Shown in pieces: positions 1-64,000 of a DNA stretch of 64,000 nt (position 1 is the stretch's first letter; every line of letters starts with the position of its first letter). The stretch spans positions 1 through 64,000 of the forward strand of contig MU271334.1 in the NCBI GenBank assembly GCA_021432655.1, in the 5' to 3' direction. The stretch is from Atractiella rhizophila (lineage: Eukaryota). Position numbers and translations under genes: made by a program. Below the pieces are notes generated by a model. That model made no database searches. It saw only the letters and a program-made list of their open reading frames with translations, and was not told the origin of the DNA.

Positions 1-283
1 TATTCATTCTCTGCCCTTCTCGCTTCAACCTTTGTTTCGGTGTGACAACTTGAGCATGATTCTCATCGTTGATTTGGGAAACAGGAGGAGCTCGTGAAGC
101 ATATTGGAGGGAAGCGGATGCATCGCGCCGTGAGGAGGAGGGCTTAGGGAGGCTGCTTGTTGTCTGTGGGATACCCAGGAGATACCTGCTGTGGAATAGA
201 TCCTTGCTCTCGGGAGTCCGCTGTCCTCCTTTGTTAGAGGCTTCATCGATCAATGAGTTCGAAAGATGGGAAACGACATTCAT
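1..283 (-). CDS. 5' end of a hypothetical gene running off the window (MNVVSHLSNSLIDEASNKGG..., Ser/Pro-rich, open to position 1)
   Basis: Uninterrupted minus-strand frame from ATG at 283 to the window edge; TATA-like sequence near 421-428. No family recognised. Confidence 0.3.
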   Translation of the reverse strand, partial: MNVVSHLSNSLIDEASNKGGQRTPESKDLFHSRYLLGIPQTTSSLPKPSSSRRDASASLQYASRAPPVSQINDENHAQVVTPKQRLKREGQRMN

Positions 284-458
284 TCACTTTCCCCTAAGGT
301 GCAGGGGTGGAGATAACAACATACACTGTTGTCCTTCACCGCTGGCAACGCAAGTTCAATTCAGGAAATCGCCTGCTGTATCCAGTCAGATCCAGTGCTG
401 CAGAGTGCGGTGCTCCTTGCTTATATACTCTCTTAGCAAAGAGCAAAAGGTTGTTGAC

Positions 459-538
459 TTCGGAGGATTAATGTCGACCGCGTGGTAAACATAGATGAAT
501 GTAAACAGATGTAAACAAACTGATTTGTGGTATATATA
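459..538 (+). promoter_or_regulatory. Conserved upstream module of ncRNA copy 1: TTCGGAGGATTAAT, GTCGACCGCGTGG, 3x GTAAACA, ATTTGTGG, TATATATA
   Basis: The same motifs occur in the same order upstream of the copy at 9240-9325 (-); most recur at 8760-8820 (-) and the proximal ones at 13330-13399 (+). Confidence 0.6.
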
Positions 539-564
539 CTGGGTTCAATAGTTACTTTTCGTGC

Positions 565-674
565 AAACACCGTTCTGCGTTCTTGGCTCAATGGTTACCA
601 CCTCGGAGGCCGTTCGCCATGGCGTTGGGGCCCCAACTAGCCATGGGTTCGGAGCACCGTCTGGTCACTTTTTT
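565..674 (+). ncRNA. Putative Pol III structured ncRNA, copy 1 (divergent variant); 5' end approximate
   Basis: TATA 531-538; A box TGGCTCAATGG 584-594; B-box-like GGTTCGGAGC 646-655; T6 at 669-674; long hairpin 594-668; homologous to 9103-9212 and 13426-13535. Confidence 0.65.
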
Positions 675-1145
675 CACCTTACTCAGCGAGACAACTACAA
701 CCAAACACTGCTTTACTCTCTGTTTGCACCTCTTTCCTCTGAAAATTTGCATTTTATTGGGCTATAGAACAGGTTAATGAATCCAGTCGGCTCAAATCTA
801 ATTATGGCACTTTGCTGGCGGAATTTTGTATACACATTCGTGACCGAGACATGGGCAGCTGCACGCCTGCAAATGTAGTATACTAGAAGGCTGAGAGAAA
901 CTTTCTTTTTCTTTGTAACAATGGAGGGAAACTAGAATTGAGTTTACCTTGCAGCAGAGCAGAAGAGAGGAAACAATGATGAACACGCTGTCATCATGAA
1001 GCCATCTTTCTTCGCAGCTCCCCGACACGCAATGCGACATCCATCTATCCATCCAACTTAGGTATTTCTCTTGCGTTAGTTTCTCCAGGGAACATACCGA
1101 TAGCATTGTTAGGTGCAAGAACAATAATATGAATACAGACTGAAC

Positions 1146-3092
1146 TCAGACCTTTCGATCAGGCTTGATAACCTCCCACGTTCCACTCTCCTCTCCTTCT
1201 GCTGTGTCCAAAAGTGAAGAGTTACTTGACTTCCGCGTAAGTTTGGGCTCACTGACACCCAGATTATGTCGTGATATTGGAGCAGGGGGAGGGACATGAT
1301 CTTTCTTCACCCGTCGTGGCATGTTGCTCCGCAAGAAAGCAACATCCCACGGATTTGAGACGGCTGGATTCCGCGAGGAGAGCTCTTCGGCAGTAGGAAA
1401 ATAGGAAGAGATATCAACTCCATCCCACCATGCTTGCTGATCGTCACTTGGGGGTGGCACTAGAAATCAACTGTGAGAATCGAGATCATGTCCTCGGGGG
1501 GTTGGGAGCGTGCCATCAAATACCGCAAGATCCTTAAAGTCTTCTAGGTTATCGTACGAGTCTTCTATTCCTTGTGCTTTAGCTGCCAGAATAACAGATT
1601 GGTCTTGCTGCAACTTTGCGATAAGGGCTGCCTTCTTCTGAACATCAATCGTTCTCACGGAGGCCCTGAATTGGCCGTAAACTGCGAACAGGATGAACAT
1701 CACTCGTCAGACCGACAAACAGACATACCCGGTCGATGATCCGACTGGTAAAGCTTCGCCGTTGTGTACTTCCAAATGTCTAACTCACGACCTCGGTAAA
1801 ATATTCGGTCTGTCCAGGCTGGGATCCTTTGCTTCTCGCTGGTGTCATATACCTCTGTTCCCCTTCAAAACCTTGAATTGCAATCATAGAGGAAGTGCAA
1901 TGACTGACTGGTCATATTTGTATGTAGGACGAAAGGTAATCGGGGCCTCGGCATAGCCCGCAAAAACGTTACGCGTAGCCATAGATAGTCTCAACTGTTA
2001 AGAGCATTCATTGATGACTTTGCGGTGAGCTACTGGCGTACCTGGTCTCCTTGTAGCAAGCTGTCATAATCATCTGCTTCTGCCAGCATGCGAACTTCCT
2101 CGTTTTGCAGCGATATGCGATAGTTGAAGTCGCCCAGCCAAATTACATTGCTTCGACCACGAAGATCAGTTCGGTAGTTACAATACAAACGTAAGGCTTA
2201 CTCATGAGTGTCAATTCGACGTCCACGCTGGAATTTCAGCTCGCTTGAAATGGTGAAGTAGTCCCGGTTTCGCTCTTCCACAGCAGAATGTCCAGCGGCG
2301 AAGTGCGCAGTGATGAAGCAGAACGACGTATCACGAAAGTCAAGGCGAATGGCCACCGCTCCTTTATTCCCTGTGACACCTTTGAAGCCAGTCTACACGC
2401 ATTTCGGTTAACTTGCGAGAGGATTAATATCGGCACCATTACCTTTTTCGTTGTGGCCTCAACGTTGCGAATGTCGTGTGCCACCGAACTCTTCACCAGA
2501 ATGATCAGAGCCGTTCCCACAAGTTGTTCCGAACGAAGGATGAAGTATGAGCTCTTGTGTTCTTCACGCTCCGCCAAATTCTGCATGATGAATTGTTCCC
2601 ATCGTCGCCTGTTCTGTCATCAGTTCCGCCGTTGATGAAGGGACGGGAATTGCATGCTTTTTTTCCGGGTCAGTAGCCATGATCTGTTGGGGTGAGAGTT
2701 CAACGATCTCCTGAAAACCTAATACCAAGAGCTCGGGCTCGATTGATGGGTCTGGAAAGAAGAAGGGGAGAAGAGATTCCGAGCCTGGTGGCCGGCCGCA
2801 GAGATTGTAAGTTCCCACCCAAAGAGTCAAATCCTGTGAGGTAGAATACTCGGCTATTCGTTCAGCGACAAGATCACGAAGGTAGTCGTGATGAGGATCG
2901 AAGATGAGGACCTTTTGCTGGTCGGGAAGATTACCCTGAAAGGCTCTTTCAGCAGGCGTAACTTGAAAGTGATCAGCGTACGAGCAGAGCATCTATCGCC
3001 ATTTGCTTATTCCCGTCGACGAAGTTGCTGATGTACATTCTTCCCACTCGCTTTGTTGCATCGGAAAGGAAGCCTGGTCGAAATTGAATTCT
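1146..3092 (-). CDS. Synaptojanin-like inositol polyphosphate 5-phosphatase (Inp51/52/53 family), 3' part only; 5' part lost at the gap
   Basis: End of Sac1 region (GRMYISNFVDGNKQMAIDALL), then 5-phosphatase motifs WVGTYNL, LVLGFQEIVELSPQQI, SEQLVG, GNKGAVAIR, WLGDFNYR, PTYKYD, SDHRPV-like; multi-exon. Confidence 0.9.
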
Positions 3093-3268
3093 NNNNNNNN
3101 NNNNNNNNNNNNNNNNNNNNNNNNNNNNNNNNNNNNNNNNNNNNNNNNNNNNNNNNNNNNNNNNNNNNNNNNNNNNNNNNNNNNNNNNNNNNNNNNNNNN
3201 NNNNNNNNNNNNNNNNNNNNNNNNNNNNNNNNNNNNNNNNNNNNNNNNNNNNNNNNNNNNNNNNNNNN
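3093..3268. other. Assembly gap (176 N)
   Basis: Run of N. Confidence 1.
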
Positions 3269-5975
3269 ACTCAGCTTCACCTACCTTACGACTAAGAAGA
3301 GCCACGACCTACGAATCCATCACCAGCTCGACTATCTACCTCCGCACTTACCTCCAGCCTCCTACAACCCGTTGTTCTTCTATCTCCCGACAAACCCCTA
3401 CCAGTTCCAGCCCCTACCACGCAATGCAGTAAGGAGGAAACGATACTAGAACACCCTAACGCAAACAGAGCAACCTTCTCGAAACACTTCAGAAGTCGAC
3501 TTCTCCGCCTACGGAGTTACTCCGATGGAAAGACCCCTTCCAACTGGCACGCTAGAGAATGTCTCTCTCTCTCTCTAACCGACACAGATACTGTCGAGTT
3601 CCAAAGAGTAAAGTAGGGACGTGAGATTTGCTAGGTCTTGGAGAGTTCAAGAAACAGCTTTTCAAATGTACACACACACAACAGCTTCAGGCAAGTTCCA
3701 CCTAATGGAAAGTGGCGTCAGCGAAAATAACGAAGTAAAAGAATCACGGCTTCGTTACCTCTATGTCAAACAATTTATAACTCGAACAAGAAGATAAGTA
3801 TGTAACACTTACCTTCGCCACGGAAACAAGGTGGTAATCGAGCTTTGAAAGGGTTCGAGTGAAGCACATCCGCATGAGACAAGAAACGAGACAAATTTCG
3901 CAGGTACAGGTTGAAGAACTAGGCGAAAGAGACGCATATATAGACACAAAGAACTCCTTTGAAAAGTTAATCCTGGAGTGTACTTGTGAAAGCGTCTCTT
4001 ACAAGACAGTGATTGCTAGAACGCCGTCTATATAAGGAACGAGAACACTGTTCACGACGTCGAAACTCAAGGGTGTAGCTTGGGTAAAGGGCTTAGCAGC
4101 GGCAGCTGAAGCAGACAAACTGTAGACGCTTGACCCTACCGGAAAGAAGGAAACTGGTTAGCTGGCTGAGCCTAATGCTGCTGCCAGTTGGAAGTTGCCG
4201 TCTTGTAGGGACGAGATCGAACTCCTTCTATAACTGGTTACCGGTTAAAATAAAGAGGAGGCGCAAGCTGGACAGTTGAGCTGACCTTCGCGCTTAGGAC
4301 TCCGTGAGATTCAGTTTAGTAGTGCGTCTACTCTTTGTGTAAGAAGGACTACCTCTCCTAGCCTGACCACGCTCTCCCCCTTGTGCCACCTGTTATGCTG
4401 CTCTCTAAAAACACCTTAAAAAAGAACCAACTATCAAACAACTCCAAATCCCTACCTGACCTCTGCCGATTCTTCCTCCGCAAGCTGTTCAGACCTAAAA
4501 ACCATACATGTAGTCAGACGTAGTAAAAGACCGATTGAACCCTAGTCTAAGAATAGTAAGTTCCTAAGACGAGGCAAAAGCTATAGTTACACCCTCCGTG
4601 TCGTACGTGATAGTCAGAGTATAGAGCTGATAGGATGTTTGCTCGTCCCTGTTCCATGTTGAGGTCTCCCCAACTGCACGCAATCAGTGCTGAGACTTGT
4701 TTGGAAGCGATTACCTCTCCCGTCCTGCTACCATTACATCGTTTAAAACAACTTTGTCTTTGGGATAAGTCTTGTGGCCTGGATACGAACTCAATACAAG
4801 TTCCGCTCAGCAAGGACCTGGTTACAGTTGCGTGGACTAGACTGAGGTATCAATCCCCTTCACACGGACATAAAACCCATCCGTAGGAAAGGGAGTCTTC
4901 CTAGGGGGAGTCTTAGGGAGGTCCTTGTTTCGCGAGGTCCGGAACCTCCCCAACAACCCCCACCTGAACGGCCGAACCCAGGTCGTTTACACGCGTAGTG
5001 AGCCGGCGAGTAACGACCAGCCTCTCGGAAGCTCGTTGTGAAGTACCTGGAAGAGCTTTGGATGCTTGCCCAAGTGCCTAACTTAGACGAGCCCTGAGCC
5101 CCTTCCACTTCCACGTGAGAGCTTGCGCATAGTTCTTGTATAGGAGCTGAAGTAGGCATTAGCTCGACGTTTGCAAGTGCTGCTTCTCTTCTGACTAGGA
5201 TGACCAACCGTAGTTATTGCAACGTCTACTACGAGGTCATAGGGAGTGCGTGAAACTAAAAGTAAGGGCACACGCGAGACCTCCCTACCTTGTTCACGCT
5301 CTAGTCGACTACTCGGGACTCAAAGGCCAGTTCCTGCTCTCGCTTTACATACCCATGACGAATCGCTCGCCCGACGGCCCGCTCCTCCTGAATCACTACT
5401 TCGTTGCCCCTCACAAAGCTTCGTTAACGAACCTAACCAAGCGGAAAAGTAAAGGAAAGAACAACGGGACGAGTTACTAGTGCATCAGAACTGTCTTGTT
5501 TGCAGCATGTCCTATACGAAAGCGCCGTTCGAGACCTCGTAAAGGAGTAGTTGACGTTAGGCTGCACCCGAATGAGGCTACGCTAGACCAGTTGCGTAGC
5601 GTGTAACACCCGGCTTCACTCGCTGTAAAAACAAGCACTACTTTGAGTAGAGTGACTGTAAAGATCTTACCTCTGCGTGAAAGAGCGTAGATACGACCAT
5701 GCCCCCGGGATTTATGGTCGAAGTGGGCCTGCCCTTTTTTCTGCGAACCTCCAGTCAAATAGAAAAGCACCGAGCCACAGTACAGCCTCCGAGATGACAC
5801 GGAGAAAAGAAGCACGGATGGGGAAGCAGACCTGAGGCGCCCTTGACTCCTGCGGCGGTAAAGAGAACTTGAGAGCAGTAAGAGTGTGAGGGGAGAAGAG
5901 GGTGAGACTGCGCGGCTGAGCATGGGAGTACAGGGAGAGCGACATTCTGCTGTCACAGCGGAAGGGACGTGTCAG
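3269..5975. mobile_element. Degenerate, compositionally distinct island (ApT-poor, TpA-rich), probably a decayed repeat or mobile element of unidentified class
   Basis: Only short ORFs (up to ~160 aa) with no recognisable domain; strong dinucleotide skew with a sharp boundary near 5970-6000; abuts a gap. No transposase/RT motif, LTR or TIR recognised. Confidence 0.35.
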
Positions 5976-6323
5976 GATATCTTTGACCAGAGTTCAAATT
6001 ATCGACGATATGATCCTTGCTTGGGTCGGTTGCGATAATCAGATGCTTGAATATGAAGCTTTGAAGTTGCAAGTCGCGATCTACTCAAACTTAAAATCCC
6101 TTGTGTAATATCTCCCTAACTTGGAGATCGCGTCTTGGTGTTGTTGTTGTGGAACTTTCTTTTAAGGGGCGTCAAGAGCAGCATATATAAAGGACCAATG
6201 ATCCCATCAGCTCAAACCACCCACTTGAATCCCCAAATCTACGTTCAAAGAACGTCCAAAGGTCAGCCTGCCTCACCTTGATACAGTATTTGTCCTGATT
6301 CTGTATTCGACCAGCGTTTCGAG

Positions 6324-8170
6324 ATGTCTGTCCACGGAATTCAGCTCTTCAGCTTTCTTGCTACCGACGGGTCAGGGACGCAGAGAATTCTTAGCCGTCA
6401 CAAGCTGGTCGTGCTTGTGCCCCAACATCATCCGTTAGGAGATCAAGAGCTTCGCTTCCAATGCCCCTTTCGAACCTGCACCTCACGGCTGTCGCTGTCC
6501 CAACATACAAAATTGCGCGACCATTTCAAGAAATGTCATCCATCGCAGAAGGTTACCTTTTTCGACGCTCGCAGAGTAGGGAAGGCATATTTTGAGTACG
6601 CTTGCTCTCCTTATCTACTTGCTGATTCACTCGTCGTTGAAGCGAGGATGGCATCGAATACGAGCTTGGAGACAATGATTCCTTCTATCGCGTCGATGGA
6701 ATCATCGGGGAAAAACGATTCACCATCGAAACCGTCGAAGAAGAAGAGGAAACTCTTCCCTGGTATGTCTCTCTGCTCTCATTCTCTCTCCCTCTGAACA
6801 ATAGTAACTGTCGTGTAGGGACTTCTCTCGTTTAGAAGGTGCCGTTATACGCCCCATCCCATCGTCCTCGGCGCCGTCCTCGCGCTCGCCTTCACCAATT
6901 CCTCCACCTTCCCCTGAAGAGTTTCAAGGATCCGACTACGAGGATCTTTCGGAAGACACCTCCTCTGAGTCCTCTGAGTCCTCTGCCTCCTTATCTTCCC
7001 ATCCCGTTGCAGATGAGCTCGACCCGTTCGATCGTTCCACTATATCGTCTGGAGAAGAATCGTCATCCGAATCTTCAGAAGAGGCTGGTTCTATCCAGAA
7101 GTCCCCAAAGAAGGAGTCAACTCCCTTAGAGATCCTAACCGCTGCGAATGGCGGGCCTCTATTCCGTCCACCGTCACCATCGCCAGATGCAGATGATGAA
7201 ACAGTTCTTGAATCCACCTTGGTCAAGAATGAAAGCGACCACTCCGACGCCGAATTCCCCCCAGTCGACGAGCAGGCCAATCCCGGAAAGGTCTTCTACC
7301 TTACGCTTTCCAACTCCTCTGGCAAAATTCTTCGTCATAAGCAGACGGCTCAGCGACTAGTCCACGTCTGCTCTGACCAATCCGGTCGACCGGTCGACTT
7401 CTCGTGCCCAATTTCGAGCTGTCGTTTTGTTGCGACGAGGATATATAAGGCGAGAATTCATCTTGAAAATGAGCATGCGAACGTGCTGAGCATCATTGCT
7501 CATCCCCAGAGTGGCACGGACCTATACTTTCGGGTGTTTGTTTTCCTAGTAGCATTCTCCTCTCCAACTTACTGAAAGCATTTTTGCAGGTTTCCGGATG
7601 GTGTCCGAAGGCAATTGGATTATGAAAAGAGAAGATTTTGGATGGTAGACGGAGAAGAGAAGCAATATCGCATCGAGTCGGAGTCGGAGGAGAAGGAACC
7701 CCTGATATGGTGAGCAATTCCTTGTGCACAAGTCCATGAACGCCGCGCTCAAAAACCATATGGATAGGGATGGATGGGGAAGTAGGATCTTGGCTGACAA
7801 GGGCACAGTGGGCGCTGTTCGCCGGTTGAAGCGTCAACGTCAGTCAACCGCCTCATCCAATTCCTCCATGCAGCCTTCCCTATCACCCCAACGGCACACC
7901 CCTGCTCCACCTGACCAACGTACAGTGGCCGACCTGGAGGCGTTATCACGGACCGTAGCACGTCTCCGGAAAGAAGAAGAGGAACTTTTCCTGAAGGCTT
8001 TTCCCTATCAGGTCAAGCTTCTGGAAATTCAAATTGCGGAGCAAAAGGAGATTCAACAGCAACTGCTGAAGAAACTCTATCCGAAAAAGGACGAAGAAGA
8101 TCGACAGTGGCGCGAAGCACTCAAGCAATTGAGAGCCCGTCGTTCCAATAATGCGCCTGCAGAAAATTGA
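6324..8170 (+). CDS. Zn-finger module family gene A: two C2H2-containing EPLxW modules, acidic Ser/Pro linker, C-terminal coiled coil
   Basis: FQCPFRTC...LRDHFKKCH and FSCPISSC...RIHLENEH; spliced tails ...VDGIIGEKRFTIETVEEEEETLPW and ...MVDGEEKQYRIESESEEKEPLIW; TATA ~6185; coiled coil ~7930-8140. Confidence 0.7.
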
Positions 8171-8664
8171 TGTCGATTAATGGCAATACGAGCCAGTTTT
8201 TTTCTTGTCGAGAGTTACTCCTGTTGCAGTAATTCTTTCTACTCTCACTTTGGCGTGTTGTCTTCCTAAAGACTCCAAACTTGACAGTCTGAACAATTTT
8301 CAGTTTGCATTTTTATTGTAAAAAAATTAGTATACAGTAGTGTAACATAAAAACTATAGGGCTACTTGATTTGTATTATGAAAGATGACTGTTTTCTTGG
8401 GCAATTTCGAGCTTGTCATCTGCCCACTCGTCTATCTGAAGGCTCCACTTAATTCCCCAATCCAATTCCTTCGGGCAGTGCACATTTCAAAGCTCCATCG
8501 CAGTTGGCCATCGCGTCAATGAAGAACGTGGAGAGGACGCCTAGGTACCCAATCGAACGACCCAGTCAACGAAGATCGAATGAAGCACCACGGCAGAACG
8601 AACATTTCCGAGAAGCTTGAAATGGATTCAAGCTTCAAGTGCATTCCAGTATGGAAAGAAAGAA

Positions 8665-8826
8665 CAACATCCACGCCAACGCCTTGCAAGGGCGGTAATC
8701 ATTGATGCAAGAACGCAGAATCGTGTTCGCACGAAAATAACATGGTGTGGAACCCAGAATACACACCACAAAATCGGTTTGTTAACTGATTACAGGCAAT
8801 CCCATCATTAATCCTCCGAAGGTCAC
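8665..8826 (-). pseudogene. Decayed, 3'-truncated fourth copy of the putative Pol III ncRNA gene, including its upstream module
   Basis: Reverse complement reads ttcggaggattaat...aaaccgattttgtggtgtgtattctgggttc...ttcgtgcgaacacgattctgcgttcttgcatcaatgattaccgcc, aligning to 459-602. TATA and A box are mutated; the hairpin, B box and T6 are absent. Confidence 0.65.
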
Positions 8827-9102
8827 CTCAAGCGAGAGCGATTGTAATAAGCAACGCAGGCTGAGAGCTGAACTATGCAGTGTTGCTTCTACGATGATAT
8901 TAGTTTACCGTATTTTGTTACTGTAACTACTTGGACTGAAAGAGGAAGTAAAATGTGAGATTGTCACATGAGCCTCTGTCTTAATACTTCGCTTACGAGT
9001 CCTTTCAGAGAAGAGAAAGATGTCAGGTTGAATTGACAAAAGAGAAGCAAAGGGGAAAGAATATCAATGGCTGGGTTTGTTTGGTTGTAGTTGTCATGGG
9101 TG

Positions 9103-9212
9103 AAAAAAGAGACGAGACGGTGCTCCGAACCCAGGACTCGTTGGGGCCCCCGAGGACTGGCGAACGGCTTCCGAGTCGTCTACCACTGAGCCAAGAACGC
9201 AGAATGGTGCAT
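9103..9212 (-). ncRNA. Putative Pol III structured ncRNA, copy 2
   Basis: Exact reverse complement of copy 3 over the whole unit; A6 at 9103-9108 is the terminator. Confidence 0.65.
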
Positions 9213-10264
9213 CGTGTAAAATATACTGCAGAACCATCTATATATACCACAAAAATTGGTTTGTTTGTGCCTGTTTACACTGATTTACATTAGCCACGCG
9301 GTCGACGGTCGATTAATCTTCCGAATTCAACCATCCAGCCAAGCGTCCAGAGTCCAGAGTAATGTAACGTTGCTAAACACACTCCTGTGAGTAAATAGCG
9401 TGTAGCGCTAATCGGCGTCCTCTTTCTCGTTGCTTTCAGCGAAAACTCTATGTAAATTACTTTGGATTAGCTAGACCTACTCTCTGCCATACATGTGGAT
9501 ATCTTTTTTAAGAAATATAAACGAGAAACAACTACTAAGCGACTGGTCTGTTAGGAATGAAGGGAATCGGGCAAAAATTAAAGGGTGAAAGAGAATGGAA
9601 GAGGAGATCGGAGCGAGACCGTGCGAAAACCATGCGATGGTGGAGTCAATGGAAAGGAGTCCCGTCCATCACCCGCACCTTCAGCCTAACATTCACCTAA
9701 ATCAACTGCCTTAAAACCCCCCACCATACTCTGATTAGAGCGCAATGGATGTGGAATAGTCAATCGACGGAGAATATGTGCATGAAACACGGCGGGTAAA
9801 TTTGGATTACAAGCATGCCAATACTCATCCAGGTGGACTCGACCTGGTGTAAGAGTCGGAAGATGTGCAGTCAATCACCCGACACTCTCGTTGACTTTGT
9901 CAGGCTTACTATAATTATAACCACGAAATCCAAAGGGATGACGAGGTGGAAATAAGAAGCAGTTAGACCACCAGGAGTGGGATGAATAGATAGAAGTATT
10001 CGAAGAAGCGACTAGTGGATGGAGAGCGTTTTCGTTCTCCCAAAGACAAGGCTCTGCCTTCAGTTTACCAAGATAACATAGAATTCTGTACATAAAGATG
10101 TACGACAACAGACGACAAAACAAAAATGCCAAATAAGATGGACACGGGTCTGAACTTCGAAATATTACTAGACATCACTTGTAAGGCCTTGTCATCTCAA
10201 GGGAGATTTGACTCTCTTAGACCCTCATCAGTTTATTGCTCAACAAATGACCCTTCACTTACAA

Positions 10265-12972
10265 TCATACGATCGTCCAGTCCGACATCACCAAATCGAT
10301 TGTCAGTCCGCGTTTTCGTAGATCCATTTGAAGTTTCCGAGCTGTTGCTTGTTCCTGAGCTAAGGTTTCGTTAAGGTGAGTCAACCGTTGCCCCATGACT
10401 AGGCGGTTCTGGGATGGGGTAGCAAAGACATCGACTGGAAGATGACTACATCCATCTAGGACGTATTTGCTGCGATTCATTGATTTTCTGAGATCCTCCT
10501 TCTCTTGCACAAGCTTATCGCAGGCTGACACCTGGGCAAGCGTGAGAGGGATCTGGGGAGAGGCGATGACTGCGTCGTAGAGGTTACAAAGTAGGTAGGG
10601 TTCTGGGAATATTCACTCACTCCGCTTTTTTACCGGCTGGCGATTTTCCTGTTTTCCCAAATCCAAAATCGTCGTAGAGATCGACGTGTGCTTCCCAAAT
10701 GTTTCAACAGCTCCACCGCATGTCAGCGCTTTATTGTTGGGATATGACGGACAACTGACATTTAAACGCTTTCAGTAGTTGCCCTTCTTTTCTCTCCTTT
10801 CTATTTCTCTCTAGGCTTGGCAAGCTTGGCAAGCTCAACCCCCTCTCAAGAAGTGGTGCATCAACGATATCAGTTGACCAATCTTTGAGTTCATGCGATC
10901 TGTTCCCAGGTGCGTTCAGTAAAATGTCGCCCCAGTCCGCCCTAGTTTGGCACGACTCTGTATCAGTCTTCATTCATGAATGGAAAGAACGCAACGGACC
11001 ACGGGAGGGGTTCCTGTGCTTCCACATCCGTTTCTTCCTCGTACATATCTTCTTCGGAGTCATCTGATCTCCAATACCTCTGCTTATTCGTATCGAACAA
11101 GTAGGACTTCTTGTCGCGGCTTTCCTCAAAGGCGTCAATCGTTCTGTCTACAAGATCGACGCAGAAGATGGGACGCACTCTTGTAAGCCTTCTAAAACAG
11201 GACTAGGGGCTTCCACAAATACGTCAAAGAGCGCTGCGTGTCTTTTTTTGAAGTGCCGCCGAATGTCACTAAGAGCATCGAATCGATCATTATCAAGTTT
11301 CCCGCACTCGCCAGTTGGGCATACGAATCGCAATGGAAGATCGGTATTCCTATCGACGTATGTGCCGAAGTAAACTTGACGACGACGGGAAGTCTTGTGT
11401 CGGAGGAACTGACCGGTCTCGCTCGATGCATAGGCAAGGACGAAGATGAAAGGATGTGAAAATGGAGCCCTTTGTGTCACGACATGACCCGTGATGTCAG
11501 TACCTTGTTGCCCCGAGATTTCTGGTTTCAATGTGGCGTCACTCTGAGTATTCGTAGAAATGTCGACTGGTGCATCCACTAGACGAGAGAGGCATGACGA
11601 TCTTTCTCCGGTTTGAAATCTCCTGGCAGATAGAGTGTTGGCAGGAAGAAGACTTGCTTGCGCCGACAGCGGGTCGCGGTTAGATTCGACTATTGAGAGG
11701 TTGTATTGGAGGGAAGATTGACTCGCTCTCGGTGCTTTCCGTGAAATATAATTTGAGGGTGAGGGGTGTGAGAAGGTGGATCTGCGAATAGGACTGGGTG
11801 TAACGGATCCCCTTTCCCCGTTCGCAAGCTCCGCCGCTGTTGTCCCAAAGGCTAAGTTGGCATTCGCAGGAGTTGTGACCGCGGATCTTAATATCCCATT
11901 AGGAGCAGCGAGTGCGGTTCCCGACTTTGCTGCTTGAAGGGATGTGTCCGATGTCGATCGCCGCCTCGTTTTATCTCCTCTGGGTAGTGAGTTAGTTTCG
12001 ACAGTCGTGTGACGGGCAGGGGTTAGGCAGATATCCAGCAGCTGGAACCTGGCAAACTCGTTCAGGACGGTAGGCACAAAGGGGAAAGACATACCAGTCC
12101 GGCTGTACAAATTTGGCAGCATTTGGTTCCACAAATTTACGAGGATCGACCTTTCCGATGCCTCTCCAAAACGACGATTCATCGTGTTCGTATGTCTCAT
12201 GCACACTGTCCGTAACCCCGCCTATCACGTCAGTTCTCTAAATCCAAAGAAGGGGCAGCAAACAGAATTGTCTGCGTGTTGGAAAAGGAAGATTCCTCCC
12301 TGCTGCGAAAAACAAGAAAGGGGATAGGATTTGGAGGAAAACGACGTACTCGGTGATGCATCCATGTCCTCCGATATTTCGCATTACATTCAACTCCTGC
12401 GAGTGCCGCGATTGGAAATGCAACTCTACAGCTGCGATCCTCAGGATCGGTGACACATTTTCGCACTGGACGAATGGACATATGAACGGATACTCTAGGT
12501 GTTCACTCCAGTCGGAAGAATGAATTGCGATAAGTGGTCGGAGAAGATTCCTCGAAAGAAGCGGCACCCTCGCATTCGCGTTCTTCTTGAAGATTAGAAA
12601 GCGAAGCTTTGGGGCGACCGGCGTGGAGACGGGGAACACTGGTTCGCTTCGACTGGCAGGGAGGGAATTGCCTATGTTGTCTTCTCCTTGATTCTTTTGG
12701 CATACAGAAAGACGGCGAGAGTAGAGATGTTTGTTCCCTAATAGTAGCTCTCTTGATTGGGACGAGATCGATGGGTCTCGGGTGGACGATCGGGATGCAT
12801 CCTTGTCATCAACACTCGCTGTTGGCAAGGAGCTGCCCACGCGGAGAGATCAACATTGGCATTACAAAGCACAAAGCACGAGGGAAAGAAGGACCAACTT
12901 TCGCGTTTCGCAGTTAGTCCGCGTCCCATTCTGGTTAGCGTTACTGAAGGAATCCTCGTCCTGACTGCCCAT
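10265..12972 (-). CDS. Zn-finger module family gene B: two modules plus C-terminal coiled coil
   Basis: FICPFVQC...ELHFQSRH with tail ...FVQPDW; AYASSETGQFLRHKTSRRRQVY...FVCPTGEC...IRRHFKKRH with tail ...YEEETDVEAQEPLPW; coiled-coil exons 10265-10531; start inferred at ATG 12972. Confidence 0.7.
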
Positions 12973-13425
12973 ATCGGTTACAAAGAAGGCTAGATGGTTA
13001 TACCAATGATACGTCTACTAGGAGGAAGTAACAAGAAAGGCCGATAGATCAAACCACGAAAAGACTGAAAAAACGACTGAACGTTGACTGGGAACTGTTT
13101 GAAACGGCTGTTTGGGGGGAGAAAATGGAGAAGAGGGTCTTTTTATACGCGCCATGTTGTCTGCGTTGTGGCGTGGGAAAGTGACGTGACTCTATACAAT
13201 TGATACTCTGCAACGTAATTGCTAGATAACTCCAAGCATAGCTTCATTATTATCCAATGTCAGACTATATGGCACCCAGTGAGCGAAATGAGGGTTTTTG
13301 AACTGAACATTGATAAAAAGAGATCCCACAGTGGTTTATACAGAAAACAGATACAAACATGTAAATAGGTATAAACAAACCAATTTTGTGGTATATATAG
13401 ATGGTTCTGCAGTATATTTTACACG

Positions 13426-13535
13426 ATGCACCATTCTGCGTTCTTGGCTCAGTGGTAGACGACTCGGAAGCCGTTCGCCAGTCCTCGGGGGCCCCAACGA
13501 GTCCTGGGTTCGGAGCACCGTCTCGTCTCTTTTTT
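13426..13535 (+). ncRNA. Putative Pol III structured ncRNA, copy 3
   Basis: TATA 13392-13399; A box TGGCTCAGTGG 13445-13455; GGTTCGGAGC 13507-13516; T6 13530-13535; hairpin 13457-13528. Confidence 0.65.
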
Positions 13536-14329
13536 CACCCATGACAACTACAACCAAACAAATTGGCAGTCCTTTTATTTTCTGTCTTTCCTTTCAAAGT
13601 TACATGCTATACGGCTGTAAAATGACTTCAATCAATACAAGCGCCTTAGGTTTTATGTGGGACGATACACAAGTTGCTTGGTGATTGATATCAAGTGGAG
13701 AATAGCTGCAAACGATGCCTTTTTCAACACCCGTCAATACCACTATTATTATGGAAGATATAATGTATTTATCACAGTAAGCGGTACAGAAAACAATACA
13801 GGAGAGGAAGAGAATGAACTTAGAGAAGAAACGCAGAGGCTTCAGAAGTCTATACAACATCTGATATGTGCTGCTGCTTTGATCAGACATACAATACTCA
13901 AATCGTCTGGACACCAATCTTTCTCATCTTAATATAGGCTGGAAGGGAAGCGCGAGCGAAATTGCATCTCTGTCCTCTACTCTTCCAGCGAGCGCTGAGG
14001 AGTAACAAACCAGACGCTCAAACACCGTGATGGTCTACAGAAGCAGAGCAAAATCTCGGCCTTCACGTAACGTTTCATCGTCGACTTCACCTAATACCTA
14101 TGCTTTGCCCCTCATATCTACTGTCCATTTCATCTGTCCTTAAGAAACAATGGATGAAGTTCGATGAAATCGCATTTCTAATCTTTGCTGTTGCAGGGTT
14201 GTTGCTCCCGATCTCCCGATCACTTGGCAATTGGCTCAATCGATCTGCTTGCATATCGACACGTTCATCTCCCTCTCCTGAGCTATCTCTTCGCTGAGCA
14301 GGTAACATACTCTTCCTAACACGCACACC

Positions 14330-15690
14330 ATGTCCTTCGTCCCTCTCCACTGTGGCGCTCAACAGTACGACTGGGGGAAGCTAGGTCCCTCTTCCAAGGT
14401 CGCACAATACGCTTCAGCATCCACTGGGCTCACCATCTCTTCATCTACGCCTTATGCTGAGCTGTGGATGGGCACCCACCCATCTCTCCCTTCGAAAGTG
14501 GCTACGACTGGTGAGAGCTTGAAGGAATATCTGGGCAAGAATCCGAAGTACCTGGGAGGCGGATTGAAGGATTTACCGTTCTTGTTCAAGGTGTTGAGCA
14601 TCGGCAAAGCTCTCAGTATTCAGGCTCATCCGGATAAGACGTTGGGAAAGAAGTTGCATGCTGAGCAGCCGAATATCTACAAAGATCCAAACCACAAGGT
14701 ATGCGTTTCTCCTCTCTACTTGGTCTTTGTACTGATGCTGACGATGGAACAGCCAGAAATGGCCATTGCCCTCACCCCTTTCTCCGCCTTCTGCGGCTTC
14801 CGACCACTCTCCCAAATCTCCTCCTTCCTCCAGACCGTTCGCGAGTTCTCCTCTCTCGCCAAACACTCCAAAGACAACTTCATCTCCGTTGCCTCCAACA
14901 CCTCATCCAGCGCCGCCGAACAGAAAGCGGCGTTGAAGGAGCTTTTTGGGGAGATCATGTCCGCTCCCGCTCAACAATTCATGCCAGCCATCAGGTGGTT
15001 GGTCGAGAGGTTGGAGAGCGAAGGAGTGCGGGTGAAGGAGGGAGAAGAGCCGAAGACGGAAGAAGAATTGGTACTCAGGTTAAATGAACAGTTTCCGGAT
15101 GACATTGGAATCCTTTGCACTTTCTTGCTCAATTGGGTGCATCTGAAACCTGGAGAAGCAATCTTCCTCAAAGCTAATGAGCCTCATGCTTATTTATCTG
15201 GAGGTGCGTTTTCCTTTCTCACCCTCAGAGCTCACGGACTCTAGCTAAGTGATGGATGTATAATATAGATATCATCGAATGCATGGCCACCTCCGACTCC
15301 GTCATCCGCGCTGGGCTGACTCCGAAACTACGAGACGTCCCCGTCCTCCTCTCCATGTTGACCTATACCACCCTTCCACCAGCCAGCCAACTCCTCTCTC
15401 CTACCTCTCCCTCCTTCGCAAAGAACGGTCACTCCAAGCTCTACGATCCTCCGATCGACGAGTTCAGCGTTGTAGCGGTTACATTGAGGAAGGGAGAAGA
15501 GGAGAAACATGATGGAGTGGAGGGACCAAGTGTGATTATTGTTACCGCGGGTGGAGGGGAGATCAAAGGGCAGAAGACGAAAGAGGGAGATGTATGGTTC
15601 GTAGCTGCAGGGGAAGAAGTGCATTTCAAAGCTGGAGAGAAGCTGGAGCTCTATAGAGCTTTCGTTGTCGGCTTCAAAGAGGACGAGTAG
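14330..15690 (+). CDS. PMI40: Mannose-6-phosphate isomerase (class I)
   Basis: QYDWGK, PYAELWMGTHPS, LPFLFKVLSIGKALSIQAHPDK, YKDPNHK|PEMAIAL, ANEPHAYLSG, ECMATSD; two introns. Confidence 0.96.
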
Positions 15691-15975
15691 ATTGACGGTC
15701 AAATATCGTGGTTCAAAACACAGGAGGATGCAATAAAAGGAAAATGATTGAATGCTTACATTGTTCTCAATTCGTGCAAATGCTCAATGGCTCAATGCTG
15801 TCAGTACTTTCAGGATGTGGATACAGTAAAAGACAATAGATCATTCTTCAAATTATCGCCGTATCAGTTTAAAGCAGAATACTGCAGAACGCATCACTTT
15901 TAATCTCCATCTTCCTAATTCCTGAATTGATAAATGTCTCAGTAGCTCAGCAAGCGAAACTCAAACTCTCAGATC

Positions 15976-18975
15976 TCACAAAGGATTTGGAGCCGGTGAG
16001 ACAGCATCTTCCCTCCCTGCCAACCTCCTGTGCAAATCCCTAATAGTTCCATCTCTGACCCTAACCTCATCCTCCAACCTCGTCCTCTCCCTCTCCCACC
16101 CGTCCCTCTCGCCTTCCAAAGCCTTCAACTGCTCAGCCAGTTCCTCATTTCTCTGCCTCAGTTCTGCCAGCTCTGACTCTTGCGCGGCAGTCGAAACTGT
16201 AACCCGCCCATTAACAACTCTTTGGGGGATAGAGGAAAGGGACGTACATCGTTTCCTTTTCAGTGGTGGCAGACTCGATGTTCCCTCCCCTTGATCATAC
16301 ATTATTGGGCTCCCGTTCGCATCCACCATTTGCGGAACCTGTCCGGGAATGAGAGAAGGCGGCCTCTTCCTCTTTGGCATCATATCGGCGGGAAGGCGGT
16401 CGCGACCTTTCATGTCTTCGTTGGTCCAGTTTTGCCTACCCGCGTCATTCCACGCCTTAGCTGGCGAAGCATAGAAGTGTGCTAAACCTCACCATACCAA
16501 CGGTTCACGCGCTTCTTCTTCATTCTCGATCTCGTACATGTCTTCCTTTCCCCCACTTTTGACCTGCCAAAATACCTCTCCAGCACGGAAATCAAACACA
16601 TTGTTATCGCGACTGCCGCGGGCAGCAACACATCAGACTTTTTCTGGTCAAAGAGTCGAGAAGGCCACGCACTCCTTCAATCCAAGTTGTGGCGGATGCC
16701 TTGTCTCCTGCAACACGTCAAACAAATCGTGATGCTTGCCCCTAAAGTGGTGTCGAAGGAGCGGTATCCTCTCCCACGTCGCCTTGCTACACCTATGAAT
16801 GGGGCAGGTCAACCTCAGCACCTGGTTCTCAGGAACCGTTCCTCCAATGTAGACCAGACGTTTGCGAGTCGTTCGGTGTCGAAGGAGGTGTTGGCCAGTG
16901 TTGTCGGATGCGTAAGCACAGAAAAATATTTCCGGCGTCGCAGTCGGAAGCATTGGTTGGGAAGACGCGGAGAGTTGGGCTTGTGATGGGGTGTGAGGGG
17001 TGTGTGGATGGTTGGGATGGGTATGAGGTGCGGTAGAAGCAGAGGGGTAGGCGTCGGAAAGATTCATGGACATCGAGGGGTCGATGTGAGACTCATCATA
17101 AGGGTAGGTTTCTGTACCTGATATCAGCGACTTGGGCGACCAATGGAGAGAAAGAGGACGGCGGAACAGAGAGACGTACCAATCTGACCCAAAGCCATCT
17201 GTACCGTTCCATCTGACAAGCCTTTCTGTGCTGCCCCTCCACCCACATCCACCTTCTGTTCCCTCCCCTCATTGACACCGAGCTCCATGCGCACGTCGCT
17301 TTCTCCCTCTTCCCCTTCATCCTGCACCACCAAAATATCCTCTCCTTCTCTCATCACCACATCCCCGTCTCCATTCCTGTTCCGATCCCCGCTGCCACTC
17401 TGCTGCAGCCTCATTTGTCCGCGAGACGGCTGAGAGAATTCGGGATCAATGACGGAGTCTTCCATAGGCATGGACACATCCATCGATGTGTTTCCCAACA
17501 CTTCATCTTCGTACGCCTTGATCGCTGCAGGATTGATGGCTGTTGGTGCATCCCTGGAGATTTTGGGGCGATCGATGCGTTCGTTCGTTGTATGCCAGTT
17601 GAGCCTTTATCCCACCGAACAGAGCTGTGGTTAGTCGACGGATCACTCGGCAGATAAATGGGCTGAAAGCGACGGCGAAGCGGTACGTACCACGGTAGCG
17701 GGATCTCTGCCTCCTCGTCCGTCTCCTCCCTGTATATCTCCTCATCAAAACTCCCATCCCTCCTCCAAAACCCATCAAGAGCTGTATAAGTCTTTCCATC
17801 CACGCCAGTGACTGCGCTGTTGGCTCCACGTCCTCTCTTGAAGATTTCGAAAATGTCCCTATGCTCCGCCTCAAAGTGATCGACGGCTGTATGTCGATAA
17901 CTCAACAGCTTTGGTGGCTTTCCTTGCTCCTTACAAGCCGGACAGAAACGTTGATCCTTTCCAGCGCTTTTGAATTCGAAGAGATGAGGACGATGAGGCG
18001 ATTGGTGAATATGGAACGCAGACGACGAGACGGAGGAGTGCGAGCGAGCATGGCGCGGAAGAGGAGCATCTCGGTCTGGCTGACGTTCGAATGAACATTC
18101 GTCTGCGGTTGGTGCGCGCCAGTCATCACCACTTGTCCTCCATGGGCAGGTGCTGCTCCTTGACTTTGTCGCGGCGTCCCAACGACTCCAGACACAGAAA
18201 CAGGGACGTCGACTCCTCCGCCTCCACCTTCAATCCCAATATAGATCGCTTCCTCCGCATCCAGTCCTACTGTGGCGTACCCCGTCGAGTCTGAGGGTCC
18301 AATAACGAGGCTGTCATCCATTTGACCCTGTATCGGCTGAGACGGTCCAGAGTCGTCTGGCTGGAACTCGAACACTGTGTTTTCCCTGGTCCAACCTTCC
18401 TCAGCTCGAAGCGTTGGAACGAAATGAAGAACGCACCATGGAAGTGGCTCAGCTGCTTGTTCTTCTGTTTCTGGCACATAAAGCTCGGTGTCATAGGTAC
18501 CATCGACTCGTGCAAAGCATTCTCGCTCCTTGCCAAAGACGTAGGAGTGCTTGTCGGTCCTTTCCACCCAAAGAACAAAACTCAGCATCGTCTTTAACGC
18601 CACCACCTCCTAAGACCTCAGGGGAAAAATCACATACCCCGTCATAAGCTCTGCCCTGCCATTTGCCCTACTCCTACTGAAGAACTCCCAAGGTCCATCG
18701 GCATGTCTTTTCAAAAAGTGACTTTTGATATTCCCGTTGGTCCTGAACGTAAGATGGGTTCCACAACCGAAGGGACAGTTGAACGATATGGAACCAGAGA
18801 GATGTTTAGCCTTGAGAGGGACGTAGACTACGAGTTTGCCTTCTTTGGTTCTCAGTCTGGTCTCGCCCTGTTTGACATCGTGAGTAAATAATACGGGATC
18901 AGGAGGTTAGTGTGAGGTGCTGCTTACGGAAACGTCGGCGGACATGTACCAGAAGACTACCTGATTGCGTAGCAT
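15976..18975 (-). CDS. Zn-finger module family gene C: three modules plus C-terminal coiled coil; apparent frameshift in module 2; start uncertain
   Basis: NCPFGC...KSHFLKRH / ...EEQAAEPLPW; FCPAC...VDHFEAEH / ...EEAEIPLPW; AYASDNTGQHLLRHRTTRKRLVY...TCPIHRC...RHHFRGKH / ...EEEAREPLVW; coiled coil ELAELRQRNEELAEQLKALE... Confidence 0.7.
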
Positions 18976-20125
18976 CCTGATACTCCTGGCAGAAGATTCT
19001 CCTGCCGAGTTCTAAGGAATATTTTGAGAGAAGAAGCAGCAATAGACACAGAAGGGAAGCAAGAGGGCCGGCTAGAAGTATCACTAACCGTCTGTAGGGT
19101 TAGGGTCGATCAATATTCTTTCGCTGATCTCCACAGTGAGGAAGGGGGCGGAGATATTCTAGACACCATTGAAGAACTGTTCCATCCTAGCTTGTGAAAT
19201 CCTTCAAGATATCATATTTACACTTGGCGAATTCGCGAAGATTTGGGAGAGATGATTTGATGTTCGGTCCACTTACTTCACTCCTTCTGTCTATGCTCTG
19301 TAGATGAAGGCACTTTCTTACCTCAGCGTTGTGATATTTGAAGACAACCTTGTCCCGGCTGTGGGGAGCGTCAGGAGTTGTGTGTGCACTACGTTCACGA
19401 GTGGCATCCCGTCCAAGATGAAACAAGAGGAAGACGCGTTCCACTCCTGTCCATAATTGATCGAAAGGAAAGCGTTTTATTTTTCGAAAATGAATGGAAG
19501 TTGACGGAAGGAAATGAAAGTGCGGCATCTTTCCTTTCTACTCCGAAGCTTTTATTCTCTCCCCTTGTGACACTAGGCTGACCTACATTGCTTCCAATTT
19601 CTGCGCTCCTAACAATACTTCAGTCAGGGTATCCTGCCTATTCTCAGTCCACACACAATCGTGGTACGTGAACACGCAACATCCGCTTCCCGCTCGGCGG
19701 ACTCGGGCTCGGATGTTTGCAGGATTTCTTTGGGTGATCCAAATACCACTGAGTCTGCCAGCGAGTGTGCGAGTGTGCTTTGAGACGTTACGACATCACA
19801 AAATGATCATCCTCATCCCATCGCTGTGTGGCATCAGAGGCGCGGGTACTTCCACGCGTCTTGACGATATCCGAAATGCGCCAAGAACCCGGTTGATAAT
19901 TAGGCTGCGTCGACCATGCGGTTGCTGGGGTATTTCAATCCTCCAGCAACTGATCAATTTGATAAGAGGGATTACAATTCTATCCACAGCATGAAGCTTC
20001 TGAAGCTACGCTAGCCGCGTCGCGTGATAAATAAAGCAAGCAACCGTTCCTTTCCACCCCAAGTTCCACCTTTCGCGAACGGCCCCCCTCATTCTTTTTG
20101 GTGTTGGGTATACTCTCCTTACAAA

Positions 20126-23100
20126 ATGTTGGTCCAAACGACGACCATACTCTCTTTAGTAGCCACTCTCATTTCAACCTCCCAAGCCATCTCAACCGGA
20201 AAGCCCAACTGGGCCAGAAACACCTACATCGTCGAACTCGCTAAGGACACGAGCGCAGATCAAGCCGTTCAGGTCGCTAGCGCTGCCCGAAAGGCCAACC
20301 ACAAGAGGTTTTACGACCATCTCTCCAAGAGGGGAACCGAGTTTCAGGTCGAGCAGGAGTATGACAACGACAAACTCTTCCACGGAGCTTCCATCACCTT
20401 CGGGGATGGCATGACCCTTTCCGAGATCGCTTCGCTCGAAGGCGGTAAGTGTCTATCACTCTTCGCTTCCAATGTCGAGTTCTGAAACCATGTTTGGATT
20501 ACAGTCCAGAAGGTCTGGCCCGTCCGCTACTACACTCCTCACGACTATGAGTCGCGAAAGCATCACTACGATAACGTGAACAAGAAGCGTCATCACAGGC
20601 TGGCGGAGGAAGCGATGTTGAAGAAGAGAGCTTACAAACCCCTTCCTGCTTCCGTCTACAAGAACGACAAGTTCGCGCCTCATGTTCAGGTCGGTGCCGA
20701 CAAGCTCCATGAGCAAGGTGTCCTCGGAAAAGGCGTGAAGGTAGCCATCGTTGACACCGGTTTGTCCTTTCTTTCTGAGCACGAAGTAGATGTTCATTTT
20801 GCAACAGGTGTTGATTACACTCACCCTGCTGTATGTTCTTCTGGAGGGAGAACAAACTGAACATTGGACTGACAAAGAATATAGCTCGGAGGCTGCTTTG
20901 GACCCGGCTGCAAGGTCACCTTTGGTCTTGACTTGGTAAACTTTCCGAAACGCATTCATTTTAGCAAGGCTGACGGTCATTCAGGTGGGTGACAACTACG
21001 GTGCTGGTGCTGCTCCTGTTGTCGACAAGGATCCCTACGACTCTTGCAACATTCACGGTATGGCCTTTACCCACATTGCGAGACACTCCGTTGATGCCCT
21101 TCTCAGGAACCCACGTCACTGGTATTGTTGGTGCTGACTGGAATGCTGCCAACCCCCTCAACTTCACTGGTATCGCTCCCTACGCTGAACTCGGAATGTA
21201 CGCTAGACATGCTTTGTGATATGAAGTACCCACTCACTTTTAATCTTAGGTACCGTATCTTCGGCTGCAAAGGTGGATTCACGAGCACGGATTTGATCAT
21301 TAAGGCTTTTGTCCGTCTTACATCTCTTGGACTTTCTGCTCTCCTAACAGTGCAGACAGCTCCAAGCGTTCGAAGATGGTGCCAACGTTATTACCATGTC
21401 AGTCGGAGGTGTTTCCGGATGGGTAAGAGCTTGCTGGGCTTTGAGCCGTTAGCTCAAATGTGATGTCTCTAGACTGAGGACGCCGGATCGGTTGTTGCTG
21501 ACAGGATTAACGCTCTTGGACGTATCACCACCATTTCTGCCGGTAAGTAAAACTGTTGGCTCTCGTGTTCGTGGACAATTCAGCTTACGATTTGGTCAGG
21601 AAATGACGGTGTTGAGGGTCTCTTCTACTCCAGCGGTGCTGCCAACGGTATCAATGTCTGGAGCATTGCGTCCATCAACTCCCTCCAGATCTACACCAGG
21701 AAATTCTCTATAAACACTGGCAAAACTGGTATGAGTCCTCGTCACCTGCGCTACACACGTGAACAGTATCGCAGGCACTTATATCAGCGTTGCTGCTTGG
21801 GGTGTATCCGGCCTCGGTATCTACGCCACGAGCACTGAAGAGGCCCCAACCGATGATGGCTGCTCTGCCTTCAGCCTTCCGACCGGCTTCAACGCTAACA
21901 AGACTGTCGTTATCATCCGCAGGGGTACATGCCCTTTCCTCACCAAAATCGGAAACGCTGTGACTGCTGGTTAGTTTCTTTCCTCTGCATTGATGTTTAG
22001 TAGTAACTTGGGTTCGCACAGGTGCCAAATATGTATGTTGTGCCTATCAAATGCGTGATCATGGTTTAACATTTTTATAGGTTCTCATTGCTGACACCAA
22101 TGGAATCCCCTACTTCCTGGGTGAGGACTACGGAACACCAACCTCTGCCCTCGTCGACACTGTTAGTACCATCATTTCTTTCGGTACCATCTCATTGAAG
22201 TTTAGGATACCGGAGACTACCTCAGGAGAAGGTTTAGGGAGAACAAGAAGACTGTCCTTGACTTCACAGATGAAACGACTATTCCCATCGCAAACTATGA
22301 CGGAGGATACAACAGCGACTTCACCACCTACGGACCCACCAATGACATGTATCAGCAACCCAGCTTCGCAGGTGTTGGCGGTGTATGTGTCACCTCCAGT
22401 AATGCGTGCCTTATACTCACTCAGTTGACAGAACTACCTCTCTACCTACCCTGTCTGGGCTGGATCTTACAACGTAAGATTTCCTTTTAAGCAATCACAA
22501 CGCGTGCTGATTACGGCGAGTTAATAGGTCATCTCTGGAACAAGGCTAGTCTCCTTGCCAATTCTTACTGGACTACCCTAATGTGCATTGCAGTATGGCT
22601 TGCCCTCAAGTCGGAGGATCCGCTGCTCTCTGGCTCTCGGTTAGGAAGAACGAGAATCTGTCGCCTCTTCAGATCAAGGCTCTGTTCTCAGCTTCCGCCA
22701 GCTTCCAATACCTGAGTTCCGATGCTCCCGATGTTCTCAGCCCTGTTGTCAGGACCGGTTCAGGTTCGTCTCATTGCTTCCTTGGTCGACTTAAACTAAA
22801 TAATCAAACAGGTATTATCAACGTTGCCAATGCTGTTAACACCAAGACTCTTGTCCAGCCTTACGCCCTCTACTTGAACGACTCTCAGTTCTTCGAAGGC
22901 TCTCAGACTATCAAACTGACCAATCTCGCAAACTCTCAGAAGACGTATACCATTACGCACGAGGCTGCTGCTTCCGCCTACCTCTATGACGAAGGAGAGA
23001 CCATCTACCCCTCCGTCACCCCTGAGCACACTACCGATGTTGCCGCATCTGTCACCCTGTCCCATAACAGGATCACTGTTGCTGGTGTCAACGAAGCTTC

Positions 23101-24204
23101 CGTCACCGTACGTTGATTCTCGCTTCTGTCCCAATCTGAGATTGATTTCTTTTCGTGATTCAGATCAAGATCAAGAAGCCTGCGGACAACGCTCGTTACC
23201 CCGTGTATTCCGGATTCATCGTCTTCACTTCCGGCTCTGAGGTCCTCAAGGTTCCCTACTTTGGCGTCGCTGGATCGTTGTACAACACCACCATCATCGA
23301 CTATGGAAGCAAGGCCGAAGGCACTCCCATGCCGTAAGCTGCTATCCATTCTTTATATTTAGGTTGCAGTTGACTTGTTCTACCATAGCTTCATCTGGAC
23401 TGTCGGAAACCCTACCAGTGGACCCATCAGTGGAACTGGAGGAACCGTTCAGGTTGGCAGCAAGAGTCGGTCTCTCGATTCTAGTTCTGGCAGATGACTC
23501 ATTGTTTCATGCAGCCTACACCCTTAAGGGAAACAGCTTCCCGACTTTCTTCTTCCGCCTTGCCAGTACGCCAATATGCGCTCTTCCTTTGACTTATGAT
23601 TCTAACATCTGACCCAGTGGGTACTGCTCGATTCACCGTTGATCTCATTCCATCCAGTCAGAAGGTTCCTACCACTGTTGACGTTAGTCCTCCCATCTAC
23701 CCTGTGATAAAACCATAACTGTATTCCAGAACCCCTACCTGGTCGCTTCTACTGCTCCCAGCGTTGCGTCGGCTGGCAAAGATCACCAAGTTTCGACCGA
23801 GTCTTCCCTGATCAACAACATTGTCAAGAGAGCTAGCTATGACTCCATCCCCGTCCTCGGCAACGTCTACGGTGGAGACTACTGGCCACGAAACAGTCTC
23901 ACCGACCCCACCGATGGTAACTACGAGAACTACTACACCTGGGACGGAACTCTCTCCCCCGATGGTGTTAGCTCCGTTGATGCCGAGAATGGCAGCTACA
24001 GGCTCTACTTCAGGTGATTGGATTTGCAATCAATCCCTGTCATTACTGATCGTTTCTACAGGGCTCTCAAGATCAATGGTAACCCTGAAAACAACGACGA
24101 CTACGAAAGCTGGGTGTCTAACGTACGTTTTTCATCAACACTGTGAACAGCTTTTCTGATCATTCCTTTCGTTTTAGATCATCACCATCAAGAGGTCATC
24201 GTAA
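20126..24204 (+). CDS. Secreted S8 subtilase with propeptide, PA domain and C-terminal Fn3-like domain (pyrolysin-like), paralog A; very intron-rich
   Basis: Signal peptide; NTYIVEL propeptide; catalytic VAIVDTG, HGTHVTGI, SAGNDG, SGTSMACP; PA-domain VIIRRGTC; LKVPYFG. Confidence 0.92.
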
Positions 24205-24565
24205 ACATCTCCCCACTTCCTTGCACTCATTCCTGTTCAGTACTTCTGCTTTCAATGTAGGATCTTGTAATTCAAAAAATCTTCGACATACCATTGTCCA
24301 CAGTACCCAGTACCATGAACTGAAAGTTCTCAGTTCATTAAACAATTAACATTCAGACCTGTGACTTTCAACATCTCTTTGTCCCTTAAGCATTCTTGCT
24401 CATTGGTAACGAAAGTAAAAGCTTCGTGTGAGTCTCACTGCTATCTAGATATTGAGGTTGATTGAGATATTGAAATACACTGATTGCGACGAGAGACCGC
24501 CAAATTTCTACACATGGGTCATCATAATTGAATGCCTTCCCTTCAAGTCATGAACTCCTATACGT

Positions 24566-27332
24566 CTACTCCGTAATCTGTCGGACTGCACCCAAAACCA
24601 GGTCAGCATCGTCTACACGTAGACTGAAAGCAAACGCACATTTCTCCAAAATGTCGTCGTTCAGTTTCTTGAACACTTTCTTTACTTGCTCTTCTCCTTG
24701 ACTCGGAGACTACAACAAGGCAGACATGAGCAATGTTCTTGACTGAGAGAGAAACACAAACCTCAAACTTCATCTGCGACAACCTGAACCACTCGTCGCT
24801 GGTCGACTCCCTGATCTTGCTCCAAGGGATTTCGCCGCTCTCAACAGCTTTCACAGCAGAATCGTAATACGTGATGAAGTTTTTCAGCATGCCGTTTGTC
24901 TATCCGTTAAACCATCATCAGCCCTCACTCTTCAGAGAACATATTATGCATGACGCACCTTGTAGAAGGGACAGTAACGATCGTACTCTGCCAATCCGTT
25001 CTGTTGCAAATAGTCATCCTTAATGATCCTCGCAACGTCAAGTGTGATCTTATCAGCTTCGCCAAGCGCGGACTTTCCAACAAGCTGTACGATCTCTGAC
25101 AGCTCGTCCTCCTTCTGTAAGATCTCCTTCGCTTTGTTCCTGTAGCCTGCAAACTCCGGTTCCTTCTGCTCGTACCAAGGTTGAAGCGCGGCGAGATACT
25201 TCGAGTAGGAAAGGTTCCAGTTCACTCTATCGTCCCATTTATCGTTAGGAGGATAGGAGATCGAAGAAGGGAAACATACGAAGGAAAGTGTTTACGTTGT
25301 GCCAGCTTCTTGTCCAATCCCCAGAACACCTGCACAATGTTGAGAGTGCTAGTGGTGACAGGGTCTGAGAAATCTCCACCAGGCGGCGAGACGCTATTCG
25401 CCAACAGTTCACATCCGTCCCAACCTGCGTGGAAAAGTACGAAGTTCACTCACGCTCCGATGAGGGTGACCGTTCCCTCTCTCTGCGGTCCTCCAAGACA
25501 TTCAACCCTTCCAGCTCGCTCGTAGAAGGATGCAAGTTTCGTTCCGAGATAAGCGGGGTAACCAGAATCGGCTGGCATTTCAGCCAGACGACCTGAGAGT
25601 TCTCTCAACGCTTCTGCCCACCTAGCAACACGAACAACGGATATCGATATCAATGCCCGCAATCACAGAGGTAAGAAAGTTGGGAGAACGCACCGCGAGG
25701 TACTGTCGGCAAGGAGAGAGACATGCTTTCCTTGGTCGCGGAAGTACTCTGAGAGTGTGATACCGGTGTAGATTGAAGCTTCGCGAGCCGCTACTGGCAT
25801 GTTTGAGGTGTTGGCGACGAGTGTTGTGCGCTTCATAATGGGTTCTTGACGGCCATCAAAGTCCATGGTCAATTCAGGGAACTGCAATGGTGGATCAGCG
25901 TGTAAGACACAGAATTGATAACTGGACTGACCTCCATCAACACCTCAGCCATCTCGTTCCCACGCTCTCCACATCCGACATAGACGATGATTTCCGAGTT
26001 GGAGAACTTGCTGACGGCCTGCGAGATCATAGTTTTTCCAGCGCCAAAAGCGCCGGGAATGGCGGTCGTCCCTCCTTGGACACATCTATCGAATAATGTG
26101 AGCAATTGACCTTTTGAAAGCTGAAGGAGGAGGGGAGGTTCGGGACATACGGGAACAAGCTGTCGAGCACTCGTTGACCAGTAAGGAGGGGATAGTTTGC
26201 CTGTAATTTGTTCGCAACCGGACGAGGAGCGCGGACCGGCCAAAGCTGCATAAGGGTGTGCTTGGTGGTCTGGCCATTGAGGCTCGTCTCGAGGACCACG
26301 TCCTACATCAACCTTTTTCATTATGCAGCGACCTTGAGAGTAAAGTCTGCATACGTCAACTTTATACGAACCCTTTTCTGCTATCCTCTCCACCGTACCC
26401 ATCGCTCGAGGATGCAACATAATCTTATGCTCAGACACCAACGAGTTCTCCCACACCTTCCCAAACACGTCTCCACCAGTGATATGATCGCCAACCTTGA
26501 ATTTGAGAGGGTCGAAGTCCCACGAAGTTTCTCGGCTGAGAGCCTCGGTGTTGATTCCTCGAGGGATGTAAATCGACTTGGAAAGGTCGTGAATGGACTT
26601 AAGAGGGCGTTGGATACCGTCGTAGATGTTGGACATGAGTCCTGGCCCCAGCTCGACTGATAGTGGTTTGCCAGTGCGCAATACAGGGTCACCAATCGTC
26701 ATACCGCTGCAAAAGCCAACGATTAGTATATGATTGAAAGCACCCTGCTGTATGCTGCAGCGTTTGCGCAATAACTGTCGAGTAACCCAACAAATAATTT
26801 CAACCTGATCCCCAGCAGGGTCCCAGAAATCAAACCCTTCTTCATTCTATACTATAGGAGCTGCTCTAAAAAGCTTGAAGCAAGAGGAAGGCACGGATGG
26901 AGGCTCGCACTCCGTGCCATCTTTTGTGGCAGCAAAATGCACAGGACGTTCACTACACCCACAGAATGGCAGAATCTGAACGCACCTAGTTTCCTCATAG
27001 ACCTGGATCGATACCTTATCTTTATCGATCCTGATAATCTCTCCCACCAACTCATCGTGTCCGACTCTGACCAACTCGTACATGGCCGCCCCCACCATGT
27101 TCTCTGCCACCACTACAGGTCCGGAAACGGAGTAAACCGAGCCCAGTTGCCTCTCGGAAGCATCTATCACCACAGTACAGTTCACATTAGCAAGGACCTG
27201 AGCATTGATGTATGGAGGAGACGCACCTCGAATCTTTGGCGCGGATCGCTTGGCGTCTTCGAGGGTAGACTATGCGCAAAAGAGAGTCAGTCACAGCATT
27301 CTGAGGGTTGGATAACAGCTATGACATACCAT
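24566..27332 (-). CDS. VMA1: V-type ATPase catalytic subunit A (no intein)
   Basis: [31 protein letters not shown] (P-loop), [52 protein letters not shown]. Confidence 0.97.
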
Positions 27333-28513
27333 TTCGGATGAATGAAGGGCTGACGAGCAAGAGGATCAGGAGTGGAAAAGGCACAGGTTAGGGTTAGGGC
27401 AAAGATCTTGACTACGCATCCGCTGCACCGAAACCTTATTCGATTATATTGCAACCGCAACGAAGAAACTGGTGACCTCAAGGAGGCAGGACGTGGCAGT
27501 AGCCAGGGCAGTAGTAACAGTCAAAGAGGCAGGATAGAGGAAGATATCCCTGTGGGTAAGATAGTACGTCTTCAAGTGAGTCGCCCCGTCATTGTTGTTG
27601 CCTTTTCAACACTATTGAATTGTTTTGCGCGTCCAAAGACTCATCACTGGACTTGACTTGCCCGTTCTTCTTGTATCTTCTTATAAACGGCGCACATCCA
27701 GTCCAGGCAGTACATCTCTGCAAACAAAATATTCTCGTATACAAAAAACAGGGCTGCATCCAAATCCAGCGCTCCACGAACTCCAACCTGCTTCGACCTG
27801 ACCCTCGAACCCGAAGAGCAGCTGATCAGAAAGCTGACCGTCAAATATCAGGAGCTCGAGATATTCCTCCTATTTCATCATTTCTAGCGAATCCCTATAT
27901 TCAATATTCATCCATTTATTCTCTCGCAGAAGGCATTTGATTCTCGCAGTACGAAGAACACTTGCTTAGTTACGGCATTTTGTGACTCTCCTCCTTTCTT
28001 TCGTGAGTCTTTCAATGAGCCTGTAATTCATGAGAAGCTCTTCTAAGTGTATTTGAAGGTTTCGATTGGAGAAAAAGCTATCGATAGACATTTTCTCAAT
28101 ATCCGTTGTATTAGGCTATCAAGGTGAGCCATCAAGAGCTAGTTTACTTTGTAACATTTTTTCCTTGTTACATTGATTCTGGAAGGAGCAAAATGAGGGA
28201 TCCTCTCGTTCATACTGCGTTGACTGCTTCTGCGCCTGTCGTAACGTGGTAGCTATTATGATACTTGTGATACCAAGTTTCAACAGTAAATTCTTGCTGA
28301 AGCTGTGCGAAACGATTTCACGCTTGCAACCGTTTGACGAGTCTCTGAATTTCGCAATTTGTGCAATTGACAGACGCACTCCTTCTGCATAATTTCTCCG
28401 ATGCATCGAGATAGCGGGGATACATATTGATGACTTGTTTGCCTTTCAGGATCAGAACAAGAGGCTTTGTGCCCATTAATAACGAAAAATACCTCCACTA
28501 CCCACGATTCATC

Positions 28514-31227
28514 ATGCTCCAGCTCTCCAGCTCTCTTCTTCTCGCCTTCTCCGTCCTCCTTCCCTTCACCCAACCCGCCGTTCCCCAACCGCGTACCTAT
28601 TCCACACATCAATACTATGTTCTCAACCTCCCTCCGTCCCTTTCACCGTTCCCCCATCGCACACTGTCCGATTTATTCCCAAACACTACCTTGGAGCTCG
28701 TGGAGCCCTTTAACGCGCTCCCTGATCATTACCTCGTCCGTCGGCGGAAGCTGGAGCGGCTAGAAGAGGAGGAGGAAGAAGAGCGGCGCGTACGACGTAG
28801 CTGGGAGAGCCGGCGTCACGCGAAGCGACACGAAGGGTGGAGTGGTGCGATGGAGCTTATTCCTCAGACGCCGAAGCGGCGAACGAAACGATATTACATC
28901 GATGAGGACTCTTCCGACGACGACATCGACCTAGAGATCCGCTCTGACGCGTTCAATGTCTCGCTTGTTAAGCGTGCTCCGGCTCCTCCCCCTTCTTTCG
29001 CCTCCCAGATTAACGATCCGCTTTTCCCCAAACAGTGGCACCTCCTCAATCCAACTGAACACGGAAACGACTTAAACGTTCTGTCTCTTTGGCCCACAGT
29101 CACAGGAAAGGGGGTGACGGTAGCGCTCATAGACGATGGATTGGATATTTACCACGATGACATCAAAGCGGGCTATGCCATTGGGAAGGTCGGAAGTTGG
29201 GATTACAACGACCACGTCCCGACCCCGCTTGCCAGACTTGCCGATGACTTCCATGGTACGAGGTGCGCGGGAGAGATTGCAGCGCGTCCGAACGATGTTT
29301 GTGGTGTTGGAGTGGCCTGGGAGGCGGGTTTGGCGGCGATCAGGATCCTCAGTGGAGATATTACTGACGCGGATGAGGCGATGGCTTTGAATCATGGTTT
29401 TCAGACCAACGCAATTTACAGCTGTTCTTGGGTTCGTTCGCCTATTCTCCTGCATATCTTTACATTGAGTGACTGATCGGGATTATGAAGGGACCGCCAG
29501 ACACTGGTCGCGCACTTGGAGCCCCGTCTCCATTGATCCAGAAAGCTTTCCTCACTGGCGTCCAAGTCGGTCGACAAGGCTTGGGGAGCATTTTCGTCTT
29601 TGCATCTGGGAACGGAGGGACATATGAAGACCAGTGCAACTTTGACGGATACACCAACTCGATCTGGACGGTGACGATTGGCGCACTGGATCACAAAGGC
29701 GCTCATCCCGAGTACAGTGAGAGCTGTGCTGCCCTCATGGCCGTGGCTTGGAGCTCTGGTGGTGGAGCAAGCATCTTTACGACGGATGTGCATAAGAATA
29801 AATGTACGGGAGGACATGGTGGAACTAGTGCTGCCGCTCCACTCGGTATGATTTTCTTCTCCAATTTAAAGGAACTTGAACGAGCTCGTCTTCCTAGCTT
29901 CAGGTATTTTCGCCCTTGCTCTGCAGGTCCGGCCAGATCTTACATGGCGAGACATCCAATACCTTTGCGTGGTCACCGCTGTTCCCATTAATCCCAAAGA
30001 TCCCGACTGGGACCGCACTGCTTCTACTCCTCGAAGGCAATTCTCGTACAAATACGGCTACGGTAAGCTTGACGCCGTCAAGTATGTCGAGGCGGCTCGT
30101 ACCTGGCAGCTCGTGAAACCGCAAGGATGGTATCAATCAGAAGTTCAAGCGCAAGAAGCGGAGATGTCAGAAAATGGCGTCGTGCGCGTTATCGAGGTCA
30201 CTGAACAGAACTTGCTCGATGCTAATTTCGATAAATCTGCCACGGAACATGTGCAGGTGACGGTCAATATCGAACATGAGCGAAGAGGCAACGTGGAGGT
30301 CATCCTTGAAAGTCCACATGGTGTCAAGAGTGTGTTGGCTAAATCGAGGAGGTGGGATGAAGACAGAGACGGCTTTAAAGATTGGACATTCATGACGTTG
30401 AAGCATTGGTGCGCTTCCTCTCCCGTCCTATCTCCGTCCATTAATGCTAGCTTTGACTTGACAGGGGAGAGAACCCTGTTGGCAAATGGAAACTTACCGT
30501 CTTGCACAAGAATGCGAAAGAGGCAAAGGGGTCATTCAAAGATTGGCAACTCATGCTTTGGGGACAAGTCATGGATCCGACTCGTGCGAAGGAGTACAAG
30601 ATCCCTGAGGACGAAGATATTCAGCTGCCAGCCAATCCCACAGAAGCAGCAGTGGAACAACCAACGCAGACACAAGATTCCTCCTCCTCTACTGATGATC
30701 AATCAGAGGAGCCGATGCCAGAAACACCGGAAGACGAGCGGCCTAATCCTGTGGAGGACGAGGATCTGGGAGTACCCCTCCCGACGAAAACTCTTGTCAA
30801 ACCAGCAGACGAACTTCCTGCAGATCATTCCATCGCCATTGGAGACACTGATTCAGTATTTCACGAGTCGGATGAGGGAGACATGTTGCCATCGCGACAA
30901 TTTCGCATACCTACATGGGTTTTTGCCCTGATTGGACTCCTCATCGTCGCTGGTGGATCGACCGCTGCCTACTTTCTCATAGATCGACGACGGCGGAAAG
31001 CAGTAGGAGATCGACCATACGATTTCGACCTTCTTCCAGGAGACGAGGGTGATGATGATTATGAGGGAGTAGAAATGGGGAGAATTAGATTGCATGAAGA
31101 AGGAAGCCAAAGCGTCATTGGCTTCGAAAGGTTCACTCAACTCGACGACGACGAACACGAAAAAATTCCGATACCACGAAACATCGAGCAGCAACAGCGG
31201 CATGAAGCAAGGTCGTTCCCACGTTGA
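28514..31227 (+). CDS. KEX2: Kexin, subtilisin-like proprotein convertase
   Basis: Signal peptide, DPLFPKQWHL, IDDG, HGTRCAGEI, SGNGG, HGGTSAAAP, P domain, TM helix, cytosolic YDF motif. Confidence 0.95.
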
Positions 31228-32037
31228 TGTTTTCAAGCGTCGATTGCAGTTCGTTATTCATCTTTGCATCAGTCCGTTGCAATTCATTTTGTTTCGTTTC
31301 AACTGTCTTTCTGTGGCTCTTGCTCTTCCAGCATTGTAACGTAATCTGAGGTCGAAACTCATCATGTTCACGACCGTCATCGAATAACAAAGCTTGCAAA
31401 TCAATTCTTTTTCAACAACGGACTCCTTCCTCTGTCTCAGCTTATAGCGGGTTTTATCCGACATGGACACCTTTCCTCCTGATCGACTGCCTATTTCGGA
31501 GGTTTCAGCTGTGACCAAGACCAAACAGTGTCACGAAGCCATCTATCCTAGGCCCTCCTTCCACTCGTTCATCAAAGGACGGAGAGACAGGGTGAACGAG
31601 TTTGTGGTTTGAGCTGCAGGGTTCAGCTGAATTGGAGGTAAGCTTTCTCATCATTTGGCTGCCATTCACTGGCACCTTCAAAGACTGTCGAACTGGAACT
31701 GGAGGTTCAAGTCCAAGTCTTGCATTCGTCTCCTTGTGCCTCTCTATACCCCGTTGAAGAATTGGACTTTCAACCTCCCATTTGTGGATTTCTTTTCTTT
31801 ACTCGGTTGTGCTAGGATCTTGAAAGATCCAGCGCGTTCTTACAGAGTGCTCAAACAGTTTCTCGATTATTTCACGCGGTTTGGAGCTGAAAATGAGAGC
31901 CTATATCGGCTGCCCAAGCTGTCAAGCTGCAATATACTCCTCATGATTTTTGTTTCCGGTAAACTCTCCTAACATTTCCAAACTGTTTTCGTTTGTTCCG
32001 CATCATTTAGTCTAATGGTAGCAAAAAGGTGTCTGAA

Positions 32038-33321
32038 ATGGCTCAAAATCTCCCCCCCGAGATTGTTGCCCACATTCTTTCGACTTGCGAGCCACAAATC
32101 GATATTTCTTGGTCGCTCATGTGCGTCCTCATCTGTTCCCTTCATCTGCTATGTTACCGAACACTATATTACAGAGCACCAAACTGGACCCACGAAGTTC
32201 GACGAATTTTCTTTCGCCTTGTAACCCTGTATACGCGGAGCACGAGCAGAGTCAACCGTCCTTCCGTTAAGGCTTTCAAACGTGCATTTGAAATGCAGGG
32301 ATGCTCGTGGCTCAAGGAAACGATACAATACCTCATAATCGAGTGCCAACCCCCATTTCTGATGCAAGGAAAGCCCTCTAAGTGGAAGCAGATCAGGTCC
32401 TATCTTTTCAAGCGCCGGAGGCAGATATCAGATCAAAACGCGATTGAAAAGGACTTGGTCTGTCTCGAGGACTATCCCAGCAAACTACCAGCACTCAGGA
32501 ACGTTCTGATCTTCCGATCCTCAAGTGCACCCTGTTTTACGACAGAGAACATTCTTCTTCCTTTTCGTGGACTGGCACTCGATTATTTCTCTATAAATGA
32601 CGATACTTCCTCCCCTTTGTTTCCCGGATGCATCGCCTTCTTCAACACCCTTACTCTAAAGAGCTTTCGCCTCGAAATGAGAGAAGTTTTCAGCTTCCAA
32701 GAAGGGGAGGAAAAGCTTCAGTTGTCTCCATTACGAACTCTCAGTTTTAATTATGACCCCTGTGGTTCCGGTCGAACCGTCCACTCGCCGGAAGCTCTCG
32801 AGAGCCTATTAAGCTGTACAGCTTCAATAGAAGAATTGAAGCTGGGTGATTTTTCGATAACGAGCCTTCAGCTGCCCTGCGATATACATACGATCGGAAC
32901 CCTCAAGCGTCTCTCTCTTCGAAAATTCATCTGCCCAGAAGTGGCCCTTAACAGACTCATTTCTGCATGCCAAACATTGGAGTTTCTTTGTTTGGACGAA
33001 ATTGGGTGGACCGCTCGTTTGTTTTCTCACTTGCCACACTCTTTGCTCTCCCTCGCCCTGTCGATTCCTGATGCCGGCTACATCACGCCTACCGAGGTCG
33101 AAGCGGCTCTTCTTAAAAGGACGGAATACACTTGGGAACATGCCCCTCTCCTCACACTCTTCAAGTGTGTCTCGGAGCTTGACCTTACGCGCGCGAACCC
33201 GCTTTGGGACTATACAAGTTGCACGGATTTGGAACGAAAGCTAAAGGATAGGAGGAAGGAGTGTACTTTCGAGTTCATTTGCAAAGCCCCACCTCACCAT
33301 ATGGTTTGTGAGATCTGGTAG
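32038..33321 (+). CDS. Intronless F-box/LRR-like protein
   Basis: ~427-codon ORF from ATG 32038 with N-terminal LPPEIVAHIL (F-box-like) and repeated LxxLxL segments (LKRLSL, LEFLCL, IEELKL). Confidence 0.6.
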   Translation: MAQNLPPEIVAHILSTCEPQIDISWSLMCVLICSLHLLCYRTLYYRAPNWTHEVRRIFFRLVTLYTRSTSRVNRPSVKAFKRAFEMQGCSWLKETIQYLIIECQPPFLMQGKPSKWKQIRSYLFKRRRQISDQNAIEKDLVCLEDYPSKLPALRNVLIFRSSSAPCFTTENILLPFRGLALDYFSINDDTSSPLFPGCIAFFNTLTLKSFRLEMREVFSFQEGEEKLQLSPLRTLSFNYDPCGSGRTVHSPEALESLLSCTASIEELKLGDFSITSLQLPCDIHTIGTLKRLSLRKFICPEVALNRLISACQTLEFLCLDEIGWTARLFSHLPHSLLSLALSIPDAGYITPTEVEAALLKRTEYTWEHAPLLTLFKCVSELDLTRANPLWDYTSCTDLERKLKDRRKECTFEFICKAPPHHMVCEIW

Positions 33322-34177
33322 ACTGCTGCATCTCATAGCCATTTTGGTTTGACTGGTCTAATTAATGTAGTAGGACTGCTTGTCAGAAAAGGAGACAAAT
33401 CAACTTGAGCTCCTTAACGACAAGTACGCTGCCTCTTGCTTGATCACCGGTATAAAGCTTCGAGTTCTTTGCGCAAAGTAATAAAGCATAACTTGCGAGG
33501 CTTTTGGATCCACTATTGTCAGAATTCCATGCTCGCGTAGCATGTTCAAGTTAGACTGAACTATCGAACACTTGGCTCTTTTCTTTGTTTCTAAGCTATA
33601 ATAATATATCATCGTCACCATTTATGTGGTTTCAAGTTCTAAACCTTCATTTGCAAACACTCCAACGCATAACGACCCTATACCCAGGTGTTCTGCAAGC
33701 CCGACACTTCTATACCCTACGACTTTCTGCCGATCTCAGTTTATTGACAGGTATGTACAGACCCATTCCCTTTTGTCATCGTAATATGCCTTGTGATATC
33801 TCATCACAAGTTCCGTTCTTACTTCATACCCCTTTCACGAATATACCAGTCTTTCGTTGAAATGTCCAAAGTTAAATGATGATGGAAAGGTTTTCATCTG
33901 CTTCGTGTTGCTCTTGCCGCTGAGAGGAGCAGCCATGTTGTCCAAGCTGACTTAGGATTCAATTCCAGTTTCCCTCTTGTACAATTGCCTTCTTATGCCT
34001 CCAGCTTTTAATGACGTTGTCTAACTCAATGCCGCTCGAAGTACTGCAGTGTTTGAATTCAACTTTATCGGAATGCGACTCCTTCCCGGCCAGGAAAGCG
34101 GGTGCCGATCCTTTCCGTATGATTTCATATCTCACCAATAATATCTCACAGTCCTTTGCATTGCATAGTCTTGTAAA

Positions 34178-36047
34178 ATGGCCACGGACTCATTGAGGCA
34201 AGAGCTTCGCATACTGATCATCGGCGCAGGATTGGTACATCTCACCTTCGATTTCGAAAACAGCACTGATTTCTTTGGTTTAGGCTGGACTCAGCACCGG
34301 CCTCGCACTTGCGAAACTGGGATTTAGTAATGTTCAGGTCGTTGAGCAAGCAAAGGATTTAGGAGTAGTTGGAGTGGGGATACAGGTCCGATTTTACCTG
34401 TCTCATATCTAATGGTGCCTGATCGGTGAGATTTATAGTGTGCACCTAACATGGCGAGGATTTTGGATCGTTTGCGAGTTTGGGACGAAGTGAAGAGTGA
34501 TGGCGTAGAGTTCCAAAGAATGTCGATTCGTCGTCAGTTTCTGTCCTCTGAAATCTCCACCGTTTTGTTAATTACAGAATGCAGGAGCGGCGACAAACGA
34601 GGTCCTTTCTGAAGTCTATATGGGGGACAATGAAAAGAAGTATGGATTTCCCAATGTTGTAAGCTGAGACACTGCAGATATTCTTTTGAATCTGAAAGAG
34701 AAGCATCAGGTCGCGCATCGGGCGTCTATCACAAATGCCATCTATAGTTCTCTGAAGGATAACCACTCCCAACAAGTGCGGTTCAAATTCGCTGCCCGGG
34801 TAGAGTCCATAGACTTCGAACGCACTACTGCAACTCTGGACAATGGCGAAACAATTGCAGCTGACGTGATCATTTCTGGCGATGGAATCAAGAGCAAGAC
34901 AAGGGCATTGATGGTTGAGCGTGAAGGAATGACGGATCAAGGTGCCTCGGTTCATCTGCTGGTTCTGAACAGCCAACTGATGAATTCGCAATCTAAATAC
35001 GATGCACATAGCGGTGGATACGGGCAGAGCAGCTTATCGCCTCACCATAACTCGCGAGCAGATGGAAGACGATCCAGAGTTGAAGGCACTGATAGATAAC
35101 AACGGCGTCATTCGGTGGATAACCCACGAACGCATGATTCTTGTTAGCTATCTTTCCTCATAAGAGCTCTGATCCTCATATTATGCATAGTGCTACCCCA
35201 TTCAACGACACACAATTTTCAACATTGTTGTTGTCCATCCAGACATCAACTTTGCGACGGCCGACGAATGGACGGTTCGTGGATCCAAAGCGGACCTCCT
35301 GAAAGTATGCCACGATTTCTGTCCCACGGTGCAAAAGATGTTAGGTAGAGTCGAAGAAGATAGTGTTTGGGAGTGGAAACTGCGTGTTAGTGCAAAGCTA
35401 AAGACCTGGGTATGTGGTAACGTTGCTTTATCGGGGGTATGTGAGCTTTTTTACTCTTTGGTTGTGGCTTCTAACAGTGATTGCAAAAGGATGCTTGCCA
35501 CGCCACTCTTCCACATCTAGCCCAGGTGCCTTCTTTACATTTTTTAGTGTTGTTCTGCTCCGGCTGATGCGGATTACTAGGGTGCTGCACAAGCTCTTGA
35601 AGACGGAGTCGCATTGGCAGTCTGTCTCTCAAAAATTGATTCTAAGGAGGACATCAACCAAGCACTTCTCGCCTACCAAGTATGTCCCCTCCTGCCACAG
35701 ACAGGCGTATTCTTGCTTAAGGTCGAACCAGACGATGCGAAAAAGCCGTGCAGAGTTGATGGTCGACCGCGCTGCTGCATCCGGACAAGAATTGAGCAAG
35801 AAACACTCTGAGGATCGTGATGCGAGGTTCAAGGCCGCCGCAACCGGGGGAGAGAATCCAGACAAAATGGCAGATTTGTAGCCTTCCCTCTTCACCATTT
35901 ACACCTGCTGATTGTACTAAACGGAGCAGGAAGGTGCAGCAATGGATCTATAGTTACGACGTATTTGAAGACGCGATGGCGAATTTCGAGAAATATTTCA
36001 AGGAATCAGGATTGAGCTCAGGGGAAATTGAAGCCAGGCTATCGTAA
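34178..36047 (+). CDS. FAD-dependent monooxygenase (salicylate hydroxylase-like, class A), paralog A
   Basis: ILIIGAGL|AGL, GVGIQ|CAPNM, ISGDGIKS, ALSG|DACHATLPHLAQ|GAAQALEDG. Confidence 0.9.
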
Positions 36048-36734
36048 TTTGTAGTCACGCTCAAAAGGATGCCAGATGTGAGGCATGTTACGCGGGAAGT
36101 GTTGTTGTTACTTTTACTGCTGCAATTCCTCCATTCAATAATGTTTATGGTCACGTGTTTGGAGAAAGCTTGTGTGTGGTGAGAAGGGTGTGAATTTTGT
36201 ACGTACAAATCTTGCCACCATCTCAAAAGACTGAGGACGACTCGATCTCAGCTTGTTGCTGCTAGATTTCGAAGATTTTGTGTGCGTTAGGTTACGTAGC
36301 GATAAGCCGTACTGTGAGCCATCTGACATTTACGGGAAGTGATGTGGAAGGCGTTGAAAGCTGTGATCTCTTTGCTCCTCACTTTGCACAACTGCTATTC
36401 CTATGCGTGAGAGAGCTAGACAGTCTTTGGTGCTTGGCTTACCATCTGCCATGCCGAGTTGTTATCTTGAAACACTCTCATGGAGCCCATAATTGCCACT
36501 TCCCGAGCAGGAGCATTTGCGCTACAACTTGTGCGCGCTGAGCTTCTTTGGGTATTCTGGAGCCTTAAACATGGTTTAGAGCGAGAGGCAGCCCTTCTAG
36601 CTATTACTTCAAAGAATAGCTAGTTAAGTTATTTGCAGTCCAACGACTGGTTTCTTCAACAAGGAAATGACCCTCATCATTTCACATCTTTCATTCTCTA
36701 TTCTTGCTAATCCCTCTCTACAGTCACATCCAAA

Positions 36735-38941
<2,207 letters not shown>

Positions 38942-39001
38942 AGCATGTGTTCTAAAGGTGCCTGTATACTGGCTTTTCGCTGCAACCATATATCACATGT
39001 A

Positions 39002-40245
39002 TCAGGAAGCATTCCACTCAACTTTTAACACGACTCTCTCCATTCCCCCCGTCCCGCTACTCCACACTTTCTCCACCTCACCCTTCCGCTCCTCCACCCT
39101 CTTTCTGAACTCCCATTCGCCAACTCCTCCTTCCATTCCAAAATACACACTCTTGCACGCCACATAAACCCTGCTTGTCGGGTCTGAGTGATGCTCCATC
39201 ACATCTATGAGGGAAGGAAGGGAATGTAACGCATAAATCGTCTCAGACGTAAGAATGTGTGTGAACTTTGCATCTGCAAGAGAAAGGGAAGAAGAGAAAG
39301 ACGACCAGGGACCAGAGAAGAAGCGGAGTACAATGCGACGTTTGTACAGATGTGATGTGAATGCCTCAATGAGTTCAGAAGTGATCGGAACCTCATTCGA
39401 GTTCAGAGCTTGTGCGTCCGTGTGCTGAAGGTATGTGAGAAGGAGATTTGGAAGTGTGATGAGCTCCAGAACTGTGTCACTGATGTTGGACCAGGTTCGG
39501 CGACACACATCGAAGAGCCCAGCGCACCTTCAGCATTATAATCCTGCAGAAAAATTTCACTCTGCGCAGAGACTTTCCCCTCTGCTGTCTCCTCCAGCAG
39601 TTTGCTGAGCGCCCAACAAGCAGGCAGAGCGGAGCCGCATCCAAGCTATCCAGGCAAAACAACGAAATCAAGCTCCGTTTGTTCGTCACAAATACAAAAT
39701 CCGGGAGCGTACCTCCAGAATCCTCTTTCCGTTCATCGTCCAGGTCTTCTCTCTTTCCGCCATCTCCTGTAAACAAACGACTAAATCGACACCTCCTTCC
39801 CAAGTTTTCAACCCTCCTTCGTAGACACCCTGGACGAGGTCACTCTGCTCGCTCAGCTCCAACAATTGTTCCGTCCCAGTCTCCTTTCCTTCATTTCCTT
39901 CGTCGAGAATGGAGCTGGAAGATCGTACTTGAAACTTCGCGTCATAAAGATCGCGCCGGAAGAGAGAGATGTCGGCAACTGGAGAGAATGAGATGACAGG
40001 TGGAAGGGTAGACAGCTATCTTCACTTCATCAGCTCTCGACGAGATGTGAAAGAGTTATGCTCACAAGATCGGAAAGGGAATGCTCTAAGAAAGGACGCT
40101 TAATTTCGCTGGAGCCCATGGATATATCATCGGGATGTGAAGACGATGGAAGAGATGCAACTATCTCCCCAGTGGCAGGATCGTCCATTTCATCCAGAGC
40201 ATCAGATAGTGACGACATATCGAAGTTGAATTTGAACACTATCAT
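39002..40245 (-). CDS. HPM1: Histidine protein methyltransferase, Hpm1/METTL18-like
   Basis: FKFNF N-terminus, RRDLYD, SDLVQGVYEGGLKTWE, ILE|LGCGSALP, ILTSETIY, ACKSVYFGMEGGV; start codon uncertain. Confidence 0.8.
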
Positions 40246-41327
40246 AAACGTTAGGACGAGTGCTCGTTACAGGTGTGAAAGATTAGGTACAAGGTCATCT
40301 CTATTTTCCAGGAAATAGTCACTATTACTCTGCCTCAAAAATCCAGGCAAAGTGCACGCACTAAGTGATCGCCCAATCTCCATCCTTATTTGCCATTTGC
40401 GTCATCAAAAACAAGTGCTCTTTCAATTTATGCAGCGCTCTCTGCTGCAGTGTCTCTCCAAAGCTTATTCAAATGCAATATTGCTGTTGTGAGCCAAATC
40501 TTAAAGGTCTCGAAAATGGTTACTGAAAATATGAATAATCACGGGCACCACTCCCGCTTCATCAGTTATACCAGACGGTTGGGATATTCAATAGCTTTAT
40601 TCCAGGATGTGCAGTCAGGACGTTGTATCAGTGGACACGGATCGAAGAGATGCGACAGCAACGCTCATCCTGAGGATGAAAAACTTTCATGGGCAAGCTT
40701 GAGGAAACTCACTCGTTGCCGTTGTCAAAGGGTCTTCTACCAATAAATCAGTTCAATCGCTCAAAGTGCTCTCTCTGCTGCCAAAAGTAACCAGGATTCT
40801 GAAGGAACTATGAGGCTTTAAACATTGATGATCTTTGCTGCAAATATCCATCTATTCATCCGAAACAGGCAACTCAATGGCGCACGGCTTGCCTTCAAGT
40901 TATATACTCTCCACCGTTATAACAATGCTCCAGTTGCCATTTGATATTCAGGAAGGCAGGGATTTACAATGCCTAGAGCAAAGCCAATGTATAAGTGAGC
41001 TCATCGCGTTTCTCCACCAAGACTATCACGCGACTTGAAAGCTTGCAGCTGAGTGAGGTGGTATTGACGGCCTCGTTCTCCTGACTACGAATATTCCCAG
41101 ACGTTCAATGGAGTAGAGAGAAATAGTAATTTCTCTTCATTGGAAAACAAATTAGGATGCATGCATAGCTGTTAGACAGTATGGGTACATGACAACAGAT
41201 CTGAATAAATGAAGCGACTTAAGTCTTTGATTGAGAGTGAATTTGTAAGTTCGTTGAGCTTGAGCTTCAGTGAAACTGGAATATAACCTCTGCAACCCAA
41301 CATTTGGTATTACTGGAAAGAATAAAT

Positions 41328-41805
41328 TTATCTGTTCAAAGCTTGATTTTGTGGAGCTGGGTTTGCCAAAGCGACTCCTATAACCCTTCCGTCTACAATT
41401 TATCAGTATTACCTTCTTTCAGGGTTAACTAGGTCTTACTCTGTCCCCCGCTCCTCTTAGATAAAAATGGAGTGGAGCAATGGGAAGCTTACCAGTCTAA
41501 ATCCATTCATTCCCGCAACAGCGGCCTGAGCATGATCAGGTTCCCTGTACCTAGATCATCATCCATCAGGAATACCCCTATTATGTAACAGTAAAGACTA
41601 ACGTAGCGAAGGCAAACCCACGAGACTTTCCCGTCTCTTTGTCCATCATAACCACTAAATCGCGCAGAGGGCCAAATTGAATGAACTTTTCCCGCAGAAG
41701 TTCTTGTGTCGTTTCGTAAGAAATATTGCCGATCCAGACTTTGGTTTGTGCCCTAAGAACAACAGTCATTCGTCCCGCTACCCTCCATAAAAGATGCACC
41801 GACAT
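41328..41805 (-). CDS. Small single-RRM RNA-binding protein
   Basis: RNP2 KVWIGNI, RNP1 KSRGFAFAT, AVAGMNGFRL|N|GRVIGVALA; needs a micro-exon near 41440. Confidence 0.8.
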
Positions 41806-42478
41806 TTTGTTCCCGAAGTCAATGCACAGATTTTCTTTTAGATGGTACGTATGCTATGAGAATAGGGAGAGAAGGAGTGTAATGAGGAGGCCAACGAGCA
41901 ATATAAGAGCGCTGGAAGATGGCGTTGGGTCTTTATTATTTAGCCCTCGAATCCTAGAATACGCCACGAGTACCACAATCTTCCAGTAGCACTATAGTGG
42001 TTGATGATTCCATGCCCAAAGACAGGACGTGCGGAGTGACCACTCTTTTGAGGAACTAAGTTCGAGGCTTTCTTTGAGACTGGTCACGACCTTCCATTTT
42101 GACCTTGAAAGACGAAGATCACTTCGACAACCCCTATCCACGCTGACCTACAGTCTTGGAATTCTCAGATGGAGAAGCATCGGAAGACGTGCCCCTGGTC
42201 GGAGATGGCGCCTCCAGATCATCTTTCCAGGACAAACTTTAAGAACAAAGGGATCTCGAAATTTGCGGTTGTTGAAACCGTTCTGTACATGCGCTTGATG
42301 GAGAACTCTCGTGACAATCTCATGGGTCTCCATCTCATGTGTGCATTGTTGTTCTTTTGTTCCTGATTGGGATTGAGACTCCCTCTTCTTTGGGTCCAAT
42401 TTACCCAGAAAGTTTACTGCACCAAACATTCGCGCCACAATTTCTCACAGCTGAACTTTTACGTTTCAGCCTGAAATC

Positions 42479-43286
42479 CTACAGCTCTTTTCGTTTAGAT
42501 CCAAGGGGATTCTGCACATGTGAATGGTTTCCTTTCAGCTCTCCTTCTTCAACTTCCGGAAGAATTTCTTGCTCCGACTCCTCTTCCTCACGGTAATCCT
42601 CGAGCTCGTCTGCCTCGTCTTCTTCCTCTCCTTCGCCCTCTTCCTCCCTCCCAGGATCAAGCCCTGCAGCTGCCCTCTCCTTTCGTTTCCGTTTACGTGC
42701 TTTGGCCGCTTTTTGTTTCCGCTTCTTTTCGTTTTTCCTGTCCAACTTTGATTGCCCAGGATTATAAAGTTGGTCGAGCTGTCAATTTGTTTGGATAATC
42801 AGTTATCATGCCCATGTGAGAAGATCAGGCGAGAATGGACGGCGCGGCGCACCTTGTCAACCAACATTTTCCTGGCAATGTGACGATTGATTTCTTGAGA
42901 ACGCGTCTGGTGGCATTTAACCCTGATGCCTGTCGGTTTGTGGATGAGAGAAATCTGACGTTCACGTCAGCAAATGCAACGACTCTACCGATGGCTGAAC
43001 ACACGCAGTTATTTCTCTTATTTGTTGCTCTACGACACCTGTCAGTTCAGAACTAGCTCGACGCGGATGCGTACTGTCCTCCAGGACCCCAACCACGGAT
43101 AAAAGTCTCCTCTAGGTCCTTCTCATCGATGACAGGACGGTTGTGTGGCCCTTTGGTGGCCGGCTTTTCAACGGACGAAGAGGTGGAATATGATGAACGC
43201 AGAATTAAGACGAGCGATTGAAGGTGTGCGCGTTGGGGAGGAATGTTGAACGAACGGAGACACTGTAGAGAATGCTGTATTCGCAT
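42479..43286 (-). CDS. Mitochondrial RF-1-domain peptidyl-tRNA hydrolase / rescue factor (C12orf65/MTRFR-like)
   Basis: Mitochondrial-type presequence, DEKDLEETFIRGWGPGGQ (GGQ motif), downstream CHQTRSQEINRHIAR, Lys/Arg-rich then acidic tail. Confidence 0.75.
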
Positions 43287-43626
43287 GCTTTCCTCGACCT
43301 CGGAAATGATTAAGTTTATTGCTGAACTCGCAGCTTGAAACTTGAAGGTGGCTGTCGTCGTGTGGTGTGTGTTTCTTTCCTGAGACTCCACAAAAGAACG
43401 TTCACGTGCTCTTTGGAACTCTACTTCCTTTTTCTCTCCAACTTTCTATCAACTCTCAAAGCTAAATCTTAAGAGACTCGAGAGAACCTTGCTCAATAGA
43501 GTTACATCAAGAATTCGATAAATTTCATCTAAAGAGTACAAACAAGCATCGTCATTTCACAAGCTCAAGCGCACATCTTTGGGCTTGAGTTGATATACAG
43601 CAACGCTCGCCTCGACATTTGAGGTT

Positions 43627-46305
43627 TTAAGCGCCATTCACACCCGCCGCCTTCTCCGACAACGTGAGCTTGGTCAGGTCGGCATCCTCCATGCTCTCCA
43701 GGATCTTGGTCACCTTTCCGATCGCTATTGTCTTGCCTTCATCTCGAAGGGTGAAGCGTCCAAGCTGAGGATGATCCTCGAATCTATAACACGTTCAGGT
43801 TAAGGAATATAAGGCGTGGAAGTAAATGCGCACTTTTCGATACATACGGGTGCCGTCGTCTCGATCAGAGCGAGGATTCGATGACCCGTCTTTGCGAATT
43901 GGGGTGGGGTTTTCTTCCACTTTCCGACCTTACGGTCGAAAATTCTTAGCAGACCCTATCAACAATCGTCCATCAACCACTGGTTCTCCACGACCGACAC
44001 CTAAACAAAGCGCAGATTCGGACGTACCGAAAGCGACACCTCCTCAGCGAGCGTGTGGACATGCATGACCGCTCCGTACCCCGCGGTGATGATGTTCTTG
44101 TGTTCGAGGATGGCGAGTTGGGCCTCGAACGCGCGTGCGACCTTGACGGGATGTGCGGCGTCCGTGAGCACGAAACCGACGGATACCATGTCGTCGTCGT
44201 CTACGCCCTTCAGTCGGACTCGCACGTTGTCGCCGGAGAGAGCGAGCGGGATCTCCTCTTCCATCTCGTTATAGATGGCTTGCACTTCCACTGGAGTCTA
44301 TCACATCACAGGGTACCACTTTAAATGGATTCATGCGATCGGGAGGGGCAGCATTGCGTATACGTACCTTGTTAGGCATAAGGACAAGCGAATCACCCTT
44401 CTTGATTCGCCCAGACTCGACCTTCCCAACGACAATCGTACCCATATCCCTATACTTCTCCGAGACGGGCATCATGAGCGGAGCATCGAGTTTACGATCC
44501 GAGATAGGCATCTCATCGAGGTACTCAAGAAGTGACGGTCCCCTAAACTTCCGTCAACTCAATCCAAGAAGAACAAGCAATCAGACGCACGACCACCAAG
44601 GAGCGACTCCTGGCGCTAAACGCTCCTTCAAATTGGCACCGGTGAATCCGGAGACGGGAATGAAAAAGACGTCAGTTTTGGGATTGAAACCCGTCATCTT
44701 GAGGAAAGGAGTAAGTTTGTTCACGATTTCATCGTATCTATCCACCCGATAAGTCCGTCAGCTCGTCTAATCTCACCCCTCCCTTCATAGTATGTGTCCA
44801 AAGGGAAATGATGACATACCGCGCCTTATCCCACCCCACCGTGCTCTCATCCATCTTATTGATAACAACGACCAACTTTCCCACACCAGCAGTCTTAACA
44901 AGCATCGCATGCTCTCTCGTCTGCCCTCCCTTCTCGAACCCTCCCTCAAACTCTCCCTTCCGTGCGCTGATGACGAGGATACCCACGTCCGCTTGGGCGG
45001 CTCCCGAGATCATCGACGGCACATAGTTCTTGTGCCCTGGTGCGTCCAGAATGGTGTATCTCCGCTTGTCGGTCTCAAAGTAGGCGCGGCCGACTTCGAC
45101 TGTGATACCCTACACGAAAGGAGGCGTCAGTGGGGACGACGGAATGATGTTTCAATTGATGGAATGCAACGGAGGACACAGGCAAACAAAAGTTTCAGTT
45201 GATCTGGCGGAGGGATCGATACAAATCCGTTGAGAGATACAACATCTGATCCAAGTGTTGATGAAGATGAAATGAAAAGGAAGAGCATCAGACACTCTTC
45301 TGCAAACGCGTCTTTCGAATGCGAACGAAGGCCCCAAAAAGCCGGCCGGCCCCCAAAAACCCGCAAACAAAGAAAAAAAGTTGGCCTTAACGAAACAACC
45401 AAACAACAAAGCAAAACAATGAGCAGCTCTCACGAAGCGATCGATGATCTAAGCGATCTGAGAACGCTATCGCATGATGAAGTGCAGTTGCTTAAACAAT
45501 GCTGGAGAAACATAACTGCAACAAGGCAGGCGTATTCCAATACCTCTCTTTCTGTAAACTGCGAAATGTGTGCACTCGATCTCTCATCGAAACAGTTCCT
45601 CTCGAAAGCAGAAAAAATTCCCAGCAGTAAACAGAAAGAAAAACACACCTTCATCCTCTCCTGATTCGTACTATCCAACGCCCAACTAAGATACCAACTC
45701 TCCCTACCCTTCTCCTTCGCCTCCTTCTCAAACTTCTCCATCGTCCTCTTATCCACCATTCCCGTCAAATACAACAAGTTCCCACCCATCGTACTCTTTC
45801 CCGCATCCACATGTCCAATAAACACGATATTGAGGTGAGATTTCGCATTGACCGATTTCGAAGCGAACAACTCGCTATACTCCTGCGACGACAAAGCCGT
45901 CGACGCCTCCTGCAACACCAAATCCGCCGTCTTGACCTCTCCAATAGCCGCAGTCGGAGTCGACGACGCCGCCTTCTTCGACGAAGAAGCGACCGGCGGA
46001 GGCTTCGGCACCTCGTCCTTCTCTTTCTTCTTGGGTGTCCCAGGTCTCGGAGTCGACGGCGCAGAATTGTCGAGGGATATGGATATGGGTTTCGGCGCCG
46101 GCTTCTCCTCTTCTTCCTCTCGCTGCTCGTCCACGGCCTTCTCCCAGTCGTCCACTTCCGCTTCTGTTGGCGGAGGCTGAGGCTGAGGCTGCGAAGGCGG
46201 TGGCTGGATGGGCTGAGATGGTGCGGGAGGCGGACGGAAGGATTGGCCAGGAACGAAGGATGGGGCGGAGGCACGGGGGACGAAGGAGGAGGCGTTCGGG
46301 TTCAT
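43627..46305 (-). CDS. SUP35: Eukaryotic release factor 3 (GTPase)
   Basis: PAM2-like MNPNASSFVP, IGHVDAGKST, RESWYLSWALD, GITVEVGRAYFET, LDAPGHK, NKMD, LGRFTLRDEGKTIAIGKV. Confidence 0.96.
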
Positions 46306-46555
46306 CGTGGCAGAAAAAGGCAGAGGCGACAGAGGATAAAGATGGGAAGGGAAAGATAAAGATGAGATGGTGGCGAAAAGTGTGAGCCTCTGATCAGACG
46401 CAGACTACAAATCTGATCGAGATCACTTGGTAGTTATTTTTTATTATTCACTTCTTTTCTTCACCTACTCACCTACAGTAAAGTAGGCAGGATAGCTTAT
46501 GGTATGTCCAAAGACTGAGTTCAAACAGTAAACTGATCTGTGAGCATAGCAAAGC

Positions 46556-47429
46556 ATGTCGCAAGAAAACCCAGAAGGCAAGAGCCTGAAGCGCTCACGT
46601 TCATTCAAAGAAGGAGAAGGCGACGGCACACGAGGGAGGGGTAGAGGTCGCGGTCGTGGGCGAGGAGGAGGACGTGGTCGTGGCCGGGGAGTAGGAGAGG
46701 GAGTGGAGGGTTCATCTGCCAAACGGCGGAACATGGAAGAGGACATGATCGATCCGTCCCTCACTGGTTCTTCGTCCCACCATGTTCTTGGTCCATCACC
46801 CGTCCCCAATGCATCCTCAACCTCCATTCCGTGTCCCAACCCCAAACATAATGCTCCAGGTCGAGAATTGACCGCTTGGGACCTTTCGAAGCCTACGAGC
46901 GCACACTATGTCCTTCCCATTAGGAAACCTGTCAAATTGCTCCTTCCCAGCTTTTATTCGTCGCATGAAGATCATGGCGTGAAAGAGTTGATAATTAAGC
47001 CGGGACAGGACGTATATCACGTCGTTTGGGCATTTTATAGGGAATACGTGGATCCGAATGGAGAGGAGTACGTGAGAGCGAAGAATTATACTGTTGAGCC
47101 AGGAGGTTTACAAGTGAGGCTTATTTTCTCTTCTCTCTTTTCCATTCAATTCCGCCTTACATGCGTAGCTCATGCCGTCTTGATGATGGAACCAGGTCAA
47201 GTGCAGACGATCAGACTTTCTAGGCACCCAACCATGGTGCAACGGCTTCGACCTCTCGTCCTCAGAAGACGACGAGCCCAAAGTGCGGATGGTGGTCTGG
47301 GACGACTTCCTGCGGACCGAATGGGGATTGAAGGGCACGCCTTCGCGATGGGAGAGGATGGGGAGATGGAGGAATGTGGAGGGGGTGAAACAGTTTTGGG
47401 GGGCGGATGCGAGACCTGTTATGCAGTGA
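46556..47429 (+). CDS. Hypothetical protein with N-terminal RG/RGG repeat; one intron (~47114-47195)
   Basis: GTRGRGRGRGRGRGGGRGRGRG; a plausible GT..AG splice gives a Trp-rich second exon ending ...ARPVMQ*. Family not recognised. Confidence 0.55.
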
Positions 47430-47518
47430 AGATACCTTGTTGTCATCTCATCTCATCTCATCTACAGCTGGAGCTGGAACAATTAAGGAGGAGAGGAAGC
47501 CTCGATGTATTGTTGTTC

Positions 47519-47999
47519 TTATGAGGATGATGATTGCAGCTTATCGACTTCTGAAGGCGTCCGCGTCTTCAATACCAGAGCATGCAGTCCTTGATCGAAC
47601 TCTTCCTTCAGAGCATTATTGATCATCCTGTGCCGCTGAATCGTTTTCTGCTCTCAGTTTATCAAAACAAGCTCATGCAGAAATCTTAGACTGCAGAACT
47701 CACCACTCCCTCAAACTTGGAGCTGACGACCTCCACACTGAAATGCGTCTCTGTAACCTCCTCTCCCGCCTCCGCTCTCTCCTTCATCGATCTGTGGTGC
47801 CTATGCAGGTGGGAATCGTTCGTAATGAGGAGAGAGGTAGGTTCCAAGGTGCTAGTCAGCTTGCCACACAAATTCATGTGAGTTTGGAAGACCCCTCGGA
47901 AGGATAGGTAGAGGCTCGTTTCACCTTGGAGCGAATAGAGGCTTCGATCGACATCCTACGAAGGGATAGGGAGAAGAAACGAACAGGGAAGAAACGCAT
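47519..47999 (-). CDS. BolA-like protein (mitochondrial Bol1 type)
   Basis: LLITNDSHLHRHH, ETHFSVEVVSSKFEG, IQRHRMINNALKEEFDQGLHAL; two introns. Confidence 0.9.
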
Positions 48000-48212
48000 T
48001 GGTTGTTTTGGTATTGAGGCGGTCGGATAAAGTGAGGCATTGTGTATTGTGCTCTCTCCATTATGCCTACCTCCTTTTCCAGCGCAGATATGTATTTGAT
48101 CCTTAGTGCAAAGGCTGCTATAGCCTTACGAATCACGGATAACTTATATGTTGCAATAACTAAACAATAAGAGTGAAAGACAGTGTAAGGGAAGAGGGTA
48201 ATTGAGTAAGAT

Positions 48213-51200
48213 CTAAGCCCGCTTGATGGTGATAGTCTAGAGCACATTCAGCACATCATTTTCATTCGAAGGAAGGAGAGCCTACGGTGGAGGCCCAACT
48301 CTCGTAGTCGTCGTTGTTCTCAGGGTTACCATTGATCTTGAGAGCCCTTGAAAATATACTGTCAGCCAAAAATGATAAATCTGTACTCAGACGCACCGGA
48401 AGTAGAGCTTGTAACTTCCATTCTCAGCATCGACTGAGCTGACACCGTCAGGCGAAACCGTTCCGTCCCAAGTAAAGACGTTCTCGTAGTTGCCATCGGT
48501 GGGATCAGTGAGACTGCCAACATGCTAAGTCATCTGCCGATTGACGGAAGTACCCGTACCTGTTTCGTGGCCAGTATTCTCCGTTCCAGATGTTTCCAAG
48601 GATGGGTACGTCGTCGTAAGCCGCCCTCTTCACAATCGTGTTCACATCCGACGCCGCAACTTCGTGAGCTTCCTTGGCAGAAGCGACCTTGGGAGCAGTC
48701 GAAGCTTTGAGGTATGGGTCCTAACACAGCATGAGCGAGTTTCAAAAAGAGCTGTAAAAGAAGACGGACAGCAACGGTGGTAGGTACGGATTGGGAAGCT
48801 GGGATGAGGTCGATGGTGAAGCGAGCCGTGCCCACTTCAAACGACATTGGTCAGTGCGTGAGATGTGCAAAGAAAATCGTACTGGCGAGACGGAAGATAA
48901 TGCTGGGGAAGCTATTTCCGCTCAGTGTGTACGCTGTAAAGAATCGCGAGTAAGCGCAGAACTTCATCCAGCGCGTGTACTCACTATGGCCGCCAACTTG
49001 AACGTCGCCTCCCCCAACAGGTCCGTCATTGGGATTGCCCGCTGTCCAGATAAACCTACTCGATGGTTTAAGGGGCGGATAATGAAGTGGGAGAAAGCGC
49101 ACGGCATGGGGACGCCTTCAGCTGCAGTGCCATAATCCATGACAGAGGTGTCATAGAGAGATCCAGCAACTCCGAAGTAGGGAACTTTGAGCACTTCGGA
49201 ACCAGAGGTGAAGACCACAAATCCGGAATAGACGGGATAACGAGCGCTGTCAGCAGGTTTGTTGATTTTGATCTATTCACATTGATAATTCAATACCTCC
49301 ACTGCAAGAATAGGTCACTCTTACCGTGATGGATGCTTCACCAACAGCAGGAACTGTGATTCTGTTGTGGGAAAGGGAGATAGTAGCAGCGACACTAGTG
49401 GAATGTTCTGGGGAGATTGACGGGTACAAATTTTCTCCTTCGTCGTAGAGGAAAGGAGCGGCAGCTGCAACGTGAGTGATGGTATAAGTCTTCTGTGAGC
49501 TTCCAAGATTAGTCAACTTCACGGTCTGCGACCCTTTATAATGCTGGGAATCGTTGAGATAGAGAGCATAAGGTTCGATGAGGGTCTTAGTGTCAACGGC
49601 GGCGGCGACATTGATGATTCCTGAGTACAGTATCATCATCAGAATTTGCACGACGCATGAAAAGGGTTGGCAAACCAGATCCAGTTCTAACAACGGGCGA
49701 AAGAACCTTCGGAGCGTCAGCGCTCAGGTACTGCCAACTGGCTGAAGTGCTAAACAAGCTTTTGATCTGGACTGGAGACAGGCCTTCGTTTTTCCGAGCT
49801 GAGAGCCACAACGCGGCAGAACCTCCAACCTGTGGACAAGCCATACTGTCGCCAAATCAGTCATGATGCTGCAATTCCTCGAAAAAACGCTTGCCTTGTT
49901 CCAGAGATAACCTGACGCATCACCTCGTCAAGACTTCCTTCGCCGGAATGCTAAGAACTGGCTTACGCTGTAGTCTCCTGCCCAAAGGGGATAGGTTGAG
50001 AGATAATTCTGCAAACATCGATCAGAAGAGGGCTTGCTAACGGCTGCTGTGACTTACGCCACCAACTCCCGCAAAGCTTGGTTGTTGATACATGTCATTG
50101 GTAGGACCGTAAGTGGTGAAAGAGCTAGCGTATCCAGCTCCAACGTTGGGAATTATCTCGACATCTTTGCCAAAAGTAAGCACAGTCTTCTTGTTCTCCC
50201 TGAAACGTCTTCTCAGGTAATCTCCGGTTTCCTGATGCAGTGTGAGAAAAGTGCAGAACCAACGTTGAAGTTACGTACAGTGTCAGTAAGAGCAGAAAAC
50301 TCAGCTCCGTAATCGAAACCCAAAAAGACAGTAGAGCCACCATTGTTGGCGATGAGAATCTGTGATCCTGTCAGGTATAATCATCACAGAGCAATATCGC
50401 TGACATATTTAGCACCTGTAAATGTATTAGTGAAAGGTATAACTGAAAGGAAAGAAACTTGCCAGCATCGGTTGCAAATTTGATCTTATCGACAAAAGGA
50501 CAAGAGCCCCTACGAATGACAACGACCGTCTTTTCGGCCTTGAACCCAGCGGGGAGCGTGAAAGCGGCGCAACCATCCGCTGCTGGCGCTTCTTCCGTGC
50601 TCGTGGCATAGACAGAAAGGCCTGACGCATCCCAGGCGTTCCCGCTGAAGTAGTTTCCTGCAGAAACAGGTAAGAAATGACCATGAGTAGAGCAGACTAT
50701 GTACCAATCTTGCCAGTGCTCATGGTAAATTTCCTTTCAAAAATTTCGAGAGAGTTGATGGACGCGATGCTCCAGACGTTGATACCATTTGCAGCGCCGC
50801 TGGAGTAGAAAAGACCCTCAACACCGTCATTTCCTGGAAGCATTGTTTGTAAATTTCATTCTGCAAATACTCCATAGCATTCGACTTACCAGCAGAAATG
50901 GTAGTGATGCGTCCAAGTGCATTAATTCTGTCAGCAACGACGGACCCAGCGTCCTCCGTCTATGACACGGTCAGACAAGAAAATGAAGAATGCAAGCGAT
51001 TCACCCATCCTGATGCTCCTCCAACCGACATAGTGATGACATTTGCCCCATCTTCAAAAGCTTGAATCTATTACGCAGTGTCAACGATTTGCCTAAGCGT
51101 TGAAGATGAACACGCGTACAAATGCCTGGATGATCAAAGCAGTACTCGTGAAACCTCCTTGGCAACCAAAGATACGATACCTGAAAACAACCATTACATA

Positions 51201-52372
51201 CGAGCATCTTACCTGGCGCGAAAGAGAAAGGCTTGCATCCCGAGTTCAGCGTAAGGAGCGATACCAGTGAAGTTCAGCGGGTTGTTTGCGTTCCAATCAG
51301 CACCAACGATACCAGCTACGTGAGTTCCTGATGACAAAACGAAACACGAGTTAAGGAAAGCATGCGACAAAAGCAAAGTATGTACCATGAATGTTGCAGG
51401 GATCATACGGATCCTTATCAACGACACTGGCCAGACCTGTTTGAAGGTCGAGCAGATTGTAAAGGGTTAGCTTACGGGGGAAGTCCGCCACCGTAATCGT
51501 CACCAACCTATGCTCGTTTCGTCAGCCAGAGGAGTGGACATGGTATTGTAGGACGCACCAAATCCAGACCAAATGTGACCTTGCAGCCGGGTCCAAAACA
51601 TCCTCCGAGCTGTGGATGGCATGGGTCAAGCGCTCATGGTCCAACAAAAAAAAATACCGCGGGATGGTGGTAGTCAATACCTGACACGAACGATCAACAC
51701 AGTTTGGTACAGTTGGGAAATGTGAAACCAACCAGTATCAACGATGGCGACTTTAACGCCTTTTCCGAGGATACCTTGCTCGTGAAGCTTGTCGGCACCG
51801 ACCTGAACGTGAGGCGCGAACTTGTCGTTCTTGTAAACAGAGGCAGGAGGGGGTTTGTAAGCCCTCTTCTTCAGCATGGCGTTCTCCGCCAACCTGTGAT
51901 GGCGCTTCTTATTCTTGTTATCATAATGATGCTTTCGCGACTCATAGTCGTGAGGGGTGTAGTACCGCACAGGCCAGACTTTCTTGACTGCGAATAAATG
52001 TTAGGATTTGAGGCTGTGTGGAAAGAATGGAGAAAAGGGAAGATACGCACCTCCGTCGAGTGATGAAATCTCAGCCTGGGTCACGCCATCACCGAACGAA
52101 ATGGAAGCGCCATGGAAGAGCTTGTCATTATCATACTCCTGCTCGACCTCAAACTGGGTTCCTCTCTTCGAAAGATGGTCATAGAACCTCTTATGCTGGA
52201 CCTTCCTCGCATTCGCACTGGCCACCTGGATCGTTTGGTCTGCGCTCGTATCCTTCGCGAGTTCGACGATGTAGGTGTTTCTCGCCCAGTTGGGTTTTCC
52301 CAATTGGATGGCTTGGGAGGTAGAAATGAGAGTGGATACTAAAGAGAGTATGGTCGTCGTTTGGACCAACAT
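48213..52372 (-). CDS. Secreted S8 subtilase with PA domain, paralog B (close paralog of 20126-24204)
   Basis: Near-identical N-terminus MLVQTTTILSLV, VAIVDTG, HGTHVAGI, SGTSMACPQVGGSAAL, LKVPYFG; C-terminus TITIKRA*. Confidence 0.92.
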
Positions 52373-53393
52373 GTCGAAAAGACCGTCCTACTAACAACTA
52401 GCCAAAGGAATAAAACCTAGGGTTTGCTTGACTGAGGGAGTAGCATCGTGAAAGCAGGACAGGTTTTATTGCGCGCATTGAATTCGGCGGAGGGATGAAA
52501 CTCGATCAGCCTTCGATGAAGAAGAATAATAATCCCCTTATCATGATCGAAGCATGCTTCACTCTTGGCATTCCAGTCCAGCTGTGTCCGGGCAAGTGGA
52601 GCAAGGAGCAAGCTGAACACAAGCTGAACAGAACAGATGGATTCAAACCGAAATCGCGAGTCCAAACAAGCATTCGGAAATCTCCCCAATTATTATTTTC
52701 CGACAGGCGGCGTCGACTTTCAAATTGCTTTGTGCATGTCAAGCTCGCTTGGTCCCAACATTTTCAAGTCGGAGTGAACATTGGAGAACGATCATACCAA
52801 ATGAATATAGTTTACTGCCCCATTCAAGTCAGGAACATCAAGAGCATTCGTGACATCCCTTCATTGAGGCTTGCAGCTCACAATAACACAAACACTTATT
52901 ATAAATGCTATTCTGATGAACAATAAAGTAATTCGCTCGCCAAGCTGTCCGATGTGCATGACTGCATGACTCCCGGCCACAAGATAAGTGCTGCAAGGTT
53001 CAACAGCTGAGCTGCTGATAAAAAATGCAGTCAAAAATTCAGCGTACACACCACTGCGAATTCATATATTTCGACACAGCAAGTATCACAAAAGCACTCG
53101 GCCCTTAATTCCCTCCAACTTTACTATGTTTTAACGGCGACATTGCGCATGCAATACATCATTTCATGTGGTTTCATGAGCAAATAGAAAGTGATGGTAG
53201 TTTCTCAGAAAGAAAACCGTCATATCGCTCGTGGTAACTGGGTCTCGACATTCCGATAGAGCATTACAGCACCTCAACCCTTTGGATAGACCCAGATGTG
53301 TAGAATGGAATGAAATGGGTGTGAAAATAGAATGCAACTGAATGAAGCATGCCTGTAGTACTTTTGGTCTTGGATAGATAAATAAACCGTCAA

Positions 53394-54216
53394 TCACCAG
53401 GGCATATCCCTCTCCCTCCTTTTCGCATTCCTCATCTTCTCTCTCCCCTAAAGGACACTCAGCATTCTGATGATCGTACCAAATAAAGAAGAGACGGCGC
53501 ACCTCTTTCATGCTCTTCAATTTCTTCCTCGTCTCCACCAGAGCCTTTTCCCTCTTCTGTGTCTTATCATCGAACGCTCTCTCCTTCATCTTTCCTTTGA
53601 ATATCATGCTTCTGCCCAAATAAGGGCCACGTCCCTGCCACGCCGAATCGACCTTCTTCACGACGCCTCTAACCGGAGCAGTAGGATCCTGAACATGTTC
53701 CTTCTTAACTTCTTTCGCCGCACCCTCCTTCTTCTCCCTCCTCTTCGCCTCCACCTCCCTCTCCCTCTCCTCCCTCCTCTCCAAATGCTCAATCAACGGG
53801 CTCCCCTTCCTCGCCGCAATCCTACCCCTGACCTTCCTCTCATTCCTCCTCCTCACCCTCTTCTCCCTCCACTCGCCCTGGACCACCGCGCCCTTCTCCC
53901 CCATCCGCTTCGCCTCCCACGCGACCGTCACCTCGCTCGGCGGCAATATCGCCCCCACCTGCGCCCCGACCCTCTCCGCCGCCTTGCAGAGCACGCGCTG
54001 CCGTCGCCGCGTGTACTTGAACTTGCGCGTCGGGCGCGCGATGAAGGCGGGCACGGGGAGGGGGTGCGCGGGCGTGAAGGTGCGGAGGAAGGAGTTGGGG
54101 AGGTGCCGCGCGACTATGCTGGGGGACACCCGCGGGAAGAAGGTGCGCTGGAGGTATTGGAGGAGGTGTGGAGACTGCCGGAGGATGGGCGATGTCGTGG
54201 GACGGTTGGGTGCCAT
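53394..54216 (-). CDS. Mitochondrial ribosomal protein mL59 (MRPL25)-like
   Basis: LPNSF...KYTRRRQRVLCKAAERVG...LPPS and FKGKMKER...REKAL resemble the mL59 pattern; one intron near 53450-53500; ends RDMPW*. Confidence 0.65.
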
Positions 54217-54831
54217 GGTTGAGTGGAAATTTGGAGGAAGAGACTAGACAATAACTACAATTGTAGTCGTAGTCGGAGATGCCGAAATCTAATCTTCGAG
54301 GGCAGAATACGAGGAGGAAGTCATTGGTAGTCATGGCGAGCAGATAATGGTCCCTCAAAAGATGCAGTATTCTTGATACAGGTTGGTATCTCCTTGTGAG
54401 CGAACCTGGATGTCTTTCTGTCTGCAAAGTTTGTGCATTTATGGCAGCAGTAATTTGGGGAAGCCAGAAACGATCTGAAGACGATAATCCAAGAAAAGAT
54501 GGAGTGCGGTATTCTCAAATCCACTATCCCATAAAACATTTCTGTGATGGACGCTGGAGTTTTCGGCCTGATGCTCACTTAAACTTTACCTTTCCCATTC
54601 ACGCCATTCCATGTTTCGAGTGTTAGTAAAATAGCAAAGATTATTCCAAATCAAATCCATCACAATATAAATCAGAAACCATTGTATCAATTGGGTGTCC
54701 ATTTCTCGCAAAATTTTATTCTCCAAATTGGAGCTTCGATAACACTAAAATTGTTCAAGTGACCTTGACATCCATTGACATCCCATCCGATCATCAAACA
54801 GATCGCTCAGTGTCTTTCTAGTATGAAAATT

Positions 54832-55851
54832 CTAAAACTTTCCCCTGAGCGCGTTCCCGCCCATCTCCCTGATCGTTATCCAGACATTATGCGCAAGCGA
54901 AGGAAAGTCGAGGGTGCTTGTGAAGAAATCGGCGAATCCGAAGAACAGCATCGAAGGGATCCATCCCTGCGCCAATTCGAGGGCGAAACAGCCTTCGTGC
55001 ATCTTGTACTGGAACACCACACTGCGGGGAAGGTGGTTCGTCGAGCCTGGCGGGTAGACCTGCGCCACGTACTTCATTAATGTTGCTGTTGGATAGAGGA
55101 GAGGAGTGGCGCACGAGTTTGCGCACGCCTTCGGCGCCATTGCCAGGGAGGTAGGCCCATTCTTCCCCTACGAGAATTGTGAAATAATCGTCCACCAAGG
55201 GATACCGGCCACTATGTCCCTCCGTCCCGAGTGGAGTGCCTTCCCGATATCACACCTCAATCAACACACATCTACAGTATCTCGAGATGCAAAGGATACG
55301 AACCGAAGATCATCACATATTCCGTCAAGCTAGCATGAAGGACCCACATCGCCCCCATCGCTCCTCCAGCGTTATTGAACGCCCATTCCTCCCTCGTATT
55401 CAGCCTCACCTTCCCCCCATACACCTTCTCCATCTCTTCGACGACCGCATCGAACACCGCTCGCGTCTGGTTCGCGCTCGTCCTTCGAACGTACGAAGCT
55501 GGCGCTTGGATCGAATGTGGAGAGGGATACGGCTCGATCGTTGCGAGGTCTGATGGATCGGAAGATAGAGGCAGAGTTCGCATCAGAGCTCGGTTCGCTA
55601 TTTCGTTCAGCGTTTGTGGGGAGAAGACGTAGTTGTCCTTCTGCGTTAGGGAATGAGAGAGGAAGTATCGAGGTGGTGAGTATTGGACGAACCATGGTCC
55701 TGTCCTTCCAGAGGATGAGAGCAATAAGGACCGCTACAGCTGCAGCGACAAATGTTTTCCACCCCATTCTTTCAGGTTCTACCTTCTTCCCAGGTCTGTA
55801 GGCAGGAGGTGCCTGAGAAGACTGATGAACAGCAGCAGGCGAGCGTGGCAT
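54832..55851 (-). CDS. ERG2: C-8 sterol isomerase (ERG2/sigma-1 family), copy 1
   Basis: [53 protein letters not shown]-terminal TM helix. Confidence 0.92.
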
Positions 55852-56215
55852 CTTTGTTGGTCGAGAATACGTTTGCAAGTGAATGTAACGAGTGTTCAAT
55901 ATTTTCTGCTGGTTTCTACTGAAGGACCGCTTTTATATGTCCCGGTTCTCCATACTTCCTTGGCTAAGGACACGACCAAATGGAGCCAATGAGCGCGCGA
56001 GATGTTGTCCAACCAAACGCGGGATGGCCAACCAATCAGAATCGAGTATTTAGATGCCGCGTCTAGACAAACCACTACAATTTTTGCAATGTAATGCTTT
56101 CAAATGAATATAATTCATCGGCTCAGTGATAAGGTATATCAATGATTATTATGCAGTGAGCTATCAAGCAATATGAAGCACATACTCAATCTCAATAAAT
56201 ATGACTAAGGACGTT

Positions 56216-57317
56216 CTAAAACTTGCCCATCCAAGCATTTTTGACGTTCTCCCGAATCGTGATTCTGACGGTATTATAAAGCGTCTCCCAATCAAGCACG
56301 CTTGTAAAGTAATCGGCAAATCCAAAGAAAAGCATGGAAGGAATCCATCCCTGGGCCAATTCAAGAGCAAAGCATCCGTCATGCATCTTGTACTGGATCA
56401 CTTGTCCTCGGGGTAAATGGTTCGTGCTTCCTGGCGGGTATACCTAGACAACCACGTGTTATTTGCAAAGAAGAGGAAGGGGACGAGAGGAAACAAACCT
56501 GCTTAGACGCTCCTGCCACCCCAGGGCCTGGAGCATAGGCCCATTGTTCTCCTGTCAGGATGGTGAAGTAGTCGTCCGCGAGGTGACGACCGGAATGGCC
56601 TTCAGTTCCCAGAGGAGTGCCTACATACGTAAAACAGCATTAAGTGAGTCTCGAATTCACTAAGGGAGGAATAAAGAAAAGGGTAGTAGAAGTGCCACGG
56701 GCAAAACTGACCGAAAATGATCAAGTATTCGCTGATGCTCGCATGCAGAATCCACATCGCTCCCATGGCTCCACCGGCATTGTTGAATACCCATTCCTCG
56801 TTCAAATTGAGGGTCCACTCAGGATAGCTCAGCTTGAGCTCAGCAACGAGGGCATCGAATATCGCCCGACTTTGAGAGGCGGACATGGCGGAGGGGTAGC
56901 GGTGTGGAGCTACAATCGAGTAATTCGACGGGTAAGCCAATGATTCATCGGGATGAACGGGAGAGGATGGAGATAGGACTGAGGCAATGGCTCGGTTAGC
57001 GAGGACGTTCAGATGGTTGTGGTCGAAGATGTAAGAATCTTTCTGCTCGCCTTTGGTAAACATCTTTAATCAAACGTTAGAACAGCAGAGAAACGAACCA
57101 TCTTCCCATCGTACCACTTGACCACTCCGCCAAATAGCGCCAACACGACCAGGAAGAAAGCCCAACAACCCCCATTGCCACCTTTCGAAGCTTTCTTGCG
57201 AGAATTCCTCGAATTTGATGCCTTGTTACCGCCTACGTGGACCACATTCACTGGCACCGATTTTACGGGTGCAGGAACTTTGTGTGCTTTCGTTCGGGTA
57301 GGGGTGGGTTGAGACAT
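56216..57317 (-). CDS. ERG2: C-8 sterol isomerase (ERG2/sigma-1 family), copy 2 (tandem)
   Basis: [59 protein letters not shown]. Confidence 0.92.
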
Positions 57318-57806
57318 CTCCTATCTCTCTCTTTGCTGCTGAAAAGGACAGTTGGAGCGGTCGTCGTTTGTTTGCGTTCGCAAAGGATAGCTGGGCAGTC
57401 GGGCAATTTTGGACCAATCAGAGCCGTCCCCAAGAGACAAATACGGACATCCGTAAACAGCAAATTTTCTTCCAACGACCATCTCAGCTTGACTTGCCCC
57501 TTTTCTTACAGTATGGGGGAAGGAACGGCTGATGCCCGTTACCTATGTATCGGAGTAGGGAGAGATGGTCGAGATGAAGAGTGTGCTCTTTGGTCCACCT
57601 CCCTGCGAGAGCAGTGGGAGATTGGATCACTCTGGCGCACTGACATTTCTTAAATCTGTCCGGATTCTCGTTGTATAGCAAGTAGATATATTTCAGACGT
57701 AGTACAACTTAATAACACTGACCAAATACGGAATGAAAAGGGCATCCACAAACTTGCATCTCCACCTGCTGAATTGCTCGATCACGAACGATTCGATTTT
57801 GCCCAG

Positions 57807-59699
57807 TTACAATCTAGAGGGTGAATCTGCCCTCTTCTCCTTTGCAAAATATTCCTCAAAGTATTTTTCTGCTTCCGCAACAACGTCATGACCATAGATC
57901 TTCTCCTGCACCTTCCTGCTCAGAGAATCGTCAATAAATCATTCTTCTCACACCTGACCAGAGAGGAGACGCACTGGTCAGCCCATCGATCCGGGTTCTC
58001 ACCCCCACCAGCCACCTTCTTGAAGCGCTCGTCGCGCTCCTTCGCGTCGTCTAAGCCTTTGTGCAGGTCACGTCCTGCAGCGGCGGCCGTCTCGACGAGG
58101 TCTTCGGCGCGGGACTTGCGGATACGCTGTGCGGATATATATTAGCCTTGATATCGAGGATGACGAAGAGAGAAAGGAAGGAAGATACCTGATACACTTT
58201 CAAAGCAGCGTGCACGTCTGATTTTGAGGAAATCTTGGAGAGGCACACGCCGATGGCTGCACCGTCTTCGATAGCTTGTGCTGCTCCCTGTTTCGTCTCA
58301 GCTCCTTCTCTTCCATGAAATTAGGAGACGAGGACTAACTTGAGCCAAATGCGGGAGGGTTGCGTGACATGCATCCTGTTCCAAAGCAATCCATGAGCCA
58401 AGCTTCATTCTTCTTCAAATCTGAAAGGAGACATACACCAGCGAGTGCCACGTTCCCCTCCACCCAGCTGTCTAACTTCCCATGCACCCTCAACTTCCAT
58501 TCGCACACTCCATCCTCTTGGCTCTTCGCCAACATCTTCTGGACCAAAGGGCAGTAGTCGCTAAATACTTTCAGCATCTGTGCCTTGGAGGCATTCACCA
58601 TCCATTCGTCCGCAGCGGCGAAGTTGACGTCGGGTTGGACAGTCGAGATGTTGAATACCTCGTTTCGTTCAATTGGGTAACACTATCCTCATGAGGCACT
58701 AAGTTAGTGAACGTCATGTAGTGCGAGGGATGGCGGACGATAATGTGTTGTTTTGGAGAGATCCAGCGTATTACAACGTTCCCTTCGATTAATTTCTTGA
58801 GGTCTGGATCATCCGCCATCTGCTCTCTGGTGAGAGTAATCCTGTAAGCTGCCTGTCCAGTATCGACAGCTGACCACGATCATTCAATAGCGATCTTCAA
58901 GGCGAGAAAGACAGACCATGATCCTCCTGCCCCTTCCTCTGCAACATTGTTTTTCGCACGCTGCTCTTCACTCCATCACCAGCAATCAACAAATCGCCAG
59001 ACATCTTCTTGTCAGAGCCAAAGAAATCGACGGTGACATTATCGAGATCGATGGATTTCACTCTGGAGTTGAATTCGAACGTTACAGCCGAAGAATATTC
59101 CTTGACGAGACAGTTATAGAAGGCTTCGATGAGACAGGCACGATGGAGGACCTGTTAATAGCAATGCAAAGTGAAGTGAGCAGCGAGATGCGGACAGGAG
59201 GTGGGAGGTCTTACCATGTGTGGATAGCCATATTTCTCCTGGATGGACGTGAGGTCAACTTCGGAGAGACTCTCGTCGGTTGTGCCGCCTATCCATCAAG
59301 AAGTCAATAATGCCATGAAAGTTCTAGAGGAGGCGGAAGCCAGACGGCGGATGGAGGTGCTCAGTAAAGGCACAGAGCCGCTTTTCACATCTTGATATAT
59401 CCCCAAGTTGTCCAGAATTCTTGACATGTTTGGAGCACACTTCACAAAGTCAGCGAGTTTGCAACGAAAAGGAAGGAGAAGACGAACTTGGATTCCAACC
59501 CCTACGATCCCGAGATTAGGAGCTTGCTCAATTACAGTTATTTTCTTAAAGCCTTTACGGGCGAGGGAAAGAGCCGTGCTCAATCCTGCCTGTCCAACCA
59601 GGTTCTCAGCAATCGGAAGATGGTCGTGTGGAGGAAGAAATGTACTAGTCCAGCTCCAATTATCAACACATCCAGTTCTTCCTTAAATTTCTCAGCCAT
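57807..59699 (-). CDS. FAD-dependent monooxygenase, paralog B; C-terminal PTS1 (SRL)
   Basis: VLIIGAGL|AGLSTAL, GVGIQ|CAPNM, IAGDGVKS, VALAG|DACHATLPHLAQ|GAAQAIEDG; ends ...DSPSRL*. Confidence 0.9.
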
Positions 59700-60031
59700 C
59701 CTGACAATCACAGCAGTTTCGAAGTTCAAATGGTGAAGACTGAGTGCCTCAACTGAAGCCTTGGGCTTCTTTTGTTTTATCTGATCAGGAAAAACCCTCT
59801 GCCCGTCACGGCTCAACCTCCAACAGGCGGGTCAGATGAGCCGCAGCGGTGGCAGTATTCCTGACGCCCATGGCCTCTTCATGCATTTCAACGGAGGCTG
59901 TCGCTGTTGTAGGCTGTAAAGTTCGTTTACAGGATAAAGATGGATGGAAATTAGCATGGATGTGGAAAACGACAAGTGCAACGTAAATGTACTGTACATA
60001 GTTAACACCGCCGGTGTCAACAATAAGCAAT

Positions 60032-60114
60032 GGTCGCTTATTTCAGTTGGTTAGAATGTGGACCTAATAAAAGTTCACAGTCCAAGGTCGGCGGTTCGAG
60101 CCCGCCAGTGACCA
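60032..60114 (+). tRNA. tRNA-Ile(AAT) with ~9-nt intron (60070-60078)
   Basis: Acceptor GGTCGCT/AGTGACC, anticodon stem TGGAC/GTCCA with CT-AAT-A loop, T arm GGCGG-TTCGAGC-CCGCC, discriminator A, downstream T6. Confidence 0.88.
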
Positions 60115-60498
60115 TCTTTTTGGCCGTTCTTTGCTTAAGTGCATATTTTGGTACTTTCAGCTTCTCTTTTGACTTTTGACAGCGGCTTAATATCGCTCTC
60201 AGCATCAGCATTGACTAGAACTTTTCCAGGACAGGTGGGAACGAGCAATCCTAAGTAATCTCGATGCACATATCCGTTGCTTTTCCAGTGTTCGTGAAAG
60301 TCTTGCTTATGTAATGCATACAACACCACGACACTCAACTCCACGCTAGAACCAGCTCTGCCCTGCTTTGAGAGGTTTCTTGAGGTATTCACGAGTTCTT
60401 GTAATCCATTGTTGCACCTCCAAGACGCTGTATGATCCTATCTATCTCAGCTGCAACAATCCAGCTCATCCTTCACCCAGGATCACCACAAGCATAAC

Positions 60499-61325
60499 AT
60501 GCAATCCACTTCCCGTACACAAGCATCTACCGCCTTGCGGCGGCTCATGACGGAGTACAAACAGCTCACTTCCTCCTCTTCTAACTCTAACGAGGAGCCA
60601 ATGTTCCTCGCTGGTCCAATATCCGAGTCCAACTTCTTCACTTGGGAATGCCTCATTCGTGCTCCAGACGGCACTCCTTTCGAGGGAGGTGTGTTTCTAG
60701 CAACGCTGGAGTTTCCGAAGGAGTACCCCTTAATGCCACCGAAGGTACGTTGTTATTCTCTCATGGGAGGAAGGGATAGAGTGGTACGACAATGCACCTT
60801 GTTCTCGGTCATCTCTGGTGCCAATGAGCACTTTTCCCCTCTTTCCTTGCATTACCCACATTAAGGCAAGAAGAAAGTGGTGACTGACGTCCACTTTGTT
60901 GGAAACAGATGAAATTCCACCCACCGCTGTTCCACCCTAACATCTACGCATCTGGAGAAGTTTGCATTTCAATCCTCCATCCTCCAGGCGACGATCCGAA
61001 CATGTATGAGTCCTCATCAGAACGCTGGTCGCCCGTACAGAGCGTGGAAAAGATTCTGTTGAGCGTTGTGAGCATGTTGGCCGGTATGTTACTCTTCGCT
61101 CTAACGTCACTATTCAAAATCGTTTAAGCAAGCTAATTGATATGGATAGAACCTAATGTCGAATCCGGTGCAAACGTAGACGCATGTAAGCTGCTGAGGA
61201 CGGACAAAGACGGTTATGAGCGACTTATTAGGGAGAGTGTGAGGTTGCAATTGGGGGTCGGACCTGAACCGCTGCCAGGGAGTTCAGTGGTGGGTGGCAA
61301 TAAGGGGAAACGGAAGGAGGAGTAG
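60499..61325 (+). CDS. UBC7: Ubiquitin-conjugating enzyme E2, Ubc7/UBE2G2 type
   Basis: [47 protein letters not shown] (acidic loop), [21 protein letters not shown]. Confidence 0.95.
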
Positions 61326-62091
61326 GAATTTGTACGCACTCTTTGTCATGGGGTCAATAAGCAGTGGCTTTATTGGATTTTGTGATTCCGCTTGTTCAAA
61401 GAATCCGAGGGATGATAGGCCATAACGATTGATTGCATCGTGCCTCCTACAATTTCAGCTTCCTCTAAAGAGCCGATGTCAGGGTCAATGTAGCCTGGAT
61501 TACTGTAACCTTGATTAATGTCGCGTTCGACCAAGTTCGACATTCAAAAAGTTGGGAACGCGTCAAAAGTCTAAATTACACACGCGTCCAGGCAAGCAAA
61601 AACTGCCACTTCACAATCTCCCTTTCATTCTACGACACCTCTTCTGCGCTGAGGCATTTCTCTAAGAAAAAGTCACCATGCCTCCAAAAATACGTGGAAA
61701 AACAGGCTTGGCAGCTTCTACGGTAACCGCTGGGAACGGAGCGAGTTCGAAGGCAGGTATGGCTTGGACAAAGAGGAAGGAAATGGATGACGAAATGGAT
61801 GAGGATGAGTGAGTTCAATCTTTTTCTTCGAGAGAGCTAGAGGAGTATGTATATCTGCGTTGTTAGTGGTGAGGTTTGGCATGGGATGAAAAAGACGTTG
61901 CATGGTAGGCGAGCTGCAAGTGTGGGTTCTATGGAATACAAAGGGGTTTTGACGCGTTTTCTCCCCACGAGGTCATTTGTTGAGTCGTTCTTGCTTGCTT
62001 GGACATTGCAAACCATTCCCGGTTCCTCTCAATCCAATGAAAACATGGGCTGACTTTTCCTTTAGCCTGGCAGTGATGACTTTATTCAAGA

Positions 62092-62730
62092 GTGATAATC
62101 CCTTCCCTCCGCACAGGACCGCTCACTGTTATTCCCTTTCTTGAAGAAGCGAAACCGACTAAGTCACAAGTTCAATCCACTCTTCTTTTCGAACGCGACG
62201 TCAAACAAATCTTTTCCGACTTGGACGAAGAAATCACGAATCTAGTATCCACAGCTTCCTCAGACTTGTACGCTGTTATCCTGCGCCATCTCATCTGCAG
62301 TGAGAGATCTACGCGACTCGCTGACTTCGGTATGCTTTGTGTTTACAGGGATGGGACTGTCAAGGCGATCCGTGCTGCCCTGCACGCAGCGAATGATGGA
62401 GGAGTTGCGGATAAGGAAGAAGAGCTCGACCTCAATGTTGAACTCATCGGGGTCACCGAAGCCATGAATAAACTTTTGCAAGATTGTGAGACCAAGAACG
62501 ATGAATTTTGGACACGGGTTCCCGAAATCGGTTCGTGGTGATAGTCTGCTTCAACCCGCGCCATGCTGAGTGAGGCGTACCTGGTGTAGTAAAAGGAAGG
62601 AGAGAGAGAATCAACGCTTTCAAAGCTGAGACCAACGCTGAGTTTAAGAAGAGCTTTGCGAAGGAGAGGAAGCGAATTCAACAGTCAAACGATGCGAGAG
62701 TTCTCTGGAAATCGATCAGAGCAGGATTAA
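62092..62730 (+). CDS. Possible hypothetical helical protein or gene remnant; boundaries uncertain
   Basis: Protein-like ORF (LFERDVKQIFSDLDEEITNL...) with plausible short introns; no family recognised. Confidence 0.3.
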
Positions 62731-62851
62731 GTGTTTGAATTATCTCTATCTGCTGTGTGTATAACCGATCTCCGAAGTGTATCAACGTGATGTTCTATGA
62801 AAAGAAGCCGTTAGCCATGTAAACTTCCCTTCAAGAAGACTCACCTCTTGA

Positions 62852-64000
62852 TCAGAGCTTGAACCCTCCTGGCACTTGCCGCTGAAATACACCTTTTGGA
62901 TCGTATTTTTTGCTCATCTGTTTCAGAAAGGCTAGGTTTTTGGCACCATAGCCCTCAAACGGCTTCTGTGAAGGGTTCGCGTAGTTGATGTATTGGTATT
63001 GCCTGAGCAGCCCACTCTCCTCCGCAGACTTGTCTAGTTCAGCTAAGAGCGACTGAGCCTGGGTACTGATCTCGGAACAAGAGGAGGAATCGGGCCAAAT
63101 TGCTGTCAAAAGCAGAACTGTATCACCTTTCGTGAGGTAAATGGGGAAAAGAGTGAAGACAGGCGTACCAAAATCATTCCCTTCTTGGGATATGCCGAAG
63201 ATGTCGTTCTTTGTAAGCTTTTTAATGGCAGTTGGAAAAGGCTCCAATGCTATGTCCCATAGCACACCGCCTGTTGGGTTAAAGGAATACACCGTTGAGT
63301 TGACAATGTTGAAGAAGTTTTCCAATAAAGGAAGTGATACGCCATAAGTGCCTGTGTAAAACGCCCAATTCCTGTCGGTGTTGCTTTAGGGCTGCTCCAA
63401 ATATTGGAGAGGAGCATGCTCACAATGGACGTGTTGCGGCTTCCGCCGCCAGGGTCGATAGGTTTTGAATTGCCGAGCTGTTAGTTAACTGAGGTATTTG
63501 GAAGAGTTCCTCGTACACCGCTGGTCGCGCGACGGGTTTGGTATAAAGCGGATTGCTGCTGATTACCCAACTTTTGGTCGTGGAGTTAAAGATGAGGCCA
63601 GTGACGATGGATGCATGAACATCATATTCTGCGGAGTCCGCGATATTGGTGAATGCTTGAAAGATGGCTGAACTTTGACCAATCGAATTGACCACGCTGC
63701 CACCGAGTATTTGGCCAATTTGCACTGGTGTGTAATCGATGCGGGTAACAACGCCGAAATTGTTTGCTCCACCTTTAAGAGCCTTGAAAAGATCTGAGTG
63801 AGAAGTAGCGTTCACATTCGTGAGCTTTCCGTCTGCCAAAACAATCTTTTCAAACGGACATCAGCATCACTGTAATTTTAAAGCGAGAAACTACATACCT
63901 CAAAGTTGACCACTGTATCACAAGTCAATCCTACTTGCGGACTCCAATAGCTTATTCCCCCTCCTAAAGTCAAACCAGCAACACCAACAGCCCCATTCCT
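62852..64000 (-). CDS. FAD-binding oxidoreductase (VAO/berberine-bridge-enzyme-like), 5' end beyond the window
   Basis: VGVAGLTLGGGISY, VVNFE|IVLADG, DLFKALKGGANNFGVVTR, YINYA...KYDPKGVFQRQVPGGFKL. Confidence 0.88.

What the first reader, a model, noticed from the sequence alone, without database searches (positions are those of the whole stretch)
565..674. Candidate undescribed Pol III ncRNA family (4 copies) with covariation-supported rod structure
Seen: the same ~110-nt unit occurs at 565-674(+), 9103-9212(-), 13426-13535(+) and, decayed, at ~8665-8826(-). Each intact copy has a TATA ~53 nt before a canonical A box (TGGCTCARTGG), a B-box-like GGTTCGGAGC and a T6 run. It does not fold as a cloverleaf. 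Instead 594-668 forms one long irregular hairpin: P1 GTtACCA/TGGTcAC, CGG/CCG, an internal loop, CCG/CGG, a UU/UU mismatch, CCATGGC/GCCATGG and a GGGGCCCC cap. In copies 2 and 3, P1 is AGACGA/TCGTCT and the upper stems are CCAG/CTGG and CTCG/CGAG. Most differences between the variants fall in paired arms and include at least three compensatory pairs (U-A to A-U, C-G to G-C, U-A to G-C), while the internal loops stay nearly invariant. Known: TATA + A/B box + oligo-T is the Pol III type-2/hybrid layout used by tRNA, vault, VA and some fungal milRNA precursors. Inference: this is a selected structured RNA that I cannot assign to a known family. Caveat: the B box has G at the normally invariant A position.
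Basis: partly seen in the sequence, partly recalled or inferred. Interest (0 to 1): 0.85.

Follow-up and report, generated by a model that had tools for sequence, protein, structure and literature searches.

The report
Low-copy Pol III-like hairpin RNA genes
A fungal genome region holds three intact copies and one decayed copy of a roughly 255-base cassette that looks like a small RNA gene descended from a tRNA gene and folding into a hairpin rod, but whether it is expressed, and what it does, has not been tested.

Summary
There are three intact copies and one decayed copy. Each intact copy has TATATATA 53 nt before an A box, a B-box-like motif, a T6 run and a 75-nt irregular hairpin. The repeated unit is longer than reported. 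It is a discrete cassette of about 255 bp, including about 130 bp upstream and an invariant 18-mer beyond the T6.

It is not a tRNA and matches no Rfam family. It is not a SINE: contig depth indicates about 4 intact copies per genome, and I found no target-site duplications.

"Covariation-supported" is overstated. Copies 2 and 3 are identical in the RNA part, so only two distinct sequences exist. Only 2 of 30 column pairs are strictly compensatory, and two helices are re-registered. However, the letters at the 17 variable sites are fitted to the hairpin far better than permuted arrangements (19 and 7 of 3000 permutations reach the observed energy). The reverse strand folds equally well.

No RNA data and no homologues outside close relatives could be obtained.

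Best reading, at about 0.45: a lineage-restricted, tRNA-derived Pol III small-RNA gene family. Relic, DNA-level palindrome and Pol II readings remain open.

The parts
453..707 (+). Copy 1, the whole repeated cassette (about 255 bp)
   Evidence: Local alignment to copy 2: 453-707 against 9331-9078, 203 of 244 aligned columns identical (alignment)
485..517 (+). Three GTAAACA motifs upstream in copy 1 (485-491, 501-507, 511-517). They look like forkhead sites, but that label is recalled, not tested. Related motifs occur in copies 2-4.
   Evidence: Sequence read; alignments
531..538 (+). TATATATA, 53 nt before the A box. The surrounding TTTGTGGTATATATA is identical in copies 1-3.
565..674 (+). Putative RNA of copy 1. 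The start is inferred (about 30 nt after the TATA), not shown.
   Evidence: MFE -38.9 kcal/mol: a 5' hairpin (569-574/590-595) plus the rod
584..594 (+). A-box match TGGCTCAATGG (TGGCTCAGTGG in copies 2 and 3)
594..668 (+). 75-nt irregular hairpin (rod)
   Evidence: -31.3 kcal/mol; retention tests
646..656 (+). B-box-like GGTTCGGAGCA. It has 2 mismatches to the recalled consensus, including G at the usually invariant A. It is identical in copies 1-3.
669..674 (+). T6 run, 12 nt after the B box
690..707 (+). GACAACTACAACCAAACA, 18 of 18 identical in copies 1-3. It lies beyond the T6, and all pairwise homologies end sharply here.
9078..9331 (-). Copy 2 cassette: TATA 9246-9239, A box 9193-9183, B box 9131-9121, T6 9108-9103, putative RNA 9212-9103
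13360..13562 (+). Copy 3: TATA 13392-13399, A box 13445-13455, B box 13507-13517, T6 13530-13535. It matches copy 2 in 200 of 203 aligned columns. Its farther upstream part (about 13300-13359) is only weakly alike.
   Evidence: (I2)
8691..8830 (-). Copy 4, decayed. Upstream region and leader are kept, the A box has 3 substitutions (TTGCATCAATGA), and there is no B box or T6. Its surviving 5' arms resemble copy 1.
   Evidence: 84 of 99 columns identical to copy 1; 7.2 bits, E 9.7

Best explanation
This is a low-copy, lineage-restricted family of small gene cassettes that descend from a tRNA gene and are still built like a Pol III gene.

Inferred mechanism (no step has been shown experimentally):
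- TFIIIC binds the internal A box and B-box-like motif.
- The upstream TATA fixes the start about 30 nt downstream, near 561-565.
- Pol III stops in the T6 run, giving an RNA of about 105-110 nt with a U tail.
- This RNA has lost the cloverleaf. It folds into a short 5' hairpin with the A box in its loop, followed by a 75-nt irregular rod.
- The inner helices, internal loops and the GGGGCCCCAAC apex of the rod are invariant. Its two outer variable helices (P1 and the upper stem) have been rewritten in the copy 2/3 lineage with pairing restored.

The most likely role is a small stable RNP RNA, in the manner of vault, Y or VA-type rods, or a Pol III-made hairpin precursor of small RNAs.
For: Promoter layout:
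- The A box, B-box-like motif and T run sit in tRNA-like geometry (B box, 12 nt, then T6) at all 3 intact copies, and nowhere else in 64 kb. The generic scan gave 3 hits against a mean of 0.06 in 100 shuffles.
- Between the two variants, the A box is 10 of 11 identical, the B box 11 of 11, the T6 6 of 6 and the TATA 8 of 8, while the 115-nt RNA region as a whole is 91 of 115 identical.
- The decayed copy 4, which lost the 3' half, also has 3 substitutions in its A box.

Hairpin retention:
- 17 of 75 rod positions differ between the variants, yet both fold into the same rod at -31.3 and -31.0 kcal/mol.
- Random substitutions at the same sites reach that energy in 8 and 13 of 3000 trials.
- Permuting the observed letters among the 17 sites reaches it in 19 and 7 of 3000.
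- 16 of the 17 differences lie at positions that are paired in at least one variant (56 of 75 positions; P = 0.03).

Strand: in the 5' hairpin, two one-sided changes keep pairing through G-U. That only works on the + strand.

Copy number and context:
- Contig depth is about 979 against 359, and 855 against 294, for the copy 2/3 type. The copy 1 type is at single-copy depth.
- All copies are intergenic, and ORFs in 1-16000 resemble each other only where they overlap the units.
- Substitutions show no 3-base periodicity (positions listed).

Precedent: in Neurospora, Pol III transcription of hairpin precursors that end in T runs, dependent on TATA-like elements, is shown in passages of PMC3547838.
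Against: - No expression data: no listed sequencing run is RNA.
- There are only two distinct sequences. Strict covariation is seen at 2 of 30 pairs, 7 pairs are broken in the common register, and the covariation term is +1.01.
- Fold z-scores are only -1.2 to -1.6.
- The rod is entirely Watson-Crick, and the reverse strand folds as well (-29.8 and -32.4 kcal/mol). A DNA-level palindrome fits it equally.
- The B box carries G at the usually invariant A and A at a usually conserved C (consensus recalled).
- An 18-mer beyond the T6 is 18 of 18 conserved and all homologies end sharply there. A Pol III gene ending at the T6 does not explain this.
- The window's one true tRNA gene has no upstream TATA.
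- Differences in the arms are tightly clustered (6 of 8 adjacent positions). That could reflect complex mutational events rather than stepwise compensation.
- Close relatives add little. The difference-free zone in their contigs (550-745) extends 38 nt past the unit.
Confidence: 0.45

Rival explanations
1. Relic. The cassettes are dead or neutral copies of a tRNA-derived element, either a pseudogene cassette or an extinct small mobile element. The hairpin would be a DNA palindrome kept and rewritten by replication template switching or gene conversion, not by selection on an RNA.
For: - The rod is fully Watson-Crick and folds equally on both strands.
- The differences are clustered multi-base changes confined to the arms.
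- Copies 2 and 3 are homogenised over only about 203 bp, which shows that gene conversion or very recent copying acts here.
- One copy has already decayed.
- The unit has sharp shared ends, as a discrete inserted entity would.
- Template switching that creates and maintains hairpins with apparently compensatory changes is described in PMC8794818 (search listing and start of abstract only).
Against: - Both arms of both variable helices differ between the variants, so a single template switch does not explain them.
- The promoter motifs are invariant while the spacer between the TATA and the leader is about half changed.
- The A box decays only in the copy that lost its 3' half.
- No target-site duplication at 0 of 2 clearly bounded copies.
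- Low copy number.
Confidence: 0.25
2. Pol II module. The TATA box and the upstream GTAAACA motifs would form a Pol II promoter. The hairpin would lie in the 5' part of a longer non-coding Pol II transcript, or be a palindromic protein-binding site. The A/B-box resemblance would be ancestral baggage.
For: - The upstream region is strongly conserved, with three GTAAACA motifs and a perfect TATATATA.
- Conservation continues past the T6 to an invariant 18-mer.
- The real tRNA gene in the window has no TATA.
- The apex GGGGCCCC is an 8-bp DNA palindrome.
Against: - There is no consistent downstream ORF or shared downstream sequence. Homology stops at 707, 9078 and 13562.
- A box, B box and T6 in tRNA-like spacing is unlikely by chance.
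- The T6 is conserved in all 3 intact copies.
Confidence: 0.15
3. Solo LTRs, or fragments of another transposable element.
For: - The unit is discrete at about 255 bp and contains an internal TATA.
- Homology begins near a TG (TGTTGAC, TGGTTGA) and ends in CA (…CAAACA).
- Copies lie in both orientations within 13 kb.
Against: - No 5-bp target-site duplication at copies 1 and 2 (0 of 2).
- No reverse transcriptase, integrase or transposase domain in 66 ORFs of 1-14200.
- Depth indicates only about 1 and about 3 copies of the two types per genome.
- LTR origin gives no reason for tRNA-type A/B boxes and a T6 in correct spacing.
Confidence: 0.07

Closest known systems
tRNA genes (Pol III type 2)
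   Same: A box at the expected distance from a B-box-like motif. The 12 nt from the B box to the T run matches the span of T-stem plus acceptor strand. The D-loop-like GCTCAGTGGTAGA is present.
   Different: No cloverleaf and no acceptor or T stem. ARAGORN and the Rfam tRNA model are silent. A strong upstream TATA is present, which the window's real tRNA lacks.
Vault RNA, Y RNA and adenoviral VA RNA (small Pol III RNAs with a rod or panhandle shape)
   Same: About 100 nt, internal A and B boxes plus upstream elements including a TATA, a T-run terminator and a rod-like fold with conserved internal loops. The features of these families are recalled, not tested here.
   Different: No Rfam hit to Vault, Y_RNA or any other family, even at E up to 10. 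Here the 5' end does not pair with the 3' end. The presence of partner proteins (MVP, Ro) in this fungus could not be tested because no genome is held.
Neurospora Pol III-transcribed milRNA precursors (milR-1 to milR-4)
   Same: Fungal hairpin RNAs followed directly by a T cluster. TATA-like elements are needed for Pol III recruitment at milR-1. One precursor is tied to tRNAs (passages of PMC3547838).
   Different: By that paper milR-1 has no A or B box, and milR-4 sits between genuine tRNAs and needs RNase Z. Here the A/B boxes lie inside a non-tRNA fold. The rod has only about 25 pairs broken by many loops. No small-RNA data exist.
tRNA-derived SINEs (for example the AfuSINE2 families of Aspergillus fumigatus; PMC5063351, abstract only)
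   Same: A tRNA-related head with A and B boxes.
   Different: The upstream 130 bp is conserved between copies. A T6 directly follows the head. There is no tail and no target-site duplication. There are only about 4-5 copies.

Membership tests
tRNA | Cloverleaf with acceptor, D, anticodon and T arms | tested here: not met
   ARAGORN finds 1 tRNA in the window, at 60031-60116, and none at the copies. At a lowered threshold only calls with introns of 886 and 2772 nt overlap them. No Rfam tRNA hit at E up to 10 on 480-720.
Any Rfam 15 family (including Vault, Y_RNA, 7SL, U6, 5S, snoRNAs) | Score at or above the family's gathering threshold | tested here: not met
   0 matches in 64 kb at gathering thresholds. 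The only match at E up to 10 on 480-720 is snoR100, at 13.5 bits against a threshold of 50, on the opposite strand.
Pol III type 2 / hybrid gene | Internal A box and B box in correct spacing | tested here: inconclusive
   A box has 0-1 mismatch. B box has 2 mismatches, including the usually invariant A. Spacing is tRNA-like. 3 hits against 0.06 expected. The consensus motifs are recalled.
Pol III type 2 / hybrid gene | Oligo-T terminator just after the RNA | tested here: met
   T6 lies 12 nt after the B box in 3 of 3 intact copies.
Pol III type 2 / hybrid gene | Transcript made by Pol III, with Pol III/TFIIIC occupancy | not testable with these tools
   No RNA run is listed, and there are no ChIP data.
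SINE | Many dispersed copies, a LINE-related or A-rich tail, target-site duplications, and unrelated upstream flanks | tested here: not met
   Depth ratios are about 2.7-2.9 for the copy 2/3 type and 1 for copy 1. No 5-mer duplication at 0 of 2 copies. The upstream 130 bp is conserved between copies.
Structured RNA supported by covariation | Statistically significant compensatory changes across independent sequences | tested here: inconclusive
   Only 2 distinct sequences. 2 of 30 pairs changed on both sides, 7 broken in a common register, covariation term +1.01. However, 19 and 7 of 3000 permutations reach the observed energy.
Fungal milRNA precursor | Discrete small RNAs of about 19-25 nt from one arm; Dicer/Argonaute dependence | not testable with these tools
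   No small-RNA data are available.
Solo LTR | TG...CA ends, 4-6 bp target-site duplication, and related full-length elements | tested here: not met
   TG and CA near the ends are ambiguous. No duplication at 0 of 2 copies. No retroelement domains in 66 ORFs. Full-length elements elsewhere are not testable because no genome is held.

The most novel reading that the evidence does not exclude
This is an undescribed, basidiomycete-specific Pol III small RNA that evolved from a tRNA gene into a rod-shaped RNP or small-RNA precursor. Its two variable helices would be under diversifying change with pairing restored, carrying specificity, while the invariant loops and the GGGGCCCCAAC apex bind a protein. 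In addition, the near-identical inverted pair (copies 2 and 3) that brackets a 4.1-kb segment holding an orphan gene could act as TFIIIC-bound boundary or inversion sites.
Probability: 0.15. Interest if true: 0.65.

Novelty: new member of a known kind. Interest (0 to 1): 0.4.

Why it matters
If it is expressed, this would be a new fungal Pol III non-coding RNA family caught early in its history. It would show a tRNA gene that kept its promoter geometry but exchanged the cloverleaf for a rod, with paralogues showing how helices are rewritten while pairing is kept. Few Pol III RNAs beyond the universal set are known in fungi, and I found none in print for Pucciniomycotina (0 papers for the genus name with 'RNA polymerase III').

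If it is not expressed, it is a useful warning. Promoter-like motifs and a palindrome maintained at the DNA level can imitate a covarying RNA when only two sequences are compared.

Tried and rejected
- **Whole-genome search:** no genome is held for this window, so copies were counted only indirectly from contig depth.
- **Sequencing runs:** no RNA holder is listed. There were 3 DNA or unknown holders from at most 2 samples.
- **Contigs of close relatives:** the copy 1 orthologue in X1/X2 differs from the window at 6 substitutions (531, 532, 549, 746, 773, 789) and one insertion (behind 523). The X3 contig covers only 607-945 and has 9 substitutions, all from 746 onward. The difference-free zone also covers 38 nt of non-unit flank, so this says little about constraint.
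- **Collection scans for homologues:**
  - The A-box/B-box pattern gave 0 hits in metagenome contigs, 0 in prokaryote genome contigs and 0 in viral contigs.
  - The 18-mer leader-plus-A-box pattern gave 25 metagenome loci. On inspection, 0 of 25 share anything beyond the 18-mer.
- **Literature:**
  - The B-box 13-mer as a text term gave 0 papers.
  - Searches on Pol III, fungi and A/B boxes, milRNA and Pol III, the genus with Pol III (0 papers) and Pucciniomycotina with SINE turned up no description of such a family.
  - Supplements were not examined.
- **Protein-coding reading:** rejected. ORFs across the units are in different frames in the two variants, the substitutions have no codon periodicity, and the unit ORFs have no Pfam hit.
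- **Transposon with terminal inverted repeats (copies 2 and 3 as ends):** rejected. There is no transposase domain between them. The 357-aa ORF there is an orphan with a single relative. There are no flanking duplications.
- **DUF3435 lead for that ORF:** raised by the protein atlas (score 0.90 with 166 shared features, below the tool's own guide values). Pfam did not confirm it even at E up to 10.
- **Targets of the variable arms:** no 12-mer of either RNA variant occurs elsewhere in the window on either strand.

Full report
**1. What is in the sequence**

The reported unit is real.
- Reading the four places and aligning them shows three intact copies and one decayed copy.
- A covariance model built from the three intact copies and run over the whole window without filters gave these scores:
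  - 146.9, 146.9 and 122.1 bits for the three intact copies;
  - 12.1 bits (E 0.55) for the next-best match;
  - 7.2 bits (E 9.7) for the decayed copy.
- The window therefore holds no further copies.

- Local alignments put copy 1 at 453-707 against copy 2 at 9331-9078, with 203 of 244 aligned columns identical.
- Copy 2 against copy 3 is 9279-9076 versus 13360-13562, with 200 of 203 columns identical.
- The cassette of about 255 bp has three parts:
  - about 130 bp upstream of the A box, with three GTAAACA motifs in copy 1 and an invariant TTTGTGGTATATATA;
  - the putative RNA;
  - after the T6, CACC and an 18-mer, GACAACTACAACCAAACA, that is 18 of 18 identical in copies 1-3.
- All pairwise homologies stop abruptly after this 18-mer.

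**2. Promoter-like layout**

- In all three intact copies TATATATA starts 53 nt before TGGCTCARTGG.
- GGTTCGGAGCA follows 62 nt after the A-box start, and T6 begins 12 nt after the B box.
  - The scan found exactly these three sites.
  - 100 block-wise shuffles gave a mean of 0.06 and a maximum of 1.
- Two cautions apply:
  - The three sites are copies of each other.
  - The scan missed the window's one real tRNA gene, so it is specific but insensitive.
- The B box departs from the consensus at two positions, including the usually invariant A.
- Between the two variants the A box is 10 of 11 identical, and the B box, T6 and TATA are all identical. The 115-nt RNA region overall is 91 of 115 identical, and the stretch between TATA and leader is about half changed.
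- Copy 4 has lost everything 3' of about 8691. It also carries three substitutions in its A box.

**3. What it is not**

*Not a tRNA.*
- ARAGORN calls one tRNA in the window, at 60031-60116 (Ile-AAU with a 9-nt intron when introns are allowed). It calls nothing at the copies.

*Not a known RNA family.*
- Rfam 15 gives 0 matches at gathering thresholds in 64 kb.
- On 480-720 at E up to 10, the only match is a 13.5-bit snoR100 hit on the other strand.

*Not coding.*
- ORFs across the units sit in different frames in the two variants.
- The 17 rod substitutions fall 5, 6 and 6 in the three codon phases.
- Pfam finds nothing in those ORFs.

*Not a SINE.*
- In contigs of two DNA runs of the same organism, the copy 1 version has depth 359 and 294, the same as its unique flanks.
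- The 156-nt contig of the copy 2/3 version has depth 979 and 855, a ratio of 2.7-2.9. A copy 4-like contig is also present.
- That indicates about three copies of the copy 2/3 type, one more than the window shows, plus one copy of the copy 1 type.
- No 5-bp target-site duplication flanks copy 1 or copy 2 (0 of 2).

*Not part of a larger segmental duplication.*
- In an all-against-all comparison of ORFs from 1-16000, only ORFs overlapping the units match each other.

**4. The hairpin and the covariation claim**

- Against dinucleotide shuffles the fold is unremarkable, with z from -1.2 to -1.6 and 12-20 of 200 shuffles folding as well.
- Copies 2 and 3 are identical over the RNA, so there are only two sequences to compare.
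- In a column-wise consensus of 30 pairs:
  - 2 pairs changed on both sides with pairing kept (A-U to U-A in P1, G-C to U-A in the upper stem);
  - 2 pairs changed on one side through G-U, both in the 5' hairpin;
  - 7 pairs are broken in copy 1;
  - the covariation term is unfavourable, at +1.01.
- Copy 1 pairs P1 one position out of register with copies 2 and 3, and its apical helix two positions out of register.
- "Covariation-supported" is therefore too strong.

The hairpin is nevertheless retained beyond chance.
- 17 of 75 positions differ between the variants.
- Replacing the same 17 sites with random other bases reaches the observed energy in 8 of 3000 trials (copy 1 background) and 13 of 3000 (copy 2 background).
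- Permuting each variant's own 17 letters among those sites, which keeps composition, reaches it in 19 and 7 of 3000.
- 16 of the 17 differences lie at positions paired in at least one variant (56 of 75 positions; hypergeometric P = 0.03).
- Copy 4 shares copy 1's letters in the surviving 5' arms. The rewriting therefore probably happened in the copy 2/3 lineage.

Caveats on this result:
- Every rod pair is Watson-Crick.
- The reverse complement folds as well, at -29.8 and -32.4 kcal/mol.
- The changes are tightly clustered.
- A DNA-level palindrome maintained by template switching is a live alternative. That mechanism is described in PMC8794818, of which I saw only the search listing and the start of the abstract.
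- Only the two G-U-mediated changes in the 5' hairpin favour the + strand RNA specifically.

**5. Context**

- The window is fungal.
  - It carries housekeeping genes with short introns: phosphomannose isomerase at 14306-15687, a V-ATPase subunit, a kexin-like protease and Elp3-like domains.
  - The only relative of the 357-aa ORF between copies 2 and 3 is a 100%-identical 570-aa hypothetical protein. Its source name points to a basidiomycete of the Pucciniomycotina.
- All four copies are intergenic.
- Copies 2 and 3 form a divergent, near-identical inverted pair around 4.1 kb that holds this orphan gene.
- The real tRNA gene in the window has no TATA upstream.

**6. Homologues and expression**

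- No genome is held for the window.
- Pattern scans found nothing related:
  - metagenome contigs gave 0 hits with the two-box pattern, and 25 chance hits of which 0 were related with the 18-mer;
  - prokaryote genome contigs gave 0 hits;
  - viral contigs gave 0 hits.
- Three sequencing runs hold the stretch and none is RNA.
- Their contigs differ from the window by 1.5-2.7% in the flanks. The first differences appear only from 746 onward on the right and at 549 and below on the left.
- The unchanged zone also includes 38 nt outside the unit, so I do not count it as evidence of constraint.

**7. Interpretation**

*Leading reading, about 0.45.* A tRNA-derived Pol III gene family with an upstream TATA, making a U-tailed RNA of about 105-110 nt that folds as a 5' hairpin plus a rod.
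- Shown here: the motif layout and its conservation, the low copy number, the retention of the hairpin, and the absence from Rfam.
- Inferred: the polymerase, the start site, the termination at T6, and any function.
- The nearest functional analogies are rod-shaped Pol III RNAs (vault, Y, VA; their features are recalled) and Neurospora's Pol III-made milRNA precursors. In those, T clusters follow the hairpins and a TATA-like element recruits Pol III (passages of PMC3547838).
- Membership in any of these families is not supported.

*Rival readings.*
- A neutral relic with a DNA-maintained palindrome: 0.25.
- A Pol II promoter or ncRNA module: 0.15. The conserved 18-mer beyond the T6 and the GTAAACA motifs favour this.
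- A solo LTR or other transposable-element fragment: 0.07.

**8. Verdict**

- This is a real, non-chance, undescribed low-copy element with a coherent Pol III-like anatomy and a hairpin under some constraint.
- The evidence for a functional RNA is indirect. It rests on two sequences from one species group.
- Interest is moderate.

Noticed in passing
window 11151-12849 (-), between copies 2 and 3: This is an orphan gene. The 357-aa ORF is 100% identical to part of a 570-aa hypothetical protein, which is the only hit in the 5.8-billion-protein collection. This ORF and the adjacent 203-aa ORF each carry an F-x-C-P...C...H-F-x-x-R-H zinc-finger-like motif. The protein atlas gave a weak lead to DUF3435, which Pfam did not confirm.
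   Followed up: partly
window about 20116-24136 versus 48272-52382: A large diverged inverted duplication appears as a series of inverted-repeat arms, 72-91% complementary and about 24-32 kb apart (I1, I3, I4, I6-I12). ORFs in the left arm region have subtilase and Fn3-like hits. It looks like an inverted pair of paralogous genes.
   Followed up: no
window 54830-55061 and 56214-56445: A direct repeat of 232 nt, 72% identical, with 1384 nt spacing (D1).
   Followed up: no
window 60031-60116 (+): The only tRNA gene in the window is tRNA-Ile(AAU) with a 9-nt intron. Without intron handling it is called Tyr(ATA). It is followed by T5 and has no TATA upstream.
   Followed up: partly
runs X1/X2 laid on window 524-707: Contig depth indicates about three copies of the copy 2/3 variant, while the window holds two. 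One further copy probably lies elsewhere in the genome.
   Followed up: partly
window 374-439: In runs X1 and X2 a contig skips 64 nt (374 to 439) and has AGC in its place. This is an indel polymorphism, or an alternative haplotype, just upstream of copy 1 (tables 5 and 5c).
   Followed up: no
window 2239-2992 (-) and 3093-3268: A multi-exon gene with Exo_endo_phos2 (phosphatase/endonuclease family) matches lies on the minus strand next to copy 1. A run of 176 N at 3093-3268 interrupts the region.
   Followed up: no

Follow-up and report, generated by a model that had tools for sequence, protein, structure and literature searches.

Three neighbouring genes, designated A, B and C, lie in the window (the whole 64-kb stretch of DNA that was analysed) from the root fungus Atractiella rhizophila.

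6324..8170, plus strand: gene A (543 aa), with modules A1 and A2 joined by an acidic Ser/Pro linker, then a basic patch and a predicted coiled coil
6324-6595, 6643-6762, 6819-7535, 7590-7709, 7768-8170, plus strand: exons of gene A
10265..12972, minus strand: gene B, 744 aa; inferred start ATG at 12972
12898-12833, 12349-12206, 12094-12049, 11178-11120, 10999-10942, minus strand: phase-2 introns of gene B
10759-10711, 10620-10570, minus strand: phase-1 introns of gene B
15976..18975, minus strand: gene C, 829 aa if the frameshift is bridged; inferred start ATG at 18975
18927-18868, minus strand: phase-0 intron of gene C
18637-18560, 18436-18386, 17690-17605, 16672-16613, 16492-16436, minus strand: phase-2 introns of gene C
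17179-17112, 16247-16197, minus strand: phase-1 introns of gene C
17945..17947, minus strand: one base missing in the assembly, just ahead of the first Cys of module C2, in a short homopolymer

All three are genuine, spliced genes. The expression and splicing on which the earlier note had relied were confirmed by joints in RNA contigs, aligned over 9300-19300, i.e. over genes B and C only. The introns of gene B are backed by RNA joints or contig pieces, from run X21 only, its frame is open, and NCBI protein P0002 corresponds to its aa 175-744. In gene C, seven introns have RNA joints in two to four of the four runs, and intron 18436-18386 has loose RNA-contig ends on both sides (run X21). The four introns of gene A are all in phase 2, its spliced frame (543 aa) is identical to NCBI protein P0071, and the allelic contig C334 carries a gene A allele with every splice site (GT..AG) kept.

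The NCBI annotation holds four of the seven modules whole and gives gene C as two pieces (P0072 and P0001), split at an assembly error, a one-base frameshift that breaks module C2. First, the missing base is present as an insertion in RNA contigs from runs X21, X2 and X22. Second, C2 scores 55.2 bits over HMM positions 5-133 with read-through, versus 45.4 bits over 63-133 without it. Third, the variants flanking the break are silent in the shifted frame pair only.

The seven modules and their introns

The seven related modules reported in the earlier note were recovered, each scoring 25-87 bits against an HMM of the other six, a value reached by 0 of 500 shuffles for every module (leave-one-out scores are given below).

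6333..6819, plus strand: module A1, aa 4-131; C-x4-C-x14-H-x4-H; introns 6596-6642 and 6763-6818; 66.8 bits
7282..7768, plus strand: module A2, aa 286-410; C-x4-C-x12-H-x4-H; introns 7536-7589 and 7710-7767; 59.5 bits
12048..12615, minus strand: module B1, aa 98-223; last exon 111 nt; 25.1 bits
10941..11456, minus strand: module B2, aa 421-553; C-x4-C-x16-H-x4-H; last exon 120 nt; 86.6 bits
18385..18969, minus strand: module C1, aa 3-134; C-x3-C-x14-H-x4-H; last exon 123 nt; 63.6 bits
17604..18075, minus strand: module C2, aa 238-366; C-x2-C-x18-H-x4-H; no inner intron; spans the frameshift; 55.5 bits
16435..16935, minus strand: module C3, aa 567-694; C-x4-C-x13-H-x4-H; last exon 120 nt; 83.5 bits

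The modules measure 125-133 aa, not the 110-120 aa first estimated, and B1 is the most diverged copy (longest tree branch). The C, P, C, H, H, D and W residues are invariant in all seven. The N half, up to the second His, is always basic (net +4 to +8), with conserved Arg/Lys columns 22-30 residues ahead of the first Cys, and the last 40 aa are always acidic (-3 to -11), owing to which whole modules are near neutral. The fingers stand alone, more than 200 residues apart. The module HMM found no eighth copy in the window, and single-protein searches of the genome found none but the gene A allele. With regard to polymorphism, the 33 coding rows among the 40 RNA-contig variants listed of 196 comprise 9 silent and 0 replacing changes within modules, and 16 silent and 8 replacing changes outside. 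The gene A alleles differ by 14 silent changes, 12 replacing changes and one deleted codon, and constraint is no stronger in their modules (6 silent, 5 replacing) than in the linker (7 silent, 6 replacing).

All seven modules end, exactly as claimed, at a TG|GT donor within the final Trp codon (6763, 7710, 12094, 10999, 18436, 17690 and 16492), and all seven donors read GTnnG, versus 6.2% of the TGG sites in the window. Of the five donors in genes B and C, four have RNA joints, the fifth (18436-18386) being the one with loose ends. The second phase-2 intron attributed to six modules does occur in six (it is absent from C2), but 18-22 residues past the second His, rather than just after the His pair. 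Three of the four inner introns of B and C are listed RNA joints, and the other (12349-12206) follows from pieces of one RNA contig together with P0002. Contig X22 record 20 covers 17690-18063 of C2 unspliced, and C2 is the one intron loss visible among the seven copies.

In the six modules with an inner intron, the last exon measures 120, 120, 111, 120, 123 and 120 nt. All 13 module introns are in phase 2; the exon of about 120 nt is phase 2-2 in 6/6 cases, and the finger exon is symmetric (2-2) in four of seven (A2, B1, B2 and C2). In a symmetric class 2-2 exon module, the unit that is duplicated is flanked on either side by introns of equal phase. The description of the domain as exon-bounded stands for the C end, but not for the N end, which in most copies lies within an exon, behind 100-200 low-complexity residues; the upstream intron is 73-197 residues ahead of the module start in A2, B1, B2 and C2, and C1 has a phase-0 intron inside the first strand. 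A Trp three residues beyond the end intron (W-x-x-W) is kept in four of the seven modules.

Comparison with known zinc fingers

As the earlier note had anticipated, the module has no full-length Pfam match, exceeds a classical finger (the finger is preceded by about 40 and followed by about 60 conserved residues with no match in outside proteins) and has no full-length relatives elsewhere in the databases searched. The best Pfam neighbour, zf-C2H2_aberr (PF17017), reaches 20.8 bits on A versus a cut-off of 27, at profile positions 26-91 of 172; three of the 11 alignment rows match it at E<=1, with only 23-91 of 172 covered. The PF17017 profile also catches unrelated CP..C fingers, and a genome search with this family did not pick loci A, B and C.

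Similarly to classical C2H2 fingers (PF00096; TFIIIA, YY1), all seven modules have two Cys and two His, a hydrophobic residue ahead of the first Cys and, in both structural models, a helix at the His pair. They differ in having 12-18 residues between the second Cys and the first His, followed by H-x4-H. The classical finger pattern is C-x2,4-C-x3-hydrophobic-x8-H-x3,5-H; none of the seven modules fits it, the Cys-His spacing of 12 occurring in A2 only. TGEKP-type linkers and tandem fingers occur in 0/7 modules, and PF00096 was not listed in the Pfam scan of 16 exon pieces, 11 alignment rows and four database proteins. The sub-threshold sequence neighbours are DNA-binding fingers, namely YY1 (E 0.007), TFIIIA, SWI5, GAGA and CTCF.

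Like the modules, the GAGA factor and SWI5 finger 1 each have a single finger and, upstream of it, a basic region, a likeness of layout and not of homology; as sub-threshold neighbours (E 0.39-0.67), they match the finger core only. They differ from the modules, which have a predicted beta-sheet extension and a folded-back acidic tail, are repeated along the chain and have a coil as the putative oligomer element. According to 10.1101/2021.10.21.465351, the GAGA factor itself has a single C2H2 finger with two basic regions upstream of it, as well as a multimerisation domain and disordered parts. Similar in form, fungal and lineage-restricted are the unnamed extended-finger repeats (about 77 aa) of the Mucorales Circinella, Phascolomyces and Zychaea (P0013, P0031, P0055), which share CP..C...H-x4-H and then a predicted hairpin at equal distance from the last His. 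Unlike the modules, these repeats are shorter, stand in direct tandem and have neither the N-terminal strands nor the EPLxW tail. Their extension alone aligns to the module with an hhalign score of 11.1, reached by 3 of 100 column shuffles, and they may be an analogue or very distant kin.

JAZ/ZFR-type proteins have widely spaced single fingers binding RNA, a group with H-x5-H. The modules might likewise bind RNA, their linkers letting several span structured RNA, in agreement with the isolated fingers, the long linkers and the basic N half. The low-scoring Atlas neighbours include the zf-C2H2_jaz and zf-met clusters (scores of 0.85-0.87, for 11% of the members), but an Atlas score below 0.9 is no more than a lead, neither family was matched in Pfam and the modules have H-x4-H. 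We regard RNA binding as unlikely. Least probable of all, in our opinion, is a domesticated BED-like transposon DNA-binding domain, locally duplicated, the ends of which would be the 186-nt, 98% inverted repeat around B (9076-9261 / 13377-13562). The H-x4-H fingers and the species-restricted cluster would agree with such an origin. BED fingers have a conserved aromatic motif ahead of the Cys pair; however, this motif occurs in 0/7 modules, Pfam gives no zf-BED or transposase match, the family is limited to three loci, and the inverted repeat is one member of a tRNA-like family scattered over the genome (11 matches, most of them distant from these genes).

Predicted fold and coiled coils

The AlphaFold models of A2 (allele sequence; pLDDT 72, pTM 0.65) and C3 (pLDDT 60.7), both resting on an 11-row alignment of fragments, agree in how their strands and helices are ordered, these copies being 29% identical and sharing the alignment. 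In A2, residues 41-70 have a pLDDT of 85-89, the tail (111-125) 81-88, and residues 71-110 only 53-55. The helix across the His pair (pLDDT 85-89 in A2) was modelled without zinc in both cases. Foldseek listed fingers only at E 2-4, and the one structural lead is a protein-docking zinc domain rather than a DNA reader; PDB 6C23 chain A is presumably the SUZ12/EMF2 zinc-finger domain (Pfam Zn_SUZ12, PF23320), in which the finger sits within a beta sheet.

Following this lead, the module could be a docking domain like the SUZ12 Zn domain, which holds JARID2 or EPOP in PRC2, and A, B and C partner-gathering scaffolds, a reading that we consider possible though doubtful. In its strong form, the three proteins would be accessory subunits of a PRC2 without recognisable SUZ12, and their basidiomycete host has kept an E(z)-like gene and has no recognisable SUZ12. 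PF23320 (cut-off 28 bits) was not listed for the modules at E<=1, the loci are not among its three genome candidates, and no VEFS box was matched in P0071, P0002, P0003 and P0001, nor in the rest of C, scanned as exon pieces and P0072. It seems highly improbable that a SUZ12-Zn-like fold was freed from SUZ12, multiplied by duplication of exon pairs and fused to coils as a PRC2 targeting or docking part; if true, this would be a second independent SUZ12 replacement besides Bnd1/Ccc1 of Cryptococcus. A milder reading, in which the module is an undescribed, beta-wrapped type of finger without any link to SUZ12, has, in our estimate, slightly less than an even chance.

The C-terminal regions are as follows.

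7913..8158, plus strand: coiled-coil region predicted in A by a simple heptad scan, aa 459-540
10268..10537, minus strand: tail of B, predicted by the heptad scan to be coiled-coil-like with interruptions, aa 655-744
16021..16196, minus strand: coiled coil of C, aa 757-815; two KRKR patches ahead (aa 715, 753)

The proposal that all three genes end in a coiled coil was thus upheld in part, the heptad scan being clear in C, plausible in A and interrupted in B. The tail of C gave many sub-threshold coiled-coil Pfam matches, and basic NLS-like patches lie directly ahead of each coil. The three tails are not clearly homologous in sequence, the numbers of 500 shuffles scoring as high being 279 for A-B, 99 for B-C and 6 for A-C.

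Proposed function and duplication history

We propose, at even chances, that A, B and C form a young family of nuclear regulators that arose by local triplication, oligomerised by their coils, with compact zinc modules gripping DNA or chromatin. Each module would be one compact zinc-binding domain, presumably nuclear, in which three N-terminal strands that include a basic hairpin are followed by a C2H2 finger (Cys-Pro..Cys, His-Phe-x3-His helix) and more strands, its acidic tail ending in E-P-L-x-W and folding back. The fingers are single and spaced by 100-200 disordered residues, and therefore would not read DNA as a tandem array. By analogy with the single finger of the GAGA factor, each module may grip DNA or chromatin through the finger and the basic extension, avidity coming from two or three modules per chain and coil-driven oligomerisation. 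The modules are probably used for binding DNA or chromatin proteins; the charge pattern is what points to nucleic acids, DNA as the ligand and dimerisation through the coil being our guesses.

The claimed expansion by internal and local duplication is supported. B2 and C3 are 43% identical, and B and C have a common phase-1 intron behind the basic patch, whereas the grouping of the last modules (A2, B2 and C3) in the tree has a support of only 50/38. The repeat unit may have grown by duplication of a phase-2/phase-2 exon pair (the linker-plus-finger exon and the 120-nt exon), and an ancestor with two modules and a coil would then have been copied locally, C later gaining its third module; we infer this order.

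The module, of about 125 residues with a zinc finger predicted to be wrapped in extra strands, is undescribed, and occurs in seven copies in three neighbouring genes. So far it is known from a single species, and its reach is small. It represents a clean, RNA-supported case of a presumably folded domain covered by no Pfam family, grown by symmetric phase-2 exon duplication in a fungus, which surveys of fungal C2H2 proteins starting from PF00096 (e.g. PMC12295980) cannot see. At 125 residues, the module should be readily accessible to structure determination, and would illustrate another route from one finger to a stand-alone domain.

Sequence of the module and its relatives

6324..8170 (+), gene A, with modules A1 and A2
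10265..12972 (-), gene B, with modules B1 and B2
15976..18975 (-), gene C, with modules C1, C2 and C3

Once spliced, the seven modules measure 125-133 aa, instead of the ~110-120 aa estimated in the earlier note, and share 18-43% pairwise identity. A leave-one-out HMM built from the other six modules scored every module at 25-87 bits, a value reached by 0/500 shuffles in each case (maximum 8.7). The residues C, P, C, H, H, D and W never vary (seven columns), and the 40 columns passing a loose conservation filter are distributed along the entire module. The finger spacing is C-x2-4-C-x12-18-H-x4-H, and no module out of seven fits the classical C2H2 spacing. Charge is divided alike in all seven, which are basic as far as the second His and acidic over the final 40 residues.

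The module had been called unrecognised, and a Pfam check agrees: no family reached the cut-off, the nearest being PF17017 (zf-C2H2_aberr; 20.8 bits vs 27). A module profile run against 1.84 billion representatives returned 66 proteins (E<=0.001), three of which, all from Atractiella, match over the full length of the module; the matching proteins of Atractiella rhizophila in the collection are annotated as hypothetical. In the other 63, the best stretch is centred on the finger, with scores summed over several fingers, and the flanks by themselves score no higher than 2.1 and 10.7 bits in these non-Atractiella proteins. The proposed lineage specificity stands for full-length matches and for the searched collections only, because genomes of near relatives may just not have been sequenced yet. 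We found no eighth module in the window, and none in the genome besides the allele of A, using six single-protein searches whose copy counts are lower bounds. The literature and database searches run returned no published description of the family. By the tests made, the module falls outside described families; it is a novel form of C2H2 finger.

Among the 66 matches is an unnamed Mucorales family with ~77-aa extended fingers, which has a predicted post-His hairpin at the same offset as the module, yet 3/100 shuffles score equally. Such unnamed ~77-aa extended C2H2 repeats occur in P0013, P0016, P0023, P0030, P0031, P0038, P0040, P0055, P0060, P0065 and P0070; the members whose source was looked up are from Mucorales, and Pfam yields nothing at E<=0.001 for either P0013 or P0016. 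Unnamed metagenomic proteins (P0004-P0006, P0008, P0009, P0012, P0014, P0019, P0025, P0029 and P0051) carry tandem CPYNC..H...H finger repeats of ~69 aa, and several of these proteins begin with a signal-like stretch.

Exon structure, splicing and the frame of gene C

All 13 module introns are in phase 2, which does not amount to 13 independent events because they are homologous; the other seven introns of A, B and C are in phase 1 (four), phase 0 (one) and phase 2 (one, at B25), with one at the 3' end of B unplaced. The seven donors named in the earlier note are all TG/GT inside the last Trp codon of the module, and the second phase-2 intron that it thought to follow the His pair in six modules is present in six, C2 alone having no inner intron. 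The last module exon measures 120 nt in four of six copies, and 111 and 123 nt in the remaining two. The idea of an exon-bounded domain holds on the C-terminal side, where the conserved block meets the intron; it fails in that the N-terminal boundary is far from any exon edge and a Trp three residues beyond the end intron is conserved in A2, B2, C2 and C3. What was duplicated is best described as a pair of 2-2 exons carrying free linker.

RNA contigs from four runs, which prove that spliced RNA exists and say nothing on its amount, were aligned over 9300-19300, thereby covering B and C, with A outside. They support all nine predicted module introns of B and C, seven of them as joints:

10942-10999, 11120-11178, 12049-12094: gene B (run X21 only)
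16436-16492, 16613-16672, 17605-17690, 18560-18637: gene C (2 to 4 runs each)

The inner intron of B at 12206-12349 appears as a 113-letter gap separating two pieces of one RNA contig, and the C intron 18386-18436 has loose RNA ends at either side (run X21). The module family is real and expressed. Another joint, 10216-10263, with one letter between its sides, lies where B terminates, at its stop codon and 3' UTR; it may change the final codons of B or be a UTR intron.

Removing these introns leaves B open over 744 aa, and the NCBI protein P0002 represents its residues 175-744. Four GT-AG introns in A yield 543 aa, letter-for-letter identical to the NCBI protein P0071, and all four splice pairs are kept in the allelic contig; the splicing of A is nonetheless less firmly established than that of B and C, because an annotation pipeline is no independent proof of splicing. 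The assembly has no second copy of B or C.

G000:C334:1-2890 (L004), allelic haplotig of A; its NCBI model P0003 is without the finger half of A1

In the genome assembly, the halves of C2 sit in different frames. RNA contigs of three of the four runs have one extra base at 17945-17947, and the break is confined to this assembly; the absence of the base may reflect an error in sequencing or else an allele private to the sequenced strain. When X is placed at the break, the whole of C forms a single frame of 829 aa, and C2 reaches 55.2 bits (HMM positions 5-133), as compared with 45.4 bits (63-133) in the genomic frame. Read in the upstream and downstream frames, respectively, the variants at 18004, 17998 and 17939 are silent. 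NCBI splits C into P0072, which stops where the shift creates a stop codon, and P0001, which begins at residue 521. P0001 is also without 20 residues ahead of the last basic patch (window 16260-16330) that are present in the genome and in RNA contig X1 record 3, which spans 16248-16434 ungapped; no GT-AG intron fits this gap.

Locus, repeats and variation

In the 51 Mb assembly, A, B and C (contig C155) are flanked by a phosphatase-like gene on one side and by sequence past 20 kb on the other.

2236-3600 (-), phosphatase-family gene; Exo_endo_phos2 matches 2239-2992; N gap 3093-3268 inside the gene
14306-15690 (+), phosphomannose isomerase gene between B and C; two introns visible in RNA
from 20015 (+), gene judged subtilisin-like by eye only; neither of the two pieces scanned matched Pfam
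9076-9266, 13370-13570, 512-707 and 8640-8800, ~190-nt repeat, also on contigs C334, C159, C1924, C1910 and C1873

ARAGORN also called a tRNA-Tyr at 60031-60116 (+), whose anticodon, ATA, is unusual, perhaps reflecting a misplaced intron or a pseudogene.

The ~190-nt repeat (11 genome matches, 77-100% identity) has a TATA-like start, a T run and tRNA-like A and B boxes; it has no ARAGORN or Rfam match and its folding is not unusual (z 0.33). It is probably a tRNA-derived Pol III repeat. Two copies, 98% identical, bracket gene B in inverted orientation and could have flipped it.

Among the 40 best-supported of 196 variant rows, each classified singly, 33 fall within the coding sequence of B or C, with 9 silent and 0 replacing changes in the modules and 16 and 8, respectively, outside them. 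Counting against this signal of constraint, the differences between the A alleles (14 silent, 12 replacing, 1 deleted codon) are spread evenly over modules and linker; they leave the invariant positions untouched.

Architecture, history and putative function

The linkers are probably disordered, since they are rich in S/P/T/G/E/D/Q (50-68%) and poor in aromatics (3-5%). Each protein has a basic patch, followed in B and C by a phase-1 intron, and then a C-terminal tail. The coiled coil said to end all three genes corresponds to predicted helical, heptad-rich tails in A, B and C, that of B being interrupted; homology between the tails is not clear.

The module identities (B2-C3, 43%; C1-C2, 33%; A1-C1, 31%) and the intron common to B and C fit a history in which a two-module-plus-coil ancestor would have been copied twice, with the C1/C2 duplication and the C2 intron loss occurring later. 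A tree recovers this split, with a support of just 50/38.

As to function, a transposon origin of the module appears very improbable, and RNA binding by the modules is unlikely, if less so. A protein-docking role, by analogy with the Zn domain of SUZ12, is a more serious, still tentative, alternative. As a separate observation, the genome carries an E(z)-like gene (L043, L044; G000:C151:44256, C225:5925), whose CXC and SET matches are slightly below cut-off, and no VEFS-Box match was found in this genome. The reading that we rank as most likely, with moderate confidence, is that A, B and C are putative nuclear, multivalent DNA- or chromatin-binding regulators, in which a basic beta extension would complete each single finger, much as in GAGA factor (10.1101/2021.10.21.465351), and the coil would provide oligomerisation.
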